Shown here: one piece after another, positions 1 to 64,000 of the stretch
How the letters are laid out: each line of letters opens with the position of its first letter
Numbering within the stretch: the first letter of the stretch is position 1
Assembly (NCBI GenBank): GCA_035529595.1
Contig: DATKWK010000039.1
Location: 14,751 to 78,750 of the forward strand
Length of the DNA stretch: 64,000 nt
Origin: Candidatus Bathyarchaeia archaeon
GTDB taxonomy: Bacteria; Patescibacteriota; Microgenomatia; PFEM01; JAFGMK01
Direction of reading: 5' to 3'
Translations under genes and position numbers: made by a program
Notes under the pieces: generated by a model
Database searches by the model: none
What the model saw: only the letters and a program-made list of their open reading frames with translations
What the model was told of the DNA's origin: nothing

Positions 1-510
1 AAATACCAATTGGATACCGTCCCTTCTGAATTAAACGGTAAAACTATTGGTATTATTGGTCTTGGTGCTGTTGGTCAACAGGTAGCCAAACGAGCATTGG
101 GCTTCAGTATGAATGTTATCTATTACTCACGAACAAGAAACTCTGAATGGGAAAATAAAGGACTAACTTATAAAGACTTGAATACACTACTTTCAGAAGC
201 GGATGTTATTTCACTGAATGTTCCTCGCAACCTTAATATAATCGGTCAAAATGAATTTTCTTTAATCAAACCTAAAGCAGTTTTAGTAAATACTGCTATT
301 GGTAACGTATTTGACTTACCCAGTCTAATTAAATGGATTAGTAAGGGTAATAATTTCTTCATCGTTGACAATCAAGAGTATTTTGACCAAATTAAAGATT
401 TACCAAACGTCATTGCGCTTCCAGTAACAGCAGGTAAGACCCGAGATACCGTAAACAGACTTAGTAAAAAAGTAATTGAAAATCTTAAGTCGTTTTTAGA
501 CACTAATTAA
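1..510 (+). CDS. D-isomer-specific 2-hydroxyacid dehydrogenase family protein, C-terminal NAD-binding part (5'-truncated by window edge)
   Basis: Rossmann GxGxxG motif 'GIIGLGAVGQQVA' followed by a typical D-2-hydroxyacid dehydrogenase layout; the ORF is open to position 1. Confidence 0.6.
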   Translation, partial: KYQLDTVPSELNGKTIGIIGLGAVGQQVAKRALGFSMNVIYYSRTRNSEWENKGLTYKDLNTLLSEADVISLNVPRNLNIIGQNEFSLIKPKAVLVNTAIGNVFDLPSLIKWISKGNNFFIVDNQEYFDQIKDLPNVIALPVTAGKTRDTVNRLSKKVIENLKSFLDTN

Positions 511-644
511 ATCTATAAACTGGTTGAAATTTGAGGTTTTCAAAGACTATCTTGATGTCTTGTAAAGTAAAATCAAACTCCAACTTATGGTTGCAGAATA
601 AGTCCTTTAGGGGAGCTTTAGCCTCAAAATGATATACTTTAATT

Positions 645-1049
645 ATGAAACTACCTATATCTATTAAGGGAATTGTTTTTGAAAACGGTCGGGTGTGGTT
701 AAGAAAAAATGAAAGAGACGACTGGGAGTTGCCTGGTGGAAAGTTGGATGAAGGTGAACAACCAGAACAGACGGTTATTAGAGAAGTTAAAGAAGAATTG
801 GGATTTATAGCTAGAGTAGTAGGTATCATACAAGCAAATGTTTACGTTATTAAGACTTCTGTTGACGAATCTTGGAATGTCTTAGTTATCTCCTATCTTT
901 GTGAAATATTAGAAAAGATAGACGGTTTCGAACTTGAAGGAGAAGCGGGAAAGGCAGAGTTCAGGAAATTTACATTAAAAGAGGTTAAAAAATTAAATAT
1001 GCCAGACTTTTACAAGGAAGCGATACTTAAAGCTTCATTGCAAAAATAG
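645..1049 (+). CDS. NUDIX hydrolase
   Basis: Nudix box 'GGKLDEGEQPEQTVIREVKEELGF' (GX5EX7REUXEEXGU). Confidence 0.75.
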   Translation: MKLPISIKGIVFENGRVWLRKNERDDWELPGGKLDEGEQPEQTVIREVKEELGFIARVVGIIQANVYVIKTSVDESWNVLVISYLCEILEKIDGFELEGEAGKAEFRKFTLKEVKKLNMPDFYKEAILKASLQK

Positions 1050-1126
1050 AAGTCCTTGCATAGTCCACTGGAGCGAGCTAGCCTCAGAAAATCACCAAAA
1101 AGACGGTTTTTTGGTAGAATTAAAAA

Positions 1127-1534
1127 ATGGAAGAGAAATTGGTCAAAGTTTTTATTGTTGCTGGAGTGGTGATTGAAAAAGACGGCAAATTTCTGTTGGT
1201 TCAAGAAAAGCAACCCAAATGTTATGGGCAATGGAACCTCCCTGCAGGTAGGGTAGAAGAAGGTTTATCAATTGAAGAAACAGCAATCAAGGAAGCTAAG
1301 GAAGAAACAGGATTTGATGTTGAGTTATTAGAAAAACTCGGAATTTTTCAGGACAGCACGGAAACACCTGTTAAGCATTCTTTCACGGCTAAGATTGTAA
1401 GCGGAGAACCCCGCTTTTCAAAAGATGAATTACTTGATGTTCGTTGGTTTACCCTCGAAGAGATTGAAGCAATGAAAGATAAACTAAGAGGAGAAAACTG
1501 GGTATTGGGGTCTATTAAAAAGTCTAAGAAGTAG
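1127..1534 (+). CDS. NUDIX hydrolase (second tandem paralog)
   Basis: Nudix box 'PAGRVEEGLSIEETAIKEAKEETGFDV'. Confidence 0.75.
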   Translation: MEEKLVKVFIVAGVVIEKDGKFLLVQEKQPKCYGQWNLPAGRVEEGLSIEETAIKEAKEETGFDVELLEKLGIFQDSTETPVKHSFTAKIVSGEPRFSKDELLDVRWFTLEEIEAMKDKLRGENWVLGSIKKSKK

Positions 1535-1607
1535 AAGAGGTTCTAATATCGTCTACTAGGGGGAGCATAGTGTACGAACTTAGAAGCGATTTTGATATAC
1601 TTCAGGG

Positions 1608-2390
1608 GTGATAACTGACAATCCCAGAAAGTACGGCAATCTTCCATATTCTGTAGTTTTGGTTCACGGTGGGCCAGGCGCACCAGGAGAAATGGCCCCA
1701 GTAGCCAGACAACTTTCAAAAAACTTTGGGATATTGGAACCATTACAAACAAAAAATACCATCAGTAGCCAAGCAGAAGAGCTTAAGGAAACGATTAAAG
1801 AAAATGCCGAAACTCCTGTCATTTTGGTCGGTTGGTCTTGGGGAGCTTGGTTGAGTTTTATTTTAACAGCAGAAAATCCTGCTTTGGTCAAAAAGTTAAT
1901 CTTAGTAAGTAGTGGCCCGTTTGAGGCAAAATATGCCAAAAGTATTATGCCAACACGACTCTCTCGTCTCTCGGATAAGGAACAAAAGAGAGTCGGAGAA
2001 TTATTAGAAATTTTACAGAGGGGCGGAGGAGATAATGATCAGGTTTTGCAGGAGTTTGGAGGGTATGTTTCGAAAGCAGACTCATATGATCCAATACCGA
2101 ACAGCGGGGAAGTGATAGGACTGCAAGCAGATATATATACCAGTGTTTGGAAAGAAGCAGAGGAGCTTAGGAAAAGCGGAAAGCTTTTGGACTATGGAAG
2201 ATTAATTACTTGCCCGGTTGTTGTCATCCACGGCGATTACGATCCCCATCCCTATGAGGGTGTTAGAGAGCCATTGTCTAGAGAATTGAAAGATTGTAAA
2301 TTTATCCTTTTAAAAAAGTGTGGCTACTACCCTTGGTTGGAAAAGGAAGCGAAGGATGATTTTTACATAGCTTTAGAGAAAGAGTTGTAG
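1608..2390 (+). CDS. alpha/beta-fold hydrolase
   Basis: 'VVLVHGGPGAPGEM' oxyanion region and nucleophile elbow 'GWSWG'. The track start is GTG. Confidence 0.55.
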   Translation: MITDNPRKYGNLPYSVVLVHGGPGAPGEMAPVARQLSKNFGILEPLQTKNTISSQAEELKETIKENAETPVILVGWSWGAWLSFILTAENPALVKKLILVSSGPFEAKYAKSIMPTRLSRLSDKEQKRVGELLEILQRGGGDNDQVLQEFGGYVSKADSYDPIPNSGEVIGLQADIYTSVWKEAEELRKSGKLLDYGRLITCPVVVIHGDYDPHPYEGVREPLSRELKDCKFILLKKCGYYPWLEKEAKDDFYIALEKEL

Positions 2391-2511
2391 GAAATCTCAG
2401 AACTGAATTCAGTAATAAAATAGTCCGGAAGCCTGTACGCCATAGGAAGCTGATAGGATAGATTTGAAATTGAGTATAATAGTTTAAAAACTTAGGTTTA
2501 TTCTAAATGTT

Positions 2512-3537
2512 TTGTTAAATTTAATGAGAGTGCAAAGGCCAGAATCAAAAGAAATAGATAAGAGTGCCGTTGTTTCCCATTTACAGTCTCTATATGGTTT
2601 TGCTCCTGATTTAGAAATTAAATCACTTCCCGGAGGAACTGAAAGTGCTGTTTGGGTCACCCAAGGGAGAGACCGTGGGTGGATTGTCAAAGTGTTTGGG
2701 TTAGACGTAGGACCAATAGAAAAGATAAGAGATGAAACGGAGTTATACCGCTATCTAAACGCTCACGGGATTCATGTTCCTACCGTAAAACCTACTCTTT
2801 CTAATCAAGACGTGAGCTTCATCAATTTCAAGGACTGTCGATTTCCCTTAATAGTAATGCGATTTGAAAATTTACGGATGTGTACACCGTTGACCATTAC
2901 CCGCGAGGAACTGACAAGAATTGCGAGTGAAACAGCAAGAATGCATAAGGTGTTAATGGCTTATCCTGGCAAAGAACAATTGATGCTGAAGCCGACTCCC
3001 GCAGAAGTCTGGGTAAATAAAGACGAACCCAAGTCTGCTTTTGAAGCGTTAAGGCAATCAGTCCACGCAAAGGAATTTTCTAAAGAGCGACTGGAAAAAT
3101 TCGCCAAAATTGATACAAGAATGGCAGCTTATATTAAATCCCATTCTCCCTCTTTGCCTCAGACAGAAACAATTATCCACGCCGATTTAGCCTTAGAACA
3201 TGCACAGTTATTGCCAGACGGGAGTGTTTATTTTTTCGATTTCTCTGATAGAGTTTGGGGAGCAGTTTCCCAGGAGCTGGGGACATTTCTTACAATGCTG
3301 TATCAACAGGAGGATATTTCTTTTCAAAGGTGGGAGGAGTTAAGAAAGCGGCTGTTTGAAGGTTATCAAACCATTTCGACACTTACTAGAAACGATCAAA
3401 GTGCCATTCTTCAAAAGGCGCTTATCCGGCTTTTGGGCGCTTGTAAGTATTTAGCAGTTTTAGCAAAGGATACGCCCAGCAAGCATGTAGTTAACTGGAT
3501 AAGAAGGGGTTACGAGCTGGGAGAATATATTATTTAA
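2512..3537 (+). CDS. phosphotransferase-family kinase (APH/ChoK-like protein-kinase fold)
   Basis: Brenner catalytic motif 'IIHADLALEHAQ' and DFG-like 'FFDFSD'. Confidence 0.5.
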   Translation: MLNLMRVQRPESKEIDKSAVVSHLQSLYGFAPDLEIKSLPGGTESAVWVTQGRDRGWIVKVFGLDVGPIEKIRDETELYRYLNAHGIHVPTVKPTLSNQDVSFINFKDCRFPLIVMRFENLRMCTPLTITREELTRIASETARMHKVLMAYPGKEQLMLKPTPAEVWVNKDEPKSAFEALRQSVHAKEFSKERLEKFAKIDTRMAAYIKSHSPSLPQTETIIHADLALEHAQLLPDGSVYFFDFSDRVWGAVSQELGTFLTMLYQQEDISFQRWEELRKRLFEGYQTISTLTRNDQSAILQKALIRLLGACKYLAVLAKDTPSKHVVNWIRRGYELGEYII

Positions 3538-3805
3538 AATTAAGAGAAAAAACTGCAAAAGCACGGGTTAAATTTATTAGAATAATTCTTCACACTAGAA
3601 GGTTTATAGGTGTCAGTCAAAAGATCTGCTTGAATTTTTCTTTTAAAGGAGTATGATCTGAATAAGTTATTAAATATTAAAAGAGTGAGTTATTGTAAAA
3701 CTTCTTTAAAATTTCATTTTTAAGAGTTTTAAATATACTTCCTTCTTTATATTACCTATAAATAGAATTCAAATTAGTTTTCTCTTTTAAAGGAGGTGAT
3801 TATAA

Positions 3806-4039
3806 ATGGCAGATAAAGCCAATACAGTAACAGATCAGCCAACAGATCAGCCAACAGATCAGCCAGTCGATGATTCTGGTAATAATGCAGCTGTGCCAGC
3901 AGGAACTGATCAACAGGGCCGTCAGCTTTATGACGTAAAATGCTCTGATTGCGGAAAACAAACTCAAGTTCCCTTTAAGCCAAGTGGGGACAGGCCAGTT
4001 TATTGCCGAGATTGTTATATGAAGAGGAAGAATATGTAG
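3806..4039 (+). CDS. small zinc-ribbon protein with N-terminal (TDQP)x3 repeat
   Basis: Strong RBS 'aaaggaggtgat'. Four Cys in a CxxC...CxxC pattern ('KCSDCGK...YCRDCY'). Confidence 0.5.
   Translation: MADKANTVTDQPTDQPTDQPVDDSGNNAAVPAGTDQQGRQLYDVKCSDCGKQTQVPFKPSGDRPVYCRDCYMKRKNM
3830..3865 (+). repeat. perfect 12-nt x3 tandem repeat (acagatcagcca) inside the CDS, encoding TDQP-TDQP-TDQP
   Basis: Read directly from the sequence. Confidence 0.9.
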
Positions 4040-4199
4040 ACACTTGACAGTGACTCAAGGTCTTATAGATGGGTTCTTAAACTAGTCCGAAAAAGTTTCC
4101 GTTACTGGAGATGATACCTGTTTAATTTATTTTCAGGCCTTTTGTCTATTGAGAGGAATCCTATAATTACATTGGAATCAAGAGTGTTGAATAATGTTT

Positions 4200-4526
4200 T
4201 AATAAGTCATTTTGAGGTCGAAGTTTCGACCGAAAAATCTAGCGAAGCGCTTACTGCGGTCCGATTTAATCGGACCTAGATTCATCGCTTCACTCGGAAT
4301 GGTGAGATGTTATTCAACGGTCTCATTGGATTCTGGTGGTGACAAAGTGAGTGATTTGTGCTATAATACGCGTCAACAGATTTAAACCAATAAATCTGTT
4401 TAAATCGGATTTAGTTTTCAAGAGTAAGGATAAAGATACCCAGATTTTTCGCTTCGTGTCTTTCTACCTTTTTAAACCATTTCTCATTTAGGCAGATTTA
4501 TTGGTTTAATTAAAATTATTGGTTTT
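4200..4526 (+). promoter_or_regulatory. repeat- and hairpin-rich leader upstream of the DEAD-box helicase, with an extended -10-like 'tgtgctataat' at ~4357-4367
   Basis: Palindromes 'gtcgaagtttcgac' and 'ggtccgatttaatcggacc'. A 15-nt inverted repeat 'aaaccaataaatctg' (4385-4399) pairs with 'cagatttattggttt' (4491-4505). A local hairpin is 'acagatttaaaccaataaatctgt'. Confidence 0.25.
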
Positions 4527-5705
4527 ATGATTAAAACATCACGTCAGTATTATTCTGGCTTTTCTCAAAGAGGGCCTAAGCGGTCATTGCGATTCAATAG
4601 AAGACGAAGATCGTTTGATCCGTCTCTTCTAGTGAAGAAAACAATGGAACAAGAAGTGGAAGAGTATGTTCCCAAGCATCTATTTTCCGACTTTTCTCTG
4701 TGCGATCAGCTGAAAAAAAACATTAAGTCAAGAGGCTACAAAGAACCAACACCCATTCAAGATCAGGTGATTCCCCTGTTGATTAGCAATAAGGATATTG
4801 TCGGTATAGCCAATACAGGCAGTGGGAAAACGGCGGCTTTTTTGATTCCTTTGATCAATAAGGTGAATGAAGATAAATCCGAAAAAGTACTCGTCATTGC
4901 CCCAACCCGGGAACTCGCCATCCAAATAGAGGCCGAATTTAGAACTTTTACCTGGCAGATGAATTTGTTTTCGACTGTTTGCATCGGCGGGGTGCCGATT
5001 GGCCGGCAGATCAGCGGACTTAGAAGAAACCCGAATTTCGTTATTGGAACTCCGGGGAGATTAAAAGATTTAGAGAATCGACGGATACTGCGTTTTGCCG
5101 AATTTACGACCATTGTCTTGGACGAGGTAGATCGGATGTTGGACATGGGGTTTATTCCTGATGTCAGCGATATTATTTCTCGTTTGCCTCGGCGGCGTCA
5201 GTCATTGTTTTTCTCAGCAACTCTGCCTGATAAGATACGAAATATTATGCATGTTTTTTTAAACAATCCGGTTTCTGTTTCCATTAAAGCAGGAAATTTA
5301 CCGATAAATGTCAATCAGAATATTATCAAGGTAAACGGCAGGTCAAAGATAGATTTATTACACGATTTGTTAATTCAAGAAGGATCTGATAAGGTTTTGG
5401 TGTTTGGCAGAACGAAATGGGGGATAGATAAATTGGCTAGGGATTTGCTCAAGAGGGGATTTCGAGTCGCTTCGATTCATGGGAATAAATCTCAGGGTCA
5501 GCGTCAACGGGCACTGGAACAATTTAAGTATAACGGAATTCAAGTTTTACTGGCGACGGATATTGCCTCAAGAGGTTTGGATATCGAAGACGTAACTCAC
5601 GTGATTAATTATGATTTGCCGGAATCGTACGAAGATTATGTTCACCGAGTCGGAAGGACTGGCAGAATGGATAAAAAGGGCACAGCTTTAACTTTCATTG
5701 ACTAA
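4527..5705 (+). CDS. DEAD-box ATP-dependent RNA helicase
   Basis: Motifs Q, I 'GSGKTAAF', Ia 'PTRELA', II 'DEVD', III 'SAT' and VI 'HRVGRTGR'. The N-terminal extension is Arg-rich, and an internal Met at ~4644 is an alternative start. Confidence 0.9.
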   Translation: MIKTSRQYYSGFSQRGPKRSLRFNRRRRSFDPSLLVKKTMEQEVEEYVPKHLFSDFSLCDQLKKNIKSRGYKEPTPIQDQVIPLLISNKDIVGIANTGSGKTAAFLIPLINKVNEDKSEKVLVIAPTRELAIQIEAEFRTFTWQMNLFSTVCIGGVPIGRQISGLRRNPNFVIGTPGRLKDLENRRILRFAEFTTIVLDEVDRMLDMGFIPDVSDIISRLPRRRQSLFFSATLPDKIRNIMHVFLNNPVSVSIKAGNLPINVNQNIIKVNGRSKIDLLHDLLIQEGSDKVLVFGRTKWGIDKLARDLLKRGFRVASIHGNKSQGQRQRALEQFKYNGIQVLLATDIASRGLDIEDVTHVINYDLPESYEDYVHRVGRTGRMDKKGTALTFID

Positions 5706-5776
5706 GGACTTCAATTGCCGCTTCAATCTGAGTAAAACAGAAGAATAATCGAGAAATCTGCAGGTAATTAAAGGAC

Positions 5777-6022
5777 ATGAGATTAACAACTTTTACCCGG
5801 CTTTTTTATATTTACCAATTCTTTTTCGACCTGATCTTCATTTATACAGTTGAAAAACTGTTTATGTTGAGACGGGGCCTTAATCTATCTCAGATTGGTG
5901 TTCTGCTGTTTCTTTGGTCCATCATGACGATAATTTTAGAGGTTCCGAGCGGTGCAATTGCCGACCGATGGAGCAGACGAAAAATGCTGATTTTGTCAGG
6001 CATCCAGTCATGGCAGCAGTAA
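5777..6022 (+). pseudogene. N-terminal fragment of an MFS transporter (81 codons, then stop)
   Basis: MFS motif A 'GAIADRWSRRKMLILSG' after a single TM segment. A full MFS protein would be about 400 aa. Confidence 0.4.
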
Positions 6023-6292
6023 TAATCCTGTTAGTCATAAGGAAACCTTAAAAGCTGGGGTAGTTCTCGCAGAACGAGGTATTTTACACTTACCTAATAA
6101 CTCTCTTGACCAGATATCCTAACGGCATTACAAATAAACGCAGTCACTTTGTTTGTATTTTTAGGAATCTGATATCTTGGTTAACAGAATACGAATATTT
6201 TGATAAACTTATGGATAGTGAAAGACAATCTGAGATATAAATTAATTAACGGAAGAAAATTTTATCATATAGCCGACTCTGTTTGTAAGAGA

Positions 6293-6655
6293 ATGTTGAA
6301 GATGGCAAATGAGGGATTAGTAAACTGTTATCCAAAATCTGGAAAGGGTTATTCGGTTGTAGTTTTAACTGCTGGGGGTAATATCTATCCCGGAGTTTCA
6401 TATAATTCTGATACTTATACCCTGACTATGCACTCGGAAGCAACCGCTTTAGCCCATGCCGCTATTCATGGAGAGAAGGATATTATTGCGATTACCGGCC
6501 CGAACTGTCACATTTGTAAACAATTAATTTGGGAAAATAGTCTAAAGTCAGGGATAGAAATTATCGTTATTTTGGCGGAAAACGGACTGATTAAGAAGAT
6601 TCCCATTTCGGAGATGATGCCTTATCCCTGGCCGGATAAGGAGGGTAAGCATTAA
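6293..6655 (+). CDS. cytidine/deoxycytidine deaminase family protein
   Basis: Zinc-ligand motifs 'HSE' ('TMHSEATAL') and 'PCxxC' ('GPNCHICKQ'). The track ORF starts at TTG 6200; ATG 6293 ('MLKMANEG') gives a typical ~120 aa cdd. Confidence 0.6.
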   Translation: MLKMANEGLVNCYPKSGKGYSVVVLTAGGNIYPGVSYNSDTYTLTMHSEATALAHAAIHGEKDIIAITGPNCHICKQLIWENSLKSGIEIIVILAENGLIKKIPISEMMPYPWPDKEGKH

Positions 6656-6740
6656 GAGTAAAAAAAGATTCCTGATTCTTTCAACAATGTAGATGAATTA
6701 TATTAAATATCAGTTGATAGTCTTTCTTTAATCTAAAACT

Positions 6741-7103
6741 ATGAAAAATTTCCAGACGAAATCGGTTAAGCCAATAATCAAATATAGTACTCTTGAGCAA
6801 ATAGATATCCGAGTCGGAACCATTAAGTCGGTTGAAGATATAGAAAAATCGGATAACCTTGTAAGGCTGGTTGTAGATTTTGGTGACCATAAACGAAAAA
6901 TTATTGCCGGTCTGAAGAAAGAAAGAGATAATCCGAAAGAGATTGAAGGAAAGCAAGCATTATTTGTAGTAAATCTTGAACCCAGAACAATTATGGGCGA
7001 GATTTCGGAAGGGATGTTATTTGATATCGGCTATACTGACGAGATTACTCCTGTATTGGCTGTCCCTGAAAAACCTGTTCCTAGTGGGGTAAGAGCCGGT
7101 TAG
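6741..7103 (+). CDS. tRNA-binding domain protein (CsaA/Trbp111/EMAP-II-like OB fold)
   Basis: 'IDIRVGTIKSVE...LVRLVVDFGD...IIAGL...LFVVNLEPRTIMGEISEGMLF' matches the Myf/tRNA-binding domain. Confidence 0.75.
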   Translation: MKNFQTKSVKPIIKYSTLEQIDIRVGTIKSVEDIEKSDNLVRLVVDFGDHKRKIIAGLKKERDNPKEIEGKQALFVVNLEPRTIMGEISEGMLFDIGYTDEITPVLAVPEKPVPSGVRAG

Positions 7104-7187
7104 ATGACTCAGTCGATAGGGTAAATTATTGTATTTTCTCCCGAGTTTACGTAGCTATAAGTAATGATGGATTAAGCTGTCAGATGC

Positions 7188-7607
7188 ATGAGAAAGAAAA
7201 TTAACAATAACAAAAGAATTACTCTTTCCTTGATATTGTTACTATTGATTTTTCCTTTGATTATATCTATTTATTCTTTTCTGGTAATTTATGAAAGTGT
7301 AAAAGCAAACTGTTTGAAAGCTCAAAAGGAATACCAAGTTGATTGTGTTGATGCTTTGATTAAGCTGGTCCAGTCCGAGAGTAAAACGGTCAGGGAAAAG
7401 AATTTGGCCATTTGGTCGCTGGGTCAACTGGCAGATGAAAAGGCCTTGCCTCTTCTTTATGAACTTAACCAGTCGTTACCCGAACAGGAAAGGTGTGTTT
7501 ATGGCAGTTATTTGTGTAAATACGAAATCCAAAAGGCAATCAAGTGGTGCGAAACTGGTAATGTTACTAACTGGATGTATAAAAACAGAAGTAATTGGCA
7601 TTATTGA
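7188..7607 (+). CDS. membrane-anchored hypothetical protein with a HEAT-like repeat
   Basis: N-terminal TM segment; 'AIWSLGQLADEKALPLLYEL' resembles a PBS-lyase HEAT repeat. Confidence 0.35.
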   Translation: MRKKINNNKRITLSLILLLLIFPLIISIYSFLVIYESVKANCLKAQKEYQVDCVDALIKLVQSESKTVREKNLAIWSLGQLADEKALPLLYELNQSLPEQERCVYGSYLCKYEIQKAIKWCETGNVTNWMYKNRSNWHY

Positions 7608-7659
7608 AAAAAAAGTTGGTTTCTTCTGAAAATCATTTCTTCAGACAAATTTTGAGTGT

Positions 7660-8964
7660 TTAAAGTGAACAGGTCTGGTGCCAATTTAATAACAGCCAGC
7701 CAAATTCCCAAGTATTAACCAGAAAATCAGCATTAATATCGAATGAATTTGAAGAAAGATAGTGATCAGCCCAAGCAGAAACGTCGTCTGTATTCAGGAT
7801 TTGATTGTCATTGTTAAAACAAGTTAAGGAAGGCGTGGGAACAGGGGTTGAACTTGGTATAGAGGTTGGAGTAGGGGTTGGATTTGAATTGGAGTAGAGG
7901 ATAGTTTCTAGAGTTTCGGCCAGACTCCAGAAATAAGGAGTTTGGGTATTACCTGTTTTCGGTTGGCAAAGCATAGCGATGACCAACTTTTTTCTGGGTT
8001 TAATCCAAAGTAAGGCTCTTTCGCCATCGTCGCCCATGTAACCGCTGTGATAGATAATTTGTTCTTGGCCGCTGCCGCTTAAGCTGAAACCAATTCCGCG
8101 GGGATTAGCTTTATCACCGGTGGTAGCGTCATTGTAGCTTGAAGTGTAGTCAACCAGCATTGTTCCGTAGAGGGTGTCGGAGGAAACGTATTCATGATTA
8201 ACAACGGCGGTGCCAAACCGGGCCATGTCGTAAATATCTGATTGCACGTAAGCTGCCGGCGTCCAAAAGTTATTCGTTCCCTGTAACGAGTTAGCGTCGA
8301 TCGGCTTGGCGATGTAATTTTCAATCAAGGCGCTAGTCTCTTGACCGGTTTTAGTTCTTAGGACATCGCCGATAATTCCAAAGCCACAAGAAGAGTAGCG
8401 AAAATATTCCCTGGGATTATTTAAAAAAACATTACCGCATTCGCCCTGGCCGTTAAAACAGGCTGGACAAGAACTGCATAAATGGCAAACTCCACCTAAG
8501 TGAACGAGCAGGCTTTCAAGATTAAGATCTTTATGGGAGTCAGGGAGATAATTAGCGTATTTAGCGGCATAGTTTCGGATCGGCGTTTTTATATCTATAA
8601 CTCCATCTTCTACCAGTTGCATTACAATTAGAGCAAAGACTGATTTGGAAACAGAGGCCCAACGTTGGCTGCGGCTGATTGAGCTTGAGCCATAATTTTT
8701 GCTGAAGATAATCTCTCCCTTATAGGTTAAGCCGAGGCCAAAATCTTGACAGATCTGGAGAACAGAACGTGCCTCTTGTTTGCCGACCGTCTGGACCTGA
8801 TTATTGATATTATTCACCGTTGAAGAATCGAGTTTATTGACACCGATGTCGTCAGCGACAACCTGATTGCCCGGAAAAGAAAAGAATAGAATAATGAGAA
8901 TCAATAAAATAATAGACAACTTTAAATCCGTTTTAGAACGAAAAGTAACTGGTTTCACTACCAT
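7660..8964 (-). CDS. secreted serine hydrolase of the beta-lactamase/PBP-like family, with a Cys-rich insert and a Pro/Thr linker
   Basis: N-terminal TM/signal segment. SxxK motif 'ASVSKS'. Cys cluster 'CHLCSSCPACFNGQGECGN'. Linker 'NPTPTPTSIPSSTPVPTPS'. Confidence 0.55.
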   Translation of the reverse strand: MVVKPVTFRSKTDLKLSIILLILIILFFSFPGNQVVADDIGVNKLDSSTVNNINNQVQTVGKQEARSVLQICQDFGLGLTYKGEIIFSKNYGSSSISRSQRWASVSKSVFALIVMQLVEDGVIDIKTPIRNYAAKYANYLPDSHKDLNLESLLVHLGGVCHLCSSCPACFNGQGECGNVFLNNPREYFRYSSCGFGIIGDVLRTKTGQETSALIENYIAKPIDANSLQGTNNFWTPAAYVQSDIYDMARFGTAVVNHEYVSSDTLYGTMLVDYTSSYNDATTGDKANPRGIGFSLSGSGQEQIIYHSGYMGDDGERALLWIKPRKKLVIAMLCQPKTGNTQTPYFWSLAETLETILYSNSNPTPTPTSIPSSTPVPTPSLTCFNNDNQILNTDDVSAWADHYLSSNSFDINADFLVNTWEFGWLLLNWHQTCSL

Positions 8965-9145
8965 TATTATAATGTAGATCGTAGCCTATGAATACTATAA
9001 CTCCGGGGCCGAAATCATTTCTTAAAAACCGTCAGAGCGTAGTTATAATCGCCGAGCGGATAAGTCTACCATTGTATTATAATGATGGTTAATTTAATAT
9101 TGAAATTAGAAATCTGAAAGTTATTCGGAGAAAGGAGGTGGAGAA

Positions 9146-9400
9146 ATGTATCAAGTTCAAAAGAAAGACGGTAGTCTGCAGGACTTCGATCGAGAAAAAA
9201 TTAAGAATGGCGTTTTCCAGTCCGGCGGATCGGATGAAGATGCCGAAAAAGTTGTTGCCGCAGTTGAAGGTTGGTTGCCAACAGTTGCAGCTCAGGGAGT
9301 AGTTAAATCTCCTGATCTTCGCGCTAAAGTTTTGGAGGTTTTAAGATTAATCAATTCGACAGCTGCGACCAGCTTTGAATCTTACCAAAAACCAGCTTAA
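9146..9400 (+). CDS. standalone ATP-cone domain protein
   Basis: 'YQVQKKDGSLQDFDREKIKNGV' matches the ATP-cone N-terminal consensus (V.KRDG..E.FD..KI). Strong RBS 'ggaaaggaggtggag'. Confidence 0.55.
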   Translation: MYQVQKKDGSLQDFDREKIKNGVFQSGGSDEDAEKVVAAVEGWLPTVAAQGVVKSPDLRAKVLEVLRLINSTAATSFESYQKPA

Positions 9401-9494
9401 TTTGGTTGGCATCCAAAAAATTGTCAAGCCAAAGTTTATCCTTTTTTTGGTAATTATTATTTTGACTGATGTCTTTATCTTGGATGGGGAGTTC

Positions 9495-9827
9495 TTACGG
9501 GGTGAATAACTTAAATCTTTTAGTTATTTTATAGACTTGAACGAAGCCTAGGATGAGAAAAATTGACCCGATGAGGCCGTTAGCGGCAAAGGCGTATTTT
9601 ATTAAACTTTCGTCGTAGAAATTTGGATAAAACTGCTCCAGTACTAAGAGGGCGGTGACAAGAGAAGTATTGATTATCGTTCCCGCGGCAATTTTTTTTA
9701 AACCCCTTCCTAAACTTCCTCCCATCTCTTTTGCCGAAAGGACGGCGGTGACAGTAACTATGACTGTAGGGATAATGAAAATAAGGTACGAAACTTTAAA
9801 TGCTTCAGGGTAAAGAATCGGGTACAT
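9495..9827 (-). CDS. small integral membrane protein (3 TM)
   Basis: Hydrophobic segments only. Confidence 0.35.
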   Translation of the reverse strand: MYPILYPEAFKVSYLIFIIPTVIVTVTAVLSAKEMGGSLGRGLKKIAAGTIINTSLVTALLVLEQFYPNFYDESLIKYAFAANGLIGSIFLILGFVQVYKITKRFKLFTP

Positions 9828-9916
9828 ATTAGCTTATTATGATTGCTAAAGCCAGTTATTGTCAATGATAACTGATAGATCCGGGGTTTGACGATCAATT
9901 CAAATAATCTTAAGGG

Positions 9917-10681
9917 CTAAGGACAATCTTCCGGACAATTGCAATGACTTTCAAATTGTGTATCGCAGGTACCGTTACCACAAGCAAGACAAATACCGAT
10001 ATAATCATCGGTCGGCTTGAGTTGACAATTTTTGTCGAAAAAATCTTTTTGAGTAACGTGTTTCAGTCCCTGACAACATTGAATATCTAAGTTATCACCT
10101 GAGTCGGTAGTAGTGGGAACTTCGCCGTGTTCCTTACATTTAAGATCGCGGCAGTCTTTGGGGCAAATACAACCGTTTTCACCTTTACTGCAAATTCCAT
10201 CACCGCAATTGATACAAACCAGTTGATGTCCTCCTGCCTGTGGTTGGTCCTGATTATCAAACAGAGGCTTACTGATTGACTGACAGGAATTATTCTCCAA
10301 TTTCAGATAGTTCCACTCCGGTTTTAAATTAGAACAACAGCTGCGGCCATCATTGGGAAACAATGTCTCACCTTCAGTAATACAGCCCAAAGGAGCCAGG
10401 GCGGGGGAGATAGCAGAAGTAACTTCTTCAGTTCTGGTTTGCGGCGATGTCTGACCCTGATGCTTAAGTTGGTAATTTTGGTAGCCGAGAAAAGCGATCA
10501 CTACAAACTGGAGAAAAATGATTAGCGTTGCCCCTAAAACGATTTCTTTATTAGTTCGGCGTGGATTTGAAGGAACAATATTTTGGTGGAAAACTGTCCC
10601 CTCTGGTGGTCTGTCCGGCGGTTGAAGACTGTCTTTATTCTGCATTGTCTTGAGTATACCAAGCAAGGTTAATTGAGTCAA
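9917..10681 (-). CDS. membrane-anchored, Cys-rich extracellular protein
   Basis: One TM segment (~aa 47-66). The C-terminal half carries 24 Cys, including the repeated module 'C(I/L)xCG(D/N)GxC...CxCPxDC'. Confidence 0.4.
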   Translation of the reverse strand: MTQLTLLGILKTMQNKDSLQPPDRPPEGTVFHQNIVPSNPRRTNKEIVLGATLIIFLQFVVIAFLGYQNYQLKHQGQTSPQTRTEEVTSAISPALAPLGCITEGETLFPNDGRSCCSNLKPEWNYLKLENNSCQSISKPLFDNQDQPQAGGHQLVCINCGDGICSKGENGCICPKDCRDLKCKEHGEVPTTTDSGDNLDIQCCQGLKHVTQKDFFDKNCQLKPTDDYIGICLACGNGTCDTQFESHCNCPEDCP

Positions 10682-10779
10682 TGCTGCGATTTTTTAAAGA
10701 GGGCCGTTTAGTATTTTGTCTTACGGGTTCAGATCATTGTCCAGTCGGGATGGATGTAAAAATTAAATAGCAACTAACC

Positions 10780-11280
10780 TTGAGATATGATAGATTAATA
10801 TTAATGAGAGATTCATTAAATGCGGGTTTCAGTTTTGGTTTAACCTCAGGAATTATCACTACCCTGGGATTAATGGTGGGTCTTTATGCCGGTACGAACT
10901 CAAAAGTAGCCGTTATCGGGGGAGTTTTAACGATTGCAATTGCTGATGCTTTTTCTGATTCGTTAGGGATCCATATCTCGCAGGAATCGCAAGGAAAAAG
11001 ATCTAAGGCTCAGGTTTGGGAATCGACCTTAGCGACTTTTTTTTCCAAACTATTTTTTGCTTCGACTTTTGTAGCGCCGGTATTGCTTTTTCAACTTAAG
11101 CAGGCAGTCTCGGTCAGTATAATTTGGGGCATGCTTCTATTGGCTATCTTAAGCTATTCAATTGCCAGGAAGAGAGAAGAGAAAAGCTCGAGGGTAATTT
11201 TTGAACATCTGATAATTGCTTGGTTAGTAATAATCATAACCCGCTTCGTCGGTAGTTGGATTGCCTCAATTTTCAGCTGA
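10780..11280 (+). CDS. VIT1/CCC1-like (DUF125) membrane protein
   Basis: 'GFSFGLTSGIITTLGLMVGLYAG' resembles the VIT-family N-terminal motif; multiple TM segments. Confidence 0.35.
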   Translation: MRYDRLILMRDSLNAGFSFGLTSGIITTLGLMVGLYAGTNSKVAVIGGVLTIAIADAFSDSLGIHISQESQGKRSKAQVWESTLATFFSKLFFASTFVAPVLLFQLKQAVSVSIIWGMLLLAILSYSIARKREEKSSRVIFEHLIIAWLVIIITRFVGSWIASIFS

Positions 11281-11284
11281 CTTC

Positions 11285-11746
11285 TTATTCGACTTTCAAA
11301 ATTTGGCCGTAAAAAACGGTTGTGGTCCCGCCATTTTTTATTTGATAAGAATATTTCTCCTTTTCTTTTTTTCCTTCGATTGCCTTGCCGAGAGGGGATT
11401 GGGAAGTTATTAGTTGGATGTTGGCTAAAGTTATGGCTTGGCTGACGAAGTAAAAACTTACGCTTTCGCCGTTTTGATATTTAATACTGACAAATGAATC
11501 TTGTCTGATTTCCTTTGATTCGGAGTCAGAGCTTTCCGTGATCTCTTCTTTCAGACTGCGAAGTTTGGTTAGGCGTTCCCGAGTAAGCCGGGCTGCATCT
11601 TCAAAATAGAGCCGGTCACCCTGTTGGGACCGGGAGGCGCGGGAGAAAATTCTGGCTGTCTGTCCGGTTTTTTCAGCCATCCTTTCCGCCTTTTTTATTT
11701 CCAAATCAACGATTTTCAATAATTGTTTTTTTCTGGCTTGGTTCAT
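11285..11746 (-). CDS. GreA/GreB-family transcription elongation factor
   Basis: N-terminal coiled-coil segment plus C-terminal FKBP-like motif 'ITSQSPLGKAIEGKK'. Confidence 0.6.
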   Translation of the reverse strand: MNQARKKQLLKIVDLEIKKAERMAEKTGQTARIFSRASRSQQGDRLYFEDAARLTRERLTKLRSLKEEITESSDSESKEIRQDSFVSIKYQNGESVSFYFVSQAITLANIQLITSQSPLGKAIEGKKEKEKYSYQIKNGGTTTVFYGQILKVE

Positions 11747-11794
11747 GGGTTAAAAACTTATTTAGTGATCAAACTATGCAAAATAGGAGGTTTT

Positions 11795-12163
11795 TCAGTT
11801 AGTAGCTTCTTGCTGATTTTTCTCTATTGCCGCCACTAGTTGGCTCGGGGTGTAATTTACTTTAAGAAAATAGCCATTTGCTCCGATGAATTTGACTTTT
11901 TGAAGTATTTCGTCATCACCGACGTTAGTGAGAATGTAAACCGGCGTATCGTTTGAGTTCTTAATTGTCTTTAAGACATCCATTCCTGGTGTGCCGGGAA
12001 GCATTAAATCAAGGATGATAAAGTCAAAGCTGCCCTGCTTAAATCTTTCCAGAGCGCTATCGCCGTCTTCCACCGCAATGACTTCGTAACCCTTTTTTTC
12101 AAAAGCTATTTTGTAAAGTCCGCGAACATAAAAATCGTCTTCGACAAGAAGAATTTTTTTCAT
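11795..12163 (-). CDS. single-domain response regulator (CheY-like receiver)
   Basis: 'LLVEDD', phospho-acceptor region 'FDFIILDLMLPG' and the conserved Lys region. Confidence 0.8.
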   Translation of the reverse strand: MKKILLVEDDFYVRGLYKIAFEKKGYEVIAVEDGDSALERFKQGSFDFIILDLMLPGTPGMDVLKTIKNSNDTPVYILTNVGDDEILQKVKFIGANGYFLKVNYTPSQLVAAIEKNQQEATN

Positions 12164-12165
12164 CG

Positions 12166-12296
12166 AATTCCTTTAGTTTCATTATATTCCTACTATAAAG
12201 AGAGTCAAGGCACAGGTTTCTTATTGAGGAGAGGAAGCATAACTGCTATTATTCACTTATTCCTGCTATATAAGAGCAAGTTAAGGACGAGAGGCG
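12166..12296. promoter_or_regulatory. divergent intergenic region with two ~28-nt imperfect direct repeats
   Basis: 'tattcctactataaagagagtcaaggcac' (~12190) and 'tattcctgctatataagagcaagttaaggac' (~12260) lie between the receiver gene (-) and the cupin gene (+). Confidence 0.3.
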
Positions 12297-12638
12297 ATGA
12301 AACTTGTCAGAAAAACGCAAACCAAAAGGCATAAAAATAGCCAAGTTTGTTTGGCGATCGAATACCCGCTTGGCGACAAGAAGATAAACGGAGCAGTAAT
12401 TAAACTTAAAGGTCGTTATCCAGATCATGGCCGGGTAGTTAACTTGAGATGTAAAGAGTTGGCTTTTATTATCCGGGGAAACGGAAACGTTGTTGTTGAG
12501 GGTCAGAAATTGGAATTAAATCCAGGAGATTTAGTTTTAATCGAACCGGGGGAGAAATATTACTGGCAGGGCAATTTAACGATGTTTGTGCCTAGTGCGC
12601 CTGCTTGGTATCCTGAGCAGCACCGAGAGACTGACTAA
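12297..12638 (+). CDS. cupin-domain protein
   Basis: 'GNGNVVVEGQKLELNPGDLVLIEPGEKYYWQG' matches the cupin beta-barrel motifs. Confidence 0.5.
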   Translation: MKLVRKTQTKRHKNSQVCLAIEYPLGDKKINGAVIKLKGRYPDHGRVVNLRCKELAFIIRGNGNVVVEGQKLELNPGDLVLIEPGEKYYWQGNLTMFVPSAPAWYPEQHRETD

Positions 12639-12706
12639 ACAAACTGGTTGACTACCGGTGTTAGAATGAAACTAAGCAAAAAAGTATCAACAATAGGAGG
12701 TGTTTT

Positions 12707-12904
12707 ATGGGTCGGATATCGCCTACTAACAGAAAAGTAGAAATCGCCAAAAAGCGTGGAAGGCAAATAAAATTGTCTAAATTGCGCCAAAAACTTTCTC
12801 AAGCTGACTCTTCGCTGAAAAGGGAAAAGATTTTGGAGAAAATTAAACGGGTTGCCCCCTGGTTAACAGAAAAAGAAATTTTGGCTTCTCTTAAAGATAA
12901 ATAA
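12707..12904 (+). CDS. small basic hypothetical protein
   Basis: RBS 'aataggaggtg'; Lys/Arg-rich 65 aa. Confidence 0.3.
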   Translation: MGRISPTNRKVEIAKKRGRQIKLSKLRQKLSQADSSLKREKILEKIKRVAPWLTEKEILASLKDK

Positions 12905-12927
12905 GAATTGTCATCGGAGGCAAATCG

Positions 12928-14421
12928 TTGGCTAAAGGAAAGTTAATCCAGTTTGCTTTTTTAATTTTATGCTTTGTTTTTTTGTTTCGGGTAGTACTTG
13001 ATCCTGACCTGGGTTGGCATCTGGGAGTAGGCAAGTACATTTGGGAAAATAAAACTGTTCCTCAAAAAGATCTCTTTTCTTTTTCGCTGCCTGATTATCC
13101 GTATATCTATCATTCTTGGCTGGCCGAAGTTTTTCTGTATGCCGCTTATCGCAATTTCGGTTTGTGGGGAGTAACTTTCTTTTACTGTTTTTTTGCGACC
13201 TTTTCTATATGGCTGATTGTCAAAACCTGTCGTTTAAGAGTAGATATGCATGGTATATATTTGTTTTTTTTATTATTGATTCCTTTGATTCAGTCAGTAG
13301 TTTTTTTACGGCTCCAGGTATTCAGCTTTCTCGGCCTCAGTTTTATTTATTATATCTTCCGGCGTTATCTTCAAAGTGAAACAAAACTGGTTTGGTTGCT
13401 CCCGATAATTTTTCTGCTTTGGGCAAATCTTCATGGTGGTTTTTTTTTGGGACTACTTTTTTTTCTGAGCCTTTTATTGATTGAGGCGTTAGTCTTTTTA
13501 TTTAAGGAAGTCGTGCCTTTCAAAGTCTTTGGAAACCTTGGGTCAGCTTTGCCTTTAAAAAAGGGGCTGATGCTGCTGCTGTCATTTCTGGCTTCAATAA
13601 TTGCTGTTTTATTGAATCCTTACCGGGCGAAAATTTACGAACAAGCGTTCTTAATGGGAACTAATCAATTTGCGACCAAATTCAATCTCGACTGGTCACC
13701 TCTTGTTAGAAGCGGCGATTTGTCTTGGCTTTCAGCAATAATACTTTTTGCCTTAATCGTCGGTTTGCTTATATTTAAAAGTAAAGTGGAACTAAGAGAA
13801 AAACTTCTGGTTTTGTTATTTTTTTCTTTGGCTTTGAAACTGAATCGATTCTCCTTGGCTTTGTTACCGCCGCTTTTGGTGGCCTCAGTCGTTCTGGGAA
13901 ATGAATTAGCGCAAAAGTTCAAACCTCCTTGGCAGGAGCTGCGTCTCTTTCTTCAGCTGATGATTTGTATAGTCTTTTTGGTCTATGTTGGTACTGCTTG
14001 CGACTTTTTTTTGAGAATGAAAAGAGCCTATGCCGATGAATCGATATTTGCTCAAGAAATTGTACCTCCCTATACTTATCCTTGGAAGGCAGTTGAATAC
14101 ATCAGACAGAATCCGGTACCGGAAAGACTCTTAAATGATTATAATTGGGGTGGTTATTTGATTTGGAAATTGCCGGAGCGAAAATTTTTTATCGATGGCC
14201 GAATGGATAATTTTTTCGTTGATGGGGAACCTTTTGCTTCGTATCAACAGGAAATAGTCAGCTTGGGTCCTAAATGGGAAGAATATTTGAATCGGTACCA
14301 GATTGAAGCGGTTTTGATTTCTTCTCAGTGGCCGCTTGCCCAGGCGTTACGGTTATTACCGCAATGGAAATTGCTTTATGAAGACGAGACCAGCGTCCTG
14401 TTTACAAGAGTCCAAATTTAA
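12928..14421 (+). CDS. polytopic integral membrane protein (possible GT-C-fold glycosyltransferase or O-antigen-ligase-like)
   Basis: More than 10 predicted TM segments with a soluble C-terminal domain. No catalytic motif was recognised. Confidence 0.45.
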   Translation: MAKGKLIQFAFLILCFVFLFRVVLDPDLGWHLGVGKYIWENKTVPQKDLFSFSLPDYPYIYHSWLAEVFLYAAYRNFGLWGVTFFYCFFATFSIWLIVKTCRLRVDMHGIYLFFLLLIPLIQSVVFLRLQVFSFLGLSFIYYIFRRYLQSETKLVWLLPIIFLLWANLHGGFFLGLLFFLSLLLIEALVFLFKEVVPFKVFGNLGSALPLKKGLMLLLSFLASIIAVLLNPYRAKIYEQAFLMGTNQFATKFNLDWSPLVRSGDLSWLSAIILFALIVGLLIFKSKVELREKLLVLLFFSLALKLNRFSLALLPPLLVASVVLGNELAQKFKPPWQELRLFLQLMICIVFLVYVGTACDFFLRMKRAYADESIFAQEIVPPYTYPWKAVEYIRQNPVPERLLNDYNWGGYLIWKLPERKFFIDGRMDNFFVDGEPFASYQQEIVSLGPKWEEYLNRYQIEAVLISSQWPLAQALRLLPQWKLLYEDETSVLFTRVQI

Positions 14422-14489
14422 ATCTTTCTTGACCTTCTGGAATGCCGCATGATAAAATTCTACCGAATTAGTAATAGTTTAAAAAAGCG

Positions 14490-14894
14490 ATGTTTGGCTT
14501 GACGAAAAAGACAGAATATGGTTTACAGCTGATGGTTCACTTAGCTAAAAACTTTGGCCATGCACCGATTCCTTTAAAGCAAGTTGCCAAGGAAAAAAAA
14601 CTTCCCTATCGGTTTTTGTCGCAAGTAGCTTCGACTTTAAAAAAAGCCGGTTTAATAGAGACAAAGGAAGGAATCAAAGGCGGTTGCTTTTTGGCCAAAT
14701 CCCCGGAAAAGGTTACTGTGGCTGAAATCCTGGAAGTATTAGAGGGGCCACTTGAATTGGTGGAATGTCTTAAGGCAGAAGCCAGTTGTCCTTGGGCGTC
14801 TGGCTGTGGACAAAAACAGATGTTTGAAAAAATGAAAGGAAGCCTTAAAAAAATTATTAAAGCCCACACCTTAGAAGACTTAATTAAAAAATGA
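14490..14894 (+). CDS. iscR: Rrf2-family transcriptional regulator (IscR-like)
   Basis: wHTH 'MFGLTKKTEYGLQLMVHLA' and three Cys ('CLKAEASCPWASGC'). It sits immediately upstream of iscS-iscU. Confidence 0.8.
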   Translation: MFGLTKKTEYGLQLMVHLAKNFGHAPIPLKQVAKEKKLPYRFLSQVASTLKKAGLIETKEGIKGGCFLAKSPEKVTVAEILEVLEGPLELVECLKAEASCPWASGCGQKQMFEKMKGSLKKIIKAHTLEDLIKK

Positions 14895-16114
14895 AAGGAA
14901 GAAAGTTGTCCGTAGCGTCAGCCTATCTTGATAACGCGGCCACGACTTCGATTGATTCGGAAGTATTGAGGGCAATGTTGCCTTACTTTAAAGAAAAATT
15001 CGGTAACCCTTCCTCGGTTCACTCTTGGGGCCAGGCGGCTCGACAGTCTGTTGATGAGTCACGGCAAACGATAGCCAACTTTCTAGGCGCTGGGGCAAGT
15101 GAAATAATATTTACCGGCTGTTCGACCGAATCTATCAGTCTTGCTCATAAAGGACTTGTTGAAGCAGTTAGTAGCCAACAAAATTTTAAAAGCAAGATTC
15201 CTCATATAATTACTTGCCGGATTGAACATAAAGCAGTTTTGGAAACTTGTCGACATCTGGAAAAAAGGAATTTGGCAGAAGTCACTTACTTACCGGTTGA
15301 CAGATTTGGTCTGGTCGCTATTGCTGATCTTGAAAAGGCGGTTAAAGCGAATACTGTTCTTGTTTCCATTATGTATGTCAATAATGAAGTTGGTACCGTT
15401 GAGCCAATCGGAGAGATCGGCAAATTAATAAAAAAATTAAACGACTTACGGATGGCACATGACGAACCAAAAATATATTTTCACACTGATGCAACCCAAG
15501 CGATTCAGTATTTAGACTGCCGTGTTGATAAGCTTAGAGTTGATTTTCTTTCCCTGACCGGACACAAGATTCATGCGCCGAAAGGAATCGGGGCGCTTTA
15601 TATCAGAGAAAAAACGCCGCTTGTCTGCCAACAAGACGGCGGTGGTCAGGAGGGCGGTCTAAGAGGCGGTACGGAAAATGTGGCTTTCATCGTTGGATTA
15701 GCAAAAGCAATTGATCTAGTTACGAGGAATAAAGATAAGAATATTAAGCGCATAAAGGATTTGCAGCAAAAATTAATTAGAGGAGTTCTCAAAATTCCGG
15801 GAGTTAATCTGACTGGACACCCGGAAAAAAGGACTCCTCATATCGCTTCTTTTACTATCAAAGGAGTTGAAGGTGAAGCAGTTCTTTTACTTTTAGACAG
15901 CGAGGGAATAGCCGCCTCGTCAGGAAGTGCTTGCACTTCAGGTAGTCTGAAGCCGAGCCATGTTTTACTGGCAATGGGTATTCCTCCGGAAGTCGCCCAT
16001 GGCTCTTTAAGGCTTTCTTTGTGTAAAGAAACGACAGATAGAGAAGTTAACTATGCTTTATCAATTTTACCTAAAGTTATTGCCCGGCTCCGGAAAATGG
16101 CGCCGCGTTTTTGA
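14891..16114 (+). CDS. iscS: cysteine desulfurase
   Basis: PLP-Lys motif 'SLTGHKIHAPKG' and active-site Cys loop 'SSGSACTSG'. Start overlaps the iscR stop. Confidence 0.9.
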   Translation: MKGRKLSVASAYLDNAATTSIDSEVLRAMLPYFKEKFGNPSSVHSWGQAARQSVDESRQTIANFLGAGASEIIFTGCSTESISLAHKGLVEAVSSQQNFKSKIPHIITCRIEHKAVLETCRHLEKRNLAEVTYLPVDRFGLVAIADLEKAVKANTVLVSIMYVNNEVGTVEPIGEIGKLIKKLNDLRMAHDEPKIYFHTDATQAIQYLDCRVDKLRVDFLSLTGHKIHAPKGIGALYIREKTPLVCQQDGGGQEGGLRGGTENVAFIVGLAKAIDLVTRNKDKNIKRIKDLQQKLIRGVLKIPGVNLTGHPEKRTPHIASFTIKGVEGEAVLLLLDSEGIAASSGSACTSGSLKPSHVLLAMGIPPEVAHGSLRLSLCKETTDREVNYALSILPKVIARLRKMAPRF

Positions 16115-16521
16115 TAATGACCAGTCAATTCAGCCCGCTTTACTCAAAAAAAGTAATTGATTTAATTAAAAATCCCCGGAATATGGGTGAAATAAAAAAT
16201 CCTGATGGGGTAGCGACAGTGGGGAATCGGGTTTGCGGTGACATCATGCGGCTTTATATCAGAATAAGGAACAAAGGCAGCCGGGAATATATCAAGGATA
16301 TTAAATTTCAGACTTTGGGTTGTGCGGCGGCAATTGCTTCTTCAAGTATCTTAACCGAAATAGCTAAAGGTAAATCCTTAAAAACTGCCCAGAAAATTAC
16401 CAATCAAGAAGTGGTGAGGAAATTAGGGGGTTTACCAGAAGCTAAACTTCATTGTTCGGTACTGGCAGTTGAAGCTCTTCAAAAGGCGATTGATTACTAT
16501 AAGAAAAATGAGAAGAAGTAA
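16111..16521 (+). CDS. iscU: Fe-S cluster assembly scaffold
   Basis: Three conserved Cys ('RVCGD', 'LGCAAAI', 'LHCS') in a NifU N-terminal-like layout. Confidence 0.9.
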   Translation: MIMTSQFSPLYSKKVIDLIKNPRNMGEIKNPDGVATVGNRVCGDIMRLYIRIRNKGSREYIKDIKFQTLGCAAAIASSSILTEIAKGKSLKTAQKITNQEVVRKLGGLPEAKLHCSVLAVEALQKAIDYYKKNEKK

Positions 16522-16629
16522 CTCGGAGTGTTTCATTATCAACTTGACCAGCTAAGAACGCTTAAAACTTTTTCTAAATAATATGATGGTAAACAGACGG
16601 GTATTGTCCCAAGAGGGTATCAAATTTTA

Positions 16630-17169
16630 GTGCCGATTGTCATTTTTTTCAGGTTGTTTTTTGCTCCTTTCATTTTTATTTCCGTACTATGGGCGATAAC
16701 AATGTCTGTCTTTTTAGATTGGATGGATAGCGAGCTTTTTAAAAGGGCAGGCTATCCTTATAGCCGATACAATTTCTACGACAAACTGCTTGATTATTAT
16801 TGGTATATTTTTATAATTGCTTATGTTTTATTAAAAGCAGTTCCCTTAAAAGGACTTTTTCTGTACCTGTTTCTTTTGCGGTCTATTGGCCAAGGTCTCT
16901 ACTTTTTAACCAAAAAACATTTTTTCTTTTTTCTTTTTCCCAATATTTTTGAGCCTCTTTTTTGGATCTATGTCTTAACCTTCCTTTTCCCGTCTCTGGG
17001 GTTATTTTTTACTTACCCAAATATTATGTGGCTAATGCTGATTCTTTTATTGATCAAATTATTTAACGAATATATCATCCACATTGCTAGAGTCAGTGTT
17101 TATAATCTTGTTTTCTTCAGGAAGCCTACTCTTTGGGTTGAAGAGAAGAATAGCCAGAATAGTGATTAA
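16630..17169 (+). CDS. integral membrane hypothetical protein
   Basis: Phe/Leu-rich TM segments. Confidence 0.35.
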   Translation: MPIVIFFRLFFAPFIFISVLWAITMSVFLDWMDSELFKRAGYPYSRYNFYDKLLDYYWYIFIIAYVLLKAVPLKGLFLYLFLLRSIGQGLYFLTKKHFFFFLFPNIFEPLFWIYVLTFLFPSLGLFFTYPNIMWLMLILLLIKLFNEYIIHIARVSVYNLVFFRKPTLWVEEKNSQNSD

Positions 17170-17188
17170 TGAAAAGAGTTATTGCTCC

Positions 17189-17731
17189 TTATGTTTTAAT
17201 CTTTTGGGTCGCTATTTTTAGTCTTTGAGCCCAATTGATAACAGTTTCAATCAGCCAAAAACCGACCGGAATCAAGATCAGATTACCGACAAAGTTATTC
17301 CGATAAAAGGGGATCCCCATGATATAGCAATTAATCAAACCGGGGAGACTTCGAGTGTACATTCCCCATTCGTCTAAAGCCCAAACTCCGAAGTTGGTAA
17401 AGAGATAGAAAAAAACTGAGGTGAAGAGAGCCATTATGGTTTGTTTAAGAACAATCTTGTCCTTGCCTGATTTTTTAATCATTAGCCAATCAACCAGACC
17501 AATTATTCCATAAGCCAGCCAGACAAAAATAAAAATGTTGGTTGTCCCGATTGACTTATCAGTCAGAGCCATCGTCGCCAGGGGAACCAGAATCGCCCAG
17601 CCGTATCCAAGATAGGTAGCCGCCAAAAAGGTGGCCAGAGTAACCAATTCTACATTGGCAGCAACATGCCAAACCGTACGAAAAGCTGAAGCAATAAAGA
17701 TTAAGGCAACAGCAATTAAGAATTTTTTCAT
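17189..17731 (-). CDS. integral membrane hypothetical protein (5-6 TM)
   Basis: Hydrophobicity only. Confidence 0.35.
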   Translation of the reverse strand: MKKFLIAVALIFIASAFRTVWHVAANVELVTLATFLAATYLGYGWAILVPLATMALTDKSIGTTNIFIFVWLAYGIIGLVDWLMIKKSGKDKIVLKQTIMALFTSVFFYLFTNFGVWALDEWGMYTRSLPGLINCYIMGIPFYRNNFVGNLILIPVGFWLIETVINWAQRLKIATQKIKT

Positions 17732-17862
17732 TATTTAACTCTTAATTAATTTGAGAAACGATGCCGTTATTATATTTTTTTCTTGCTGTCAATTCAACAT
17801 GGTATTTGTTAGACTAATTTAGCCCTTTTTTTTATGATCTAAATTTCTTAGAATAACTCAGG

Positions 17863-19569
17863 ATGAAAAATAGATTTCATTTTAAAATTGGTGGTTTAGC
17901 TGGCGAAGGAATCATGGTGACCGGCGCGATTTTTTCAAAGTTTGCTGTTCGTAGCGGATATAATGTTATGGACTTTGCTGAATATCCTTCTTTGATTCGT
18001 GGAGGTCATAATACTTTCTACGGTACAATTTCTAACGAAGAGGTCTTTTCAACTTATCACCAGATAGATTTATTAATTGCTTTAAACCAGGAAACGGTTA
18101 AGTTTCATAAGCAGGAGCTTAATTCAGGGGCCGGAATTATCTATGATCCTGATGAATTCAGCCAAGAAGCAATTAGGGGCATAAGGCTTTTCCCAATTCC
18201 CTTATTAAGGCTGGCAGAACAGGCAGGCCATAAGCTAATGGCCAATACGGTTGCTTTAGGCGCAATGGTTTATTTAACAGCTGGAAAACTGGAGATTTTA
18301 AATTCCGTGTTAAAAGATATTTTTGCTGATAAGAAGGAAGAAGTGATTAAAGGAAATTTTAAGGCGGCAAAATTAGGCTTCGATTTCTCTCAAGATAAGT
18401 TTACGCCTTTGGGGCAACTTCTTAAAATGCGACATTCGGGTGTTAAAATGGTAATTGCCGGTAATGAAGCAATTGCGCTTGGGGCAATTGCTGCCGGGCT
18501 AAAATTTGCGGCGATTTACCCGATGACGCCTATCAGCAGTATTTTGACTTATCTGGCTGCTCATGAGCGGGAAGCGGGGATTGTTCTTCGTCAGCCGGAA
18601 GATGAAATCGCCGGAATTAACATGGCGGTCGGGGCGTCTTTCGCCGGTGTCCGTTCTTTGGTCGCTACTTCCGGAGGGGGTTTTGCCTTAATGAGTGAAA
18701 CGCTTTCGTTGGCTGGAATCACCGAAACGCCGGTAGTGGTGGTTTTTGGGCAAAGAGCTGGTCCGGCGACCGGAATTCCGACTTGGACGGCCCAAGAAGA
18801 CCTTTTATATGCTCTGACCGCTGCCCAGGGTGAATATCCACGAATTATTTTAGCTCCCGCTGATGCGGAAGAATGTTTTCATCAAACTGCGGAGGCGTTT
18901 AATTTAGCCGAGGTTTACCAGACACCGGTAATTGTTTTGGTTGATAAATTTGTTTGTGAAGCTCATCAAAGCCTTAAGGAGTTTGATTTAGGGAAAGTCA
19001 GGATTGACAGAGGGAAAATAGGGAAATCAAGAACTGTCTTTCCCCGGTATCAGTTGGCGATTGATGGAATTTCACCAAGAGCTTTTCCAGCCAAAGGAGT
19101 CGTAGTTAAAGCCAATTCTGATGAACACGATGAATACGGTTTATCGGATGAATCGGTCAAAAACCGTAAAGCTCAAGTTGAGAAAAGAATGAAAAAGGTA
19201 GCTACTCTGGTAAGGAAAGTACCTGCCCTTAATCTTTATGGTCCGAGAAAAGCAAATTTAACCATTGTTGGTTGTGGCTCGACTAAAGGGCCGATACTTG
19301 AAGCAATCTCTGGACTAAGTGTTCAGAATCCGAAGCTGAAAGTCAATTTTCTGCATTTAAATTGGTTGAGACCATTTCCGGCAGATGTTGTTTCAGAAAC
19401 CTTAAAGCGAGCTGAAAAAATTTTGTTGATTGAAAATAATTATCAAGGGCAACTGGGACAATGGCTTAGAATGCAAACTGGCATTGAAATAAAAGATAGG
19501 TTGCTCAAATATGACGGGCGGCAGTTTTATCCGGAGGAAATAACTACTAAGATTAAACAAATAATTTAA
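17863..19569 (+). CDS. korA: 2-oxoacid:ferredoxin oxidoreductase, fused gamma/alpha subunit
   Basis: N-terminal gamma-like domain followed by the alpha/transketolase-like domain, paired with a TPP-binding beta subunit downstream. Confidence 0.8.
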   Translation: MKNRFHFKIGGLAGEGIMVTGAIFSKFAVRSGYNVMDFAEYPSLIRGGHNTFYGTISNEEVFSTYHQIDLLIALNQETVKFHKQELNSGAGIIYDPDEFSQEAIRGIRLFPIPLLRLAEQAGHKLMANTVALGAMVYLTAGKLEILNSVLKDIFADKKEEVIKGNFKAAKLGFDFSQDKFTPLGQLLKMRHSGVKMVIAGNEAIALGAIAAGLKFAAIYPMTPISSILTYLAAHEREAGIVLRQPEDEIAGINMAVGASFAGVRSLVATSGGGFALMSETLSLAGITETPVVVVFGQRAGPATGIPTWTAQEDLLYALTAAQGEYPRIILAPADAEECFHQTAEAFNLAEVYQTPVIVLVDKFVCEAHQSLKEFDLGKVRIDRGKIGKSRTVFPRYQLAIDGISPRAFPAKGVVVKANSDEHDEYGLSDESVKNRKAQVEKRMKKVATLVRKVPALNLYGPRKANLTIVGCGSTKGPILEAISGLSVQNPKLKVNFLHLNWLRPFPADVVSETLKRAEKILLIENNYQGQLGQWLRMQTGIEIKDRLLKYDGRQFYPEEITTKIKQII

Positions 19570-19656
19570 TTTTAGTGTAATTTTCAATCAAATCTAAATT
19601 TTTATATTTTCAAACATTGATTATTGGTTAAAAGATTAAACTGGGAGAATCAGACT

Positions 19657-20502
19657 ATGACGGTCAAAGATTATGAGACTGGAGTAACACCCAACTGGTG
19701 TCCCGGCTGCGGAAACTTTGGCCTTTGGCAAGCTTTGAAACAAGCTGTAGCCGAACTTGGGCTCGATCCGGGAGAGATAGTAATAGTGGCTGGAATCGGC
19801 TGTCATGGCCACATTAATAATTTTACCCAAGTTTCTTCTTTTGAAGGCCTTCATGGACGACCAATTCCTCTTGCTACGGGGATCAAATCAGCCAATCATG
19901 ATCTGAAAGTGATTGTATCTACCGGTGACGGTGACTGTCTCGGTGAAGGGGGCAATCATTTTATTCATGCGTCACGCCGGAATCATGATATAACCGTTCT
20001 CATCCATAATAATGCTTCTTATTCTCTAACTACCGGCCAGTCGTCGCCGACTTCACCGGCCGGTTATAAGTCGAAATCGACGCCCTACGGTAAGACTGAA
20101 GAAGCTTTAAATCCATTGGCTTTAGCCCTTAGTGCCGGGGCGACTTTTGTCTCCCGCGGTTTTGTCGGTGATGTACCCCACTTGACTGACTTAATGAAGG
20201 CGGCGATTCAGCACCCTGGCTTTGCGGTGGTCGACATTCTTCAGCCATGCGTGGTTTTTAATAAAGAATTTACTTTTGAATACTACCGCCAGCGGGTTTA
20301 CAAACTTGAAAGAACTTCAACTGAACGATCATTAGCTTTAAAGGAAGTTTTGGCTCGGAATGATAAAATAGGGTTAGGGATCTTTTATCAGTCCAAAGAA
20401 CCGTCTTATGAAGAAAAAGTGCAACTGACTAAACAGAAAGCCCTGGTTAATCAGCCCCTTAAAAACTATAATTGGCGAAAGTTATCTAACGAATTTTATT
20501 AA
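19657..20502 (+). CDS. korB: 2-oxoacid:ferredoxin oxidoreductase, beta (TPP-binding) subunit
   Basis: 'NWCPGCGNFG', 'GIGCHGH' and TPP motif 'GDGD'. The track start is TTG 19624; ATG 19657 follows the RBS 'gggaga'. Confidence 0.85.
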   Translation: MTVKDYETGVTPNWCPGCGNFGLWQALKQAVAELGLDPGEIVIVAGIGCHGHINNFTQVSSFEGLHGRPIPLATGIKSANHDLKVIVSTGDGDCLGEGGNHFIHASRRNHDITVLIHNNASYSLTTGQSSPTSPAGYKSKSTPYGKTEEALNPLALALSAGATFVSRGFVGDVPHLTDLMKAAIQHPGFAVVDILQPCVVFNKEFTFEYYRQRVYKLERTSTERSLALKEVLARNDKIGLGIFYQSKEPSYEEKVQLTKQKALVNQPLKNYNWRKLSNEFY

Positions 20503-20525
20503 CCGATAAAATTATTGCCTGCCCT

Positions 20526-21038
20526 TTGGAGGAGGTGGAAATGAAAAACAAAAATATATTATTCGGGTTGGTACTGGTTTTAATTGGAGTGATTGTTTTT
20601 TATTACTATTATATTCGACAATATCGGGAGCAAGCTCCTCAGCCTTTGGCTGAAAATTTGCCTGTAACTCAGGAAGAAGAATCTGTCCTTGAGCGTCAGG
20701 TGGGAGTGGAAATTCCTGAGGCTATTGATAAAGTAAAACTTTCGGATGTTCAAGGAGAAGAGTCAACCGGTATCGCAACCCGGAAGTTTGAAGACGGTAT
20801 TTTTGAACATACAATTATTGCCAGTTTACCGGAACCGAAGCCGGGTGAATTTTATCAAGGCTGGTTAGCTAAGGATCAAGATTTGATTTCTACTGGCAAA
20901 ATGGAAGAGAAGAAAGGGGGCTGGGTTTTAGATTATACCGGCAACGAAGACCAGAGTGATCATAATCAGGTGATGGTGACCTTGGAATCAAAGGCAGATG
21001 ATCAGCCCGAGAAAAAGGTATTAGAGGGAAGCTTTTAA
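20526..21038 (+). CDS. membrane-anchored hypothetical protein
   Basis: RBS 'ggaggaggtgg'; one TM segment, then an acidic soluble domain. Confidence 0.4.
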   Translation: MEEVEMKNKNILFGLVLVLIGVIVFYYYYIRQYREQAPQPLAENLPVTQEEESVLERQVGVEIPEAIDKVKLSDVQGEESTGIATRKFEDGIFEHTIIASLPEPKPGEFYQGWLAKDQDLISTGKMEEKKGGWVLDYTGNEDQSDHNQVMVTLESKADDQPEKKVLEGSF

Positions 21039-21086
21039 AATACGGTCGTAAATGCCAAGTCTCGAACCGGGAAGGGGGTGAGGTAG

Positions 21087-21269
21087 GTGGGGCTAAAAAA
21101 GAAAGATTGGCGACAAATTTCCAGATTTTTGATGATCGGCTCGGCTTGTGGTGTCTTTGCCGCTGCTTGGGGATTTATTTTTTATGATCTATTACTTGCT
21201 TCTACGCAGTGGCTTTTAGTAGCGGCTGTTCTGGCAATCTTTGGCCTATATACTCGGTTAGAAGAATAA
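21087..21269 (+). CDS. small membrane protein (2 TM)
   Basis: Hydrophobicity only. Confidence 0.25.
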   Translation: MGLKKKDWRQISRFLMIGSACGVFAAAWGFIFYDLLLASTQWLLVAAVLAIFGLYTRLEE

Positions 21270-21341
21270 AACTGTTTATAAACATCAAGCGATGGTTTGG
21301 GATTGAAGGTAGCGACGGAAGAAATTTATGATTAGTCTACT

Positions 21342-21992
21342 ATGATTTTTGTTAACTTCAAGACTTATGAAGAGGGCACCGGTGAAGAGGCCCTCTGCTT
21401 AGCCAGGATTTGCCAGGAAACTAAAAGCCAAATGGGGGTCGATATCGTGCCCGTGGTTCAGGCGGTTGACATTCTCCGAATTACACAGTCAGTTTCCCTT
21501 TCTGTTTGGGTTCAGCATATTGATGATATTAAGTTTGGGCCCAATACCGGCCGAATATTACCGGAGGTGGTTAAGGACGCCGGAGCTTCCGGAACAATTT
21601 TAAACCATTCGGAAAATAAAATTACTCCGGCGGCGATTAAGACAACTATTAATCGAGTCCAGAGTTTAGGTATGAAAGTGATGGTTTGCTGTAAGGCGCT
21701 TGACGAGGGGGAAATAATCGCTAAATTTAATCCTGATTTTCTTGCTTATGAACCGCCGCAGTTGATTGGCAGTCGGGGAATTACGGTGGCCACCGCTAAA
21801 CCGAAAGTGATCAGCGATTTTGTTGTCAATTTTCCCCGATTGCCTATTATCGTTGGTGCCGGTATTCATTCTTTTCAGGATGTTGAAATTAGTTTAAAAT
21901 TAGGAGCTAGAGGAATTTTGGTAGCGACAGATGTGGTTCTGGCTAAAGATCCGAAGAAACAATTGAAAGAATTAGCAAGAGGATTTAAATAA
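21342..21992 (+). CDS. tpiA: triosephosphate isomerase, archaeal type (~216 aa)
   Basis: 'NFKTY', 'NHSE' and 'AYEPPQLIGSRG' (archaeal 'EPPELIGTG'), with the short length characteristic of archaeal TIM rather than the bacterial 'AYEPVWAIGTG' form. Confidence 0.8.
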   Translation: MIFVNFKTYEEGTGEEALCLARICQETKSQMGVDIVPVVQAVDILRITQSVSLSVWVQHIDDIKFGPNTGRILPEVVKDAGASGTILNHSENKITPAAIKTTINRVQSLGMKVMVCCKALDEGEIIAKFNPDFLAYEPPQLIGSRGITVATAKPKVISDFVVNFPRLPIIVGAGIHSFQDVEISLKLGARGILVATDVVLAKDPKKQLKELARGFK

Positions 21993-22000
21993 TAAAATTT

Positions 22001-22573
22001 ATGGCTTATAAAATCTGTATTTCCGGTGCCGCCGCCGGCCCGTCAGTTAAGACTGGTGCTCCGTTGGCGGCAAAAATCGGTGAAGAGATTGCTAAACGGG
22101 GCCATATTTTGGTGACGGGCGCTACTGTTGGTGTTTCTTTTGAAGCAGCCAAAGCTGCCAAGAAAACAGGGGGCGTGGTTGTCGGCTTTTCCCCGGCCAG
22201 TTCCGAGGAAGAGCACGTTGGTAAATTCCAGCTTCCGGAAAGTAAGTATTTTGATTACGTAGTTTATACTAAATCAGGCTATACGGGCAGAAATCTTTTA
22301 ATGGTTCGTAGTTGTGATGCGACCATTATTATTGCCGGCAGGGTCGGAACTCTGAATGAATTCACTTGCGCTTTTGAGGAAAACGAAATTGTCGGTGTCT
22401 TGGAAGGTTCGGGTGGAATTGCGGATGAGATCAGGAAGATCATTAAAATTGCCGGTAAAGGGAAGAGAAAAACCTTTTTTGAACGAGATCCGGTTATAAT
22501 GGTTGATGAAATTTTTAGAAGAATTAAATCGGAAAAAAAGGAAAAGAAAAAGTTCCATTTGGAATATAGATAG
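22001..22573 (+). CDS. LOG/TIGR00725-like Rossmann-fold nucleotide-binding protein
   Basis: 'ISGAAAG...LVTGATVG...IIIAGRVGTLNEF' layout typical of the lysine-decarboxylase-like (LOG) family. Confidence 0.55.
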   Translation: MAYKICISGAAAGPSVKTGAPLAAKIGEEIAKRGHILVTGATVGVSFEAAKAAKKTGGVVVGFSPASSEEEHVGKFQLPESKYFDYVVYTKSGYTGRNLLMVRSCDATIIIAGRVGTLNEFTCAFEENEIVGVLEGSGGIADEIRKIIKIAGKGKRKTFFERDPVIMVDEIFRRIKSEKKEKKKFHLEYR

Positions 22574-22591
22574 TTAATTAATTTACTGTTA

Positions 22592-23044
22592 TTGATAATG
22601 ATTTATCTTGGAGCCGACCACCAGGGATTTGCTTTAAAAGAAAAAATCAAGAAATGGCTTGATGATTGGGATTTTAAATATCAGGACTTGGGTGCCAGTA
22701 AATTTGATCCAAAAGACGATTTTCCCGATTATGGTTTTATGGTTGCTAAAGAGGTGATTAAGAGAAAGGATTCCTGGGGAATTTTAATTTGCGGAAGCGG
22801 GGCAGGGATGGATATTGTAGCCAATAAAGTCAAGGGAATTCGCTCACTTCTGGCTATTTCTGCTAAACAAGTTTACCAGGCTAAAAAAGACAATCATACA
22901 AACATACTTTGCTTAGCGGCAAATTTTGTTTCATTGAAGGAAACCAAAAAAATTATCCGTTTTTTTCTTGAAACTGAATTTGCCCAGGAAAATAAGTATT
23001 TGAGACGGGTGGAGAAAATCAGCCAGGTAGAAAAAATAAATTAA
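22592..23044 (+). CDS. rpiB: ribose-5-phosphate isomerase B
   Basis: 'YLGADHQGFALK' and 'GILICGSGAGMDIVANK'. Confidence 0.85.
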   Translation: MIMIYLGADHQGFALKEKIKKWLDDWDFKYQDLGASKFDPKDDFPDYGFMVAKEVIKRKDSWGILICGSGAGMDIVANKVKGIRSLLAISAKQVYQAKKDNHTNILCLAANFVSLKETKKIIRFFLETEFAQENKYLRRVEKISQVEKIN

Positions 23045-23046
23045 AT

Positions 23047-24114
23047 ATGATGCGGTTCTGTGTTTCCAAGCTGAACGTCACCAACAAGAAGGTTATGCTT
23101 CGTTGTGATTTCGACGTTCCCCTGATTCAAAAAGGAAACAGAGTCTTAGTTGGTGATGATACCAGGCTTCAATTGTCACTTAAGACTATTCGCTACTTGT
23201 TGCGGAAGAAGGCAAAAGTTGTCATTATCGCCCATTTAGGCCGGCCTGAGGGGGAAAAGGTTAAGAATTTAAGCATGCAGCCGGTTTTTGAGGTTTTCTC
23301 CAGGGCGATCGGGAATCGGGCTCAGGTAGATTTTTTACCCAATATTCTAGGAAGGAAAGTTGAAAATAAAGTTACTTCTCTTCAATCAGGGGAAATAATA
23401 GTCCTTGAGAATCTGCGATTCGATCCCGGAGAGGAAGAAAACAACGTTGGGTTTGCGAAAAAACTGGCTTTACTGGCTGACGTTTTTGTTAATGAAGCCT
23501 TCGCCGCCTCCCACCGTAAGCATGCATCAATTGTGGGAATACCGCGTTTTTTGCCTTCGGCCTTCGGCTTTAACTTTATTAAGGAAGTGGAAGTGCTTAA
23601 AAAAGTATATCAGCACCCCCGACGGCCGGTAGTCTTAATTTTAGGCGGTAAAAAGCAAAATAAACTTAAATCAGGCCAGGCTCTTTTAAGCTGGGTGGAT
23701 ACTCTTTTGGTTGGTGGAGAATTAGTTGAAACTAATGGGATTACAGAACTGGTCGGGCATCAAAAAGTAAGAGCTGACCTGACCAAAAAAGGGGAAGATA
23801 TTACTTTGGGCTCCGCCAGAGAATTCGCCATGATTATTAAGAAGGCCGGGACTATAGTTTGGAGTGGCCCGATGGGAGCTTACGAAGACTATCGCTATCT
23901 AAAAGGGACTGAAGAAGTAGCCAAAGCAATAATTGCCTCCAAAGCATTTTCGGTAGTAGGCGGAGGAGATACCGAGGCTGCATTAACCAAATTAGGTTTA
24001 GTCGGGAAAATTAGTCATATTTGTTCGGGTGGCGGGGCAATGCTTGATTTTCTCGCCCAGCACGGCACTTTACCAGGGATAGCGGCGATAGTTAAAAAGT
24101 CGGATGTCCAATAG
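23047..24114 (+). CDS. pgk: phosphoglycerate kinase
   Basis: 'RCDFDVPL', 'HLGRPEG', 'ENLRFDPGEE' and C-terminal 'GGGD'. Confidence 0.9.
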   Translation: MMRFCVSKLNVTNKKVMLRCDFDVPLIQKGNRVLVGDDTRLQLSLKTIRYLLRKKAKVVIIAHLGRPEGEKVKNLSMQPVFEVFSRAIGNRAQVDFLPNILGRKVENKVTSLQSGEIIVLENLRFDPGEEENNVGFAKKLALLADVFVNEAFAASHRKHASIVGIPRFLPSAFGFNFIKEVEVLKKVYQHPRRPVVLILGGKKQNKLKSGQALLSWVDTLLVGGELVETNGITELVGHQKVRADLTKKGEDITLGSAREFAMIIKKAGTIVWSGPMGAYEDYRYLKGTEEVAKAIIASKAFSVVGGGDTEAALTKLGLVGKISHICSGGGAMLDFLAQHGTLPGIAAIVKKSDVQ

Positions 24115-24220
24115 GATATTCAATTGGTTATTCATCGTTATTAACAGGAAATAATTTTCCCTTTAAATATACGCAGCGGGAATAGACTGCGAATAGATGG
24201 TTTACTAAAATGGAGGTTTT

Positions 24221-25234
24221 ATGGTGCGAATTGCAGTTAACGGTTTTGGCCGAATCGGCCGAATTGTTACCCGTGCGGCTCTAATCCATTATCCGGGTGA
24301 ATTAAAGATAGTAGCAATAAACACATCCGGATCAATGGAAACAGCCGGTTGGGGTCATCTTTTGAAATATGACTCTGTCTACGGCCGGTTTGAGAAGGAA
24401 GTTAACTGGGATAAAGATGATTTGATCATTGAAGAGGAGCGTTATCCGGTTTTAGCGGAGCGGGATCCAGCCAAAATCCCTTGGGGCCGTTTTGGCGTTG
24501 ATGTCGTTATCGAATCAACCGGAGTTTTCCGTGACTTGGAAAGCGCCGGCAAGCATTTAGATTCAGGAGCTAAGAGAGTGATTATTTCTGCTCCTCCCAA
24601 GGATGGTAAAATTCCGATTTTCATTAAAGGCGTTAATCTGAATAAATATCAGGAAGAGAAAGTTATTAGTTGTGGTTCGTGTACAACCAACTGTGTGGCG
24701 CCGATCTGTAAAGTAGTGCTTAAAAATTTTGAGATTGAAGACGGACGGATGACGACTATTCATGCGGTGACTGCTGATCAGCAGTTAGTCGATGGTTCTC
24801 ACAAGGATTTGCGTCGGGCACGAGCAGCGATGGTTAATATTATTCCGACAACTAGCGGTGCCGCCGAGGCGGTAGTTGAAGTCCTGCCAAAACTTCGCCA
24901 GAAATTTACGGCGACCGCTATCCGCGTTCCGGTTATTTGCGGCTCTTACTCAGACTTGACTTTTAAGTTAAAAAAAAGGACAACCGCCAAGGAAATTAAC
25001 AAGGTTCTGAAGAAAGCGTCCGAAAAAGAGATGTCGGGGATTATCTCCTTCAGCCAAGAGCCTTTGGTTTCCTCCGATGTCTTAAAAGATACCCATTCTG
25101 CTATAGTCGATGGAGCTATGACTCAGGTTGTCAGCCAGGATTTAGTTCAAATTGGTGCTTGGTACGATAATGAGTGGGCTTATTCTTGCCGGCTAATTGA
25201 AGAAGCTATTTATATCGGTCGTCATGCTGCCTGA
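24221..25234 (+). CDS. gap: glyceraldehyde-3-phosphate dehydrogenase
   Basis: 'IAVNGFGRIGR' and active site 'SCTTNC'. Confidence 0.9.
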   Translation: MVRIAVNGFGRIGRIVTRAALIHYPGELKIVAINTSGSMETAGWGHLLKYDSVYGRFEKEVNWDKDDLIIEEERYPVLAERDPAKIPWGRFGVDVVIESTGVFRDLESAGKHLDSGAKRVIISAPPKDGKIPIFIKGVNLNKYQEEKVISCGSCTTNCVAPICKVVLKNFEIEDGRMTTIHAVTADQQLVDGSHKDLRRARAAMVNIIPTTSGAAEAVVEVLPKLRQKFTATAIRVPVICGSYSDLTFKLKKRTTAKEINKVLKKASEKEMSGIISFSQEPLVSSDVLKDTHSAIVDGAMTQVVSQDLVQIGAWYDNEWAYSCRLIEEAIYIGRHAA

Positions 25235-25883
25235 GATTATACCCACTATTCTGACTAAATCAGTTGAGGAGACGAAAAGCAGATTAGATGCGGTTATAGG
25301 AACCGTAAGTCGGGTACAAATAGATGTCGTGGATGGAATATTTGCACCCAATAAAACTGTTTCCTTAGAGGCAATTTCTCAGATTGAGACAAGTTTAGAT
25401 TATGATGTCCATCTGATGGTAGAGAATCCGCTTAATTGGATAGACAAAAGTTTGCTGTTAACGGCCAGTCGTCTTAGTGCTCAAATTGAAGCGATGCCAA
25501 GTCAGGAAGATTTTGTCGTTCACGTTATTGAATCAGGGATGAAAGTCGGTTTAGCCTTAAATTTAAAAACGGGGATAGAAAGTTTAGATTTTCAAATTCT
25601 TTCGGCATTGGATTCTATATTACTTCTAGCGGTGGAAGCCGGCTTCAGTGGGCAGCCTTTTAACGATCAGGTGTTAGGCAAGATTAAAAAGCTTAAGGAG
25701 ATCAGAGAAAAGGGTAATTTTAGCTTTAAAATCGGTGTTGATGGCGGATTGGACAAAACGAATATCGTAAGTGTAGTCGAGGCAGGGACTGACGAATTGG
25801 CAATCGGAAGTGCTATTTATAACCAGAAGAACCCGGCTGAAGCGATCGAAGATCTGAAAAAACTTATAAAAAATAGTAAATAA
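25224..25883 (+). CDS. rpe: ribulose-phosphate 3-epimerase
   Basis: 'VDVVDG...P' and 'HLMVENP' ... 'VDGG'. The ATG at 25224 overlaps the gap stop; the track's longer ORF starts at 25197. Confidence 0.8.
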   Translation: MLPEIIPTILTKSVEETKSRLDAVIGTVSRVQIDVVDGIFAPNKTVSLEAISQIETSLDYDVHLMVENPLNWIDKSLLLTASRLSAQIEAMPSQEDFVVHVIESGMKVGLALNLKTGIESLDFQILSALDSILLLAVEAGFSGQPFNDQVLGKIKKLKEIREKGNFSFKIGVDGGLDKTNIVSVVEAGTDELAIGSAIYNQKNPAEAIEDLKKLIKNSK

Positions 25884-26797
25884 TGATGCCTAAAAACTCG
25901 ATTTTTTATCTTAAAGAGAAAGCTTCTCAAATAAGAACTGATATTATTAATATGACAGCAGCGGTGGGGAAATGCCATTTGGCAGGACCATTATCTTCGG
26001 TCGATCTTATTACGGCTTTGTATTTTAGTAAGATTCTGAAATATGATGCTAAAAATCCTCTATGGGATAAGCGGGACCGCTTTATCCTTTCTTGCGGTCA
26101 TTATGCGCCTGTTTGGTATTCGGTTTTGGCGCGGGTCGGTTATTTTAACCCGAAAGAGCTCATAAATTTGCGCCAGATTGAATCTTTTTTACAGGGTCAT
26201 CCTTCTTGCCTACATAGTAATTTTGTCGAAGTTTCAACCGGGTCTCTTGGCCAAGGGTTATCGGTCGGAGTTGGTATGGCGCTTGGGTTGAAACTTAGAA
26301 ACACTTCGGCTGGTGTCAAACTGGATCTGCCAGCTGACAGTGAAAGCCATGATTCCTCCGAAGTAAATAGGAATAATATCTGGGTTTTGACTTCGGACGC
26401 GGAATATCAGGAAGGTCAGACCTGGGAGGCGATAATGAGCGGATCCAAATTTAGATTAGGAAATTTGAAAGTAATTGTTGATACCAATGGGATTCAGATT
26501 GACGGTCTGATAAAAGACTTAATGCCGCTTGGTAACTTAGTGACTAAGCTTGAAAACTTCGGTTGGACAGTGTTCTCAATTGACGGTCACGATATGAGCC
26601 AGATTATAGGAAGTTACCAAACAGCGCTTGAAATAAGGAATAAACCAGTAGCGATTGTAGCCAAAACCATAGCCGGAAAAGGAGTATCTTTTATAGAAGG
26701 CAAGTGGCAGTGGCACGATGGAGAGCTAACCAAAGAACAGCTCAAAACGGCAATAAGAGAGTTGGGTGAGATTGATAGCGAGAACTTTCATGATTAG
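25883..26797 (+). CDS. transketolase, N-terminal (TPP-binding) subunit
   Basis: 'GHYAPVWYSVLA' and 'GSLGQGLSVGVGMALG'. This is a split tkt. Confidence 0.85.
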   Translation: MMPKNSIFYLKEKASQIRTDIINMTAAVGKCHLAGPLSSVDLITALYFSKILKYDAKNPLWDKRDRFILSCGHYAPVWYSVLARVGYFNPKELINLRQIESFLQGHPSCLHSNFVEVSTGSLGQGLSVGVGMALGLKLRNTSAGVKLDLPADSESHDSSEVNRNNIWVLTSDAEYQEGQTWEAIMSGSKFRLGNLKVIVDTNGIQIDGLIKDLMPLGNLVTKLENFGWTVFSIDGHDMSQIIGSYQTALEIRNKPVAIVAKTIAGKGVSFIEGKWQWHDGELTKEQLKTAIRELGEIDSENFHD

Positions 26798-27782
26798 TAA
26801 AACTAAAAAAGCAAAATTCAAAACACAGGCTCTTAACCTAAAATCTAAGATAGATAAAAAAGAATCAAATCGTGAAGGATTTAAACGGGGATTATTGAAA
26901 GCAGCCGAGATTGATCATCGTATTGTGGCGCTTTCGGCTGGCTTAAAAAGCTCGTTGCGACTTTCGGAATTTGAAAAAAAATATCCTGATCGTTTTTTTG
27001 AACTTGGAGTCGCCGAGCAAAATATGATCGGTATCGCCGCCGGTTTGGCTTTAACTGGTCTGGTTCCTTTTGCCTGTTCTTTTGCCTGTTTTTCGCCGAC
27101 GCTTACCTTCGGTCAGATCAGGCAATCGGTTTGTGAATCGGCAGCTAATGTTAAAATTGTTGGCTCGCATGGTGGGGTTATGACCGGTGCCGATGGAATT
27201 TCTCATCAGGCACTTGAGGACATTGCGCTGATGCGGACTTTGCCGGAAATGACGGTAATTGTTCCGGCTGATTCGCTTGAAGCAGAAGCAGCGACTCTGG
27301 CGGCTGCTAAAATTAATAGTCCGGTTTATCTCCGTTTGACGCGTCCGGAAACGCCGATTTTGACTCAAGGTCAGTTTGAAATCGGCAAAGCGCAGATTTT
27401 ACGGCAAGGAACTGATTTAACTATTATCGGTTGCGGCCCGATTTTATTTGAGGCTTTAAAGGCCGCCGAAATTTTAGGGAAAAAAGGTATTAGTGTCGAA
27501 GTGATTAATTGTTCGACGATTAAGCCAATTGATCAGGCAACGGTAATTACCTCGGCACGAAAAACCGGTCGGGTTTTGACAATTGAAGACCATAGCATTT
27601 TTGGCGGTTTAGGTTCAGCGGTCGCCGAAGTATTAGGCCAAAATCAGCCAACTAAAATGAAAATCATGGGGATGGAGAGCTTTGCGCAGTCTGCTAGGAA
27701 TTTTAACCAGCTAATTGAAAAATATAGGCTGGATAGTTATAATATCTTAAAAGAATGTTTAATTTTTTTTAGGAAAAATTAA
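26790..27782 (+). CDS. transketolase, C-terminal subunit, with a non-canonical C-terminal ~35 aa
   Basis: Pyrimidine-binding and C-terminal domains of Tkt. The tail 'FAQSARNFNQLIEKYRLDSYNILKECLIFFRKN' diverges from the canonical tail preserved as a remnant at 29171-29305. Confidence 0.85.
   Translation: MISKTKKAKFKTQALNLKSKIDKKESNREGFKRGLLKAAEIDHRIVALSAGLKSSLRLSEFEKKYPDRFFELGVAEQNMIGIAAGLALTGLVPFACSFACFSPTLTFGQIRQSVCESAANVKIVGSHGGVMTGADGISHQALEDIALMRTLPEMTVIVPADSLEAEAATLAAAKINSPVYLRLTRPETPILTQGQFEIGKAQILRQGTDLTIIGCGPILFEALKAAEILGKKGISVEVINCSTIKPIDQATVITSARKTGRVLTIEDHSIFGGLGSAVAEVLGQNQPTKMKIMGMESFAQSARNFNQLIEKYRLDSYNILKECLIFFRKN
27666..27782 (+). repeat. left copy of the duplicated tktC 3'-end segment (direct repeat partner at 29190-29305)
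   Basis: Shared 14-mer 'gcgcagtctgctag' and shared end 'atctt(tt)aaaagaatg'. The encoded peptides are homologous (GMESFAQSAR... versus GMKGFAQSAR...). Confidence 0.6.
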
Positions 27783-27798
27783 GAAGGAGGTGAAAATT

Positions 27799-28554
27799 AT
27801 GGATGAAGATTTTAGAACAGGAGATATAAAAGAAATAGCTAAGGAAAGAACAATAAATGATGCTGTTCTTCTTAGGCGAGGTGCTAGTTATGTGCTTGAC
27901 GAGCAGACTGGGAAGTTAAGACTTAGGCCGACTCGAGGGCAAGTCGAAGATGCCCGGTTTGAAATGGAAGATTATATGGAAAAACGCGCTCGTATTGATG
28001 AAGATGCAAAAAGTGCCGCCGAAATGTTTGGTGATAAACCAATTGATTATGTATTTGACGAAAAGCAACAAGTTCGGTTCCAAAAAGTCTTAGCTCAACA
28101 TCTTAATCTTGGAGAAGTTAAATTAGAGGGAGCTTCTAGGATAGTGATGCGATACGAAGAGGATGAGCAAAAAAATGTGCGAGAATTAGCCGGGATCGAA
28201 GTAAAATATATTTTACCGAATCAAGGAGAGGCTACAGTCATGATTGAAGGTTTTACTCATCAAGAATTAGCTTCTGTTCTTATAGGAAAAGAGAAACCAA
28301 CAGCGGAGGAGATTGTGTCTTGGAAAGAGCAGAGTGATGAAAGATCTCAAACAGAATGTTTCGATCTAGGATGGGATGACTTTCCGCTTGGCCCTAACTG
28401 GAGAGAGATTTATCATCCTATGCTAAAAGGAATGAAAATCGGTCGTGATCATGAGGCGGCAGTTCAGTTGGAGCATCATCTTATAAGAGGGTTTGGCTAT
28501 GAGGCCGAATTTGAAGAATTAGTTGGCATTAAGTTAGAACCAATAAAAAAATAG
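27799..28554 (+). CDS. hypothetical protein (cassette gene 1)
   Basis: Strong RBS 'agaaggaggtgaaaatt' 8 nt upstream of ATG; acidic soluble protein; no recognised motif. The track start is GTG 27790. Confidence 0.5.
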   Translation: MDEDFRTGDIKEIAKERTINDAVLLRRGASYVLDEQTGKLRLRPTRGQVEDARFEMEDYMEKRARIDEDAKSAAEMFGDKPIDYVFDEKQQVRFQKVLAQHLNLGEVKLEGASRIVMRYEEDEQKNVRELAGIEVKYILPNQGEATVMIEGFTHQELASVLIGKEKPTAEEIVSWKEQSDERSQTECFDLGWDDFPLGPNWREIYHPMLKGMKIGRDHEAAVQLEHHLIRGFGYEAEFEELVGIKLEPIKK

Positions 28555-28636
28555 AGCGACCTTTAGATTCTTATAAATGAATGGCGGGTCAAATTATTTT
28601 TGCTAAGTTCAAAATAAGAAGGAGGTGAAAATTGTT

Positions 28637-29056
28637 ATGGATGAACAAGTAGGTGTTCTTGAAGGCGTTGTCAACACGGGGCAGAAAGATCTTAAACATT
28701 ATCGAGAAACTATTACCCAAGGAGAAATTGAAGAAGCAAAACAATTAGTTGAGGATGTGGTTTTTTTAGCAAGTTGGGATGGAGCGGCAGCCGATGGGAC
28801 AATTTGGCATTGGTATCCTAAAGAAGGTGGAGATTCTCTTCCTGTTGCTCGTGTAAATTCAGCTTATGAAGGTCGGGGTTTTGAAGGACTCAAAGGAGCC
28901 CAGATGTTTCTGGAGGACCATGGAAAACATACTTATTCTGAGGAAGATGAAAAAAGAATGACACCCGATCTAAAGGCGGTAGACTACATAAGAGGAAAGC
29001 AACAACTGTGGCAAGCAAAGGGTAAAGAAGCGCCGCGGTTTCGAGTAAAGGTATAA
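28637..29056 (+). CDS. hypothetical protein (cassette gene 2)
   Basis: Identical RBS block 'agaaggaggtgaaaatt' followed by 'ATGGATGAA', as for gene 1; no recognised motif. The track start is GTG 28625. Confidence 0.5.
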   Translation: MDEQVGVLEGVVNTGQKDLKHYRETITQGEIEEAKQLVEDVVFLASWDGAAADGTIWHWYPKEGGDSLPVARVNSAYEGRGFEGLKGAQMFLEDHGKHTYSEEDEKRMTPDLKAVDYIRGKQQLWQAKGKEAPRFRVKV

Positions 29057-29170
29057 ATCCCAAAAAAAGATTTTTTTGTGACTTTTTATCTTACCTGTTA
29101 TAAATTGTAAAGTACAAAATACAGGTGAGAAGTTTTCTTGTGCCAAAAAATTTAATTGAACACTGTTTAA

Positions 29171-29305
29171 AATTGTCGCTGTTTCGATTCGATGGGAATG
29201 AAAGGTTTCGCGCAGTCTGCTAGAGATTATCAGGAGTTGCTTGCAAAGTACGGTTTGATGAGCGACAATATTGTCAGAGAAGGATTAAATCTTTTAAAAG
29301 AATGA
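29171..29305 (+). pseudogene. displaced 3' end of the transketolase C-subunit gene (44 codons, in frame to TGA 29303-29305, overlapping the eamA-like ATG)
   Basis: Translates to '...FDSMGMKGFAQSARDYQELLAKYGLMSDNIVREGLNLLKE*', a canonical Tkt C-terminus paralogous to the tail of the 26790-27782 CDS. Confidence 0.6.
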
Positions 29306-29724
29306 ACACAGAAAATTTTATCTACCTTTTGTTAATATTTATACTTTGGGGTACTTGGGGTTTCTTCAGTAAAATTGCCACCAATAGATTGGGCGGTTTC
29401 CAGACAATGTTCTGGGATTCTCTTGGTTTCATTTTGGCTTTTATTTTTTTTCTCCTTCTAAGCTTAAAGAAATTGCTGCCCTTAAAAACAAATCTTCCGG
29501 AAATTTTCCTGGCTGCTTTAGGAGGGGTATTCGGGATGTTAGGTTACATTTTTTTCTATTTGCTTTTATCAAAAAATGAAGCAAGTATTGTTGTTCCATT
29601 GACTGCTTTATATCCAGCTTTAACTATTTTTTTGGCAGTTTTATTTTTAAAAGAAGCGTTGAGTATTACTCACCTTGCTGGTATTATTCTAGCTCTTTTA
29701 TCGATCTTTTTGTTAACGAAATGA
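29302..29724 (+). CDS. small DMT/EamA-like membrane protein (4 TM)
   Basis: Four TM segments of the EamA-domain type. Confidence 0.5.
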   Translation: MNTENFIYLLLIFILWGTWGFFSKIATNRLGGFQTMFWDSLGFILAFIFFLLLSLKKLLPLKTNLPEIFLAALGGVFGMLGYIFFYLLLSKNEASIVVPLTALYPALTIFLAVLFLKEALSITHLAGIILALLSIFLLTK

Positions 29725-29732
29725 TTTTTTAA

Positions 29733-30596
29733 ATGGATCAATCTTTAAAGAACTGGTTAATTAGAGCCAGACAGGAAAAATTTGCTATTGGTGCTTTTAA
29801 CGCCGCCAACTTAGAAGTTGTTAAGGCAATCGTCGCGGCAGCCGAAGAGACTCAAAGTCCGGTGATTATTGAGGCTTCTCAGGGAGAGATTGGCTATTTT
29901 GGTTTTGAGAACTTAATGGCGATAGTGTCCAATTTTCGGGAAAGTACCGAGCTACCGGTTTTTACTAATCTTGATCACGGAAGTGAGATTGAGATGATTG
30001 AAAAAGCGATCGCAGTTGGTTTTGACATGGTTCATTTCGACGGTTCCGACTTGGAATTCGATGAAAATTTAAAGACCTCAGCTCAATTAACCGCCTTGGC
30101 GCATGAGAAAGGAATTTTAGTTGAAATCGAGTTTGAAAAGATTCAGGGTTCTTCACAGGCATATCTTGATAAAACCGCCGAGGAGGTTCAGCTTCAGGGG
30201 GAGTATACCGATCCTGACAAAGCAGCTCAGATAATTAGCAAGACCGGTGCGGATATCTTAGCGGTCTCCATCGGCAATCTGCATGGTGTTTATCAAACTC
30301 CGGAAACTATCGATCTATCCCAGCTTGAAAAAATAAGCAACCTTGTACCTTGTTTCCTTTCTTTGCATGGTGGATCTGGAATAGAAGAAAGGCAGTTGCA
30401 AGAAGCAATTAAATTAGGGATTGGTAAGGTAAATGTTAATACTGATTTACGTTTGGCTTACCGGCAAACTTTAGAAAATGTTTTAAGGGGGTCGGATGAG
30501 ATCAAGATTTATAAATTCATGCCACCGGTAATCGGAGCAGTGCAGAAAGTGGTTGAAGAAAAAATACATATTTTTGGCAGCGAGGGAAAAGCATGA
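29733..30596 (+). CDS. fba: class II fructose-bisphosphate (or tagatose-bisphosphate) aldolase
   Basis: 'AFNAANLEVVKAIVAAAEETQSPVIIEASQGE', 'LDHG', 'VHFDGS' and 'SLHGGSG'. Confidence 0.85.
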   Translation: MDQSLKNWLIRARQEKFAIGAFNAANLEVVKAIVAAAEETQSPVIIEASQGEIGYFGFENLMAIVSNFRESTELPVFTNLDHGSEIEMIEKAIAVGFDMVHFDGSDLEFDENLKTSAQLTALAHEKGILVEIEFEKIQGSSQAYLDKTAEEVQLQGEYTDPDKAAQIISKTGADILAVSIGNLHGVYQTPETIDLSQLEKISNLVPCFLSLHGGSGIEERQLQEAIKLGIGKVNVNTDLRLAYRQTLENVLRGSDEIKIYKFMPPVIGAVQKVVEEKIHIFGSEGKA

Positions 30597-31576
30597 ACTA
30601 TGATGTAATTTCTTTCGGGTCAGCAACCCTGGATGTTTTCATCAAATCCAAAGATTTTCAGGTTCTGGGCACAAATAAAGTTTTTACCGGTCAGGCACTT
30701 ATTGTGCCTTATGGAGCTAAATGCGAAGTTGACCAATTGATGGTCCAATCTGGTGGAGGAGGGACTAATACCGCTGTCGGTTTTTCCCGGTTGGGACTTA
30801 AGGCGGCAATAGTCGCTCGTTGTGGCTGGGATTTTGCCGGAAAGATTATCAGGAAAGAATTGATTAAAGAAAGAGTCGATGATTCATTACTGGTTAAAGT
30901 TAATAAGGAAGAGGCTACCGATTATTCAACGATCCTGATCGGACCGGATGGCGACCGGACAATTTTGGTTTATCGGGGTAAAACCCGATTGGAATGGAAG
31001 ATAATTGATTTTAGGAGACTCGAAAGCCGCTGGTTTTACATCTCGTCGCTTGAAGGCAATCTATCTCTATTGAAGGAGTTACTGAATTTTGCCCATCGTC
31101 ATAAGATAAAGGTAGCTGTTAATCCAGGTAGAAAGGAATTAAATCAAAAGGAATTGCTTTTACCATTATTCAGTGAGATAGATGTGGTTATTCTGAATCG
31201 TGAGGAAGCAGCTCTTTTGACCGGATTAACAATAGACGATAAAAAAACTTTTCCGGCAATAGCTGCTTCGGTGAAGGAGTTGGCAGTTATTACTGATAGC
31301 TCAAGAGGACTAAGTCTTTATACCGGTAAGAAGAGACAGTTAACCAGTGACAGTTTTAAGGTTGATATGGTTGAGTCTACCGGTCCTGGTGATGCCTTCG
31401 GTTGCGGTTTTGTTGCTGGTTTGGCGATGGACTGGAAACTTGAAGACTGTCTAAAACTTGGTAGTGCTAACGGAGCGTCGGTAGTAAGCCATATTGGCGC
31501 CAAAACCGGTTTACTCAGTAGAAATGAAGCGGCTAAATGGATGAATAAACCGTTAACAATAAAATGGACCGGTTAG
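30593..31576 (+). CDS. PfkB-family carbohydrate kinase
   Basis: Ribokinase-fold GG motif and C-terminal 'DSTGPGDAFGCGFVAGL'. Confidence 0.75.
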   Translation: MNYDVISFGSATLDVFIKSKDFQVLGTNKVFTGQALIVPYGAKCEVDQLMVQSGGGGTNTAVGFSRLGLKAAIVARCGWDFAGKIIRKELIKERVDDSLLVKVNKEEATDYSTILIGPDGDRTILVYRGKTRLEWKIIDFRRLESRWFYISSLEGNLSLLKELLNFAHRHKIKVAVNPGRKELNQKELLLPLFSEIDVVILNREEAALLTGLTIDDKKTFPAIAASVKELAVITDSSRGLSLYTGKKRQLTSDSFKVDMVESTGPGDAFGCGFVAGLAMDWKLEDCLKLGSANGASVVSHIGAKTGLLSRNEAAKWMNKPLTIKWTG

Positions 31577-31714
31577 TAGTAGAATTGGGAAAATAGTGAA
31601 ATATAAATATTTTCTAGTTCGCTTTTAAATATTGATTATTGGATAAGTTTTTTTCTCATTAGTCTTCTTAGGAAAATAAAACGAAGAAAAGGCGAAACTT
31701 TTAGTCTATAAGGC

Positions 31715-31984
31715 TTGACTTTTAAAGCATTACCGAATATCACTTTTATGACCGGAGAATTAAACCGAATCAGACAGTTTGAGGTGCTTAAGCCGCCCCT
31801 TAAAAGGGAAGGGAACCAGCTTAAAAAAAAAGTCAAATTTCACTTTGACGGGCGGTGGTTGATTGCCATTCTTTTTTTGTTCACTGTTATCGCCAGTCTT
31901 TATTTTTACTTGAAAACCGAGTTGCCTCGTTGGTGGGAAGAATTTTTTTCTCCGTCGGTAGTGATTTACCAGTCGCCCAAGTAG
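31715..31984 (+). CDS. small membrane hypothetical protein
   Basis: One TM segment; weak call. Confidence 0.2.
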   Translation: MTFKALPNITFMTGELNRIRQFEVLKPPLKREGNQLKKKVKFHFDGRWLIAILFLFTVIASLYFYLKTELPRWWEEFFSPSVVIYQSPK

Positions 31985-31998
31985 ATATTAGGAATTTT

Positions 31999-34533
31999 TT
32001 ATCTGCTGATGATTTCCCAAACTACTTCGCCCTCTTTAGGGGGTTGATAATCAACGATAGCTGGTTGGGGAAAGATGATCTTTTCATCTTCAGTGCCTAA
32101 AATCTTTTCCCGTTCTGTTTTTTCTTCGTCCTCAGTCGGCTTTAAAAAACAGTGATTTTTTGGCTCGGTGCCGGCAGTAAAAATTTCGGTTTTAACCGGA
32201 CAACCCAGGCAGGGGAGGGTACCGGTTAACGGACAGATCTTTGTTTCGATAATTCCTTCAGGACGAGAAAAAGGGGTGTCCTCTTTATCGGCAATTAAAG
32301 TAGTCATGATTTTGTTCCAAATGGATGAAGCACCGGTAAGACCGGAGGCAATGTAGCTCATGGGCGAATTGTCATTATTGCCAACCCAGGCAGCCACCAA
32401 AATATCAGGTGTATAACCGATGGTCCAGTTGTCTCGAAGACTGTTAGTTGTTCCGGTTTTAACAGCTATAGTTTTGTCGGGAATAACAAGGAGTGAATGG
32501 CTGCCAAAAGCAGGGGTTCGTGCCTGGTTGTCAGTTAGGATATCATTGATCAAATAAGTAGTTTGAGGATTTAGGACTTGTTTAGGCTGGCAGATTTTTT
32601 CTTTAACTGCTTCAGCGGCCGGGGCGTCTGGCGAATCGCTGCTTTCTTGAGCGCATTCATTACCGGAATAAAGTTTTCCCCGATAATCGCTGACCTGTAA
32701 AATTGGATTAAGGTTAATTTGTTGACCTGAATTTGCCAACGTTCCATAAACTACGGCTAAATCGATCATTTTAACCTCTCCGCCACCAAGGGTTAAAGAA
32801 AGACCAAAACGGTCTTCGTTGTTCCAGGTAGTGATACCTAATTTTTTCCCCATCTCGATCATTTTATTAACGCCGTAGGAGGAAAGAATTTTCACTGCCG
32901 GTACATTATAGGAGGAAGCGAGGGCGGTTCGGAGAGAAATATTTCCGTGGAATCGGTTATCGTAGTTGCGTGGAGAATAGGGCGGCTGTCCCGGGATTTT
33001 GTAAGTAATCGGTGTATCGGAAAGAATTGTTGCGGGGGTATAACCCAGTCCTAAAGCGACGGCGTAGTTGACTGGTTTAATCGCCGATCCCGGTTGACGG
33101 GGGCGGAGCGTTACATTAACGTTGCCATCATGCTCGGTATCAAAGAAGTTTTTCGAACCGACCATCGCCAGAATTTCTCCGGTCTTAGGGTTGGTAATTA
33201 AAACGGCGCCGTTGGTTACCGATAATTTTTTTAAGTTTTCAAGCTCTTCGCTGACAACTTTTTGGGCAAAATTCTGAATTTCCAGATCGAGACTGGTAAT
33301 TACCTCCAGGCCACCTTCTTCAACTAACTGTTCGCCGAATCGTCGGACTAACAAATCTTTGACGTACATCGTAAAATGAGGCGCATAGATATTAGTCTCT
33401 TGAGGAGCAAATTGGAGTTCAGTAGCTTTGGCGACTTCTGCTTCTTCGGGGGTAATGAAGTTTTCTGCTATCATTCTCTGTAGCACTTGAATTTGGCGTT
33501 TTTTAGCCATCTCGGGATGGGCCCCAAAAGGAGAATAAAGGGTAGGTGAAGCCGGTAAACCAGCCAGAAGAGCAGACTCGGCTAAATTAAGATCGCGGAC
33601 TGATTTGCCAAAATATTTCCAAGCAGCTTCCTCGGCGCCGTAAGCTGCACCACCATAGCCGACCTCGTTTAGATACATCTGAAGAATTTCCTCCTTATTA
33701 AATCGCATCTCTGTTTGGATGGAAAGAACTAGCTCTTTAATCTTGCGAATCAGCGTTCGCTCGGAAGAAAGTAAGGCATTTTTCACTAATTGCTGGGTAA
33801 TAGTTGAGCCACCCTGAAGCTTGCCTTCGGCCAAATTTTTAGCCAGTGAACGCAAAATACCTCTTGGAGAAAAACCGTAGTGTTGGTAAAATTCCGCATC
33901 TTCGATAGCCACCGTTGTCTGGATCAGGTAAGGGGGAATATCTTCGATTTTCACCAAACTTCGATTTTGGTTCCGATAGATTTTATAAAGTAAGCGACCC
34001 GTGCGGTCAAAAATCTTGGTGGAAACGACTTGACTTCGAGTAACCAGGCGATCAGGTTGGGGGAGGTCTTTTAAAATGATGGTGTAGCCCCAATAACCGC
34101 TACCGGCCAAAACGGTGAGAATTAAAAGAAAGAGAAAGAACTTCCATCCGAGTTTGGTTAATCTTAATTTAAGAGAAAGATGCTGCTTCGGTTTAATCTC
34201 AGGTTGGACAGAACAGGGTCTTGCTTTCGGATTTAAAGACAAGATTATTTTCCCTAAACCGGAAAAAAGAGAGGTGACCAGATCTAAAGCAAAGAGGAAC
34301 AATTGGATGATTAGGTCAAAGACTAATTGGATAAGACCGGTAATGGTTTTGAAGACGAATAGGCACGAAACCTTTAGCATCAGGAGGAATCGAATAAGCA
34401 GAAGCCATAATTCAAAAAGCAGCCAAAGAACCGGCCGACCGATAATTTCAAGGATAAATCCGGCAAGATTAAAAAAAATTTTAACAAGTTTGGCGATCCC
34501 GCCGTTGGCAGGACCTGTCCTTTTCATCGCCAT
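31999..34533 (-). CDS. penicillin-binding protein 1A (bifunctional GT51 transglycosylase/transpeptidase) with a ~140-aa multi-TM N-terminal extension
   Basis: GT51 'EDAEFYQHYGF'; transpeptidase SxxK 'GSAIKP', 'SYN' and 'KTGTTN'. Confidence 0.85.
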   Translation of the reverse strand: MAMKRTGPANGGIAKLVKIFFNLAGFILEIIGRPVLWLLFELWLLLIRFLLMLKVSCLFVFKTITGLIQLVFDLIIQLFLFALDLVTSLFSGLGKIILSLNPKARPCSVQPEIKPKQHLSLKLRLTKLGWKFFLFLLILTVLAGSGYWGYTIILKDLPQPDRLVTRSQVVSTKIFDRTGRLLYKIYRNQNRSLVKIEDIPPYLIQTTVAIEDAEFYQHYGFSPRGILRSLAKNLAEGKLQGGSTITQQLVKNALLSSERTLIRKIKELVLSIQTEMRFNKEEILQMYLNEVGYGGAAYGAEEAAWKYFGKSVRDLNLAESALLAGLPASPTLYSPFGAHPEMAKKRQIQVLQRMIAENFITPEEAEVAKATELQFAPQETNIYAPHFTMYVKDLLVRRFGEQLVEEGGLEVITSLDLEIQNFAQKVVSEELENLKKLSVTNGAVLITNPKTGEILAMVGSKNFFDTEHDGNVNVTLRPRQPGSAIKPVNYAVALGLGYTPATILSDTPITYKIPGQPPYSPRNYDNRFHGNISLRTALASSYNVPAVKILSSYGVNKMIEMGKKLGITTWNNEDRFGLSLTLGGGEVKMIDLAVVYGTLANSGQQINLNPILQVSDYRGKLYSGNECAQESSDSPDAPAAEAVKEKICQPKQVLNPQTTYLINDILTDNQARTPAFGSHSLLVIPDKTIAVKTGTTNSLRDNWTIGYTPDILVAAWVGNNDNSPMSYIASGLTGASSIWNKIMTTLIADKEDTPFSRPEGIIETKICPLTGTLPCLGCPVKTEIFTAGTEPKNHCFLKPTEDEEKTEREKILGTEDEKIIFPQPAIVDYQPPKEGEVVWEIISR

Positions 34534-34597
34534 AACCCGTATTTTAGTCTAGATTAAGGGAAAAATGAAGAGATAATTTGGAAATAGGAATTAGTCG

Positions 34598-36868
34598 TTA
34601 GGGAGTCGGAACGGGTAGGCTTTGAACCAGAGAGGTAGTATTTAAAACAGTTGCTCCGTTTGGGAAAGGACAATCAAGGCAATAGGGAGTGCCTAACTTA
34701 TCCCAGATAACCTGATGCTCTTGGATCTCAACATTTTCCGGTAGAGTTTTTCTATCAGCCAGTTGGCCCGTGGTTTTGTCAGTAGCAATTCCTCGTTTTA
34801 GATTCTCACTTTCGGTGGGAACGGTGCCGTCAATGAAGTATTCAAAACGGATTTGGCAAGGATTGTCTGGTGCTGGTCTAAGGCCGGAAGTATTACAAAT
34901 ATTGGCACCAACGATTCCTTCCGGTTTAAAGGGCCAACGTTGTTTTTGCTCTTCAAGCACTTGACTCATGATCTTATTCCAAATTGGCGAGGCACCGGTG
35001 ATGCCCGAAGCGACGGCACTCATCGGCGAATTATCATTATTGCCTACCCAGACAGCCACTAAAAAATCAGGAGTGTAGCCAATTGTCCAATTGTCCCGTT
35101 TGTCATTAGTGGTTCCGGTCTTGACGGAAACTTCCGGGTGGTCTTTGATGACTAACTGAGAGCGGCTACCGAAGGCAGTCGAGCGGGCGTAATTATCAAG
35201 AAGGATGTGAGAGATTAGATAGGCAGTTTCCATGGAAATTACTCTTTCTCCGAGATTTTCCTGGTATTGATAAAGGGTTTTTCCCTGCCAGTCTTCGACT
35301 TTGTCAATGGCGTAGAGTTTCTGTTTAATACCATTATTGGCAAAAGCGGAAAAAGCAATTGCCATATCATACATCGTCACCTCGCCACCGCCCAGAGTTA
35401 AAGAAAGCCCGTAATTAACCGGATCAGAGAAGGTTGAAATGCCCATCTTTCTGGCAAAGTTGATAAGCTGGCTGACGCCGTTAATTGCTAGCGTTTTGAC
35501 TGCCGGGATATTGTAAGAATTACCGAGGGCAAATCTGACTTGAGTCGGACCGTGAAAGCGGCCGTCGTAGTTAACCGGACAATAGAAGGGGCCGCTACCC
35601 GTGAAACAGGTAGGAACATCGTTTAAAACAGAAGCCGGTGTCAGTGTTTTATTTTCAAAGGCAAGCGCATAGTTAATAGGTTTAATAGAAGAACCCGGTT
35701 GCCGAGGCCGGAGAACGACATTGACATTACCATCATGCTCGAGGTCAAAATAATCATGAGAGCCGATCAAGGCTAAAATTTCTCCGCTTCCCGGTTTAGT
35801 AATTAAGGCGGCGCCATTAGTGACGTCAAGCTTTTCCAGTTTATTGATTTCATCAGCAATTGTCTGCTGGGTAAATTGCTGTAAAGTGAGATTGAGAGTG
35901 GTAGTGACACGCAGTCCTCCTTGTTCAACCAGATGTTCGCCAAATTTTTCTACTAATTGGTCTTTAATCCACAAGGCAAAGTGAGGCGCTTCAATTCCCA
36001 AAGTTACCGGGGCAAAATTAAGCTCTTCCTTTTTAGCATTTTCTTTTTCCTCCTGGCTAATATAGCCGTCTTCAAGCATTCTTTGCAAAACTCGTTCTTG
36101 TCGACTTTTGGCCAGTTCCGGATGAGCGCCAAATGGAGAAAAGCGTGTTGGAGAGGCAGGTAGGCCAGCTAAAAGAGCGGACTCGGCAAGATTTAAATCT
36201 GAGGCAGGCTTGTTGAAATATGTCTGAGCGGCTGCTTCGATTCCCCAAGCCGCGCCTCCGTAGGGCACTTGGTTTAAATACATTTCCAAGATTTTATCTT
36301 TAGAATAGATCATTTCGGTGGTCCAGGCAAGAATTGCTTCTCTAATTTTGCGTCTCAGGGTTCTTTCAGGTGTCAGGAGGGCATTTTTAACCAGTTGCTG
36401 GGTAATAGTTGAGCCGCCTTGTAAAGTCTGGCGGAAAACAATATTGTAAAAGGCCCTCAAAATACTATGAGGAGCAAAACCATGATGGCGGTAAAAATCT
36501 TTATCTTCGGAAGCAATTGTTGCCCAGCGGAGATGGTCGGGTAAATTCTCCAGATTAACCGGGGTTCGTTTTTTCTCAGCGTAAATTTCATACAGTAGAT
36601 TTCCCTGCCGGTCAAAAATTTTGGTGGACACGGGAAAAGGAGTCGTAGTTAAACTGGTAGGCGAAGGTAAATCCTTGAGAATTAATAAATAAAAAATTAA
36701 AAGTAGAGATGACAGAATAAGTATTAAAGGGTAGTTCCTTTTCCAGAATCGAACAAATTTAGAGAGCGGTTTTTTTTGTTTTTGAATTGTCCCCATCTTC
36801 GACTCAGTTCTCTTTGCGAACATAAATCGAGGTTTTTTCTTTAATTTATTTCGGATTTTTTTCATCAA
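34598..36868 (-). CDS. penicillin-binding protein 1A (second tandem paralog)
   Basis: GT51 'EDKDFYRHHGF'; 'GSSIKP', 'SYN' and 'KTGTTND'. Confidence 0.85.
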   Translation of the reverse strand: MMKKIRNKLKKKPRFMFAKRTESKMGTIQKQKKPLSKFVRFWKRNYPLILILSSLLLIFYLLILKDLPSPTSLTTTPFPVSTKIFDRQGNLLYEIYAEKKRTPVNLENLPDHLRWATIASEDKDFYRHHGFAPHSILRAFYNIVFRQTLQGGSTITQQLVKNALLTPERTLRRKIREAILAWTTEMIYSKDKILEMYLNQVPYGGAAWGIEAAAQTYFNKPASDLNLAESALLAGLPASPTRFSPFGAHPELAKSRQERVLQRMLEDGYISQEEKENAKKEELNFAPVTLGIEAPHFALWIKDQLVEKFGEHLVEQGGLRVTTTLNLTLQQFTQQTIADEINKLEKLDVTNGAALITKPGSGEILALIGSHDYFDLEHDGNVNVVLRPRQPGSSIKPINYALAFENKTLTPASVLNDVPTCFTGSGPFYCPVNYDGRFHGPTQVRFALGNSYNIPAVKTLAINGVSQLINFARKMGISTFSDPVNYGLSLTLGGGEVTMYDMAIAFSAFANNGIKQKLYAIDKVEDWQGKTLYQYQENLGERVISMETAYLISHILLDNYARSTAFGSRSQLVIKDHPEVSVKTGTTNDKRDNWTIGYTPDFLVAVWVGNNDNSPMSAVASGITGASPIWNKIMSQVLEEQKQRWPFKPEGIVGANICNTSGLRPAPDNPCQIRFEYFIDGTVPTESENLKRGIATDKTTGQLADRKTLPENVEIQEHQVIWDKLGTPYCLDCPFPNGATVLNTTSLVQSLPVPTP

Positions 36869-36990
36869 TAGTATTATAACAAAGCTTTATCTAAATTATT
36901 GGCGAAAAACAATTGCTTATTTTCTTAGTTTTGGTAATTTGGTATTATTCATTTAACGATTCAGCAGACTCTTAAAAAAACAGACACAAG

Positions 36991-37725
36991 TTGAAAAGAT
37001 TATCTTTGACCAAGTTTTTTGCCAAATTCCGCTTTCAGCTGAAAGATTTCGGACAAGGGCTGGAACTGGTTAACCTAAGGGAAATCCAGAATTTAAGAAA
37101 AGTTTTTGGCTACTTTTCTTTTCTTCTTCTTGTTTGGGGTCTTTACCGGTATCTTGTCAAACTCCCGGAAAATGTCGAAGAATTAATTTTAAAGCCCGTA
37201 ATTTGGCTTGGCTCTTTAGTTTGGATGGTAAAAAGAGTAGAAAAAAAACCGTTTTCCTCTTTAGGCCTAACGTTTAAGAATTGGTCAAAGGGTCTAATCT
37301 GGGGCATGGGCCTGGGGTTATTATTTTCCCTTGAAGGCTTTTTACTCGTATTTCTTAAAAATAACCTAATCTCTTTATCCTCATCTTGCTTTTTCTGCTC
37401 TCAATTCCATCAGATTCTTTTAGCGGCGCTGATAACCGGTTTCACGGAAGAGTTAGTATTCAGGGGTTTTTTCTTTGACCGTCTACAGAATATTTATAAA
37501 AAAGAATGGCAGGCTAATTTAACCGCTTCGATTCTTTTTGCCTTGATCCATCTGCCGATCACTATCTTTGTCCTCAAATATAATTTTCCCCAACTATTAG
37601 CTTATGGATTTATTGTTTTTACCTACAGCTTAGGAGCCGGCTTTGCTTTTGCTCGTAGTAAGACTATTCTTGCTCCAGTAATTCTTCATTTTCTGTGGAG
37701 GTGGCCGGTACTGTTTTTCGGATAA
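36991..37725 (+). CDS. CPBP-family intramembrane metalloprotease (CAAX protease/Abi-like)
   Basis: 'FTEELVFRGFFF' (EExxxR), 'FALIHL' and C-terminal 'HFLWR'-type motif. Confidence 0.65.
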   Translation: MKRLSLTKFFAKFRFQLKDFGQGLELVNLREIQNLRKVFGYFSFLLLVWGLYRYLVKLPENVEELILKPVIWLGSLVWMVKRVEKKPFSSLGLTFKNWSKGLIWGMGLGLLFSLEGFLLVFLKNNLISLSSSCFFCSQFHQILLAALITGFTEELVFRGFFFDRLQNIYKKEWQANLTASILFALIHLPITIFVLKYNFPQLLAYGFIVFTYSLGAGFAFARSKTILAPVILHFLWRWPVLFFG

Positions 37726-37813
37726 GGTGTTAACTTTGCTTTCTTTGGTATAATTAGAGCAAATAGAGAGAAGAAAACTTGGCGTTGAAGGCGGCAAAAA
37801 GTCTATTTAAGGA

Positions 37814-38476
37814 TTGGAGAGTATAATCAGATTTATGATTAAGAGGGCAGTCTCAATTGCAGTAGTTCTTTTTCTGGCTTTCTCAATTTTAGGCGTTTCT
37901 ATTCTTAAAACTTCGGCCCAGACGGGCGGTTCTTGGTTAGATTCGTCACTTATCGCCTCACCATCCGGTCAGTTGTTGGTCGAGGAAGAGAGTCAAGCTA
38001 CAGGGACGACAGAAATAAAAGCAGTAGGACTCAAAGACGAAATTGACTATTCCCTTCCATATCCGGGAATTCTTCCCGGTCAGCCTCTTTATTTCTTAAA
38101 AATGATTCGGGATCAAATTGAGTTGTTTTTGACAACAGAACCTTTAAAGAAAGCGGAAAAACTGTTATTGTTTGCTGATAAAAGAATTAGTGCTGCCAGA
38201 GTATTGGTAGAAGCCGGTAAAGCGGATTTAGCCTTGTCAACCGCCACTAAGGCAGAAAAATATTTAGAAAGAACAGTTAATCAGGCAGCAAAGGCAAGAC
38301 AGGAGGGTTTCAATATTTATTTGTTTCTGGAAAGGTTGACAAAAGCCACGGCTAAACATGAGGAAGTTTTATTGGGAATGAAGGAAAGAATCGGGGATAA
38401 AGAGGAAATCTTTAATCAACTCCTTAATTATTCAAAGCAAGGATCAGACCAGATTAAGCAGTTATTGGAAGATTGA
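37814..38476 (+). CDS. secreted hypothetical protein (signal peptide plus helical repeats)
   Basis: N-terminal signal/TM segment, then an Ala/Lys/Glu-rich helical region. Confidence 0.4.
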   Translation: MESIIRFMIKRAVSIAVVLFLAFSILGVSILKTSAQTGGSWLDSSLIASPSGQLLVEEESQATGTTEIKAVGLKDEIDYSLPYPGILPGQPLYFLKMIRDQIELFLTTEPLKKAEKLLLFADKRISAARVLVEAGKADLALSTATKAEKYLERTVNQAAKARQEGFNIYLFLERLTKATAKHEEVLLGMKERIGDKEEIFNQLLNYSKQGSDQIKQLLED

Positions 38477-38697
38477 CTAATAATAGCTTAACAAAGTGTC
38501 ACTTCTCTTTGAATGTTTTTTGAGAGCTGGATTTTTTCTGCTGATCTATTATGAGTTGTTTATATCGCCTTGACATGTTTTCTAAGCAGTCTGTTATGAT
38601 AGCACTACTTTCTTAACTTTCAAAAAAGGGCAGACAGAACTGTAAGTTAAGGATCCTTTAACGGTCAATATTTATCTGTTTCTTTTAGAGGTATTTT

Positions 38698-40590
38698 GTG
38701 GCGTCAATAAAAACCAAGATTGATCCAACTGATTTTGCCAGAATCGGCAGTATTAACGGTACTGGGGAAAATACGATCATTAGCTTAGATGAGATTGGTG
38801 ATATCATTACTTCTGAAGGCAGTAAAGATGATGCTAACAAGATTAATACGCCTGAAGGAACTTCTTTTACTCTCTCCGAGTTCTTGAAAAAGGAATACGC
38901 CTTAAGAAAAGTATTTTCAAAACCAGTTGCCGAAGCTCATCGCAAGGGTGACATTATGTTGCATAAGCTCGGTTTTATCGATCGGCCTTATTGTTCGGGT
39001 CAGAGCCTTGAGTATGTGAAGAAATTTGGTCTTACTCACTATGCTTCTTTTGCAGCAGTGAAACCGGCCGGTCGTATTGAAGCACTGATTGACCATATGA
39101 TGAGAATGACAATGGCACTTCGGGCTCATTTTGGTGGGGCGATTGGTTGGGACGCTTTAAATATGTATATGGCTCCTTATTTGGGAGGAATAGGAGATCG
39201 GGATATCCGGCAGATTGCTCAAACAATCATTTATGGGTTTAATCAAACAGTTGGGCCTCATGGAGGCCAACCCGTCTTTTCCGATATTAACCTCTATTGG
39301 GAGATCCCTGATCATTTTGCTAATGTGCCGGCGATTGGTCCCCGAGGGGAATATACTGGTCGGACGTACAAAGATTATATCAAAGAGTCACAAGCTCTAG
39401 TTTGGCAGCTTTTAAACATTTATAAAAAAGGCGATGCTAAAGGTAAGCCTTTTTTCTGGCCTAAACCTAATATCCATATTACTAAAAAATTCTGGCAAAC
39501 ACCCGGTCACGAGCAATTTTTAGAGCATGTTTGTGACGTGGCTTCTAAAATGGGGAACCCTTATTTTATTTTTGATCGCGGATCAACGGCCAAGATTTCT
39601 GAATGTTGTCGTCTACAATTCGAGCTCTCTAAAGAAGATCTAAAAGATGCGCGCAAACCGTGGCGGATGCGTTATGCCGCCTGCCCTTATTTGGGGGTTA
39701 ATCTGCCAAGAATTGCCTATGAAGCCGGTCATGACGATCAGAAGTTTTTTGAGATTCTGGGAAGGAGACTGGAACTACTGACCCAAGCCCATCTTCAAAA
39801 ATACCGTTTCTTGAAGAAGCTATTTATGATGGGTTCAGCAGGTCCTTTGGGGATGTTGACGCTTCGGGCTAAGGGGGATTCAGAAACGTATCTACGGATA
39901 GAAAAGTTGAGTTTCATGAATGCAGTCGGTGGTCTTTCTGATGCCTGTAAGTATCATTTAGGAAAGGCAATTCACGAGTCTGGTCAAGCATTCAAATTTG
40001 GTTTGAAGGTGGTCGCTTTTATGAAAAAGAAATGTGATGAAGAAAGTAATAAAGCTGGAATTAAGATTCTTTTGGATCAGGAACCGGCTGAGTCGGCAAT
40101 GTACCGTTTCGCCAAGCTGGATCTTTTATATTTCCCCGAGCAAGCAAAAAAAATTGTTCATGGTGATCTAAAAAAAGGCGAAATTTATTATACCAATTCA
40201 AGCCAGTTAGATGTCGATGCCGATGTTGATATTTTTGAAAGAATTGAAACCGAAGGAAAGTTTCATTCAATGTTGCAAGGAGGAGCGTTGACTCATATTT
40301 GGTTAGGAGAATCGCGGCCGTCGCCTCGATCCATGGCCCGGTTGGTAAAAAAGGTTTTCGACGAGACTCAGAACGTCCAAGTGGCTTTTAGTCCCGAGTT
40401 TACTATCTGTAATGATTGCGGATGGACAACTCGGGGAATAAAGAAACGATGTCATTTTTGCCAAAGCAGGCAAGTCGATTGGATTACCCGCATCACTGGT
40501 TATTATTCCTTTGTTAAGCTCTGGAACCGAGGCAAGAGGGGAGAGTTGAGGGATCGGAGAAGAGAAAAAAATTACCGTTTCAAAAAATGA
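38698..40590 (+). CDS. nrdD: anaerobic ribonucleoside-triphosphate reductase (class III), copy 1, no ATP-cone
   Basis: C-terminal Zn ribbon 'CNDCG...CHFCQS'; glycyl-radical motif 'TRITGYYS'; 'CCRL' active-site region. GTG start. Confidence 0.85.
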   Translation: MASIKTKIDPTDFARIGSINGTGENTIISLDEIGDIITSEGSKDDANKINTPEGTSFTLSEFLKKEYALRKVFSKPVAEAHRKGDIMLHKLGFIDRPYCSGQSLEYVKKFGLTHYASFAAVKPAGRIEALIDHMMRMTMALRAHFGGAIGWDALNMYMAPYLGGIGDRDIRQIAQTIIYGFNQTVGPHGGQPVFSDINLYWEIPDHFANVPAIGPRGEYTGRTYKDYIKESQALVWQLLNIYKKGDAKGKPFFWPKPNIHITKKFWQTPGHEQFLEHVCDVASKMGNPYFIFDRGSTAKISECCRLQFELSKEDLKDARKPWRMRYAACPYLGVNLPRIAYEAGHDDQKFFEILGRRLELLTQAHLQKYRFLKKLFMMGSAGPLGMLTLRAKGDSETYLRIEKLSFMNAVGGLSDACKYHLGKAIHESGQAFKFGLKVVAFMKKKCDEESNKAGIKILLDQEPAESAMYRFAKLDLLYFPEQAKKIVHGDLKKGEIYYTNSSQLDVDADVDIFERIETEGKFHSMLQGGALTHIWLGESRPSPRSMARLVKKVFDETQNVQVAFSPEFTICNDCGWTTRGIKKRCHFCQSRQVDWITRITGYYSFVKLWNRGKRGELRDRRREKNYRFKK

Positions 40591-42692
40591 ATAGAAAAGT
40601 TCTAAAAACATATAGAGAAAAACGCGACGAAGTCTTGGACCGGGTGATGAATGTTCGAACGAGTGAGGATGAGTTGCGCAAATGGGATCACCAGGCGATC
40701 ATTCGGTCTTTAAAAACTGAGCTTGGTCCGGTTGATGGGCTTTGGGAGGAGATCGCTAAAAAAATTGAGCTTGATTTGAATAGAATGGGAGTCGAAACGA
40801 TTACCGCGCCGCTGATTCGTGAATTAGTTTGTGTTGAGCTGCTTCGTCGGGGAATGGAAAAAGAGTATAAAAAGTACCAGCGCCTTGGCGTACCCATTTA
40901 TGATGTCGACAATATTATTTTTACTCACAATACCGCCCGTTCTTCTAATAATCCTCATACACCGGAGACTACTAATCTGACCTTAGCCGAGTCAATTAAA
41001 AAAGATTATGCTTTATCAAGGATTTTTTCGCCGTCAGTTGCCGAAGCTCATCTTAAAGGTGATTTTCATCTGCATAAACTCGACTTTCCTGACCGGCCTT
41101 ATTGCTGTGGCAACAGCCTAGAATACGTCAAAAAATATGGCTTAAACACGGCTGCCTCCTTGGCAATTGCCAAACCGGCAAAACATGCCGATGTATTGAT
41201 TCTTCATATGATTAAATTTTCCTGTATGCTTCAAGTACACTTTTCCGGAGCTATTGGTTGGGAAGCGGTGAATATTTTTTTAGCCCCTTTTCTCGTCGGA
41301 GCAAGCGATCATGACTTAGAAGCCTTAGCTCAGCTTTTGATTTATGAATTCAACATGCAGAATGTAGCCAAAGGCGGCCAGGCAGTATTTTCTGATATTA
41401 ATCTTTACTGGGAGGTTCCGGATCACTACCGAAAAACACCGGCGATCGGACCGGGTGGAAAATATACCGGTAAAACCTACGGTGACTACCAGAAAGAGTC
41501 TCAACGGTTTTTGACTGCCCTGATGAAAGTTTATCTAAAAGGAGATGCCAGCGAACGGCCTTTTTTTTGGCCTAAACCGAACTTTCATATGACCGAAAAG
41601 TTTTGGCAATCTCCCGGCCATGAAGAGTTTTTAGAACTGGCTAGTACCGTCGCCGCCGAAAAGGGTAATACCGAATTTTTCTTTGACCGTGGTTCGTCGG
41701 TACGAATCTCTCAGTGTTGCCGGCTTTCATTTAAACTAAGCGAAGCGGAACTGGTGCAAACCAGACACCCGGAAAGAATGCGGCAAGCTTCGGGGCAATT
41801 TATTTCTCTGTTTCTGCCGCGGATTGCTTATGAAGCTTGTGGTTCAGAAAGAAAACTCTTTTCTATTCTAGGCAAAAGAATGGAGTTGGCTGCTAAAGCG
41901 CATCGTCAAAAGCATCGCTTTTTGTCTCGTTTGTTGGAGATGGGGATTGAAGGGCCGCTGTCGGCTTTATCTACAAAACAGAAGGACGACCCCGAGCCTT
42001 ACTATCGCCTTAAGAATTCGGTTTATCTTTTTACAATCGCCGGACTTAACGAGATGATTCAGTACCATACCGGTCAGGAACTTCACCAATCCGATCAGGC
42101 CTTAAAAATGGGTTTAAAAGTAATCAGCTTCATGAATAAAAAATGTACAGAGTTAGCCGGGAGGTATAAAATGCGTTTTGCCTTGGAACAATCGCCGATG
42201 GAAGGAACTTGTTATCGGATTGCTAAGCTTGATCTGAAATATTTTCCAAATCAAGCAAGTAAGGTAGTGAAAGGTAATTTAAATACAGGAGCAGTTTACT
42301 ACACTAATTCTTCTCAACTTAATAATAGTGTCAATATCGATCCGGTAGAAAGGGTTTACAAAGAAGGTCTTTTCCATCCTTTAATTGATGCCGGGGCAAT
42401 GACTCATATTTGGATTGGCGAACAGCAACCTTCCGCTTTAAGCATCGCCAGTTTCGTTAAAAAAACTTTTTACAATACGCGCAATGAATTGATTGCCTTT
42501 TCTCCGGAATTCAGTTTTTGTGGTGATTGCCGAAAAACCAGCCGGGGTTTGGTTAAAAAGTGCTTATTCTGTGGTTCGCAGGACATTGATCATGCCACTA
42601 GGGTTTCCGGCTTTTTTTCACTTACTTCAAGATGGAACAAGGGCAAAATCCAGGAATTAGAAGACAGATATCGGAATGAGGAAAGGTTTTAA
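40587..42692 (+). CDS. nrdD: anaerobic ribonucleoside-triphosphate reductase (class III), copy 2, with a degenerate N-terminal ATP-cone-like extension
   Basis: Clear paralog of copy 1 ('FSPSVAEAHLKGDFHLHKLDFPDRPYCCGNSLEYVKKYGL'); 'CGDC...CLFCGS'; radical motif 'TRVSGFFS'. The ATG overlaps the copy-1 stop (ATGA). Confidence 0.85.
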   Translation: MNRKVLKTYREKRDEVLDRVMNVRTSEDELRKWDHQAIIRSLKTELGPVDGLWEEIAKKIELDLNRMGVETITAPLIRELVCVELLRRGMEKEYKKYQRLGVPIYDVDNIIFTHNTARSSNNPHTPETTNLTLAESIKKDYALSRIFSPSVAEAHLKGDFHLHKLDFPDRPYCCGNSLEYVKKYGLNTAASLAIAKPAKHADVLILHMIKFSCMLQVHFSGAIGWEAVNIFLAPFLVGASDHDLEALAQLLIYEFNMQNVAKGGQAVFSDINLYWEVPDHYRKTPAIGPGGKYTGKTYGDYQKESQRFLTALMKVYLKGDASERPFFWPKPNFHMTEKFWQSPGHEEFLELASTVAAEKGNTEFFFDRGSSVRISQCCRLSFKLSEAELVQTRHPERMRQASGQFISLFLPRIAYEACGSERKLFSILGKRMELAAKAHRQKHRFLSRLLEMGIEGPLSALSTKQKDDPEPYYRLKNSVYLFTIAGLNEMIQYHTGQELHQSDQALKMGLKVISFMNKKCTELAGRYKMRFALEQSPMEGTCYRIAKLDLKYFPNQASKVVKGNLNTGAVYYTNSSQLNNSVNIDPVERVYKEGLFHPLIDAGAMTHIWIGEQQPSALSIASFVKKTFYNTRNELIAFSPEFSFCGDCRKTSRGLVKKCLFCGSQDIDHATRVSGFFSLTSRWNKGKIQELEDRYRNEERF

Positions 42693-42694
42693 GG

Positions 42695-42979
42695 ATGATT
42701 ATAAAAATTTTTACCCAACCGGATTGTCCTAATTGCCCACCGGCTAAAACGCTGGGTAAGCAAATTGAGTCAGAAATGAAAAGAAGCAGGTGGCCCGGAT
42801 TGACAATTGACTGGTTTGATACTACCGAAGTGGACGGTATGGCAGAGGCGGCTTTCTATCAGGTGATGGGAACGCCAACGGTTCTTCTTATTGATGATAA
42901 AGGGGGAATAGTAGCAGAATGGCGCAGCAAGGTGCCTGAGAAACAAGAGATCCTTTCTAATTTAGGATTAAAGGAATAA
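42695..42979 (+). CDS. glutaredoxin/NrdH-like thioredoxin-fold protein
   Basis: 'CPNC' active site near the N-terminus and 'GTPTVLL' cis-Pro region. Confidence 0.6.
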   Translation: MIIKIFTQPDCPNCPPAKTLGKQIESEMKRSRWPGLTIDWFDTTEVDGMAEAAFYQVMGTPTVLLIDDKGGIVAEWRSKVPEKQEILSNLGLKE

Positions 42980-43032
42980 ATAGTTTCATTAAAAGAGACA
43001 GCTTAAATTTTCCATAAGGCTATGCGTTCTCA

Positions 43033-43872
43033 TTAGCTTAGCAGATAGCGGAATTCTTCCAACTTTTTCTCTTCAAATTCGACCCTTTTAGCCTTGACTT
43101 TTCTAAAGACAACCGGGTTTGTTTTGGTAATTTTGAAATATTTAACCGGCAAGCCTTGTTCCTTTTTCATTTTTATTTCTGCCAGAACCCCGTCGCTGAT
43201 TTCTCCAAAAACCCAAACTTCATCACTGATTCTGATAATATTGCCGTTGGCGATATAAACAGGGTTACGGGGTGTTACTGTATCGCAGAAGAAATAAGTG
43301 AATAACATCGACGGATTTAAAGGAACCTTCTTTTTCTGAAGGCAAAATTTACTGATTTGCATTTCTGCGTAGAAATTTCTTTTTGAAATTGCCGTGTAAA
43401 CAATTGGGTATGTTTTTTTGAACCTTAATCTCGGATGCCATCTTTCCAGATTTTTTCCATTTTTAATCCACTGCCACATCCATCGGGATATGTCTTCAAG
43501 CCTTACGTCGTTTTGGGAGATTTCTTTAAAGTTTGCCGTTTCATCGTCAAAACTATAGTAATGTATAGGTTTTTGGTACTTTTTAGCAAAGTAAATTTCT
43601 ACCAAAACCCCGTCGCTGATTTCTCCGAAAACCCAGACCTCATCGCATTTTTTAATCATGGTGTTATTGGCAATTCTTGTTAAGTCTTTACTTATAGCTC
43701 CGGCGAGATGATAATCAAGATTTAAAAACGAATTTATTGGAGTTTGTTTTTGATTGAGAACAAAAATGCTGATTTGGGAACGAAAATAGAAATTTCTTTT
43801 TGAAATTGCCGTGTAGATTAATTTGTTATTTTGCTGCAAGTTTAACGAGTGATGTTTATAATTTCTGGCCAT
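43033..43872 (-). CDS. internally duplicated protein with two nucleoside-2-deoxyribosyltransferase-like/DUF4406-like domains
   Basis: Two ~135-aa repeats each carry 'YTAISKRNFY...' and 'DEVWVFGEISDGVL(V/A)EI...(K/G)(P/L)(I/V)(H/K)Y(Y/F)'. The underlying DNA repeats are 28-44 nt near-identical blocks about 425 bp apart. Confidence 0.4.
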   Translation of the reverse strand: MARNYKHHSLNLQQNNKLIYTAISKRNFYFRSQISIFVLNQKQTPINSFLNLDYHLAGAISKDLTRIANNTMIKKCDEVWVFGEISDGVLVEIYFAKKYQKPIHYYSFDDETANFKEISQNDVRLEDISRWMWQWIKNGKNLERWHPRLRFKKTYPIVYTAISKRNFYAEMQISKFCLQKKKVPLNPSMLFTYFFCDTVTPRNPVYIANGNIIRISDEVWVFGEISDGVLAEIKMKKEQGLPVKYFKITKTNPVVFRKVKAKRVEFEEKKLEEFRYLLS

Positions 43873-43986
43873 AGAGTATTATTGATTAATAGATTCTTGG
43901 ACCAAGAATATTAAATTATTTTAATCTTGTCAACAGTTAGCCTTTTTTTGTTAGTTGCCGTTGGACCAAAATAAGTATATTAATTT

Positions 43987-44748
43987 ATGAGGATTGCAGG
44001 ATATCTAAGAACCTCTCTCATCGAATGGCCGGGAAATATTAGCGCCGTAATTTTTGTTCCAGGCTGCAATTTCCGTTGTCCTTTTTGTCATAACCGAGAT
44101 TTGGTGATAAGTAAGAAAGTAACCAGATTACAGAACTACAAAGAAAAAGAAGTGCTGACGGATTTGAGACAGCGAAAGAGGTGGATTGACGGAGTGGTAA
44201 TTACCGGTGGCGAACCGACTCTACAGACAGATTTATCCACCTTTTTAAAAGGTTTAAAAAGAGCTGGTTTTCTTACCATGATTGAGACTAATGGCTCTCG
44301 TCCGGAAGTCATTAAACAGTTGGTAAGGGAAGAGCTTGTTGATTTTTGGGCAATGGACTATAAAGCAATATTTTCAGACTATGAAAATGTGGTCAATATC
44401 AAAAAGGTAAAGAAAAAATTTAGAAAGAATGAGGCTCTAGGTTTGGTCAAAGCGGTTAAGAGATCAATGAGGCTGATTTTGAAATCTGGCTTACCTTGTG
44501 AATTTCGGACGACGGTAGTGCCGACGATTCATAATGAAAAAGTTTTGATTGAGATGGCCAAAGAGTTAAAACATCTCTTAGTCATTACCGACTGGTTATC
44601 ACCAGTCAAGTGGGTATTGCAGACTTTCCAGCCTAAAAATTGCCTTGATCAGAAATATAATAATATTAAACCCTGTACTCGAAAAAAAATGAAAGGTTTT
44701 TTAGCGCTGATACGGGAATATATTCCAGAAGCAAGACTTGGATTCTGA
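43987..44748 (+). CDS. nrdG: anaerobic ribonucleotide reductase-activating protein (radical SAM)
   Basis: 'GCNFRCPFCHN' (CxxxCxxC) and 'GVVITGGEPTLQ'. Confidence 0.8.
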   Translation: MRIAGYLRTSLIEWPGNISAVIFVPGCNFRCPFCHNRDLVISKKVTRLQNYKEKEVLTDLRQRKRWIDGVVITGGEPTLQTDLSTFLKGLKRAGFLTMIETNGSRPEVIKQLVREELVDFWAMDYKAIFSDYENVVNIKKVKKKFRKNEALGLVKAVKRSMRLILKSGLPCEFRTTVVPTIHNEKVLIEMAKELKHLLVITDWLSPVKWVLQTFQPKNCLDQKYNNIKPCTRKKMKGFLALIREYIPEARLGF

Positions 44749-45101
44749 AAATACTTGTTGACTAGGGTAGAGGGCTGTGCCACCATGAAAGATGTTTTTG
44801 CTTTTTGAATTTTGTAATTTTGAAACTCTTTAATTATGAAAAAGAACAAGATTAAGAATGGCACTTCTTTTTGGTGGGAGAAAGACAAGTCAAATCCAGA
44901 GAAATCCAGGCGAGGGCGGTTCAGAAAATTGGATTCGGTAAAAAAACTACTGGGCAGCCTTGAAAAGACAAGTAATGAATGAGATAAACGGCCGATACTT
45001 CTTTTTATCCTTTACCAATTGTTCTTCAATCGTGTTTTTACTATAATGACGATAACTAGATCTGATTTTATTTTAAGATCATTTAATTTTTTTAGTAATT
45101 T

Positions 45102-45488
45102 ATGGCAGCTACGGACAAAGAACTAGGAGTAGCCTCTCTGGAAACAAGGCGCAAGGTTATTAAACGGTTATTTGGGAAAGAGCGAAAATTTCCGGTGGTA
45201 GAAATTCCCCAAATACCCGAAATCCCACCGGAGATTGAAAAAGCACAGCCTGTTACCGGCGCAGCAACCCAACTGCCGCAAGCGGTTATTGATGATCAGA
45301 CCGGCCAAGTGCTTGTGAGCTCCCCTGGCGACCAAGGACAGATCGTCCTGCCTTTAACGGAAGAGGAAATAGAAAAAGGGCTGACTTATCAGGTTATTGA
45401 TTCGATCCGTTGGTTAGCCGAATGGTGTGTCCGGTTAGCTAAAAGGGTCGGATTAGTGATTAGACCAAAAAAAAGAAAGAAAGGTTAA
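45102..45488 (+). CDS. hypothetical protein
   Basis: -10-like 'tactataat' at ~45036; Pro/Glu-rich middle; no recognised motif. Confidence 0.35.
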   Translation: MAATDKELGVASLETRRKVIKRLFGKERKFPVVEIPQIPEIPPEIEKAQPVTGAATQLPQAVIDDQTGQVLVSSPGDQGQIVLPLTEEEIEKGLTYQVIDSIRWLAEWCVRLAKRVGLVIRPKKRKKG

Positions 45489-45494
45489 GGATAC

Positions 45495-47828
45495 ATGTTT
45501 TCTCTGGATAGTATCACTGGAAACCTCAATAATTATTTATTGGTTATTGCTATTGCCGTACTGTGTGTTTTAGTTTTTTTTATTCTGATTTATTTATTTC
45601 TTCTTTGGTATCGCAATCGGGAAAGGGAAGAACGGTCTCTGGGTTCAGTACTCCTTCAAGTTGCCGTTCCTTTTAATAACGAGATTAAGATTGATGCTGC
45701 CGAACAGGTCTTTGCCTCGCTCTATTCAATGAAAACCGGAGGCCGGTTTTCATTTTTGAAGCCTCCTAACTTTCTGGCTTTTGAAATCGTTGCGCTTCCG
45801 GAAGACATCCGTTTCTATGTCTCTGTACCGATAGAACTAAGGGATTTTGTCGAGAAGCAAATCTACGGTGCCTATCCCAGTGCCCAAATCTCGGTGGTAC
45901 CCGAATATAATATTTTTAGTGAAGAAGGAAAGGTAGCTTTTACCCAGCTTCAGCTGAAAAACGCCTCTTTTAATCCAATTAAAGCTTATAAAGAACTTAC
46001 AACTGACCCGCTTTCTTCAACTACGGCTGCTTTAGCCAGAATGGATAAAGGAGAGGGAGCCGCAATTCAAATTATCGCTATTCCCAGTTCAGGATGGCAG
46101 CAGTCGGGACGAAGTTATATCTCCAAAACAAAGAAGGAAGAGGCCGATATGGAGAAAGCCAGTTTTAAGATTGACGCCAAAACCCTTGAGGCAATCGAAA
46201 ATAAATGCAGCAAACCGGGTTTTGAGGTAGTCATTCGACTAGTTGTTTGCTCATCTACAATAACAAAGGCTAAAAGCCATCTTGACAATATTAAGGGTGC
46301 CTTTGAACAATTTTCCTCCCATCTCAACAGTTTCGGTAAGGCGAAAGTTTGGTTTAAAAAGTTTTTCATGATCGATTTCATTTATCGTTATATACCCCTC
46401 TTTTATTTTGGCATGAATCGCTCGATTCTTTCATCCGAAGAACTGGCAACGATTTTTCATTTTCCCAATAAGAGTATTGAGACTCCCCATATTCACTGGT
46501 TATACGCTAAATCAGCTCCCGCACCCGCACAAATTTCAAGAAGCGGTCTCTATATCGGTAAATCTACCTATCGGGGTATGAGCCGGCCGGTTTACATCGA
46601 CGAGGGGGATCGTCGCCGGCATGTCTATATTATCGGTAAAACAGGTACCGGCAAAACTGAGTTGCTGAAAGACATGGTGCTTCAGGATATCAGAGACGGG
46701 AAGGGAGTCTGTCTGATTGATCCTCACGATTTGGCCGAAGAAATCCTAAATTTTATTCCTCCTCAGAGAGCTGAAGATGTAATTTTTTTTGATCCCTCGG
46801 ATACCGAACGGCCGATGGGTTTTAACCTTTTGGAAGCTGAAACTGAGCAACAGAAACACTTTGTGAGCAATGCGATCATCGGTTTGATGTATAAACTGTA
46901 TGATCCTTATAAAACCGGTATTATCGGGCCTCGTTTTGAACATGCGATTCGTAATGCGATGTTGACGGTTATGAGCGAACCCGGAAGCACTTTTGTTGAA
47001 GTTGTTCGTTGTTTGACTGACGCTAAGTATGTTCAGGAACTTTTGCCGAAGGTTCAGGATCCGATTATCAGGCGCTATTGGACTGATCAAATTGCTCAAA
47101 CTTCTGATTTTCACAAAAGCGAGGTTCTTGATTATATTGTTTCAAAATTCGGCCGTTTCGTTACCAATAAAATGATGCGTAATATTATTGGTCAATCGAA
47201 GTCAGCCTTTGATTTCCGTCGATCTATGGACGAAGGGAAAATTCTGATCATTAATTTAGCCAAGGGGAAAATCGGTGAGGAGAATAGTTCATTTTTGGGC
47301 TTGGTTTTGGTCCCAAAAATTTTAATTGCTGCGATGAGCCGGGCTGATATTCCTGAGGAAAAAAGGCGGGATTTCTACCTTTATGTTGATGAGTTCCAAA
47401 ACTTTGCCACTCCTGATTTTGCCCAAATTTTGTCTGAAGCGCGAAAATACCGGCTAAGTCTGACGGTGGCCAATCAGTTTATCGGGCAAATGGAGGAAGA
47501 AGTAAAGAATGCGATCTTTGGCAATGTCGGTTCGATTATGACTTTCCGTGTCGGCGTTACTGATGCTTCTTATCTGACTCATGAATTTCAACCTACCTTC
47601 GGCGAAGACGATCTCTTAAATATTGAACGTTATCATATCTATATGAAAACGATAGTTAAAAATGAACCGGTGCCATCTTTTTCGGTTGATCTCTATCGGG
47701 ATATGAAGGGGTTGGAGGCGGTAAGGAATCCGAAAGTGGGGGAGATGATTAAGAATCTATCTCGGTTTAAGTATGCCAAAGACAGGCAATTAGTTGAAGC
47801 AGAAATCAGCCAGAGAGCGAAACTGTAA
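45495..47828 (+). CDS. membrane-anchored P-loop ATPase, VirD4/TraG/TrwB (type IV coupling protein)-like or HerA/FtsK-like
   Basis: N-terminal TM segment; Walker A 'IIGKTGTGKTE'; 'CLIDPHD' (TrwB-like 'DPKGE' position); Walker B 'LYVDEFQNF'; 'ANQFIGQ'. Confidence 0.5.
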   Translation: MFSLDSITGNLNNYLLVIAIAVLCVLVFFILIYLFLLWYRNREREERSLGSVLLQVAVPFNNEIKIDAAEQVFASLYSMKTGGRFSFLKPPNFLAFEIVALPEDIRFYVSVPIELRDFVEKQIYGAYPSAQISVVPEYNIFSEEGKVAFTQLQLKNASFNPIKAYKELTTDPLSSTTAALARMDKGEGAAIQIIAIPSSGWQQSGRSYISKTKKEEADMEKASFKIDAKTLEAIENKCSKPGFEVVIRLVVCSSTITKAKSHLDNIKGAFEQFSSHLNSFGKAKVWFKKFFMIDFIYRYIPLFYFGMNRSILSSEELATIFHFPNKSIETPHIHWLYAKSAPAPAQISRSGLYIGKSTYRGMSRPVYIDEGDRRRHVYIIGKTGTGKTELLKDMVLQDIRDGKGVCLIDPHDLAEEILNFIPPQRAEDVIFFDPSDTERPMGFNLLEAETEQQKHFVSNAIIGLMYKLYDPYKTGIIGPRFEHAIRNAMLTVMSEPGSTFVEVVRCLTDAKYVQELLPKVQDPIIRRYWTDQIAQTSDFHKSEVLDYIVSKFGRFVTNKMMRNIIGQSKSAFDFRRSMDEGKILIINLAKGKIGEENSSFLGLVLVPKILIAAMSRADIPEEKRRDFYLYVDEFQNFATPDFAQILSEARKYRLSLTVANQFIGQMEEEVKNAIFGNVGSIMTFRVGVTDASYLTHEFQPTFGEDDLLNIERYHIYMKTIVKNEPVPSFSVDLYRDMKGLEAVRNPKVGEMIKNLSRFKYAKDRQLVEAEISQRAKL

Positions 47829-47880
47829 AATACCTTTGTTCTTTAGTAATTTTTTCTTCTTTAGTATAATTAACTCGATT

Positions 47881-47952
47881 GCGCCTGTAGCTCAATGGTA
47901 GAGCATTACTCTTATAAAGTAAGGGTTCTTGGTTCGAATCCAAGCAGGCGCA
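47881..47952 (+). tRNA. tRNA-Ile, anticodon UAU
   Basis: Hand-folded cloverleaf: acceptor gcgcctg/caggcgc, D arm gctc-aatggta-gagc, anticodon stem ttact/agtaa with loop c-t-TAT-a-a, T arm cttgg-ttcgaat-ccaag. Confidence 0.65.
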
Positions 47953-47996
47953 CACTCAAAGAAAAGTAAGGAAGGTGCTTGAAAGCCGAAGGATTC

Positions 47997-48866
47997 TTAT
48001 AGCTCTTTAATTTTAATCTCTTCCTGCGATTTGCCTTTAACGAAGTCAAGGTATCTTTCAGTAGTGGAAAGTCGTTTGTGACCAACTAATCTCTGAATTA
48101 GGACGACGGAGTTGCCGGCGGCAAGCTGGTGAGCGATAAAAGTATGGCGCAAATCGTTGACCTTCGCACTCTCAATCCCGGCAATTTTAAAATAGCGTTC
48201 AATAGCACCGCGAATGTTTCTGATCAAAAACGGCCGCCCGCTTTTAGTAATAAAAAGTGACCGTGTTCTTACTTTCGGCCTGATTTTAATATATCGTTCG
48301 AGAGCTTTCTTAGCTGCCTTGTTAAGAGGAATCTTTCTGCTTTTGTGTGATTCGTAAGCTTTGATATCAAGGTAATCGCTCTCAATTTCTCCAATTTCAA
48401 GGCGGGCTAATTCACCAATTCTCATTCCAGTTTGAAGAAGAAGCTCGACAATCGTAGAAATGCGAATATCTTCACGGGCAGCATCGCGAATGGCCCGATA
48501 TTCCATTTGCGAAAGAATTCGAGGGGCTTTTATTTCATATTTGGGATGAGAAACGGAACTGGCCGGATTTTTAACCGTTATGCCTTCTTCTTCTAGAAAT
48601 TTAAAAAAAGTTTTGACAGCGTTCAGTTTTCGAGAGACAGACTTAGCTGTATATTTCTTTTCTAAGAGGTCTTTCTTAAATTCCTCAATATGTTCAGTAA
48701 GAACCGTATCAACTTGAGAAATACCTTTTTCCTTGAGGAAATCGGTCAGTTGTTCAATATCCTTCCGGTATGCTAAAATAGTAGCCTGGGCACGGCTCTT
48801 GTTTTTAAGGTATTTAATAAATTTATCGTGTGCAGCGTCAACCGAAGCGCTAATGCCATTGGTCAT
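47997..48866 (-). CDS. tyrosine site-specific recombinase (XerC/XerD-like, phage-integrase family)
   Basis: N-terminal SAM-like core-binding domain; catalytic 'R...HxxR...Y' region ('LRHTFIAHQLAAG', 'LGHKRLSTTERY'). Its 3' end lies 44 nt from the tRNA-Ile 3' end. Confidence 0.8.
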   Translation of the reverse strand: MTNGISASVDAAHDKFIKYLKNKSRAQATILAYRKDIEQLTDFLKEKGISQVDTVLTEHIEEFKKDLLEKKYTAKSVSRKLNAVKTFFKFLEEEGITVKNPASSVSHPKYEIKAPRILSQMEYRAIRDAAREDIRISTIVELLLQTGMRIGELARLEIGEIESDYLDIKAYESHKSRKIPLNKAAKKALERYIKIRPKVRTRSLFITKSGRPFLIRNIRGAIERYFKIAGIESAKVNDLRHTFIAHQLAAGNSVVLIQRLVGHKRLSTTERYLDFVKGKSQEEIKIKEL

Positions 48867-48997
48867 AAACTTATCTCCGAGAATAATTGTAACCTATAAA
48901 GTTTTCTTATATTAGCAAAAACTGATTTTGCTGTCAAGAGGGAATCTTAATAAACTATGACTGGTGAAAATTAATTCCATTTGATTTAGGAGTTGAA

Positions 48998-49360
48998 TTG
49001 TTTAATAAAAAAGCATTGACGATCTTTACCGTAATTATTGGCAGTTTGCTTATTTTCGGTCTTTCTCGAAATATAATTAGACTTCTTAAGGCTGAGAAAA
49101 AGGTAGATCAAGTACAAAATGAACTAAAAGAGGCTCAAAGCGAACATAGCTTACTTCTAAAGAAGTTCGATTATTTTGAGTCTGAGGTTTTCATCGAGGA
49201 GCAAGCTCGGAATAAATTGAATATGGCTAAAGAAGGGGAATCAGTGGTTATTCTTCCGCCTGATTTTAAGCCGCAAGAAAGAAAAGACGACTTTCAGCTA
49301 CCTCATGATTCTCCTAATTGGAAAAGGTGGTTAGTTACCTTCGGGTTCTTAGACGGCTGA
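48998..49360 (+). CDS. FtsB/DivIC-like septum-formation initiator (TM plus coiled coil)
   Basis: One TM segment, coiled coil, and 'EEQARNKLNMAKEGESVV' resembling the FtsB C-terminal motif. Confidence 0.45.
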   Translation: MFNKKALTIFTVIIGSLLIFGLSRNIIRLLKAEKKVDQVQNELKEAQSEHSLLLKKFDYFESEVFIEEQARNKLNMAKEGESVVILPPDFKPQERKDDFQLPHDSPNWKRWLVTFGFLDG

Positions 49361-49386
49361 AGGAATATTGTTATTCGCAGGCTGAG

Positions 49387-49459
49387 TGCTAGGAGACGGA
49401 TTCGAACCGTCGACCCATCGCTTATGAAACGATTGCTCTACCACTGAGCTATCCTAGCA
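49387..49459 (-). tRNA. tRNA-Met, anticodon CAU (elongator-type stems)
   Basis: Reverse complement folds as gctagga/tcctagc acceptor, GCTCAGTGGTAGAGC D arm, anticodon loop tt-CAT-aa, T arm gacgg-ttcgaat-ccgtc. Confidence 0.75.
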
Positions 49460-49564
49460 AATGGATTAAAGTACTTAAGATTATCTTAGCTGCAGGCATA
49501 TTGGATACCGACTTTTCTCTGATAAAAATAAGGTAAGAGTTCAGATTTACCGACACACTTTGTC

Positions 49565-49613
49565 ATCCTGAACTTGATTCAGGATCTATATAGATTCCGT
49601 GTCAAGCACGGAA
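49565..49613. other. two adjacent perfect hairpins (atcctgaa-cttga-ttcaggat; ttccgtg-tcaag-cacggaa)
   Basis: Read directly from the sequence. They lie between tRNA-Met (-) and the 49752 ORF and may act as bidirectional terminators or a recombination site. Confidence 0.3.
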
Positions 49614-49751
49614 TGACGGAATTGTGTCAAAGGAACTGAACTATTACAAAATAAGTAATTACTAGATTTAGTATTGAGGATAAATTATACTAAACTAATC
49701 GTCTAGAGACAAGAAATCCAGATAATTATTAGTCGTAGCGAAAGATTTTAG

Positions 49752-50447
49752 ATGGACGAGAATCAAATAGGACAAAATTCTTCAAGGGTAACAGTTGCTA
49801 GAGTAGCTAATCCTGGATTGCCAAAGGAAGGAAGCACAGTTGATCGGTTAGAACAACGGGTTTTAGAGTTGTTAGGAGTAAGAGAATCCGGTTTGACATT
49901 AAAGGATTTTGTCAGGCTTCATTACTCAGGCCCTAGTCCATTTGACCCGGCAGCTTTCTTTAAGGATAGTAAATACGATGAATATCGCTGGTACCGAGTG
50001 CAAACTAGAAGTAGGCGAGGACATATAGTTGAGAGCGGGACGACTCTTAATTATGCGGTCACCAGTCAGCGCCAGGAAAGGTTGGTATTGAGCCGAGGAT
50101 TTTCTGTCGGTGGCCCTAGAGGTGCTTCTCGGGAAATGATTCTTTGTTTAAACTATGATTCTCAAACGGCCAAATGGGCTGGAGACGGAGCAATGATTTT
50201 TGTTTCCGAAAAAAGGGGAAAGAAAGAAGGATTTAATAGTATTATTGTCGAATTCAGGGAGGGAAAACCGCTTGAGATTAAAGGTTTAAATGACGTAAGT
50301 TTAGAACAAGGACTGGCAAGAATACAGGAAGATTTCGAGTTGAAGAGTGGCTTCTTCTCAGTCCCCCCACCTGAGTTACTGAATAATTGTCTCGAAGGAA
50401 ATGATCCCATTTCCTTTAAAGAGCTTGATCCGCGCTTACGAGGATGA
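49752..50447 (+). CDS. hypothetical protein (flanked by tRNA genes)
   Basis: Long ORF with no recognised motif. Local composition is somewhat more G+C-rich than its neighbours. Confidence 0.4.
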   Translation: MDENQIGQNSSRVTVARVANPGLPKEGSTVDRLEQRVLELLGVRESGLTLKDFVRLHYSGPSPFDPAAFFKDSKYDEYRWYRVQTRSRRGHIVESGTTLNYAVTSQRQERLVLSRGFSVGGPRGASREMILCLNYDSQTAKWAGDGAMIFVSEKRGKKEGFNSIIVEFREGKPLEIKGLNDVSLEQGLARIQEDFELKSGFFSVPPPELLNNCLEGNDPISFKELDPRLRG

Positions 50448-50495
50448 TATTTTTAGTTGAATATTAAGCTGGTTTTTGTTAGAATATTGCTGACA

Positions 50496-50565
50496 TGCGG
50501 GGTAGTGTACGGCTGCACGTGAGGCTCATAATCTCACAGGCCAGGTTCAACTCCTGGCCCCGCAA
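50496..50565 (+). tRNA. tRNA with anticodon CAU (Met or Ile2-type; 70 nt, short D-loop, U1:A72)
   Basis: Hand fold: acceptor tgcgggg/ccccgca, D stem gtgt/gcac, anticodon stem tgagg/tctca with loop ct-CAT-aa, T arm ccagg-ttcaact-cctgg. Confidence 0.55.
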
Positions 50566-50574
50566 CAAAAATTT

Positions 50575-50599
50575 GGGGGCTTTTGCCCCCTAATTTTTT
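50575..50599 (+). terminator. rho-independent terminator (gggggc-tttt-gccccc + taatttttt)
   Basis: GC-rich perfect stem followed by a U-tract immediately after the tRNA. Confidence 0.6.
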
Positions 50600-50706
50600 G
50601 GCTTGTGGGGCTTAAGGAGTTGAACTAACGGTAAAGTGAGAGAGGAAGTCTGAGTTTCATTGGCACTATGGGAAGAAACAAAAAAAGTAAAGCTAACCGT
50701 GGTGTT

Positions 50707-50722
50707 CTCCTGGCCCCGCAAC
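50707..50722 (+). repeat. 16-nt perfect direct repeat of the tRNA(CAU) 3' end (ctcctggccccgcaac), 156 bp downstream of the original (50551-50566)
   Basis: Read directly from the sequence. This is att-site-like duplication of a tRNA 3' end. Confidence 0.7.
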
Positions 50723-50730
50723 TAGACAAA

Positions 50731-50751
50731 CGCCCATTTCGGGCGTTTTTT
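50731..50751 (+). terminator. rho-independent terminator (cgccc-atttc-gggcg + tttttt)
   Basis: Stem-loop plus T-tract. Confidence 0.5.
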
Positions 50752-50839
50752 CGTCTGGCTTATGGGGGCTAAGGGATCCTGTTTATGTTTTGGGCGGGTT
50801 CTTGAATATTACTCCAGAATTTTTGCTATAATAATCAAA

Positions 50840-52237
50840 ATGACAAGATCAGATATCGGTTTAATTGGGCTTTCGACCATGGGTCAGAATCTGGCCTTGA
50901 ATATCGAAAGAAACGGTTTTAAGATCAGTGTCTTTAACCGGACCGCCGAGATTACCCGTGATTTTACGGCTCAAAAAACCAAAGGCAAAAAATTTTTCCC
51001 CTTTTACTCCCTTGAAAAATTCATTTCTTCCCTTGAAAAACCAAAAAAAATTATTTTACTCATCAAAGCCGGTGAACCAGTCGATGAGATGATTAAGAAA
51101 TTGTTACCGTTTTTAGAAAAAGGCGATCTTTTAATTGATGGCGGTAATTCATTTTTCAGGGATACCGAGAGACGGCAGGAGTTTTTGAAAGAAAAGGGAA
51201 TTGAGTTATTGGGAATGGGCGTAAGCGGAGGAGAAGAGGGAGCGTTAAAAGGTCCAAGTCTGATGCTAGGCGGAGAGAGGCGAGCATTTAAAAAAGCCGA
51301 AGATATTTTAGTAAAGATCTCCGCCAAGTTTAAAGGTGAACCCTGTTGCACTTATTTAGGCCCTCGGGGCGCCGGTCATTTTGTCAAGATGGTTCACAAC
51401 GGTATCGAATATGGGATTATGCAAGCCTTGGGGGAGATCTATGATTTCTTAAAAAATGGCCTTGATTTAAGTCAACAGCAGATTATTAGGGAATTCACTG
51501 TCAGACAAAAAAGTTTGTTTGCTTCTTATTTAATGGAAATATCTCTTGAGGTTTTAAACAATGTTGATTCGGAAACTAGCAAACCCCTGATTGAATCAAT
51601 ATTGGATGAGGCGGAGCAAAAAGGAACCGGTAAATGGACAACTCAAACGGCTCTTGATTTGGGTGTCCCGATCTTAGGCATCTCTTCAGCTGTAGAGGCA
51701 AGAATCATTTCCTCCTGGAAGAAAAAAAGGGAGAGATTGTCATCTCTTTTTCCTAAAAAAGGAATAGAGGCCAATAAGAAGATCGAAATCCAGCTGCTTT
51801 TTGACGCTTTTTTAGCTTCAATTTTGATGATTTATCAGGAGGGTTTTTTTCTTTTGCGTCAGGGATCGGAAGAATTTGGTTATCAGCTTAATTTGGCCCA
51901 AGTTGCCAAAACCTGGCGTGCCGGTTGTATTATCCGGGCCAAGTTAACCGAGAAAATCGCCAGTATTTTGGAAAAATCATCAGAGAATAAGCTGCTTTTA
52001 GAAACATCTTTTTTCCAAAACCAACTGAAGAAACTGGAAAATAGTTGGCGTGAAGTTATTAGTGTCTTTTTAGCTTGCACTATTCCCTGCCCGACGATGA
52101 GTGCTTGTCTGGCAGAATTTGATTCGCTACGCCAAAAGCGTTTAGAATCTGCCAGCTTGATTCAAGGGCTTCGGGACCGTTTTGGTTCTCATGGCTTCAG
52201 GCGGATTGATAAAAAGGGAGATTTTCATGTCGACTGA
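50840..52237 (+). CDS. gnd: 6-phosphogluconate dehydrogenase (decarboxylating)
   Basis: 'IGLIGLSTMGQNLALN' NADP-binding region; 'GMGVSGGEEGA'; 'HFVKMVHNGIEYG'. The ATG at 50840 is preceded by -10-like 'gctataata'; the track ORF begins further upstream. Confidence 0.85.
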   Translation: MTRSDIGLIGLSTMGQNLALNIERNGFKISVFNRTAEITRDFTAQKTKGKKFFPFYSLEKFISSLEKPKKIILLIKAGEPVDEMIKKLLPFLEKGDLLIDGGNSFFRDTERRQEFLKEKGIELLGMGVSGGEEGALKGPSLMLGGERRAFKKAEDILVKISAKFKGEPCCTYLGPRGAGHFVKMVHNGIEYGIMQALGEIYDFLKNGLDLSQQQIIREFTVRQKSLFASYLMEISLEVLNNVDSETSKPLIESILDEAEQKGTGKWTTQTALDLGVPILGISSAVEARIISSWKKKRERLSSLFPKKGIEANKKIEIQLLFDAFLASILMIYQEGFFLLRQGSEEFGYQLNLAQVAKTWRAGCIIRAKLTEKIASILEKSSENKLLLETSFFQNQLKKLENSWREVISVFLACTIPCPTMSACLAEFDSLRQKRLESASLIQGLRDRFGSHGFRRIDKKGDFHVD

Positions 52238-53723
52238 TTGTCAAGCAAAAAATAAAGACTTTTTTTCCCTGGTTTTTGACCTAGGGACAAATAATTTAAA
52301 GCTGGCGATTTTTGGTCAAAATGGCCTCGTGGCCGCCGGGAGAGAGAGTGTTAGATCTGCAGTTACCAACCAGAAGATTGAGGTTGCCGGGCTTCAGGAG
52401 ATATTTCTTAGGGCAATCAAAAAACTCTGGCAGACAGCCGGTAAACCACCTTTACAGGTAATCGGCGGCGTGGGAATAATGCATGGCTTGGCGATTTTTA
52501 ATTCCCGAGAAAGACAGTTTAAGGATTGCTACATTTATTCTAATTTAGAGGCGGGTAACCAGTCTCACCGATTGAAAAAGATTTCCCGGACAGTTTATCA
52601 AAAGAGAGGGGCGCCCCCGTCTTCGGCTTATGGTCCGGAACAGGCGGCTTTGAGAAATAAAAAAGGCGAGTTGTCCAGTTGTCTCCTTTATCCGTCAACG
52701 GCAGTTCTTTTAGGGCCTTTAAGTAATTTACCTCTTGAAATCACCAAGCCGGCACTATCCCATTTGGGATTTTTGGATCTCCAGTCTTTAAAGCTTAACC
52801 AACCGATGCTTAAGTTTGCTTCTTTGTCCGAGGATAATTTTGCAACAATCAGTAAAGATTTTATTGTCGGTAAACTTGATTCCAGATTAGGTAAAAAGCT
52901 CGGTTTTGCTTCCCCTCATGGGGAAATATTATTAATGGACTTAGGCGGTGACGGTCTGATAATTCATGAATTAATTGATAATCCTAAAATCGGCTCTTTT
53001 AAAATCGAAAGTACTGCCGTAGTGCGCCTAGAGACTGAAAAACCGGTTTTGGAAGATATTAATAATGGGGAGATTCCGGTTACCTGGAGTTATTATCATG
53101 AACCGGGACGGTTTATCTGGGGGGCGGCGACTAATGCCGGAGTCCTGACACTAGTAGACTATCTACCCCCTGGTCTAAATCCCAGTTTGGATTTTTATTC
53201 TTTAAACCGGCAGTTAGAAAAAGAATTACTTAGTAAAGGGATTCCCTCAGTCTCGACAATTGGTATCGGTTTACCTTTTTCCCGAGGTGAACGGGCACCT
53301 GGTTGGGTCGGAAAACGACCAACCGGCATCCGAGGTAGAAAGCCGAAAAGTCTCATGTGGCAGCTTTATCTATGGCAAGAGGCGGTGGCTTTTAATCTGA
53401 ATCAGGTAGTCGGGAAGATGAAAGAAGTCGCCCGGGACCGGAAAATAAAATTCCCCAAAGCTTTTTTTATGACCGGCGCTACCAATTATTGGCCGACTTG
53501 GGCTAAGCTTCAAGCTTTGATATGCCAGATTAATTTAGTCAAGTCGGAAATTGAGGAGCCGAATCTATGGGGTGAGGCTAATCGTATCTTAAAATACTTT
53601 GGCCGGCCAACTTTTAAGGCTAAGAAAGGAAGAGTCTATCGTCCGGAAACCAGTAAATACCCCAATTTTAAGAATCTCTCTGAGAGATATCAGTTTTACC
53701 TGAGAGAGTATCAGAAAATTTGA
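52227..53723 (+). CDS. divergent FGGY/ASKHA-family sugar kinase (candidate gluconokinase given the gnd neighbour)
   Basis: N-terminal phosphate-1 motif 'FSLVFDLGTNNLKLAIF'; ~500 aa; the ATG overlaps the gnd 3' end by 11 nt. Confidence 0.4.
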   Translation: MSTDCQAKNKDFFSLVFDLGTNNLKLAIFGQNGLVAAGRESVRSAVTNQKIEVAGLQEIFLRAIKKLWQTAGKPPLQVIGGVGIMHGLAIFNSRERQFKDCYIYSNLEAGNQSHRLKKISRTVYQKRGAPPSSAYGPEQAALRNKKGELSSCLLYPSTAVLLGPLSNLPLEITKPALSHLGFLDLQSLKLNQPMLKFASLSEDNFATISKDFIVGKLDSRLGKKLGFASPHGEILLMDLGGDGLIIHELIDNPKIGSFKIESTAVVRLETEKPVLEDINNGEIPVTWSYYHEPGRFIWGAATNAGVLTLVDYLPPGLNPSLDFYSLNRQLEKELLSKGIPSVSTIGIGLPFSRGERAPGWVGKRPTGIRGRKPKSLMWQLYLWQEAVAFNLNQVVGKMKEVARDRKIKFPKAFFMTGATNYWPTWAKLQALICQINLVKSEIEEPNLWGEANRILKYFGRPTFKAKKGRVYRPETSKYPNFKNLSERYQFYLREYQKI

Positions 53724-53857
53724 CTTTTAGAGAAACTGTGCTATCATAATTTCATTATGACCAGAATAAGCAAGAATATCGTTTGGTGGAACGCCGATTA
53801 GTAGCTTGTCGGCGGTTTTCCGGTGGTCATAAAATAAATTAAAATTTAAAAATTAAG

Positions 53858-53881
53858 AATCCGCTGACAAGCGGATTTTTT
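53858..53881 (+). terminator. rho-independent terminator (aatccgc-tgacaa-gcggatt + tttt)
   Basis: Perfect 7-bp stem and T-tract downstream of the kinase gene. Confidence 0.6.
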
Positions 53882-54155
53882 AATTGTCAAAAAGGAGGGA
53901 AAATGCCATCTCTAACCGAATTATCAACTTCTCGAGGCCCCGTTCCGACCGGGGAGCGGGGTTTAGTTTGGCTATCCTGAAAGCCCCACCTCAAAAGAAC
54001 GATACTTAATTCTTCCTCAGGGAGGGAGAATAAAAGCAGCTGGGGTTTCATTTGGTGCCCTTCATGAAATAGTTGAATCTTATCTTTTCGAGCCATCAGT
54101 AGATTCAGCAGCGAGTGTTTACAGATCATTTCAAGACCTAAGAAAAAACCCGCCT

Positions 54156-55622
54156 TTGCCTATAAGGCGAGCCTTTTTTCCTTTATCGCGGGTGGAAGTT
54201 AAAGCGCTGACTCAAAGTTCTCCCGCCCTTTTGAGACCAATACTTAAGACTGATCAAGGTGCGGGAGGTAATTTTTTGGGCTTCGGAATAGAAGATGAGC
54301 AGGGACCAGCAACTCCGTTGGCATTTTATATAGCTGCTGAAAGCGGTCTTGCGGTAAAAGAAACTTTTTTCGACCAACAATTAAAGGAAAAGGGTATGCC
54401 GAAGCAGGTTTTAGAAGCTGCCAACGAAGTCGAGGATTTGTTTCGATTGAGGAAAGAAGATGAATGTTTCTTAGCCATGGAGCGTCTTTTCATTACTTGT
54501 GAAGAAAATGAAGTTCCTTTTAGCAGGACGGCTGGAGTTGGCAGATTGCCGTTTTTTTTCATTAGGCCAGCTGAAACCTCGACAGGACCGTTAAAACTAC
54601 CTCTATCTCTTGTTGAAGGGATAAGCAGAGAGGCGATTGCTAAAATTGAAGATATTGAACATGCCGCTAGGATTGCCGCGAATTCTATTAGAGAAGGTAC
54701 AGTTGATAGTCTTGAAGAAGCAATCAGTCTCGGGAGAAATTTATTCTCATACCCCCGAACGCTTAGGGGAGAACCTTTAACTCATGAAATTATTTATTGC
54801 CAGCCTGACGTGATTTTAAGAAGTGACGGCAGCTTTGAAATTGAAAGAGTTAATCTTCCTGATGTGGGCCTGTTTCTTACCCAAATAGAAGCGCAAGATC
54901 CTGTTTTTCTCCAAATTCAAGGAATTGCCGGCCAATTAGCGCGGGTAGTGACTAAAAAGATCGCTGCGGAAATAAGAAGAAACGATGTAAGAAGCGCCTG
55001 CATTTTAACCAGAGATAGTGTTTTGTCAAACGGCGAAGACACTTTGGAAATAAGAGAAATAGAGGCTCTAAAAAAACATTTACTTGGTATAGATATCGAG
55101 GTGAGGAGGCTTTCCGAGGCAGAAGAATTGCCAGAGAACACTTTTGTTTTATTACTAAATGTTAATCCTGGTGAACAGGGATTTAATAATTTATTAATAA
55201 GGTTTGCCAGGCAGGAGTTACAATGTTATCCAAACCCTTTCACTTTGCTTTTTAAAGACAGTGTTTCCACTTTGCCAAAAAGAAAACTGGTTCAGAGGGA
55301 AAGAGATATAATCAGAGCGATTGCTGATCCAACGCGAAACACGCCTGAAGACTACTTGCGTCAGCTTCTTGCTTTGGATGGTTTTCTAAATAAGCTTGGA
55401 TTTAGAGACGAGAATATTTTTTATGTTTATGGCAATAACAGAGAAAGACCAGCGGCTGCTTTTCGTTATGACCCGGTCGGATTTACTTTGGCTCTTAAGT
55501 CTTTTTCGGGACAGAGTGAAGTTTTTCTTGAAGGATTAAAATTCCTACCTGGTGATGCTGTTATAATGGGCGCGGACGGACCCCGGTTGGCGGCTTTTAG
55601 ATTTATGTGCGTTAAAAATTAA
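54156..55622 (+). CDS. large hypothetical protein (start uncertain; track start is TTG)
   Basis: Long uninterrupted ORF with no recognised catalytic motif; first in-frame ATG near aa 80. Confidence 0.4.
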   Translation: MPIRRAFFPLSRVEVKALTQSSPALLRPILKTDQGAGGNFLGFGIEDEQGPATPLAFYIAAESGLAVKETFFDQQLKEKGMPKQVLEAANEVEDLFRLRKEDECFLAMERLFITCEENEVPFSRTAGVGRLPFFFIRPAETSTGPLKLPLSLVEGISREAIAKIEDIEHAARIAANSIREGTVDSLEEAISLGRNLFSYPRTLRGEPLTHEIIYCQPDVILRSDGSFEIERVNLPDVGLFLTQIEAQDPVFLQIQGIAGQLARVVTKKIAAEIRRNDVRSACILTRDSVLSNGEDTLEIREIEALKKHLLGIDIEVRRLSEAEELPENTFVLLLNVNPGEQGFNNLLIRFARQELQCYPNPFTLLFKDSVSTLPKRKLVQRERDIIRAIADPTRNTPEDYLRQLLALDGFLNKLGFRDENIFYVYGNNRERPAAAFRYDPVGFTLALKSFSGQSEVFLEGLKFLPGDAVIMGADGPRLAAFRFMCVKN

Positions 55623-55633
55623 ACTTTTATATT

Positions 55634-56068
55634 ATGGCGATAATAAATTTTATTCCTGAGAAAAGCATTTTACCAACAGCTTTTAGGCTGGTTAAAAAAA
55701 GTAAGAAGACTCTTTATTTGACAATGATGATGAAAGAAGAGCTTAAAGCAATTTCGGATGAATATTTAGGTTTAATAAGAAGGAAAATTCAAGAGGGGGT
55801 GTTAATAGAGAGAATTGGTTTTGGCAGTCAGAAAGATTATGAAAAGGCGCTAGTGCAATTGGGATTAAGACCGTTTAAAAATTTTTACTTTAAATATTGC
55901 CCTGATTTAAGAAAAGCACAGCGGTTGCTAGTCTCAGATAAGAAAGAGATGATTTTTGCTGTTTATATGGACCAGGAAAAGAAACTTGTTTTTTATACGA
56001 AGTATAAACCACTGATTCGAGTTTTCTTAGCTTATTTTAAAGAGATTTTTATAGATAGTATATGTTAG
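55634..56068 (+). CDS. hypothetical protein
   Basis: ORF tightly spaced after the previous gene. Confidence 0.35.
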   Translation: MAIINFIPEKSILPTAFRLVKKSKKTLYLTMMMKEELKAISDEYLGLIRRKIQEGVLIERIGFGSQKDYEKALVQLGLRPFKNFYFKYCPDLRKAQRLLVSDKKEMIFAVYMDQEKKLVFYTKYKPLIRVFLAYFKEIFIDSIC

Positions 56069-56089
56069 TATACAAAGAAAGGAGAAAAA

Positions 56090-57088
56090 ATGAAAAATAA
56101 AAAAAGAATTTTAACCGGTGATCGGCCGACAGGTAGGCTTCATCTGGGGCATTATGTTGGGACGTTAGCCAATCGGGTCAGGCTTCAGGATGAATATGAA
56201 TGTTTTTTCATTATTGCCGATCTTCACATGTTGACCACCCGAACTGAAAAAGAGAAGATTGCCCAGGTTGGCGAAAATAGCCGCCAGTTAGTTTTAGACT
56301 ATCTTTCAGTTGGCATCGATCCGGGAAAAGCAGTCATTTACCGTCAATCAAGAGTGCCGGAAGTGGCTTATCTTTCTTTATTATTCTCGATGCTGGTCAG
56401 TGTCTCGCGTTGTCAACGGGTGCCAACTTTAAAGGACGTAATGCGGGATTTAAAGATTGAGAATCCGTCTTTAGGCCTTTTAACTTATCCGGTTCTGCAG
56501 GCCGCCGATATCTTGATGGTTAAAGCCAGTTTGGTACCGGTTGGTAAGGATCAGGAGAGCCATGTTGAGCTAACCCGGGAAATTGCCAAGCGCTTCAACC
56601 AGCTTTACGGCCAGGTTTTTCCGGTTCCCGAAGCTTTAATCGGCGAGGTACCGACTCTCCCGGGAACCGATGGTCAGGCAAAGATGAGCAAATCGATCGG
56701 TAATTGCATTTATCTTTCCGATAGCCCCAAGGAAGTAGAAAAAAAAGTTATGGGAATGTATACTGATCCGACTCGAATTCATCCGACGGACCCGGGCCAT
56801 GTTGAGGATAATCCGGTCTTTGTCTATCATCGGGCGTTTAACGATAATAAGAAAGAAGTTGAGGAACTGGAAAAAAGGTACCGGGAGGGGAAAGTCGGGG
56901 ATATCGAAGTAAAAAGAAAATTAGCCAATGCCCTAAATAAATTTTTATCACCAATCCGGGAAGGAAGGAAAAAATATGAATCTCAAAAAGGCTTGGTTGA
57001 AAAGATAATTGAAACCGGCAGCCAAAGAACCCAAACCGAAGCCCAGGAAACTTTAGAGGGAGTCAAAAGAGCAATGGGATTGACTTAG
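56090..57088 (+). CDS. trpS: tryptophanyl-tRNA synthetase
   Basis: HIGH-class motif 'TGRLHLGHY' and 'KMSKS'. Confidence 0.9.
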   Translation: MKNKKRILTGDRPTGRLHLGHYVGTLANRVRLQDEYECFFIIADLHMLTTRTEKEKIAQVGENSRQLVLDYLSVGIDPGKAVIYRQSRVPEVAYLSLLFSMLVSVSRCQRVPTLKDVMRDLKIENPSLGLLTYPVLQAADILMVKASLVPVGKDQESHVELTREIAKRFNQLYGQVFPVPEALIGEVPTLPGTDGQAKMSKSIGNCIYLSDSPKEVEKKVMGMYTDPTRIHPTDPGHVEDNPVFVYHRAFNDNKKEVEELEKRYREGKVGDIEVKRKLANALNKFLSPIREGRKKYESQKGLVEKIIETGSQRTQTEAQETLEGVKRAMGLT

Positions 57089-57111
57089 ATAAAAAATAAA
57101 AATCGAAATCA

Positions 57112-57387
57112 ATGAACGAACAAGTTAATTTATCACCACGCGCCGGCTGGAGTGATTGTAGCCCTCCGTCGCGAGCTATGGTACTGTTCCTTGATTTAAT
57201 TGCGAATTTGCCTAAAATTTTGTTCTTATTTTTTCTGATATTATGTTTTCGACTTAAACGGACGAAGAAAAATAAGATACCAAGAGTATTATTATACTTA
57301 ATAACGATTTTATTAGGTATTTTGAGTTTGTGGATTTTCTTTGAGTCAAAAACTTTTTGGAATCACATTGAAATCCGCTGTTTGTAG
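57112..57387 (+). CDS. small membrane hypothetical protein
   Basis: Two TM segments. Confidence 0.25.
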   Translation: MNEQVNLSPRAGWSDCSPPSRAMVLFLDLIANLPKILFLFFLILCFRLKRTKKNKIPRVLLYLITILLGILSLWIFFESKTFWNHIEIRCL

Positions 57388-57497
57388 TTTTATTTTATTG
57401 TTGCCGGAAACTTAAAAAAGACTATTATCAAGATCAATGAAAGGAAGCAATGGAACTAGCGGAATTTTAAGCAGACTAGTGGTAAATAAAGGGCAAT

Positions 57498-58088
57498 ATG
57501 GATGAAGCTGAGATTAGAGAAGCACTAACCGATCGAGAGAGGCAACAAGTTTTAGCTTGTTTTGAGCGAATTTTCACTCTGCCTATAGATAGGTTAGAAG
57601 AACCTTCGTCGGACTTCTCGCTGTTGGAAAAAGAAATGCTGGCGGTTCGGTCTCGAAAGAAAGGGGGTCAACTGGGATTAGTGCTTTTCAGAGAAAGTTT
57701 AGCCGAAAGAGGCATCCTTTCCCGCCATCCAAATGATTTGGAAAGAATGACCTATCAACGTCTTATAAAATCAGAACCGGAAGAAATGAGTTACGAAGAA
57801 ATGATTTGGATAAGAGAAGTATTATTTGGAGGATTAGCCGGAGGTAAATTTTCTCCTCTTTCTCTTTTACGACTGCTCGGGAGGCCAGGACCACAAAAGC
57901 CCAATGAAAAGGAAAGTCTTTTTAAAAGATTGCGATTCGGTAAGAGGGAGCCGTCAAGGGCAGTAACTATAAAAGTTCTTGAAGAGCTTCATTGGAAATT
58001 ACAGTGTCGGATTGGTACCTTTAGACGCCAACATGATCTTCCCCGTCTGGGGCCGGTTGAAGCCAAAGAAATTGTTTTTAGTAGTTAA
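57498..58088 (+). CDS. hypothetical protein
   Basis: ORF only. Confidence 0.35.
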   Translation: MDEAEIREALTDRERQQVLACFERIFTLPIDRLEEPSSDFSLLEKEMLAVRSRKKGGQLGLVLFRESLAERGILSRHPNDLERMTYQRLIKSEPEEMSYEEMIWIREVLFGGLAGGKFSPLSLLRLLGRPGPQKPNEKESLFKRLRFGKREPSRAVTIKVLEELHWKLQCRIGTFRRQHDLPRLGPVEAKEIVFSS

Positions 58089-58129
58089 ATACCCTTTCCG
58101 GCAGTTTACCTTTCATTGCCACTTTATTT

Positions 58130-60055
58130 ATGTTAGAATCTGGTATTATGCCTGGACAAATGATTCCTCGCCCTAATGGAAAAAAAGTCAAGAAATTTGA
58201 AGTCAAGATTCAGCTCAATTTCAAAAAGATTTTGATGTGGGTTTTTATTATTCTAATGGGGCTTTCTTTTCTTCTTTCTTTCGCCTCGGCTCCGATTGGT
58301 GAGGAAGTTCCTCTTTCAGCCTTAATTACGGATATTAAGCTTGATAAAGTTAAAAAAGTGATTGTCGAAGATGACAGGCTTTTGATTACCTACAAAGATG
58401 AAAAGTTCGCTTCTTCCCGGAAAGAAATCGGCCAGTCTTTTACTGAAATCCTAAAAGAAGCCCAAATTGACCCTTCGGATATAGAGGTAGTGATCAAAGA
58501 CACTTCCTTTTCCAAAATCTGGCTTGACATTTTAGGTACCTTTTTACCTCTGGTTCTGATGGGCTTTTTTTTCTTTTGGATTTTTAAGCAAGCAAGAGGC
58601 GCTCAGGAAGGTATTTTTTCCTTTGGCCGTTCCCGGGCTAAACTTTTTGCTAAAGGTAAGCAAGATATAGCTTTTAAAGACGTAGCTGGGGTGGCGGAGG
58701 CAAAGAAAGAACTCGAAGAGGTTGTTGACTTCCTGAAACATCCGGCCAAATACCGAGCTTTAGGAGCCAGAACCCCAAAGGGAGTAATTCTTGTCGGTCC
58801 TTCAGGAACAGGTAAAACTTTGTTAGCCAAAGCCGTCGCCGGCGAAGCAAATGTTCCCTTCTTCTCTATGGCCGGCTCGGAGTTTATGGAAATGTTAGTT
58901 GGAGTTGGTGCCAGTCGAGTAAGAGATTTATTCGAAACGGCTAAAAAGACAGCCCCATCAATTATATTTATTGACGAGATTGACGCCATCGGTCGTCAGC
59001 GAGGTACGAGTTTTACCGGAGGGCATGACGAAAGAGAACAGACTTTAAATCAGATTCTAGTAGAGATGGACGGTTTTACTCCTAATGACAATGTTATTGT
59101 ACTTGCGGCTACTAATCGGGGAGACCTTTTGGACCCGGCTCTTCTCCGACCGGGCCGCTTTGACCGCCGGGTCGTTTTAGATATGCCCGATATCGAAGAC
59201 CGGAAGGCGATTTTAGCGATTCATGCTCGGGGGAAACCGTTTACCAAAGAAGTCGACTGGGATAAAATCTCCAAGCGGACAGTGGGATTTTCAGGCGCGG
59301 ACCTTGAGAATATGTTAAATGAAGCAGCAATCTTAACGGCTCGGGAAAATAAAAAAGAGATTGAGATGAATGACATTGAGGAAGCAGCTTTAAAAGTGAA
59401 GCTGGGACCGGAAAAGAAGAGGTTGCAAACCGATGAAGAACGAAAGATGACTGCTTATCATGAGGCCGGCCACGCTGTCGTCACTTTCGTTTTGCCTCAC
59501 ATGGATCCGGTTCACCGGATCAGCATCGTTTCCCGGGGCGCAGCTATGGGTTTTACTATGATACCTCCGAGAAAAGACCGCTATAATGAAACGCAATCCC
59601 ATTTGTTGGAAATGGTTACTTCATTGCTCGGAGGTCGGGCGGTTGAGAAAGTGGTTTTTAATGAGCATACCGCTGGGGCGGCTTCTGATATTGATCAAGC
59701 GACAAGGATTGCCAGGACCATGGTAGTTGATTTAGGAATGAGCAACTTGGGGCCTGTTTATTTTGGGCCGCAGCTTGAAACGGCCGAATGGGGACGGACT
59801 TGGATTGAACCAACCCAATTGTCACCGGGAACGCAAGCTAAGGTTGATCGAGAAATCAGGAAGATTATAGAAGCAAGTTATCAGCAGGCGATTGAGATTA
59901 TTCAAAAAAGTCGGCAAAAGATAGACCGGGTAGCCGAAGAACTGTTAAAGAAAGAGACTTTGGAGGGGGAAGAGTTTGAAAAATTGATGAAGGAAGAAAC
60001 GGCAGGAAAGAAAAAAATCGGTAAAAAAAGGCAGATCGGTCTTGAGAAGAAATAA
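58130..60055 (+). CDS. ftsH: ATP-dependent zinc metalloprotease FtsH
   Basis: Walker A 'GPSGTGKT', Walker B 'IIFIDEIDA', SRH region and zinc motif 'HEAGHAV'. Confidence 0.9.
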
Positions 60056-60118
60056 AGAAGCTCCTTTTATTTCTTTGTCGACTGTTAAAGTTTTCAAACA
60101 AGAGTTAATTTATTTTTA

Positions 60119-61048
60119 ATGAATAAATTAGTCTTAATTGATGGTCACGCAATTCTTCATCGGGCCTATCATGCACTTCCTAAGACCCTGACTAACCGGC
60201 ACGGACAACTGGTTAATGCAGTATACGGTTTTACGCGGATGTTGCTTAAAGTGATCGACGATCTTCGGCCGCGGTATCTGGCAGTTGTTTTTGACCGGCC
60301 GGAACCAAACTTCCGGCACCGAATTTATCTTGGTTATCAGGCTCAGCGTCCCAAAATGGACCGGGAACTTGAGGGTCAAATCCAAATTGTTAAGCAGGTC
60401 CTGCAGGCATTTAATGTTCCCACCTTTGAAAAAATCGGTTTTGAAGCGGACGATCTTATCGGTACATTAGCTTTTCAAGCCAAGACCCGATCAGACCATA
60501 AAATCCAAATAATTATTGTTACCGGAGATCGAGATATTTTTCAGTTGATTGACGAGCTCACTTTAGTCTATTCACCGCAAAAGGGATTTTCTCAATCCGA
60601 GTTTTTTGATAGGAAGAAAACCAAGGCAAAAATGGGTGTTTGGCCTGAACAGATTATTGACTATAAGGCTTTAGTCGGAGATGCTTCCGATAATTATCCG
60701 GGTATACCCGGGGTCGGACCTAAAACAGCAGTAAGTTTACTTCAACAATTTAAGTCGCTTTCTAAAATCTATGAAAACTTAGATAAGATTAAAGACTCAG
60801 TCAGAAATAAATTAATCGAGGGAAAAGATTCGGCTTTACTTTCCCAAAAACTAGCTACAATCGAAACACACGCATCAATCAAACTTAAACTTAAGAACTG
60901 TCTTTTGGCTGATTATAATCAAGAGAAGGTTTTAGACTTATTTAGGCAACTGGGTTTTAAGAGTCTAATGGATAAATTGCCGGGAGCAAGAGATGAACAA
61001 AATAAAGAAAAAAGACAGCAGGCAGGAGAGCAAATAAGGTTGGTTTAG
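60119..61048 (+). CDS. standalone 5'-3' exonuclease (Pol I N-terminal domain/FEN family)
   Basis: 'LVLIDGHAILHRAYHA' and 'IIVTGDRDIFQL'. Length is 309 aa with no polymerase domain. Confidence 0.8.
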   Translation: MNKLVLIDGHAILHRAYHALPKTLTNRHGQLVNAVYGFTRMLLKVIDDLRPRYLAVVFDRPEPNFRHRIYLGYQAQRPKMDRELEGQIQIVKQVLQAFNVPTFEKIGFEADDLIGTLAFQAKTRSDHKIQIIIVTGDRDIFQLIDELTLVYSPQKGFSQSEFFDRKKTKAKMGVWPEQIIDYKALVGDASDNYPGIPGVGPKTAVSLLQQFKSLSKIYENLDKIKDSVRNKLIEGKDSALLSQKLATIETHASIKLKLKNCLLADYNQEKVLDLFRQLGFKSLMDKLPGARDEQNKEKRQQAGEQIRLV

Positions 61049-61092
61049 CAATTAGGAAATAATTTCTATTTTCTCAATTCTAAATATTATTC

Positions 61093-62199
61093 ATGAAAGT
61101 AGCCTTAGTTCATGATTATCTGAAGGAATACGGCGGCGCGGAAAGAGTGCTTCAGGCACTACACGAAATGTGGCCGGAAGCACCAATTTATACCGCTTTT
61201 TGCCTAAAAAATTCTTCAGCCGGTCGGGCTTTTGCCGATGCCAAGATAATCGAATCAAAATTTGCCCCTTTGATTAAATACGGCAATCTTTATAGCCCTT
61301 TACGTTTTTTGACTCCCAAGATTTGGAAAAGTTTTGACCTCTCAAGTTTCGATTTAGTCGTTGTTTCGGCTTCCTGGTATATCACTCGAGGTTTTTGTGT
61401 CGGGCCAAAAACTAAGGTAGTTTGTTATTGCCACACTCCACCGCGCTACCTGTACGGTTATCCCACTTCAGTTGAGTGGCAAAAATATTGGCCAGTAAGG
61501 GTGTACGGACAGATAATTGCCCACTTTTTAAGGCTTTATGATTACCAGACGGCTCAAGAAGTCGATAAGTTTATCGCCAATTCCGGAAATGTAGCCCGGC
61601 GAATCAAAAAATTTTATCGCCGGGATTCAACGATAATTTATCCGCCGGTTGAGGTAGAAAGAATCATTAAGGCAACTAGGAATTTACAGCCTAAAGATTA
61701 TTATCTGATTGTCTCACGAGTAGTGGGGGCCAAAGGAATAGAATTGGCAGTAAAAGCAGCCAGGATTGCTGAAGTGCCGCTTAAGATAATCGGCGAGCCA
61801 GCCGGTCTGCATTGGTTTGGCAAGAAATTGCGTAGTCTCAAAGGAAAGGGGATAGAACTGCTCGGTCGCCTTTCAGATCAAGATCTCTACCGGTATTATG
61901 GTCAATGCAAAGCCTTTTTAGCTTTAGCCGCCGATGAGGATTTCGGTATGACACCGGTTGAAGCGATGGCTGCCAGTCGGCCGGTAATTGCTTTTCGGGG
62001 AGGGGGATACCTGGAGACAGTGATCGAAGGTAAAACCGGTGAATTTTTCGATAGGCCAACAGTCGAATCATTGGTGGTAGTACTGCAGAGATTCAAAGCT
62101 TTAAAGTATAAATCAGTAGATTGTCAAAACCAAGCGATGAAATTTAGTAAAGAGAGATTTAAGAGCGAAATTGAAAAGGCGATCGAAAGTTTGATTTAA
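61093..62199 (+). CDS. glycosyltransferase family 4 (GT-B)
   Basis: C-terminal 'EDFGMTPVEAMAASRPVIA' EX7E motif. Confidence 0.75.
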   Translation: MKVALVHDYLKEYGGAERVLQALHEMWPEAPIYTAFCLKNSSAGRAFADAKIIESKFAPLIKYGNLYSPLRFLTPKIWKSFDLSSFDLVVVSASWYITRGFCVGPKTKVVCYCHTPPRYLYGYPTSVEWQKYWPVRVYGQIIAHFLRLYDYQTAQEVDKFIANSGNVARRIKKFYRRDSTIIYPPVEVERIIKATRNLQPKDYYLIVSRVVGAKGIELAVKAARIAEVPLKIIGEPAGLHWFGKKLRSLKGKGIELLGRLSDQDLYRYYGQCKAFLALAADEDFGMTPVEAMAASRPVIAFRGGGYLETVIEGKTGEFFDRPTVESLVVVLQRFKALKYKSVDCQNQAMKFSKERFKSEIEKAIESLI

Positions 62200-62233
62200 C
62201 AGTTATGGGCTGACGGATACGGACAATACAATT

Positions 62234-63385
62234 CTAAGAATAACTTTTGGATATTTGCCGGTAAAATCTGACTATCTTCCTGGCGCTCTCTAAATAAGAG
62301 AATTTCTGTACTGCTTTGAGAGCATTTGAGCTTAGGTTTTTTCTCAATTCTGTGTCTGTAATTATTTTTAGCACCTCGTTGGCAAAAAGTTCTGTCTTAT
62401 TTGGAACCAAAATACCATTGTAACCATTTTTAATAATAAATTTTTTATCAGGTGAATCGATTGCAATAATAGGTAAACCGGCAGCTGAAGCTTCAACTAA
62501 AATTTGAGGCTGTACGTCCGTGATGCAGGTATAAACAAAAATGTCGGCCATCTGGAAATAATTAGGCATTTCTTGATAAGGCATCTCGCCGGTAAAAATA
62601 ATTTTGTCTTCTAGTTTGAGTTTATAAACTGATTTTTCAAGATCTTTTTTAGCCGGTCCATCGCCAACGATGAAGAGAATAACCCGACTATTTCTCATTT
62701 GAATCAGTTTAAATGCTTTGATTAAGAATTCAATGTTTTTTTCTTTGGCAACTCGGCCGGCAGTTAAAAGAATTATTTGATTTTCACTTATACTAAATTT
62801 TTTTCTGTCTATTTTAGTTTTGCCTCTAAATTTTGCGATATCAATTCCGGACGGAATTATTTCGAAATTGCTTTTTAGGTTTTTGAAATAGCTTCTTTTT
62901 ATCTCCTTAGTTGGGATGATTATTCCGTTACAGCGAGAGACAAAGTCCTGTAAATACTTATTGACTGTTCTAAGAGTGATTTCTTCAGGAAGAAACGGCA
63001 GATAACTGAGGGTGTAGCGGTCATACTGGGTATGAAAAGTAAAGATTAAGGGAATGTTAAACCTTTTAGCGTAAAAGTGAGCGCTTTCACCTACATAAAA
63101 GGGATGCTGAGTATGAATAATATCGAAGTTTGCCTCTTTGATCATTTTAAAGATCTTTGGAGAAAAGGTAATCGGTAAAGGTAGAAAAACTCCTTTAGCT
63201 CTAATGTTTATGGACGGGAAATTGACTATTTTACAATCGGAAGGGTATAGATAATTCCTAGCTTTAGGGGCAAAAACATAAACGTCATGACCAAGTTGTG
63301 TTAGGCCCCGCCGAAGATTTTCCATTGCGGTAACAACACCGTTGACGGTGGGAAAATAGAAATGAGAAAAAAGAGCAATCCTCAT
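62234..63385 (-). CDS. glycosyltransferase family 4 (GT-B)
   Basis: 'GRVAKEKNIEFLIKAF' and 'VEASAAGLPIIA'. Confidence 0.75.
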   Translation of the reverse strand: MRIALFSHFYFPTVNGVVTAMENLRRGLTQLGHDVYVFAPKARNYLYPSDCKIVNFPSINIRAKGVFLPLPITFSPKIFKMIKEANFDIIHTQHPFYVGESAHFYAKRFNIPLIFTFHTQYDRYTLSYLPFLPEEITLRTVNKYLQDFVSRCNGIIIPTKEIKRSYFKNLKSNFEIIPSGIDIAKFRGKTKIDRKKFSISENQIILLTAGRVAKEKNIEFLIKAFKLIQMRNSRVILFIVGDGPAKKDLEKSVYKLKLEDKIIFTGEMPYQEMPNYFQMADIFVYTCITDVQPQILVEASAAGLPIIAIDSPDKKFIIKNGYNGILVPNKTELFANEVLKIITDTELRKNLSSNALKAVQKFSYLESARKIVRFYRQISKSYS

Positions 63386-63436
63386 GGATTGGGTTAATGA
63401 TAGCTGGTATAATCAAATCAGTCAAAGGAAGAAACT

Positions 63437-64000
63437 ATGCCCGAACTCCCCGAAGTAGAAACCATTAGATTACAGTTAAATCAAGTCCTTAAGGGCTTGA
63501 AGATTGTAGGAGTTGAAGTTCTGAGTTCGAAAAACTTTATCGGATCGGTAAATGATATCGTTGGCGAAAAAATATCAAGCGTTGAAAGAAGAGCTAAAAT
63601 CATTCTTATTAAGTTGAGTCATAATAGATGCCTAGCTATTCATTTAAAAATGACCGGCCAGTTGATCTTTAGAGATATGGGACTAAAAGAAGATGCGATT
63701 GGAGATCAAAACAACGGACCATTTGCAGTAAGGGAGATGCCGAATAAATATACCAGGGTGATTGTGGAGTTTACCAGTGGGGCTAAGCTTTATTTTAACG
63801 ATTTAAGGAAGTTCGGCTGGATGAAGGTAATTGGGATCAGGGATGGGAAGTCAGGAATTAAGGATAAATACGCCAATCTTTCCGAACTGGCTAATTTAGG
63901 ACCGGAAGCAATCGATGAAAAAACCTTTAGTCTGGAATATTTGAAAAAAATCTTTAGCAAAACCAAAAAGGCAATTAAGTTAATTTTACTTGATCAGGGA
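63437..64000 (+). CDS. fpg: formamidopyrimidine-DNA glycosylase (Fpg/Nei family), 3'-truncated by the window edge
   Basis: N-terminal catalytic 'MPELPEVE'. Confidence 0.8.
   Translation, partial: MPELPEVETIRLQLNQVLKGLKIVGVEVLSSKNFIGSVNDIVGEKISSVERRAKIILIKLSHNRCLAIHLKMTGQLIFRDMGLKEDAIGDQNNGPFAVREMPNKYTRVIVEFTSGAKLYFNDLRKFGWMKVIGIRDGKSGIKDKYANLSELANLGPEAIDEKTFSLEYLKKIFSKTKKAIKLILLDQG

What the first reader, a model, noticed from the sequence alone, without database searches (positions are those of the whole stretch)
27660..29305. 1.5 kb two-gene cassette inserted into the 3' end of transketolase-C, carrying a surrogate gene end and leaving the displaced original 3' end
The tktC reading frame ends in a non-canonical 35-aa tail (…FAQSARNFNQLIEKYRLDSYNILKECLIFFRKN*). 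Its stop codon is embedded in the RBS of the first of two unknown genes (27799-28554 and 28637-29056). About 1.5 kb downstream, an in-frame 44-codon fragment (29171-29305) encodes a textbook Tkt C-terminus (…FAQSARDYQELLAKYGLMSDNIVREGLNLLKE*). Its TGA overlaps the ATG of the eamA-like gene, exactly as expected for an uninterrupted tktC–eamA junction. The two tails share the nucleotide blocks 'gcgcagtctgctag' and 'atctt(tt)aaaagaatg', so they are homologous direct repeats bracketing the insert. This architecture, in which an incoming element provides a divergent copy of the target gene's 3' end and pushes the original copy downstream, is the signature of site-specific integrative elements (attL/attR) or of homology-facilitated cassette capture. 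The cargo is two acidic proteins with no recognisable motifs, each preceded by the identical 17-nt block 'agaaggaggtgaaaatt' and the start codon context 'ATGGATGAA', which suggests an internal promoter/RBS duplication. No integrase lies in the cassette; the nearest tyrosine recombinase is at 47997-48866.
Basis: seen in the sequence. Interest (0 to 1): 0.8.

Follow-up and report, generated by a model that had tools for sequence, protein, structure and literature searches.

The report
Small gene cassette inside transketolase end
A 1.5 kb piece of foreign DNA with two unknown genes sits inside the last 30 codons of a transketolase gene in an uncultured bacterium; it brought a replacement gene end, and the original end lies stranded downstream, which is a small example of a well-known way that mobile DNA enters genomes.

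Summary
The architecture is real. tktC (26790-27782) ends in a Tkt tail (27666-27782). A second Tkt tail (29192-29305) lies 1,526 bp downstream, and its TGA overlaps the eamA ATG. Two ORFs lie between them (27799-28554, 28637-29056).

Some details in the finding are wrong:
- Tail 1 is a normal full-length Tkt end, not an aberrant extended one.
- The second "shared block" is out of register and is a chance match.
- No other genome has a tktC-eamA junction.

Synonymous sites between the tails are saturated. The displaced tail is as conserved against the closest relatives as the gene body. The tail in use is more divergent and has residues unseen in 119 homologues, one of which creates a TATAAT box. 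Both tails share an identical 14-nt core that the relatives lack.

Best reading: a foreign promoter-to-hairpin unit integrated by a single Campbell-type crossover and brought a xenologous surrogate gene end. It has no recombinase, so it resembles a decayed, integrase-less integrative element (CIME-like).

No empty site, second copy or circular form was found. Cargo1 has one full-length homologue and a shared 45-aa N-terminal module. Cargo2 is an orphan. Their function is unknown. This is a known kind of event and of modest interest.

The parts
26790..27782 (+). tktC, the C-terminal subunit of a split transketolase. It is intact, and its last ~28 codons come from the insert.
   Evidence: Pfam Transket_pyr 4e-36 and Transketolase_C 2e-30. 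75% identical to P0004.
27666..27782 (+). Repeat copy 1 (tail 1, in use): MGMESFAQSARNFNQLIEKYRLDSYNILKECLIFFRKN*
   Evidence: Codon-register alignment with tail 2 and relatives: 65% nt and 50% aa identity to tail 2. 15.4 bits against the TktC profile.
27684..27697 (+). Identical 14-nt core GCGCAGTCTGCTAG, copy 1; the inferred crossover site.
   Evidence: Exactly two copies in the window and none in 168 other loci. Relatives have GCCGAATCAGCCCG at this position. Run-length p 0.03-0.06.
27698..27782 (+). Surrogate (xenologous) part of the tkt end, inferred to have arrived with the insert.
   Evidence: pN against relatives is 0.27-0.28, compared with 0.16-0.20 for tail 2. Y357 and I365 are each seen in 0 of 119 homologues, and R353 in 3 of 119.
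27715..27743 (+). Promoter-like site TTGAAA-17-TATAAT inside the surrogate tail, 56 nt upstream of the cargo1 ATG.
   Evidence: Matches 11 of 12 positions. Only 5 such sites occur in 128 kb of both strands (2.2 expected), and 4 of the 5 lie just upstream of a gene. The TAT codon that completes TATAAT encodes the Tyr never seen in homologues.
27759..27807 (+). Translation-initiation block, copy 1 (extended Shine-Dalgarno AAGGAGGTGA plus ATGGATGAA).
   Evidence: 40-nt repeat at 80% identity, 19 nt of it identical. Local alignment score 50 against a shuffle maximum of 32.
27799..28554 (+). cargo1, 251 aa, acidic (pI 4.95), function unknown.
   Evidence: One full-length homologue, P0123 (35% identity, E 1e-31), plus a shared N-terminal module in about 10 other proteins. 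No Pfam, PHROG, PADLOC, NCBIfam or PDB match. GC3 0.286.
28594..28645 (+). Translation-initiation block, copy 2.
28637..29056 (+). cargo2, 139 aa, acidic (pI 5.25), an orphan.
   Evidence: Only a self-hit among 5.8 billion proteins. There is a weak, non-significant resemblance to the colicin E9 immunity protein. GC3 0.279.
29061..29130 (+). Two hairpins after cargo2 (29061-29078 is A/U-rich; 29089-29130 has a 10-bp stem followed by AAGUUUUCUU). Possible terminator.
   Evidence: RNA fold -27.6 kcal/mol, z = -2.1. Inverted repeat I17. The consensus terminator scan did not call it.
29192..29305 (+). Repeat copy 2 (tail 2, the displaced native tkt end): MGMKGFAQSARDYQELLAKYGLMSDNIVREGLNLLKE*
   Evidence: tblastn E 1.8e-8. 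17.4 bits against the TktC profile. 25 of 36 residues identical to P0004. pN 0.16-0.20. JGI calls it a 37-aa gene.
29210..29223 (+). Identical 14-nt core, copy 2.
29302..29724 (+). eamA-like single-domain DMT transporter; its ATG overlaps the TGA of tail 2.
   Evidence: Pfam EamA 2.7e-20, covering profile positions 5-134 of 135. NCBI name: DMT family transporter.

Best explanation
A foreign unit of about 1.5 kb (1,526 bp from core to core) was inserted into the last ~30 codons of tktC by one reciprocal, Campbell-type recombination of a circular DNA. The crossover was at or next to a 14-bp sequence (GCGCAGTCTGCTAG) that both partners shared.

The circle carried its own copy of the tkt 3' end, about 39 codons taken from a related lineage. 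After integration:
- The downstream part of that copy completes TktC, so the enzyme stays intact.
- The native end was moved 1.5 kb downstream. It survives as an unused relic and still overlaps the start codon of its old neighbour, eamA.

The insert looks like a self-contained transcription unit:
- a near-consensus sigma-70-type promoter written into the surrogate coding sequence;
- two genes, each behind the same very strong ribosome-binding block;
- two hairpins after the second gene.

The insert has no recombinase. It was therefore either integrated by an enzyme supplied in trans, or it is what remains of a larger element. It is probably immobile now.

Shown: the repeat, the core, the divergence pattern, the expression signals and the unusual composition. 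Inferred: the direction of the event, a circular intermediate, the crossover point and promoter activity. The function of the two acidic proteins is unknown. My guess, with low confidence, is a small two-protein accessory or conflict module.
For: - The repeat is real and is the only displaced gene end in the window.
- The tails are anciently diverged: pS is 0.97 outside the core. Yet both evolved as coding Tkt ends (pN/pS about 0.2-0.3), so tail 1 is a xenologue and not a fresh duplicate.
- Tail 2 is as conserved against the closest relatives as the gene body (pN 0.16-0.20 against 0.20). It is closer than tail 1 to 92 of 119 homologues, so it served as the functional end until recently.
- The identical 14-nt core differs at 6 sites from the closest relatives, 4 of them third codon positions. 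It is absent from 168 other loci.
- Tail 1 carries residues never or rarely seen in 119 homologues. One of them (Tyr, TAT) completes an 11/12 promoter match placed 56 nt before cargo1.
- The cargo genes have GC3 of 0.28-0.29 against 0.383 +/- 0.037 for 60 host ORFs; only one host ORF is lower.
- The closest relatives have tktC overlapping the aldolase gene, with no cargo.
- The arrangement is identical on 8 independently assembled contigs, so it is not an assembly artefact.
- Integration into the 3' end of housekeeping genes, with a repeat that preserves the gene, and integrase-less derivatives (CIMEs) are established (PMC5704250).
Against: - No empty site, excision junction or second copy was found. 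The closest relatives are only 72-75% identical and lack eamA as well, so the ancestral state tktC(tail 2)-eamA is inferred and was not observed.
- No recombinase lies in or next to the insert. The only one in 64 kb is Xer-like and 19 kb away.
- The clustering of identity in the core is only marginally significant (p 0.03-0.06).
- Only 18 nt lie upstream of the core, so the expected switch in parentage across the core cannot be shown (informative sites 2:2 on the left and 18:8 on the right).
- The difference between the tails in distance to relatives rests on 36 codons.
- Synonymous codon usage of the cargo fits the host.
- Promoter and terminator are consensus matches only.
Confidence: 0.5

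Rival explanations
1. Same outcome but no site-specific step. The cassette came from a related donor genome or a circularised fragment and was captured by host recombination. The route was either a single homologous crossover in the short shared tkt segment or homology-facilitated illegitimate recombination. The 14-nt core is then simply where the exchange resolved.
For: - No recombinase in the insert.
- Tail 1's best matches are the same clade as the host gene (P0004, P0034, P0005). Both tails share the rare FAQSAR signature, so the donor was a relative.
- Cargo codon usage fits the host.
Against: - Outside the 14-nt core the shared segment is only about 60% identical, and 14 nt is very short for RecA-type exchange (established knowledge).
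- A linear donor with one homologous anchor normally replaces recipient DNA rather than duplicating it, so a circular intermediate is still needed.
- No donor-like arrangement (tktC-cargo) was seen in 161 loci.
Confidence: 0.2
2. Reversed polarity. Tail 1 is the native gene end and cargo1 and cargo2 are resident genes. The fragment 'tail 2 + eamA' was imported from another organism by illegitimate recombination, and a piece of the donor's tktC 3' end came along with eamA.
For: - eamA follows tktC in no other locus and is absent from the closest relatives.
- eamA GC3 is lowish (0.319, z = -1.8).
- The core identity could be chance (p 0.03-0.06).
Against: - Tail 2, not tail 1, resembles the closest relatives of the gene body, at the level of the body itself.
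- Tail 1 has residues unseen in homologues.
- The cargo genes are the most compositionally deviant part, which would need a further, separate acquisition.
- The in-register identical core, with third codon positions shared by both tails but not by relatives, would be a coincidence.
Confidence: 0.15
3. In-place duplication. The tkt end was duplicated within this genome, as a long target duplication or a tandem duplication around an insertion. The two copies then diverged, and the upstream copy evolved a promoter.
For: - The copies share the lineage-specific core and FAQSAR.
- The tail positions homologous to the promoter already match 9/12 in relative L162 and 8/12 in tail 2 (read from the alignment), so a promoter could evolve there.
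Against: - Synonymous sites between the copies are saturated (pS 0.97). An unused copy of that age should have decayed, yet tail 2 is intact, in frame and as protein-conserved as the gene body.
- The copy under selection (tail 1) is the more divergent one.
- This reading does not explain where the cargo came from or its low GC3.
Confidence: 0.08
4. Assembly or binning artefact: a chimeric join of two strains or organisms inside tktC.
For: The source is a metagenome bin with a doubtful taxonomic label.
Against: - The same arrangement is found on 8 contigs, including a separate Logan assembly of SRR8554511.
- The flanks are collinear with the relatives' operon.
- The two tails are far too different to be strain variants.
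Confidence: 0.02

Closest known systems
[quoted passage not shown]
   Same: - Sits in the 3' end of a housekeeping gene.
- Is flanked by direct repeats, one of which rebuilds the gene end.
- The repeats share an identical short core.
- Has no integrase or transfer genes.
   Different: - Only 1.5 kb.
- No related integrase-bearing element is known for this site.
- No evidence of mobility.
- Outside the core the repeats are 60% identical gene-end homologues rather than near-identical att sites.
- The host is an uncultured CPR-like bacterium.
Integrative elements and prophages that target the 3' end of protein-coding or tRNA genes (for example IMEs in ribosomal-protein genes, reviewed in PMC5704250; ICESt1/ICESt3 in fda, from my own knowledge)
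   Same: A surrogate gene end is carried on the element. The topology is Campbell-type and leaves the displaced native end at the far junction.
   Different: Those elements encode a tyrosine or serine recombinase and are 10-100 times larger. None is encoded here.
Displaced 'orphan' C-terminal modules in Rhs/CdiA polymorphic toxin loci (my own knowledge)
   Same: An incoming module recombines in a short conserved stretch near the 3' end of a gene. It replaces the end and stacks the old end downstream, ahead of small accessory genes.
   Different: The target here is a metabolic enzyme, and the replaced end is functionally equivalent rather than a new toxin domain. The resemblance of cargo2 to an immunity protein is not significant.
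Integron gene cassettes
   Same: Size (about 1.5 kb), circular-intermediate logic, one or two genes, no recombinase of its own.
   Different: - No attC-like site with the R' consensus.
- No integron integrase or attI nearby.
- Carries its own promoter.
- Integrates into a coding sequence.

Membership tests
Site-specific integrative element / CIME | [quoted passage not shown] | tested here: met
   Repeats 27666-27782 and 29192-29305. tktC remains full length, with both Pfam domains and a tail that scores as a Tkt end.
Site-specific integrative element / CIME | A short identical (or nearly identical) sequence is present in both att sites. | tested here: inconclusive
   An identical 14-nt core lies in register in both copies and is absent from relatives. 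However, the run-length p is only 0.03-0.06.
Site-specific integrative element (ICE, IME, prophage) | The element encodes an integrase or recombinase. | tested here: not met
   The insert holds only two ORFs with no Pfam, PHROG or NCBIfam match. The nearest recombinase is Xer-like and 19 kb away. This is compatible with a CIME only.
Site-specific integrative element / CIME | An unoccupied target (attB) exists in related genomes, or there are excision or circular junctions. | tested here: not met
   - All 8 contigs are occupied.
- The TktC cluster at 90% identity has one member, and reconstructed empty-site proteins are not on record.
- Relatives at 72-75% identity have tktC-FBA, without eamA.
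- Reads could not be examined.
CIME | Derives from, or co-occurs with, a related integrase-bearing element that uses the same site. | tested here: not met
   No tail relic or cargo homologue next to tktC in 161 other loci. No hits in viral, phage or plasmid collections.
Integron gene cassette | An attC recombination site (imperfect palindrome ending in GTTRRRY), and an array next to intI/attI. | tested here: not met
   Hairpins exist at 29061-29130, but no GTTRRRY lies at the junction (direct reading). No integron integrase was found near the insert, and the one tyrosine recombinase examined (47997-48866) has a Xer-type domain pair. No dedicated attC model was available.
Colicin/pyocin DNase immunity protein (Im9 type), considered for cargo2 | A significant match to the family, and an adjacent nuclease toxin. 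| tested here: not met
   The phmmer match to Im9 has E 0.1-0.4 once His-tagged chains are set aside. It rests on WYPKEGGDSLPVARVN against YYPKEGDDDSPSGIVN. Pfam gives no Colicin_Pyocin hit even at E 10. cargo1 has no nuclease motif or match.
Split transketolase, C-terminal subunit (the target gene) | Transket_pyr plus Transketolase_C domains, located downstream of a Transketolase_N subunit gene. | tested here: met
   The operon is collinear with relatives.
Homology-facilitated illegitimate recombination product | A one-sided homologous anchor plus a microhomology junction, usually with replacement of recipient DNA. | tested here: inconclusive
   A homologous anchor is present. The right junction begins exactly at ATGGG with no homology upstream of it. 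The recipient DNA is duplicated, not replaced.

The most novel reading that the evidence does not exclude
The 1,526-bp unit is a live member of an undescribed class of minimal cassettes in CPR/Patescibacteria-like bacteria. These cassettes would have no recombinase and would be moved in trans. They would target a short sequence in the 3' end of tktC and carry a surrogate gene end that doubles as their own promoter. Their cargo would be a new two-protein conflict module: cargo1 with a shared N-terminal module and a variable C-terminus, and cargo2 distantly like an immunity protein.
Probability: 0.08. Interest if true: 0.6.

Novelty: new member of a known kind. Interest (0 to 1): 0.3.

Why it matters
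If the reading is right, this is a clean, very small example of how accessory genes enter the streamlined genome of an uncultured CPR-like bacterium without damaging a core pentose-phosphate/glycolysis operon. The incoming DNA replaces the gene end it interrupts and uses that replacement coding sequence as its promoter. It also provides two uncharacterised proteins, one of which defines a rare family with a conserved 45-aa N-terminal module. It does not open a new mechanism, because 3'-end integration with gene-end replacement and integrase-less remnants are textbook.

Tried and rejected
- Word-indexed homologue searches for both cargo proteins returned only self-hits.
- An exhaustive HMMER search for cargo1 gave one full-length homologue on a 1.7-kb contig, plus matches to the N-terminal module only. 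The contexts retrieved (L165, L168-L171) were too short to inform.
- Single-sequence AlphaFold models were poor (pLDDT 48 and 37). Foldseek against the PDB gave nothing at E<=0.001, so those results were disregarded.
- Pfam, PHROGs, PADLOC, NCBIfam and PDB profile searches gave no usable hit.
- The Im9 lead for cargo2 was inflated by a His-tag alignment and I rejected it as evidence.
- The scans of genome contigs and metagenome contigs with TktC found nothing closer than 54-57% identity.
- Viral, phage, plasmid and Rfam searches were empty. The profile of the N-terminal module could not be scanned.
- I searched for further tkt-tail relics in 164 locus records, three of which are this locus itself (161 other loci). 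The only candidate (L060) was a chance match inside a PfkB gene.
- I tested whether the cargo1-cargo2 spacer is a second decayed tkt tail, which would indicate accretion. It is not significant.
- cargo1 and cargo2 are not detectable paralogues (E 0.31).
- Synonymous codon usage does not mark the cargo as foreign. GC3 does.
Full report
**1. What is in the sequence**

The window reads like a CPR/Patescibacteria-type bacterial contig, although the public record names it a Bathyarchaeia MAG. Genes for TIM, a SLOG protein, RpiB, PGK, GAPDH, RPE, TktN and TktC run in one direction.

tktC (26790-27782) has both expected Pfam domains. Its TAA is followed at once by AGAAGGAGGTGAAAATT-ATG, the start of a 251-aa ORF (27799-28554). 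A second ORF of 139 aa (28637-29056) sits behind the same block. From 29192 to 29305 an in-frame stretch encodes MGMKGFAQSARDYQELLAKYGLMSDNIVREGLNLLKE*. Its TGA overlaps the ATG of a complete single-domain EamA/DMT gene (29302-29724). A class II aldolase gene and pfkB follow.

I searched the last 50 and first 60 residues of every ORF of 90 aa or more against the whole window. This is the only displaced gene end found (E 1.8e-8). The arrangement is identical on all 8 public contigs that carry these exact proteins, including an independent Logan assembly, so it is not an assembly artefact.

**2.

In codon register the two tails align without gaps over 36 codons, starting at ATG-GGR-ATG (27666 and 29192). 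They are 65% identical in nucleotides and 50% in amino acids.

- Tail 1 is only one residue longer than tail 2. It is not a 7-aa read-through.
- Tail 1 scores 15.4 bits on a profile of 119 TktC homologues and tail 2 scores 17.4 bits, so both are genuine Tkt ends.
It reflects an internal similarity of the tail (NIVREG / NLLKE*) and is not homology between the copies.
- The seven codons 29171-29191 are not Tkt-like. Homology begins exactly at ATGGG.
- The one genuine in-register identical block is GCGCAGTCTGCTAG (27684-27697 and 29210-29223), spaced 1,526 bp apart.

**3. Relatives**

The two collection scans found nothing closer than 54-57% identity. The protein database gave three closer TktC proteins: P0004 at 75%, and P0005 and P0034 at 72%. 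Their tails read KIMGMSSFAESARDHQELLEKYGLNSENIVKEGLKLIR*.

On L162 and L164, tktC overlaps the aldolase gene by 4 nt. Neither eamA nor the cargo is present. L163 has other small ORFs.

Among 130 more distant loci with enough downstream sequence:
- the aldolase gene lies within 3 kb in 29 and directly adjacent in 5;
- eamA never occurs.

The tktC-to-aldolase interval is therefore variable in general, and the tktC-eamA junction is peculiar to this lineage.

No TktC variant at 90% identity or more exists in the 15-billion-protein collection. The two possible empty-site proteins are not on record either. A true empty site could not be found.

**4. Which tail is native**

All of the following are Nei-Gojobori counts on 36 codons.

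- Synonymous differences are saturated in every comparison, including tail 1 against tail 2 (pS 0.82 overall; 0.97 without the core).
- Non-synonymous differences between tail 2 and the three relatives are 0.16-0.20. The last 100 codons of the gene body give 0.20.
- Tail 1 against the relatives gives 0.27-0.28, and tail 1 against tail 2 gives 0.25.

Tail 2 is the closer tail to 92 of 119 homologues, and tail 1 to only 9. The best matches of both tails are the same clade as the body, and both share the rare FAQSAR signature.

Tail 1 has residues unseen or rare in 119 homologues:
- Tyr at column 357: 0 of 119.
- Ile at column 365: 0 of 119.
- Arg where 86 homologues have Gly: 3 of 119.

From these counts I conclude:
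- The two copies separated long ago and both evolved as coding sequence.
- Tail 2 behaved as the functional end of this gene until recently.
- Tail 1 evolved as a Tkt end in another, related lineage or on an element.

An old in-place duplication would have left tail 2 decayed, and it is not.

Caveat: this rests on 36 codons. The difference between the tails (about 15 against 23 non-synonymous changes) is not significant on its own.

**5. The core**

Within the saturated background, codons 7-11 are identical in both tails (GCG CAG TCT GCT AG). The three relatives read GCC GAA TCA GCC CG, which is six differences, four of them at third positions. The 14-mer occurs nowhere else in the window or in 168 other loci. 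Shuffling sites or codons gives p = 0.03-0.06 for such a run. That is suggestive, not decisive.

A single crossover in this core between a circle carrying a 39-codon tkt fragment and the chromosome would give exactly the observed structure: host-left/element-right at tail 1 and element-left/host-right at tail 2. Right of the core, informative sites favour tail 2 as host by 18 to 8. Left of the core there are only 18 nt and the count is 2 to 2, so the expected switch cannot be demonstrated.

**6. The insert looks like a transcription unit**

- **Promoter.** Inside the surrogate tail lies TTGAAA-17-TATAAT (27715-27743), an 11/12 match to the sigma-70 consensus, 56 nt before the cargo1 ATG. Only five such matches occur on both strands of the window (2.2 expected), and four of the five sit just upstream of a gene. 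The TAT that completes TATAAT is the Tyr codon never seen in homologues. The homologous positions match only 8/12 in tail 2 and 9/12 in L162. This suggests selection for a promoter within coding sequence.
- **Ribosome-binding block.** Both cargo genes follow a ~35-nt repeat with 19 identical bases, TAAGAAGGAGGTGAAAATT, and then ATGGATGAA. It is an extended Shine-Dalgarno sequence. Only about five other genes in the window have GGAGGT-type sites.
- **Hairpins.** Two hairpins follow cargo2 (29061-29130; z = -2.1).
- **Composition.** Cargo GC3 is 0.286 and 0.279, against 0.383 +/- 0.037 for 60 host ORFs. Only one host ORF is lower. Synonymous codon preference is nevertheless host-like.

**7. The cargo**

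cargo1 is acidic (pI 4.95). It has one full-length homologue among 1.84 billion representatives: P0123, at 35% identity and E 1e-31, conserved along its whole length. cargo1 is therefore a real gene.

Its N-terminal ~45 residues form a module, RT.sDAeLL..GA.Y..De....L..T..Q...A..EME, with invariant R17, D21, G28, A29, Y31, D34, L42, T45 and Q48. About ten otherwise unrelated small proteins share it. Some carry it twice, and in one (P0126) it is fused to a SLOG/LOG-like domain.

cargo2 (pI 5.25) has no homologue. A phmmer match to colicin E9 immunity protein rests on WYPKEGGDSLPVARVN against YYPKEGDDDSPSGIVN. The E-value of 0.004 is inflated by a His-tag, and untagged chains give 0.1-0.4. Pfam shows nothing. 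I treat this as a lead only.

The two proteins are not paralogues. All family, structure, phage, plasmid and viral searches were negative.

**8. Interpretation**

A small foreign promoter-to-hairpin unit integrated Campbell-fashion at or near a 14-bp core in the tktC 3' end. It supplied a xenologous gene end that keeps TktC whole and carries the cassette's promoter, and it displaced the native end.

The unit has no recombinase. The only one in the window is a Xer-type enzyme 19 kb away, beside a tRNA-Ile and a TraG/VirD4-like ATPase.

The unit matches the published definition of a CIME, or a remnant of an integrative element (PMC5704250), in four respects: site type, gene-preserving repeat, shared core and lack of integrase. 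It fails the tests for an empty site and for a related integrase-bearing element. I therefore say it works like one and do not file it as a proven member.

Rivals:
- Homology-driven capture from a related donor (0.2).
- Reversed polarity, with tail 2 + eamA as the import (0.15).
- In-place duplication (0.08).
- Assembly artefact (0.02).

**9. Verdict**

This is a real structural feature and most probably an old-fashioned 3'-end integration event in miniature. The promoter embedded in the surrogate coding sequence and the cargo1 module family are the most interesting details. Novelty: a new member of a known kind. Interest is modest (0.3).

Noticed in passing
window 31999-36868, 48998-49360, whole window: The public record labels the source a 'Candidatus Bathyarchaeia archaeon' MAG. 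However, the contig encodes two class A penicillin-binding proteins (Transgly + Transpeptidase) and a DivIC septum protein, and it uses Shine-Dalgarno sites. The closest TktC relatives include Patescibacteria/CPR bins, though some record titles name DPANN archaea or other bacteria. The contig is probably mis-binned or mislabelled.
   Followed up: partly
window 27799-27990 (cargo1 residues ~15-58); P0123, P0124, P0126-P0133: A conserved ~45-aa N-terminal module (RT.sDAeLL..GA.Y..De....L..T..Q...A..EME) is shared by about ten otherwise unrelated small proteins from metagenomes. It is duplicated in P0128, P0131 and P0132, and fused to a SLOG/LOG-like domain in P0126. It has no Pfam or PDB match.
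   Followed up: partly
window 45495-48866: A Xer-type tyrosine recombinase (47997-48866, minus strand) lies next to tRNA-Ile(TAT) (47881-47953) and a 777-aa TraG/VirD4/HerA-like ATPase (45495-47828). This could be the edge of another integrated element, or it could be housekeeping Xer. I did not examine it.
   Followed up: no
window 29302-29724 and 29192-29305: Gene callers disagree here. NCBI calls EamA as 140 aa from the ATG that overlaps the relic. The Logan gene call on contig SRR8554511_18787 is a 105-aa product from 29407. JGI calls the 37-aa tail relic as a gene. eamA has no Shine-Dalgarno site of its own, so it may have depended on translational coupling to tktC and may now be poorly expressed.
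   Followed up: partly
window 22001-22573: A SLOG cluster-4 (LOG-like) gene sits inside the glycolysis/pentose-phosphate operon, between the TIM and RpiB genes.
   Followed up: no
window 26790-26860 and 25883-26797: TktC has a 23-aa Lys-rich N-terminal extension that its closest relatives lack. TktN is about 30 aa longer than in L162 (304 aa against 273 aa).
   Followed up: no
window 38698-40590 / 40587-42692 and 645-1049 / 1127-1534: Adjacent paralogous gene pairs share end sequences (C-terminal match E 3e-11 for the first pair; N-terminal match E 5e-7 for the second).
   Followed up: no
L060 7722-7802: The PfkB motif GAGDAFSATFTAALALGMGIKDAL mimics a Tkt C-terminal tail (E 0.003). It could be mistaken for a second displaced tail, but it is a chance similarity inside an intact gene.
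   Followed up: yes

What the first reader, a model, noticed from the sequence alone, without database searches (positions are those of the whole stretch)
38698..44748. Class III RNR locus with two tandem, translationally coupled NrdD paralogs, a redoxin, NrdG and a deoxyribosyltransferase-like protein
Two full-length NrdD genes (630 and 701 aa) sit head-to-tail with an ATGA overlap. Both retain the Zn ribbon and a C-terminal glycyl-radical motif (TRITGYYS and TRVSGFFS). Copy 2 carries a degenerate ATP-cone-like N-terminal extension and copy 1 has none; a free-standing ATP-cone protein is encoded elsewhere (9146-9400). A CPNC glutaredoxin-like gene immediately follows, suggesting a thiol-dependent (non-formate) NrdD subtype. 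The activase NrdG is separated from nrdD by a minus-strand gene whose two repeated domains resemble the nucleoside 2-deoxyribosyltransferase/DUF4406 fold. Together this looks like a self-contained anaerobic dNTP-supply and salvage module. Co-expression of two NrdD paralogs (differential allosteric regulation, or heteromeric use) is unusual.
Basis: partly seen in the sequence, partly recalled or inferred. Interest (0 to 1): 0.55.

Follow-up and report, generated by a model that had tools for sequence, protein, structure and literature searches.

The report
Conserved tandem anaerobic ribonucleotide reductase paralogs
A small-genome (Patescibacteria-type) bacterium carries two adjacent, diverged copies of the oxygen-sensitive enzyme that makes DNA building blocks, plus its activator and a small thiol-reducing helper protein. 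The same two-copy layout recurs in its relatives and has not been described, but every individual part is of a known kind.

Summary
Two intact nrdD genes (630 and 701 aa, ATGA overlap) are followed 2 nt later by a CPNC redoxin. A minus-strand 2xDUF7768 gene comes next, then nrdG.

Both copies keep every catalytic hallmark I could map: the Tyr-Cys on the first strand, the xCCR finger loop, the zinc-ribbon cysteines and the RxxG(Y/F) glycyl motif. The Tm-E495 acid is Glu in the long copy and Asp in the short one. These are the thiol-dependent (NrdD2-like) signatures, not the formate type.

The pair is not a quirk of this genome. Short-then-long nrdD plus the redoxin was found in every related Patescibacteria locus with enough sequence, at about 49% identity between copies. 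A separate tandem duplication exists in Margulisiibacteriota.

The long copy's N-terminus is a degenerate ATP-cone. The short copy lost it by internal deletion.

The DUF7768 protein has a deoxyribosyltransferase-like fold but sits in the nrd locus only here and in one relative. The free-standing ATP-cone gene 30 kb away has no demonstrable link.

Whether the paralogs form one heterodimer or two enzymes cannot be decided here. This is a new variant of a known system, of moderate interest.

The parts
38570..38600 (+). Promoter-like element upstream of the operon: TTGACA, 19 nt, TATGAT, with TGT just before the -10 hexamer
   Evidence: Read directly. The TTGACA...TATGAT-like pair aligns in the upstream regions of window, L001, L002, L004 and L006. 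The consensus scan did not list it because the spacer exceeds 18 nt. Function is inferred.
38698..40590 (+). nrdD-short (630 aa): class III RNR catalytic subunit without the N-terminal cone domain. Y98-C99, E302-C303-C304-R305, D460-Q461, zinc-ribbon C571/C574/C585/C588, R598..G601-Y602
   Evidence: Pfam NRDD 419.6 bits and TIGR02487 374.4 bits. Site table. Its clade (25 sequences) is 100% bootstrap-monophyletic. The cone was lost by internal deletion, with the N-terminal TDFA(L) motif kept. AGAGG lies 8 nt before the GTG start.
40587..42692 (+). nrdD-long (701 aa): class III RNR catalytic subunit with an N-terminal cone-like domain. Y172-C173, Q376-C377-C378-R379, E534-Q535, zinc-ribbon C645/C648/C659/C662, R672..G675-F676. 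Carries genome-specific N409F and G323E
   Evidence: Pfam NRDD 440.7 bits and TIGR02487 398.7 bits. Site table. ATGA overlap with the upstream gene. N409F is the only non-Asn among 204 family sequences at 'NLPR'. The codon is TTT where relatives have AAT.
40647..40877 (+). Degenerate ATP-cone-like domain of nrdD-long (aa 21-97)
   Evidence: PF03477 scores 19.1-19.2 bits, below the gathering score of 25.8. 21 of 22 homologous N-termini hit PF03477, best E 1.7e-7. The AF2 model (core pLDDT about 80) has NrdR, S. thermophilus NrdD and P. copri NrdD cones as top Foldseek hits, at weak E-values of 0.17-1.3. The canonical V-x-K-R-D-G is replaced by V-R-T-S-E-D.
42695..42979 (+). Small thioredoxin-fold redoxin (94 aa, C11-P-N-C14-P), the presumed reductant of the NrdD active-site disulfide
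   Evidence: PF13192 Thioredoxin_3 scores 28.6 bits against a cut-off of 24.8. The best solved relative is M. jannaschii MJ0307 thioredoxin 1FO5, E 3.8e-5. It starts 2 nt after nrdD-long. Orthologous CPxCP redoxins follow nrdD in related loci.
43033..43872 (-). 2 x DUF7768 protein (279 aa) with a nucleoside 2'-deoxyribosyltransferase-like fold. A lineage-variable insertion between the redoxin gene and nrdG
   Evidence: PF24963 scores 69.6 bits. 143 mostly Patescibacteria homologues of about 278 aa. AF2 pLDDT 87.5 and pTM 0.85. The top Foldseek hits are Chroococcidiopsis NDT, prob 0.99, E 2.8e-3, TM about 0.4 per domain. It is in an nrd locus only here and in L166.
43987..44748 (+). nrdG (253 aa): radical-SAM activase that installs the glycyl radical. 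Cluster motif C27-x3-C31-x2-C34
   Evidence: TIGR02495 NrdG2 scores 179.8 bits against a cut-off of 131.15. Also hits Radical_SAM and Fer4_12. The motif is read.
9146..9400 (+). Free-standing canonical ATP-cone protein (84 aa; V-Q-K-K-D-G...F-D-x-x-K-I).
   Evidence: PF03477 scores 35.1 bits. It belongs to a family of 161 representatives, almost all 80-100 aa. None lies within the 6-8 kb flank held for any nrd locus.

Best explanation
This is the anaerobic dNTP-synthesis operon of a Patescibacteria-type genome. It encodes a thiol-dependent (NrdD2-like) class III ribonucleotide reductase with two old, lineage-specific paralogous catalytic subunits. They share one activase and one dedicated redoxin.

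Proposed mechanism, inferred from homology:
1. NrdG cleaves S-adenosylmethionine and puts a glycyl radical on G601 (short copy) and G675 (long copy).
2. The radical passes to the finger-loop cysteine (C304 / C378), which abstracts the 3'-H of an NTP.
3. The 2'-OH is reduced by the cysteine pair C99+C303 / C173+C377, with D460 / E534 acting as the base.
4. The resulting disulfide is re-reduced by the co-translated MJ0307-type CPNC redoxin rather than by formate.

Both paralogs are predicted to be catalytically competent. They differ where regulation resides: the cone domain (deleted in the short copy, degenerate in the long one), the start of helix alphaA, and loop 2. I therefore read them as sub-functionalised partners that divide allosteric or substrate control. 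Whether they work as two homodimers or as one alpha/alpha' heterodimer is not resolved.

The DUF7768 gene is an NDT-fold nucleotide-metabolism enzyme inserted in this lineage. It is not a core part of the system.
For: Shown:
- Both genes are intact, full-length NrdD above the curated cut-offs.
- Y-C, xCCR, Q, PxE, the four Zn cysteines and R..G are conserved in all sequences with a residue at those columns, across 25 short-clade, 24 long-clade, 26 Margulisiibacteriota-type and 129 single-copy sequences.
- The E-Q pair aligns with T. maritima E495-Q496, while formate-type T4, S. thermophilus and P. copri have Y/L-S/A there.
- The third-Cys and Glu criteria for NrdD2 are stated in PMC4493059.
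- Short-then-long nrdD plus redoxin (plus nrdG where the contig extends) occurs in every Patescibacteria locus with enough sequence.
- Within-genome identity between copies stays at 46-53%, and each clade is 66-69% self-identical, so both are under purifying selection.
- Shared derived residues (F328W, F340W, mostly D164K) and 100/100 NJ bootstraps point to one duplication inside the lineage. A second, independent one in Margulisiibacteriota has 99/100 support.
- The loop 2 and alphaA differences are clade-specific and conserved.

Inferred: all chemistry, the electron donor, and the division of labour.
Against: - No biochemical data exist for any member of this clade.
- The short copy in this window has Asp, not Glu, at the Tm-E495 position (11 of 25 short-clade sequences do).
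- The long copy in this window alone has Phe at the otherwise invariant Asn of 'NLPR', and Glu at an invariant Gly. This particular copy could therefore be impaired.
- The sister grouping of the two Patescibacteria clades could be long-branch attraction. They are less similar to each other (49%) than to the outgroup (51-54%).
- The E495 residue number is recalled from Wei et al. 2014, which I could not read.
Confidence: 0.6

Rival explanations
1. Obligate alpha/alpha' heterodimer. The two paralogs assemble into a single asymmetric class III RNR. The built-in half-of-sites behaviour of NrdD dimers is hard-wired: one subunit is specialised for catalysis, the other for effector sensing or radical storage.
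For: - Strict co-occurrence and fixed gene order, with stop/start overlaps in many loci: ATGA here and in L004 and L087, and 8-11 nt overlaps in L006 and L086.
- The same tandem solution arose independently in Margulisiibacteriota, again with overlaps.
- In each lineage one paralog keeps the ancestral P-A-K-H start of alphaA and the other loses the Lys. It is lost in the short clade and in Margulisiibacteriota copy 2.
- P. copri NrdD dimers show one active and one inactive monomer (PMC11226230).
Against: - Both subunits keep the complete catalytic and glycyl-radical apparatus.
- The copy-1 and copy-2 trees are discordant and pairwise identities correlate poorly (r = 0.44). This window and L087 combine a copy 1 of one group with a copy 2 of another, which argues against tightly co-adapted partners.
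- Gaps of 32-125 nt between the genes in some relatives show that coupling is not obligatory.
- No interface model could be computed here.
Confidence: 0.3
2. One active enzyme plus a catalytically impaired paralog. In this genome the long copy (N409F, G323E) is drifting towards a non-catalytic scaffold, a regulatory role or a pseudo-enzyme.
For: N409F is unique among 204 sequences, at an Asn also conserved in T4 (N318), S. thermophilus and T. maritima (N375). It needs two adjacent base changes, AAT to TTT. It is reproduced in NCBI, JGI, ENA and Logan assemblies. G323E is a second radical change at a near-invariant site.
Against: - Only 2 of 126 near-invariant columns deviate, and the ORF is intact.
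- All Cys, Gly and Zn residues are kept.
- P. copri NrdD lacks this Asn yet is active (PMC11226230).
- The long clade as a whole is as conserved as the short one.
Confidence: 0.1

Closest known systems
Thioredoxin-dependent class III RNR (NrdD2 of Wei et al. 2014): Neisseria bacilliformis NrdD and Thermotoga maritima NrdD (PDB 4U3E, 4COI)
   Same: Tyr-Cys on the first strand, two adjacent cysteines in an xCCR motif, the E-Q-x-P-A-E motif (Tm E495), a zinc ribbon, a glycyl radical motif and NrdG activation.
   Different: Only distant sequence similarity (E about 1e-10 for a single sequence, 6e-27 for the profile). The motif is E/QCCR, not SCCR. The nearest single-copy relatives are Desulfomonilaceae, Syntrophaceae and Methanomassiliicoccales enzymes of about 700 aa with a cone-like domain. 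There are two tandem paralogs instead of one gene, and a dedicated redoxin gene in the operon.
Methanosarcina barkeri class III RNR (NrdD3) with an operon-encoded NrdH-like redoxin and ferredoxin:disulfide reductase (Wei et al. 2015; cited in PMC8365446, not read)
   Same: A small redoxin encoded beside nrdD and nrdG as the presumed dedicated electron donor.
   Different: NrdD3 is defined as lacking the active-site Glu (PMC4493059), whereas the long copy here has it. No disulfide reductase gene was seen in the locus. The redoxin here is the MJ0307 type (CPNCP).
Prevotella copri NrdD (PDB 8P23), ATP-cone-regulated and formate-dependent
   Same: The N-terminal cone fold is followed by a linker and an NxN flap before the barrel. 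The cone of the long copy superposes on it (rmsd 2.7 A over 72 columns).
   Different: The cone here lacks the K-R-D-G nucleotide-binding hairpin. The first Asn of the NxN flap is Asp (short copy) or Ser (long copy). The reductant chemistry differs.
Same-class RNR paralogs with divided roles: NrdJ pairs with NDP versus NTP specificity (PMC8365446), and yeast Rnr2/Rnr4 (own knowledge)
   Same: Two paralogs of one RNR subunit are retained in one genome, either with different substrate handling or as a heterodimer in which one partner is specialised.
   Different: Those involve class II or class I. No class III case with conserved tandem catalytic paralogs was found in the library searched.

Membership tests
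Class III RNR catalytic subunit NrdD (PF13597 / TIGR02487) | Full-length profile match above the curated cut-off | tested here: met
   Short copy 419.6 bits (Pfam) and 374.4 bits (TIGR02487). Long copy 440.7 and 398.7 bits. The TIGR02487 cut-off is 326.35.
Class III RNR catalytic subunit NrdD (PF13597 / TIGR02487) | C-terminal glycyl-radical motif R-x-x-G-(Y/F), preceded by a four-Cys zinc ribbon | tested here: met
   R598..G601-Y602 with C571/C574/C585/C588, and R672..G675-F676 with C645/C648/C659/C662. Conserved in every family sequence that has a residue at these columns.
Class III RNR catalytic subunit NrdD (PF13597 / TIGR02487) | Finger-loop thiyl cysteine and first-strand cysteine (T4 C290 and C79) | tested here: met
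   C304 and C99 (short), C378 and C173 (long), by alignment to S. thermophilus and T. maritima NrdD (phmmer), to T4 and T. maritima (profile), and with the motifs quoted in PMC4493059.
Class III RNR catalytic subunit NrdD (PF13597 / TIGR02487) | Cognate radical-SAM activase NrdG | tested here: met
   TIGR02495 NrdG2 scores 179.8 bits against 131.15, 1 kb downstream.
NrdD2 subtype (thiol/thioredoxin-dependent; Wei et al. 2014, as summarised in PMC4493059) | A third active-site cysteine (xCCR) | tested here: met
   ECCR (short) and QCCR (long). C-C is conserved in 203 of 204 sequences; the one exception is an ambiguous X.
NrdD2 subtype (thiol/thioredoxin-dependent; Wei et al. 2014, as summarised in PMC4493059) | Active-site glutamate (Tm E495 / Nb E438) | tested here: inconclusive
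   The long copy has E534. The short copy has D460; the short clade has E in 14 and D in 11. The position is mapped by counting in the T. maritima alignment. The number E495 is from memory, and Nb E438 is cited in PMC4390871. No structure-based check was possible.
NrdD2 subtype (thiol/thioredoxin-dependent; Wei et al. 2014, as summarised in PMC4493059) | Turnover with a thioredoxin system instead of formate | not testable with these tools
   Only circumstantial: a co-translated redoxin, conserved next to nrdD in about 47 of 166 family loci.
ATP-cone (PF03477), N-terminus of the long copy | Profile match above the gathering score, with nucleotide-binding K-R-D-G and K residues | tested here: not met
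   19.1 bits against 25.8. The sequence is V-R-T-S-E-D in place of V-x-K-R-D-G. The fold and homology are supported, so it works like a cone scaffold but is not a canonical nucleotide-binding member.
ATP-cone (PF03477), ORF 9146-9400 | Profile match above the gathering score, with a canonical hairpin | tested here: met
   35.1 bits against 25.8. The sequence is V-Q-K-K-D-G...F-D-R-E-K-I.
MJ0307-family thioredoxin (TIGR00411) / Thioredoxin_3 (PF13192) | Thioredoxin fold with an N-terminal CxxC | tested here: met
   PF13192 scores 28.6 bits against 24.8, with the CPNC motif. The best PDB hit is 1FO5. The TIGR00411 equivalog cut-off is not reached (29 against 92.75), so it is a relative, not an equivalog.
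Nucleoside 2'-deoxyribosyltransferase (NDT) superfamily | NDT fold with a nucleophilic Glu after a D-G-x-x-x-E-type segment | tested here: inconclusive
   No PF05014 hit; it hits DUF7768, plus a weak SLOG match. The confident model's top fold hits are NDT (prob 0.99, E 2.8e-3, TM about 0.4). Invariant D87-G88...E92 and G228...E232 exist. Their equivalence to the NDT nucleophile is my reading, not a test.

The most novel reading that the evidence does not exclude
The short and long NrdD form an obligate asymmetric alpha/alpha' heterodimer. This would be the first heteromeric glycyl-radical ribonucleotide reductase. The half-of-sites behaviour of class III RNR would be genetically fixed into one catalytic and one regulatory or radical-storing subunit. 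Such an arrangement would have evolved independently in Patescibacteria and Margulisiibacteriota. A further, less likely extension is that the free-standing ATP-cone protein supplies activity regulation in trans to these cone-less or cone-degenerate subunits.
Probability: 0.3. Interest if true: 0.75.

Novelty: new variant of a known kind. Interest (0 to 1): 0.45.

Why it matters
Class III RNRs are treated as alpha2 homodimers encoded by one gene. Patescibacteria have tiny genomes that rarely keep redundant genes. A clade-wide retention of two 49%-identical catalytic subunits behind one promoter therefore implies a real functional split.

The split could be in allosteric specificity, activity control or quaternary structure. 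A parallel duplication in Margulisiibacteriota suggests a recurrent selective advantage. The system offers a natural experiment on how RNR allostery (cone, specificity site, loop 2) can be partitioned between paralogs. It also provides an uncharacterised branch of thiol-dependent NrdD with its own redoxin.

It does not change the known chemistry, and all genes are already correctly named in public annotation.

Tried and rejected
- Wei et al. 2014 (the NrdD1/2/3 definitions) could not be read. I relied on Aurelius et al. 2015 and Lundin et al. 2015 instead.
- I first suspected that the Asn of 'NLPR' was T4 N311, the essential active-site Asn. Counting in the T4 alignment shows it is N318. N311 aligns near the family's invariant M-R. 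I therefore dropped the claim that N409F removes a known catalytic residue.
They returned mostly single-copy outgroup loci and only about six extra Patescibacteria loci. Further pairs were inferred from matching contig lengths.
- The Rfam scan of 38300-45200 found nothing.
- A search for the free-standing ATP-cone near other nrd loci found none.
- Literature searches for tandem or duplicated prokaryotic nrdD, or for NrdD in CPR, returned nothing relevant.
- Heterodimer versus homodimer could not be tested. No multimer prediction and no model coordinates were available.
- A thioredoxin reductase was looked for among ten window ORFs and not found; they were glycolysis and pentose-phosphate genes, among others.
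Full report
**What is there.** The region holds five tightly packed genes.
- nrdD-short, 38698-40590, 630 aa. It has a GTG start with AGAGG 8 nt upstream.
- nrdD-long, 40587-42692, 701 aa.
- A 94-aa CPNC redoxin, 42695-42979.
- A minus-strand 279-aa gene, 43033-43872.
- nrdG, 43987-44748.

The first stop overlaps the second start (ATGA). The redoxin starts 2 nt after the long copy's stop. Both NrdDs match the Pfam and NCBIfam NrdD models end to end and above the curated cut-offs. NrdG passes the NrdG2 equivalog model. The two NrdDs are 51% identical over 597 residues without a gap.

**Are both copies real enzymes?** I aligned 204 non-redundant family members: 25 short-clade, 24 long-clade, 26 from Margulisiibacteriota-type tandem loci and 129 single-copy. 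The following are conserved in every sequence that has a residue at those columns:
- the first-strand Tyr-Cys;
- the C-C-R finger loop;
- the Q and PxE of the phosphate helix;
- the four zinc-ribbon cysteines;
- the Arg and Gly of the glycyl-radical motif.

Two caveats are specific to this genome. First, the long copy has Phe (TTT) where all 203 other sequences have Asn (AAT in relatives) in the 'NLPR' strand. It also has Glu at an otherwise invariant Gly. The same protein is present in four independent repositories. That Asn corresponds to T4 N318 and Tm N375, not to the essential T4 N311, and P. copri NrdD lacks it, so its loss is notable but not diagnostic. Second, the short copy has Asp rather than Glu at the position discussed next.

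**Which subtype?** PMC4493059 summarises Wei et al.'s scheme. NrdD2 (thiol-dependent) has a third active-site Cys and a Glu. NrdD3 has the Cys only. NrdD1 (formate-dependent) has neither. That paper also gives T4 as MGCR and Asn78-Cys79, against T. maritima SCCR and Tyr124-Cys125.

Here both copies, and the whole family, have Tyr-Cys and E/QCCR. In the profile alignment to solved structures, the family's L-E-Q-T-P-A-E aligns with T. maritima I-E495-Q-V-P-A-E. T4, S. thermophilus and P. copri have Y/L-S/A at the E-Q positions. The number E495 matches my recollection of Wei et al. 2014, which I could not open. The long copy has E534 and the short copy D460; the short clade has E in 14 and D in 11.

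A small redoxin with C-P-(K/N/R)-C-P follows nrdD in all Patescibacteria loci and in about 20 single-copy relatives. Margulisiibacteriota carry a C-E-(F/Y)-C version. Its closest solved relative is M. jannaschii MJ0307 thioredoxin.

**How widespread is the pair?** Contigs carrying short-clade proteins from Shapirobacteria, Pacebacteria and unnamed Patescibacteria all show short nrdD, long nrdD, redoxin and nrdG in that order. Most share the same flanks: two PBP1 genes, Rce1-like and DUF5667 upstream, and a DUF8128/TraG-like gene downstream. One more rearranged relative, L166, has different flanks.

Of 166 family loci examined (165 fetched plus the window), 24 carry two NrdDs. A few of these are the same contig fetched twice. 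They fall into a Patescibacteria set (short + long) and a Margulisiibacteriota-type set (both about 700 aa).

Neighbour-joining bootstraps place the two Patescibacteria clades as sisters (100/100) and the two Margulisiibacteriota clades as sisters (99/100). They are never paired across phyla. Shared derived residues in both Patescibacteria clades (F328W, F340W, mostly D164K) support a genuine in-lineage duplication. Long-branch attraction cannot be excluded with NJ alone.

Within-genome identity between copies is a steady 46-53%, so there is no gene conversion. Tandem duplication of nrdD therefore happened at least twice and was retained each time.

**The N-terminal domain.**
- The long copy's residues 21-97 give a sub-threshold ATP-cone match.
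- 21 of 22 homologous N-termini hit the same Pfam model, best E 1.7e-7.
- An AF2 model of residues 1-135 has overall pLDDT 65 and a core near 80. Its top Foldseek hits are NrdR and NrdD ATP-cones, at weak E-values but consistently.
- The nucleotide-binding hairpin V-x-K-R-D-G is V-R-T-S-x-E throughout the family. One 828-aa relative carries a canonical cone in front of this one.

It is thus a degenerate inner-type cone. The short clade keeps the very N-terminal T-D-F-A-L motif and then lacks the cone, which indicates an internal deletion. Over-long gene calls in some relatives are start-codon artefacts.

**Where the paralogs differ.** The conserved, clade-specific differences concentrate in regulatory elements. 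These are the cone, the first Asn of the NxN flap (Asp in short, Ser in long), the P-A-K-H start of helix alphaA, and loop 2.
- In alphaA, Lys is lost in the short clade and, in parallel, in Margulisiibacteriota copy 2, where the following His is also replaced by Asp or Glu.
- Loop 2 is NQTxGPHGAQP in the short clade and NxQNVAKGGQA in the long clade, against the ancestral SQQAVARGGQA.

According to the T. maritima and P. copri structures, these are the elements that read the specificity effector and gate substrate binding.

This pattern fits sub-functionalisation of allosteric control. It does not distinguish two homodimeric isozymes from an asymmetric heterodimer.
- For the heterodimer: strict co-occurrence, fixed order, frequent overlaps, and the known active/inactive monomer asymmetry of NrdD dimers.
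- Against it: the copy-1 and copy-2 trees disagree. This window and L087 have a copy 1 of the L006/L086 group (72-79% identity). Their copy 2 is only 55-58% identical to that group's copy 2, and 68-82% identical to copy 2 of other groups. The overall correlation of pairwise identities is only 0.44. Both subunits also retain full catalytic equipment.

The minus-strand protein is two DUF7768 domains. It belongs to a widespread Patescibacteria family of about 278 aa (143 hits; one is annotated DUF4406). A confident model (pLDDT 87.5) has cyanobacterial nucleoside 2'-deoxyribosyltransferase as its top fold match. The fold assignment is therefore right. However, the gene lies in an nrd locus only here and in one 89%-identical relative. 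Elsewhere it sits beside unrelated genes. It splits nrdG from the operon and has its own promoter-like site. I regard it as a lineage-specific insertion with at most a loose functional tie.

The 84-aa ORF at 9146-9400 is a canonical ATP-cone. It belongs to a family of stand-alone cones: 161 representatives, nearly all 80-100 aa. None lies within the 6-8 kb flank held for any nrd locus, and nothing connects it to NrdD.

**Comparison with what is known, and novelty.** All five proteins are already annotated correctly in GenBank, but under a Bathyarchaeia MAG label that looks like mis-binning. Thiol-dependent NrdD, operon-encoded redoxins and degenerate cones are all known.

What I could not find described is a conserved tandem pair of class III catalytic paralogs. 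The RNR literature only notes that multiple same-class genes are common. It also reports that NrdJ pairs often differ in phosphate specificity.

I therefore classify this as a new variant of a known kind. Interest is moderate at 0.45, and would rise substantially if the pair proves to be a heterodimer.

Noticed in passing
window 41811-41813 (codon 409 of nrdD-long) and 41553-41555 (codon 323): N409F (AAT to TTT) in the otherwise invariant 'NLPR' strand, and G323E in 'GDGxGRPFF'. Both are unique to this genome among 204 family sequences, and the same protein is present in several public assemblies.
   Followed up: partly
window 38543-38600; L001, L002, L004, L006 upstream regions: A conserved promoter-like TTGACA-N19-TATGAT lies upstream of nrdD-short. 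It is preceded by a TGAT-N8-TGAT-like direct repeat ('CTGATCTATTATGAG') that aligns across five Patescibacteria loci. This may be a regulator site.
   Followed up: no
window nrdD pair versus L087, L006, L086, P0003/P0165, P0011/P0173: Copy-1 and copy-2 phylogenies are discordant. This window and L087 carry a copy 1 close to the L006/L086 group (72-79%). Their copy 2 is only 55-58% identical to that group's copy 2 and closer to other lineages (up to 82%). This suggests replacement or recombination of one paralog.
   Followed up: partly
window 38698-42692 (codons K90 of the short copy, K164 of the long copy): The Asp of the triphosphate-binding H-x-H-D motif (T. maritima D115) is Lys in all 25 short-clade and 17 of 24 long-clade sequences. 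It is Asp in all 155 non-Patescibacteria relatives. This may mean altered phosphate handling.
   Followed up: no
L031, L048, L057, L074, L081, L106, L110, L112, L122, L130, L133: An independent tandem nrdD-nrdD-redoxin arrangement in Margulisiibacteriota-type genomes. Both copies are about 700 aa and the redoxin motif is CE(F/Y)C. Copy 2 has acidic substitutions at the P-A-K-H start of helix alphaA. nrdG is usually not adjacent.
   Followed up: partly
window 9146-9400: The stand-alone 84-aa canonical ATP-cone protein belongs to a family of about 160 representative clusters, almost all 80-100 aa. Its partner or function is unknown.
   Followed up: partly
whole window (proteins HUW22280, HUW22316-HUW22320): The identical proteins are deposited under a 'Candidatus Bathyarchaeia archaeon' MAG. 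Gene content (PBP1-type transglycosylase/transpeptidases in the syntenic loci) and all close homologues are Patescibacteria, so the contig is probably mis-binned.
   Followed up: partly
L004 10967-11404 and 12412-13609; L166 9101-10002: Relatives insert other small genes into the nrd operon. L004 has a NUDIX hydrolase between nrdD-long and the redoxin, with thymidylate-kinase-like and CYTH genes after nrdG. L166 has DUF1653 and a cupin. The operon seems to be a hot spot for accessory genes, some of them nucleotide-metabolism-related.
   Followed up: no
P0061 (828 aa): A single-copy family member carries a canonical ATP-cone (F-I-Q-K-R-D-G) N-terminal to the degenerate cone. This shows that the family's resident cone is an 'inner', degenerate one.
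   Followed up: no
window 47881-47953: A tRNA-Ile with anticodon TAT lies just downstream of the DUF8128/TraG-like gene. Two tRNA-Met (CAT) genes lie at 49386-49458 and 50496-50566.
   Followed up: no

What the first reader, a model, noticed from the sequence alone, without database searches (positions are those of the whole stretch)
47881..50760. tRNA/recombinase hotspot: tRNA-Ile(UAU) abutting a tyrosine recombinase, two CAU tRNAs, paired hairpins and an att-like duplication of a tRNA 3' end
Within 2.9 kb there are three tRNA genes on alternating strands. A XerC/D-like tyrosine recombinase lies 44 nt from the tRNA-Ile 3' end, which is the classic integrase–tRNA arrangement. Two perfect hairpins sit at 49565-49613. 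A motif-less ORF (49752-50447) is bracketed by tRNAs. The last 16 nt of the tRNA(CAU) at 50496-50565 ('ctcctggccccgcaac') are repeated exactly at 50707-50722, and each copy is followed by its own intrinsic terminator. A duplicated tRNA 3' end is what remains at attL/attR after integrase-mediated insertion into a tRNA gene. Here only ~140 bp separate the copies, consistent with a deleted or excised element or a tandem att scar. The recombinase may therefore be an island integrase rather than the chromosomal dimer-resolution XerC/D.
Basis: seen in the sequence. Interest (0 to 1): 0.6.

Follow-up and report, generated by a model that had tools for sequence, protein, structure and literature searches.

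The report
tRNA-end-mimicking hairpin behind initiator tRNA
The repeated tRNA end is real. It most likely belongs to a roughly 120-base hairpin-forming unit behind the initiator tRNA gene, built like the E. coli RtT repeats, and not to a leftover integration scar. The neighbouring recombinase is a conserved housekeeping-type gene.

Summary

- **Recombinase.** In all ten related Patescibacteria loci it sits in the same block: DUF8128 ATPase, recombinase, DivIC. tRNA-Ile(UAU) lies beside it wherever that flank was captured. This holds down to 63% identity, and no copy of the tRNA-Ile end exists elsewhere in the window. It is a core Xer-like gene, not an island integrase.
- **16-mer copy 2.** It is the 3' arm of a ~120-nt unit (50603-50722). 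The 5' arm of the unit is an inverted copy of the tRNA-fMet 3' end, so the unit closes with a 15-bp helix that imitates the tRNA's acceptor/T-stem. A truncated second unit follows.
- **Recurrence.** Homologous units occur in relatives L089 and L090, with both repeat copies tracking the local tRNA sequence. Similar units occur in unrelated metagenome contigs.
- **Known analogue.** E. coli tyrT RtT repeats (Rfam RF00391) have the same architecture, but the RtT model does not match this window.

The DivIC-to-TrpRS interval is a genuine rearrangement hotspot, with different cargo, inversions and an optional group I intron in tRNA-fMet. Function is unproven.

The parts
47881..47953 (+). tRNA-Ile(UAU), convergent with the recombinase. 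It lies beside the recombinase in every relative whose contig extends far enough to show that flank.
47997..48866 (-). Xer-like tyrosine recombinase, 289 aa. It is core-syntenic in relatives and not island-borne.
   Evidence: Pfam and NCBIfam matches; homologue list; synteny; active-site alignment to XerD and XerA
48998..49360 (+). DivIC/FtsB-like septum protein. It is the conserved partner gene of the recombinase.
   Evidence: synteny
49386..49458 (-). tRNA(CAU), probably elongator tRNA-Met.
   Evidence: The elongator assignment is an inference: it rests on tRNA-Ile(UAU) being present to read AUA and on the other CAU tRNA being initiator-like.
49533..49648 (.). Imperfect palindrome of about 115 nt. 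Its core is the two hairpins at 49565-49613. It is unique in the window and absent from relatives. Function unknown.
   Evidence: I2; z -5.4; z -4.3
49752..50447 (+). ORF231, an orphan gene inserted between tRNA-Met and tRNA-fMet. It has no family match and no homologue.
   Evidence: the AlphaFold model has pLDDT 43.5 and is uninformative
50457..50485 (+). Promoter-like site TTGAAT-17-TAGAAT with an upstream TG, ending about 10 nt before the tRNA-fMet 5' end.
50496..50565 (+). Initiator-type tRNA(CAU), intronless. The acceptor stem is xGCGGGG/CCCCGCA with discriminator A. Position 1 varies among relatives (C, U or A) opposite a constant A72.
50551..50566 (+). 16-mer copy 1: the end of the T-loop, the T-stem 3' strand, the acceptor 3' strand, discriminator A and the next C.
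50575..50599 (+). Terminator 1: a 6-bp all-GC stem plus T6. It has an A-run upstream and a T-run downstream, so it could act in both directions.
50600..50625 (+). Inverted copy ('anti') of the last ~23 nt of tRNA-fMet: GGCTTGTGGGGCTTAAGGAGTTGAAC. It is the 5' arm of the unit.
   Evidence: Sequence; folds; duplex energy -37.6 kcal/mol against a shuffle mean of -18.9, with 0 of 200 shuffles as good
50603..50722 (+). RtT-like unit of about 120 nt. It closes with a 15-bp helix containing a 2-nt bulge and one U-G pair. The helix pairs 50603-50619 with 50707-50721.
   Evidence: Fold dG -42.5 kcal/mol, z -2.8; the 311-nt context gives z -7
50707..50722 (+). 16-mer copy 2, the 3' arm of the unit.
50728..50752 (+). 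Terminator 2: an 8-bp stem plus T-run.
50757..50776 (+). Degenerate second 'anti' segment, GGCTTATGGGGGCTAAGGGA. It is read here as the start of a truncated second unit.
50840..56068 (+). Lineage-specific cargo between the unit and TrpRS: gnd, an FGGY-like protein, and 448-aa and 144-aa unknowns. Relatives carry other genes at this position.

Best explanation
Two conclusions.

**1. The recombinase.** It is the conserved Xer-type recombinase of this Patescibacteria lineage. It sits in an ancestral gene block and is not an island integrase.

**2. The 16-mer repeat.** It is the 3' arm of an RtT-like trailer unit of the initiator tRNA gene.
- The unit (50603-50722) starts with an inverted copy of the last ~23 nt of the tRNA and ends with a direct copy of the last 16 nt.
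- As RNA on the + strand it therefore folds into a long hairpin.
- The base of the hairpin is a 15-bp helix that imitates the stacked T-stem/acceptor helix of tRNA-fMet, with the same A-C overhang.
- It has its own terminator, and a truncated second unit follows.

**Inferred mechanism.**
- Origin: such units arise and expand by tandem duplication or unequal crossing-over seeded on the tRNA 3' end.
- Expression: when the tRNA terminator is read through, the tRNA-like helix would let RNase P and the 3'-trimming enzymes release the unit. E. coli rtT RNA is released from the tyrT transcript in this way.
- Maintenance: the copy stays identical to the tRNA either by selection for that mimicry or by local sequence homogenisation.

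The anatomy, folding potential, recurrence and co-variation are shown here. Transcription, processing and any cellular role are inferred.

The confidence of 0.5 refers to the RtT-like reading of the repeat. The core-recombinase conclusion on its own is about 0.85.
For: **Recombinase**
- More than 7000 homologues at E<1e-30. The top 120 are about 288 aa long and 57-83% identical, and those that carry a taxon label are Patescibacteria-group.
- The block NrdD/NrdG ... DUF8128 ATPase - tRNA-Ile(TAT) - recombinase - DivIC - tRNAs - TrpRS - FtsH is found in L085, L087, L089, L090, L211-L214, L094 and L219, as far as each contig extends.
- No tRNA-Ile 3' repeat in the window and no second recombinase.

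**Unit**
- Exact 16-mer present twice.
- The inverted arm and the closing helix appear in the folds.
- Complementarity to the tRNA end is far beyond shuffles, 0 of 200.
- Homologous units lie at the same place in L089 (period 150 nt) and L090 (period 161 nt, 21-nt identity).
- Both repeat copies in L089 carry CCTAG, matching its own tRNA, where the window has CCTGG.
- The rest of the intergenic sequence is unalignable between these loci. Sixteen or more identical bases in three lineages therefore imply constraint or homogenisation.
- The same layout (tRNA-fMet, terminator, inverted arm, ~100 nt, direct copy, terminator) occurs in unrelated contigs L147, L148 (2-3 tandem units), L164 and L198. 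The cognate tRNA is the best partner of the interior in 6 of 11 loci.

**E. coli comparison**
- The tyrT locus has four RF00391 RtT units of about 130 nt.
- Each unit ends with the last 19 nt of tRNA-Tyr and begins with the complementary GCGGGGAAGGAT.
- The fold closes in the same way.
- rttR is an annotated 171-nt sRNA there. It is attributed to a repeat unit of the tyrT operon in PMC3318445, citing Bosl and Kersten 1991, and in bioRxiv 10.1101/2024.07.17.603846.
Against: - The Rfam RtT model does not hit the window even at E<=10, so there is no detectable homology to RtT.
- A strong intrinsic terminator lies between the tRNA and the unit, and no convincing promoter precedes the unit. Expression therefore needs read-through. 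In E. coli no terminator intervenes.
- The unit is absent from six of nine recombinase-anchored loci, including two close relatives, L085 and L087. It is dispensable.
- Three pattern-selected loci (L094, L203, L120) have the direct copy without a significant inverted arm.
- The interior of the unit is not conserved, and only one informative base change supports the helix.
- The metagenome examples were selected by a spacing-restricted pattern, so their similar sizes carry no evidential weight.
- There are no expression data.
Confidence: 0.5

Rival explanations
1. **att scar.** An integrase-mobilised element inserted into the tRNA-fMet 3' end and restored the gene. Copy 2 is the displaced original fragment with the original terminator. 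The element's interior was later deleted, leaving about 140 bp.
For: - The copies are direct repeats. The identity block starts inside the T-loop and stops at the tRNA end, as in tDNA islands (principle described in PMC4383910).
- Relatives with an 'empty' tRNA-fMet exist: L085, L087 and L211-L214.
- The adjacent region carries lineage-specific cargo, and gnd has no close Patescibacteria relative among the top 80 hits.
- L094 has a toxin-antitoxin pair next to copy 2.
Against: - There is no integrase or any ORF between the copies.
- The cargo lies outside the repeat pair, and no third copy bounds it.
- Only 2 of the 7 T-loop bases are shared in the window, although a crossover region should be fully identical.
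- The model does not predict the inverted arm, which tracks the local tRNA in several lineages.
- It does not predict the near-constant 150-161-nt period in three loci that were not selected by spacing.
- It does not predict tandem reiteration of whole units in L148.
- The E. coli RtT units have the same layout without being att sites.
Confidence: 0.2
2. **Neutral tandem duplication.** Slippage or unequal exchange duplicated the tRNA 3' end and its trailer. The structure has no function and is decaying.
For: - The layout [16-mer][terminator][GGCTTRTGGGG..AAGG] occurs about 1.4 times in tandem.
- The distribution among relatives is patchy.
- The interior is not conserved.
- Other contigs show simple longer tandem duplications: L125, L176 and L111.
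Against: - Divergence within the unit is very uneven. The 16-mer is 16/16 identical and the 'anti' piece about 85% identical, whereas the terminators are unalignable.
- Three diverged lineages each keep copy 2 identical to their own tRNA.
- The inverted arm is not produced by direct duplication.
Confidence: 0.15
3. **Small non-autonomous foldback element.** The unit targets the tRNA-fMet 3' end. Its two inverted target-like arms fold in single-stranded DNA into a mimic of the target duplex, in the way CTX phage does with XerCD at dif. The neighbouring Xer-like recombinase would recombine it.
For: - The arms are inverted copies of the target, separated by about 80-90 nt.
- Tandem copies occur in L148.
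- Presence among relatives is patchy.
- A Xer-type recombinase lies 1.7 kb away.
- Inversions and rearrangements cluster here.
Against: - No copy of the unit exists elsewhere in the window.
- The arms match the local tRNA rather than a common element consensus.
- There is no replication or mobilisation gene.
- The two L148 loci belong to a larger segmental duplication.
- The analogy with CTX comes from memory and was not tested.
Confidence: 0.07
4. **Minus-strand small RNA.** It would start near 50722 and end at the bidirectional terminator 1. Its 5' end (GUUGCGGGGCCAGGAG) would be perfectly antisense to the tRNA-fMet 3' end.
For: - Terminator 1 is also scored as a terminator on the minus strand.
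- The 16-mer complement is exact.
Against: - The conserved U-G pair in the closing helix of the window, L089 and L090 would become a C-A mismatch on the minus strand.
- No minus-strand promoter-like site was found just right of 50722.
- Terminator 2 is oriented for the + strand.
Confidence: 0.05

Closest known systems
RtT RNA / tyrT 178-bp repeats of E. coli (Rfam RF00391; rttR sRNA, tpr)
   Same: - Lies directly downstream of a tRNA gene on the same strand.
- The unit is about 120-130 nt long.
- The 3' end repeats the last 16-19 nt of that tRNA, starting inside the T-loop.
- The 5' segment is complementary to that end, giving a closing acceptor/T-like helix.
- The units can be reiterated in tandem (searches compared).
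   Different: - There is no sequence or covariance-model similarity.
- The attached tRNA is initiator tRNA, not tRNA-Tyr.
- The host is a Patescibacteria-type genome, not an enterobacterium.
- A strong intrinsic terminator separates the tRNA from the unit, and each unit has its own terminator.
- There are only about 1.4 units here, against 3-4 in E. coli.
- Expression is unknown.
attL/attR of tRNA-gene genomic islands (displaced tDNA fragment; Islander, PMC4383910)
   Same: - An intact tRNA gene plus a direct repeat of its 3' end.
- The identity block runs from the T-loop to the tRNA end.
- The locus is variable among relatives.
   Different: - No integrase or cargo lies between the copies (140 bp).
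- An inverted arm is present.
- The period is conserved in relatives.
- The cargo lies outside the repeat pair and has no distal repeat.
XerC/XerD/XerA-type chromosome dimer resolution recombinases
   Same: - Two-domain architecture (SAM-like N-terminal domain plus catalytic domain).
- Best matches are XerC, XerD and XerA models and structures.
- The catalytic R, K, R, H and Y residues align.
- The gene lies in a conserved core context next to a cell-division gene.
   Different: - Scores are about half the NCBIfam equivalog cut-offs (165 against 330-335 bits).
- The first His of the HxxR box aligns with Asn.
- No dif site was identified.
- Only 64 kb of the genome was seen.
Group I introns in cyanobacterial tRNA-fMet genes (recalled from the literature, not tested against those sequences)
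   Same: Six relatives (L087, L089, L090, L094, L211, L212) carry an RF00028 group I intron in the anticodon loop of the orthologous initiator tRNA.
   Different: The window's own tRNA-fMet is intronless. The intron is independent of the RtT-like unit, because all four presence/absence combinations occur among the loci.

Membership tests
RtT RNA (Rfam RF00391) | Match to the covariance model at or above the gathering score (45 bits) | tested here: not met
   No RtT hit in 47700-51000 even at E<=10. The positive control, E. coli, scores 133-137 bits four times.
RtT RNA (Rfam RF00391) | Unit immediately downstream of a tRNA gene, ending with a copy of that tRNA's 3'-terminal ~19 nt | tested here: met
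   The 16-nt exact copy ends the unit at 50722. E. coli has a 19-nt copy.
RtT RNA (Rfam RF00391) | 5' segment complementary to the tRNA-like 3' end, closing the RNA in a long helix | tested here: met
   15-bp helix between 50603-50619 and 50707-50721 in the MFE and centroid folds. The same closure appears in E. coli rttR.
RtT RNA (Rfam RF00391) | Tandem reiteration of the unit | tested here: inconclusive
   The window has one full unit plus a degenerate start of a second at 50757-50776. L148 has 2-3 full units.
RtT RNA (Rfam RF00391) | Co-transcribed with the tRNA and processed to a stable small RNA | not testable with these tools
   No expression data. An intrinsic terminator intervenes between the tRNA and the unit.
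tDNA island att pair (integrase-mediated insertion) | Intact tRNA gene plus displaced 3' fragment in direct orientation | tested here: met
tDNA island att pair (integrase-mediated insertion) | Integrase gene and foreign cargo lying between the two copies | tested here: not met
   140 bp lie between the copies and hold no ORF of 50 aa or more. The cargo genes lie beyond copy 2, and no third copy bounds them.
tDNA island att pair (integrase-mediated insertion) | Identity block covers the whole crossover region (here the 7-nt T-loop) and empty sites exist in relatives | tested here: inconclusive
   Only 2 of 7 T-loop bases are shared in the window, against 7 of 7 in L090. Relatives without copy 2 exist, but loss of the unit explains that equally well.
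Island or phage integrase using the adjacent tRNA-Ile | Direct repeat of the tRNA-Ile 3' end at a distal boundary | tested here: not met
   The last 20 nt of tRNA-Ile occur once in 64 kb, even with 3 mismatches allowed.
Island or phage integrase using the adjacent tRNA-Ile | Presence/absence polymorphism of the integrase and its neighbours among related genomes | tested here: not met
   The recombinase is present with the same neighbours in all ten related loci, at 63-83% identity.
XerC/XerD (NCBIfam TIGR02224/TIGR02225 equivalogs) | Score above the curated equivalog cut-off | tested here: not met
   165.4 and 164.1 bits against cut-offs of 335 and 330. It is Xer-like, but it cannot be assigned to either equivalog.
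XerC/XerD (NCBIfam TIGR02224/TIGR02225 equivalogs) | Catalytic R-K-H-R-H-Y residues | tested here: inconclusive
   R, K, R, H and Y align with XerD and XerA. The first His aligns with Asn or a gap.
XerC/XerD (NCBIfam TIGR02224/TIGR02225 equivalogs) | Acts at a dif site near the terminus with FtsK | not testable with these tools
   No classical dif core in the window. The rest of the genome was not available.

The most novel reading that the evidence does not exclude
Initiator tRNA genes in distant bacterial lineages (Patescibacteria and at least one high-GC lineage) are followed by RtT-like units. These units are processed into stable ~120-nt RNAs that display an exact mimic of the tRNA-fMet acceptor/T-arm. 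They would form a widespread, undescribed class of tRNA-mimic trailer RNAs. Possible roles include titrating enzymes that read the initiator acceptor arm (RNase P, the CCA-adding enzyme, formyltransferase) or feeding into starvation responses, as has been proposed for E. coli rtT.
Probability: 0.2. Interest if true: 0.65.

Novelty: new variant of a known kind. Interest (0 to 1): 0.42.

Why it matters
- **Annotation caution.** A short repeat of a tRNA 3' end is not automatically an att scar, and a tyrosine recombinase next to a tRNA is not automatically an island integrase. Conserved synteny settles the second point here.
- **Possible wider class.** The E. coli tyrT/RtT arrangement has long been treated as an enterobacterial curiosity. 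Finding the same architecture behind initiator tRNA genes in ultra-small Patescibacteria genomes and in other metagenomic lineages suggests it may be general. It could be either a structural by-product of tRNA gene evolution or a class of tRNA-mimicking trailer RNAs.
- **Locus for further study.** The site is a compact natural example of tRNA-centred genome plasticity. It shows cargo turnover, inversions, an optional group I intron in tRNA-fMet, and tRNA-Ile(UAU).

Tried and rejected
- **Genome-contig scan spent on gnd.** All hits were 50% identical or less and came from unrelated phyla. This gave no synteny information. It only suggests that gnd is foreign here.
- **ORF231.** The homologue search found only the protein itself. 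Pfam, NCBIfam and PHROGs gave nothing. The single-sequence AlphaFold model had pLDDT 43.5, so no fold search was run.
- **Rfam.** Nothing besides the three tRNAs was found in the region at E<=10. That rules out SRP RNA, tmRNA, Y-RNA-like, RtT and other curated families for the unit and the palindrome.
- **Viral search for the 21-mer.** The single hit, L210, is a tRNA array of a high-GC phage, not an attP.
- **Metagenome pattern scan.** Only about 12 of 119 involve tRNA-fMet.
- **Contigs of the closest recombinase relatives (L215-L217, L219-L220).** They end before the tRNA-fMet region and were uninformative.
- **Ideas considered and rejected:**
  - A tRNA with a long insert: no tRNA-model hit, and no D-arm or T-arm.
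  - An integron attC: the R'/R'' consensus is not matched, and the recombinase lacks integron-integrase features (71 bits).
  - A leader for gnd: relatives have different genes after the unit.
  - A small basic ORF across copy 2: it is not conserved and it spans terminator 2.
- **Classical dif core.** Not found.
- **Bosl and Kersten 1991.** The paper could not be read.

Full report
**1. Observation**

ARAGORN and Rfam agree on three tRNA genes:
- tRNA-Ile(TAT), 47881-47953 (+)
- tRNA(CAT), 49386-49458 (-)
- tRNA(CAT), 50496-50565 (+)

- The 289-aa ORF at 47997-48866 (-) is a tyrosine recombinase with a SAM-like N-terminal domain. It ends 44 nt from the tRNA-Ile 3' end.
- CTCCTGGCCCCGCAAC occurs exactly twice, at 50551-50566 and 50707-50722. 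No other match exists in 64 kb even with three mismatches allowed.
- Each copy is followed by a hairpin plus T-run.
- Both copies are also present in an independent Logan assembly, L002. The repeat is therefore not an assembly artefact.
- The two hairpins at 49565-49613 exist and are unique in the window.
- ORF 49752-50447 has no family match and no homologue other than itself among 5.8 billion proteins.

**2. The recombinase is core, not island-borne**

It matches XerC, XerD and XerA models best, but at about half the equivalog cut-offs. R, K, R, H and Y of the active site align with XerD and XerA. The first His of the HxxR box aligns with Asn.

It has more than 7000 homologues at E<1e-30. 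The best 120 are nearly all 288 aa long and 57-83% identical. Those that carry a taxon label are Patescibacteria, Microgenomates or Pacebacteria.

I fetched the genomic context of ten of these homologues and found an eleventh relative, L094, through a DNA pattern search. The same block recurs in every one, as far as each contig extends:
- NrdD, NrdG, a small ORF and a DUF8128/TraG-like ATPase on one side;
- then tRNA-Ile(TAT), the recombinase and DivIC;
- then tRNAs, TrpRS and FtsH on the other side.

This holds down to 63% recombinase identity (tRNAs).

The last 20 nt of tRNA-Ile are not repeated anywhere in the window. No second tyrosine recombinase is present. The integrase-next-to-tRNA picture is therefore ancestral synteny.

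**3. What the 16-mer repeat belongs to**

Reading the sequence shows what lies right after terminator 1 (stem 50575-50590, T-run to 50599). The segment 50600-50625, GGCTTGTGGGGCTTAAGGAGTTGAAC, is the reverse complement of the last ~23 nt of the tRNA, with one G-to-A change that gives a U-G pair and a 2-nt bulge.
- It can pair with the tRNA's own 3' end across terminator 1.
- It can also pair with copy 2, through 15 bp between 50603-50619 and 50707-50721.

The 136-nt stretch folds with that closing helix (dG -42.5 kcal/mol, z -2.8). The 311-nt context has z -7.

After copy 2 come terminator 2 and then GGCTTATGGGGGCTAAGGGA (50757-50776). This is a degenerate second copy of the inverted arm. The layout is thus [tRNA end][terminator][inverted arm][~85 nt][tRNA end][terminator][inverted arm, degenerate], or about 1.4 tandem units.

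Within this repeat the 16-mer is 16/16 identical and the arm is about 85% identical. The terminators are unalignable. Such uneven divergence argues against simple neutral decay.

**4. Relatives**

Among nine loci chosen only by the recombinase, the second copy is present in three:
- the window (period 156 nt, 16-nt identity);
- L089 (period 150 nt, 16-nt identity);
- L090 (period 161 nt, 21-nt identity).

It is absent from L085, L087 and L211-L214.

L089 and the window share the 5' arm sequence GGGCTTAAGGAGTTGAAC. Otherwise the interiors and terminators do not align.

In L089 the tRNA T-stem reads CCTAG where the window has CCTGG. Both L089 repeat copies carry CCTAG. Each lineage thus keeps copy 2 identical to its own tRNA, even though the surrounding intergenic DNA has diverged beyond alignment.

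**5. Wider occurrence**

I ran a metagenome scan for GCCCCGCAAC, 130-160 nt, GCCCCGCAAC.

It nevertheless returned further cases in which an initiator tRNA is followed by a non-tRNA copy of its last 13-22 nt. These are L094 and L203 (the same Patescibacteria tRNA type) and L120, L125, L147, L148, L164 and L198.

In L147, L148, L164 and L198 the stretch after the first terminator contains the reverse complement of that locus's own T-loop:
- GGAATCGAACC in L147;
- GGACTTGAACC in L148;
- GGATTTAAA in L164;
- GGACTTGAAC in L198.

RNAduplex of each tRNA 3' end against each interior gave two results:
- The cognate tRNA is the best partner in 6 of 11 loci and second best in 2.
- The cognate energy beats at least 190 of 200 shuffles in 7 loci.

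L094, L203 and L120 lack a significant arm.

L148, from a high-GC organism, has two to three complete tandem units behind each of two tRNA-fMet genes.

The spacing of these pattern-selected cases carries no weight as evidence, because the pattern imposed it.

**6. Closest known thing**

From memory, the E. coli tyrT operon carries 178-bp repeats that each contain the end of tRNA-Tyr. I checked this in MG1655 (L218).
- The annotation shows tyrT, tyrV, the 171-nt sRNA rttR and tpr.
- Rfam finds four RtT units (RF00391, a 130-nt model, 133-137 bits each).
- Each unit ends with AATCCTTCCCCCACCACCA, the last 19 nt of tRNA-Tyr, and contains GCGGGGAAGGAT upstream, its complement.
- The rttR fold closes with exactly that helix.

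This is the same architecture as 50603-50722: similar size, a 3' tRNA-end copy that starts in the T-loop, a complementary 5' arm, and tandem reiteration.

Two papers attribute rttR to a repeat unit of the tyrT operon. One of them also attributes to it a role in tyrT transcript processing and a possible role in the stringent response. They are PMC3318445, citing Bosl and Kersten 1991, and bioRxiv 10.1101/2024.07.17.603846. The original paper could not be read.

The RtT model does not match the window at E<=10. The window's unit is therefore an analogue, not a family member.

**7. Mechanism, and how sure**

My best reading (about 0.5) is an RtT-like trailer unit of the initiator tRNA.
- It is generated and resized by duplication or unequal exchange on the tRNA 3' end.
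- If it is transcribed by read-through of terminator 1, it folds so that its base imitates the acceptor/T-stem minihelix.
- tRNA-processing enzymes can then release it.

The anatomy, folding potential, recurrence, co-variation and the E. coli parallel are shown here. Transcription, processing and function are inferred.

Several things weaken this reading: the strong intervening terminator, the lack of a promoter-like site before the unit, absence from close relatives, and the non-conserved interior.

The rivals are:
- An att scar (about 0.2). It remains possible because the identity block runs from the T-loop to the tRNA end and the locus is variable. It does not explain the missing integrase and cargo between the copies, the inverted arm, the constant period or the tandem units.
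- A neutral tandem duplication (0.15).
- A foldback mini-element, possibly Xer-dependent (0.07).
- A minus-strand antisense RNA (0.05). It is disfavoured because the conserved U-G pair would become a C-A mismatch on that strand.

**8. The locus is nevertheless a hotspot**

Between DivIC and TrpRS every genome differs.
- Window: ORF231, gnd (best hits only 50% identical, from Chloroflexi-type MAGs), an FGGY-like protein, and 448-aa and 144-aa unknowns.
- L085: a nitroreductase and a 301-aa ORF.
- L087: nothing.
- L089, L211, L212 and L090: a conserved HTH protein of 227 to 270 aa.
- L094: a PIN toxin-antitoxin pair.

The orientation of tRNA-fMet and tRNA-Met relative to DivIC also differs among the loci. 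The whole fMet-ORF-Met segment is inverted between L211 and L212.

The orthologous tRNA-fMet carries a group I intron in its anticodon loop in six relatives (RF00028, 55-73 bits). ARAGORN misses these genes.

**9. The hairpins and ORF231**

The two hairpins form the core of a ~115-nt imperfect palindrome at about 49533-49648. Its z-scores are -5.4 as minus-strand RNA and -4.3 as DNA. It is absent from relatives.

It lies downstream of a minus-strand promoter-like site at 49712-49684. That site shares TTTAGTATAATT with the sequence just upstream of tRNA-Ile. Its role is unexplained.

ORF231 is an orphan. It occupies the position where relatives have either nothing or the HTH protein. The structure prediction was uninformative.

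**10. Verdict**

- The unit is a new variant of a known kind. It is RtT-like in architecture, on a different tRNA and in a different phylum, without detectable homology.
- Interest is moderate. It would be higher if the unit proves to be an expressed tRNA-fMet mimic found widely.

Noticed in passing
L087 6076-6262, L089 6047-6253 (-), L090 5934-6138, L094 8063-8264 (-), L211 2143-2349, L212 5320-5553 (-); compare window 50496-50565: In six relatives the orthologous initiator tRNA gene is interrupted in the anticodon loop by a group I intron of about 200-230 nt (Rfam RF00028, 55-73 bits). ARAGORN fails to call these genes. The window, L085, L203, L213 and L214 are intronless. Two short Logan contigs that carry ORF231 end at about 50527, which is the intron insertion point.
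   Followed up: partly
L089 5054-5737 (-), L090 4894-5706 (-), L211 2471-3154 (+), L212 4514-5197 (-): A conserved protein of 227-270 aa lies next to tRNA-fMet. The four copies are 59-79% identical to each other. It has an N-terminal HTH domain, with weak HTH_38 and TnsD-like matches. It is present only in intron-containing loci (4 of 5 recombinase-anchored ones) and in none of the intronless loci. It may be an intron-associated or mobile-element protein.
   Followed up: partly
It is unique in the window and absent from relatives. It lies between a minus-strand promoter-like site (49712-49684, sharing TTTAGTATAATT with the tRNA-Ile upstream region) and tRNA-Met. Logan contigs break at its centre.
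   Followed up: partly
window 47881-47953 and the orthologous position in L085, L087, L090, L094, L211, L213, L214: tRNA-Ile with anticodon UAU is conserved beside the recombinase. To my knowledge most bacteria read AUA with a lysidine-modified CAU tRNA instead. This lineage may therefore lack TilS, but that was not checked.
   Followed up: no
window 50840-52237 (gnd) and 52227-56068: The best relatives of 6-phosphogluconate dehydrogenase among 185,000 species genomes are only 50% identical or less and come from Chloroflexi-type and other non-Patescibacteria MAGs. The next three genes have no confident family assignment; the first gives only sub-threshold FGGY kinase matches. The block is absent from all syntenic relatives, so it is probably horizontally acquired cargo.
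   Followed up: partly
whole window (protein names): NCBI names the proteins of this contig as 'Candidatus Bathyarchaeia archaeon'. The gene content (DivIC, bacterial tRNAs, FtsH) is bacterial, and the nearest relatives that carry a taxon label are Patescibacteria. The contig looks mis-binned.
   Followed up: no
L211 2123-3217 compared with L212 4451-5573; also L213/L214 compared with L085/L087/L090: The segment that carries tRNA-fMet, the HTH ORF and tRNA-Met is inverted between close relatives. The tRNA pair has three different orientation states relative to DivIC across the clade. No flanking inverted repeats were identified.
   Followed up: partly
L148 4554-5480: A high-GC metagenome contig has two tRNA-fMet genes. 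Each is followed by two to three complete 155-nt units made of a terminator, an inverted T-arm copy and a tRNA 3'-end copy. It is the clearest tandem example of the architecture outside E. coli.
   Followed up: partly
L090 5822-5870: An extra 5' fragment of tRNA-fMet (GTGCGGGGTAGTGG, followed by a GC hairpin) lies about 90 nt upstream of the real intron-containing gene. It is another partial tRNA copy at this locus.
   Followed up: no
L123 and L124: These contigs carry arrays of 31 and 10 overlapping pattern matches, with GCCCCGCAAC recurring about every 72-78 nt. ARAGORN finds no tRNAs in them. They are probably CRISPR-like or other tandem arrays and are unrelated to the finding.
   Followed up: no
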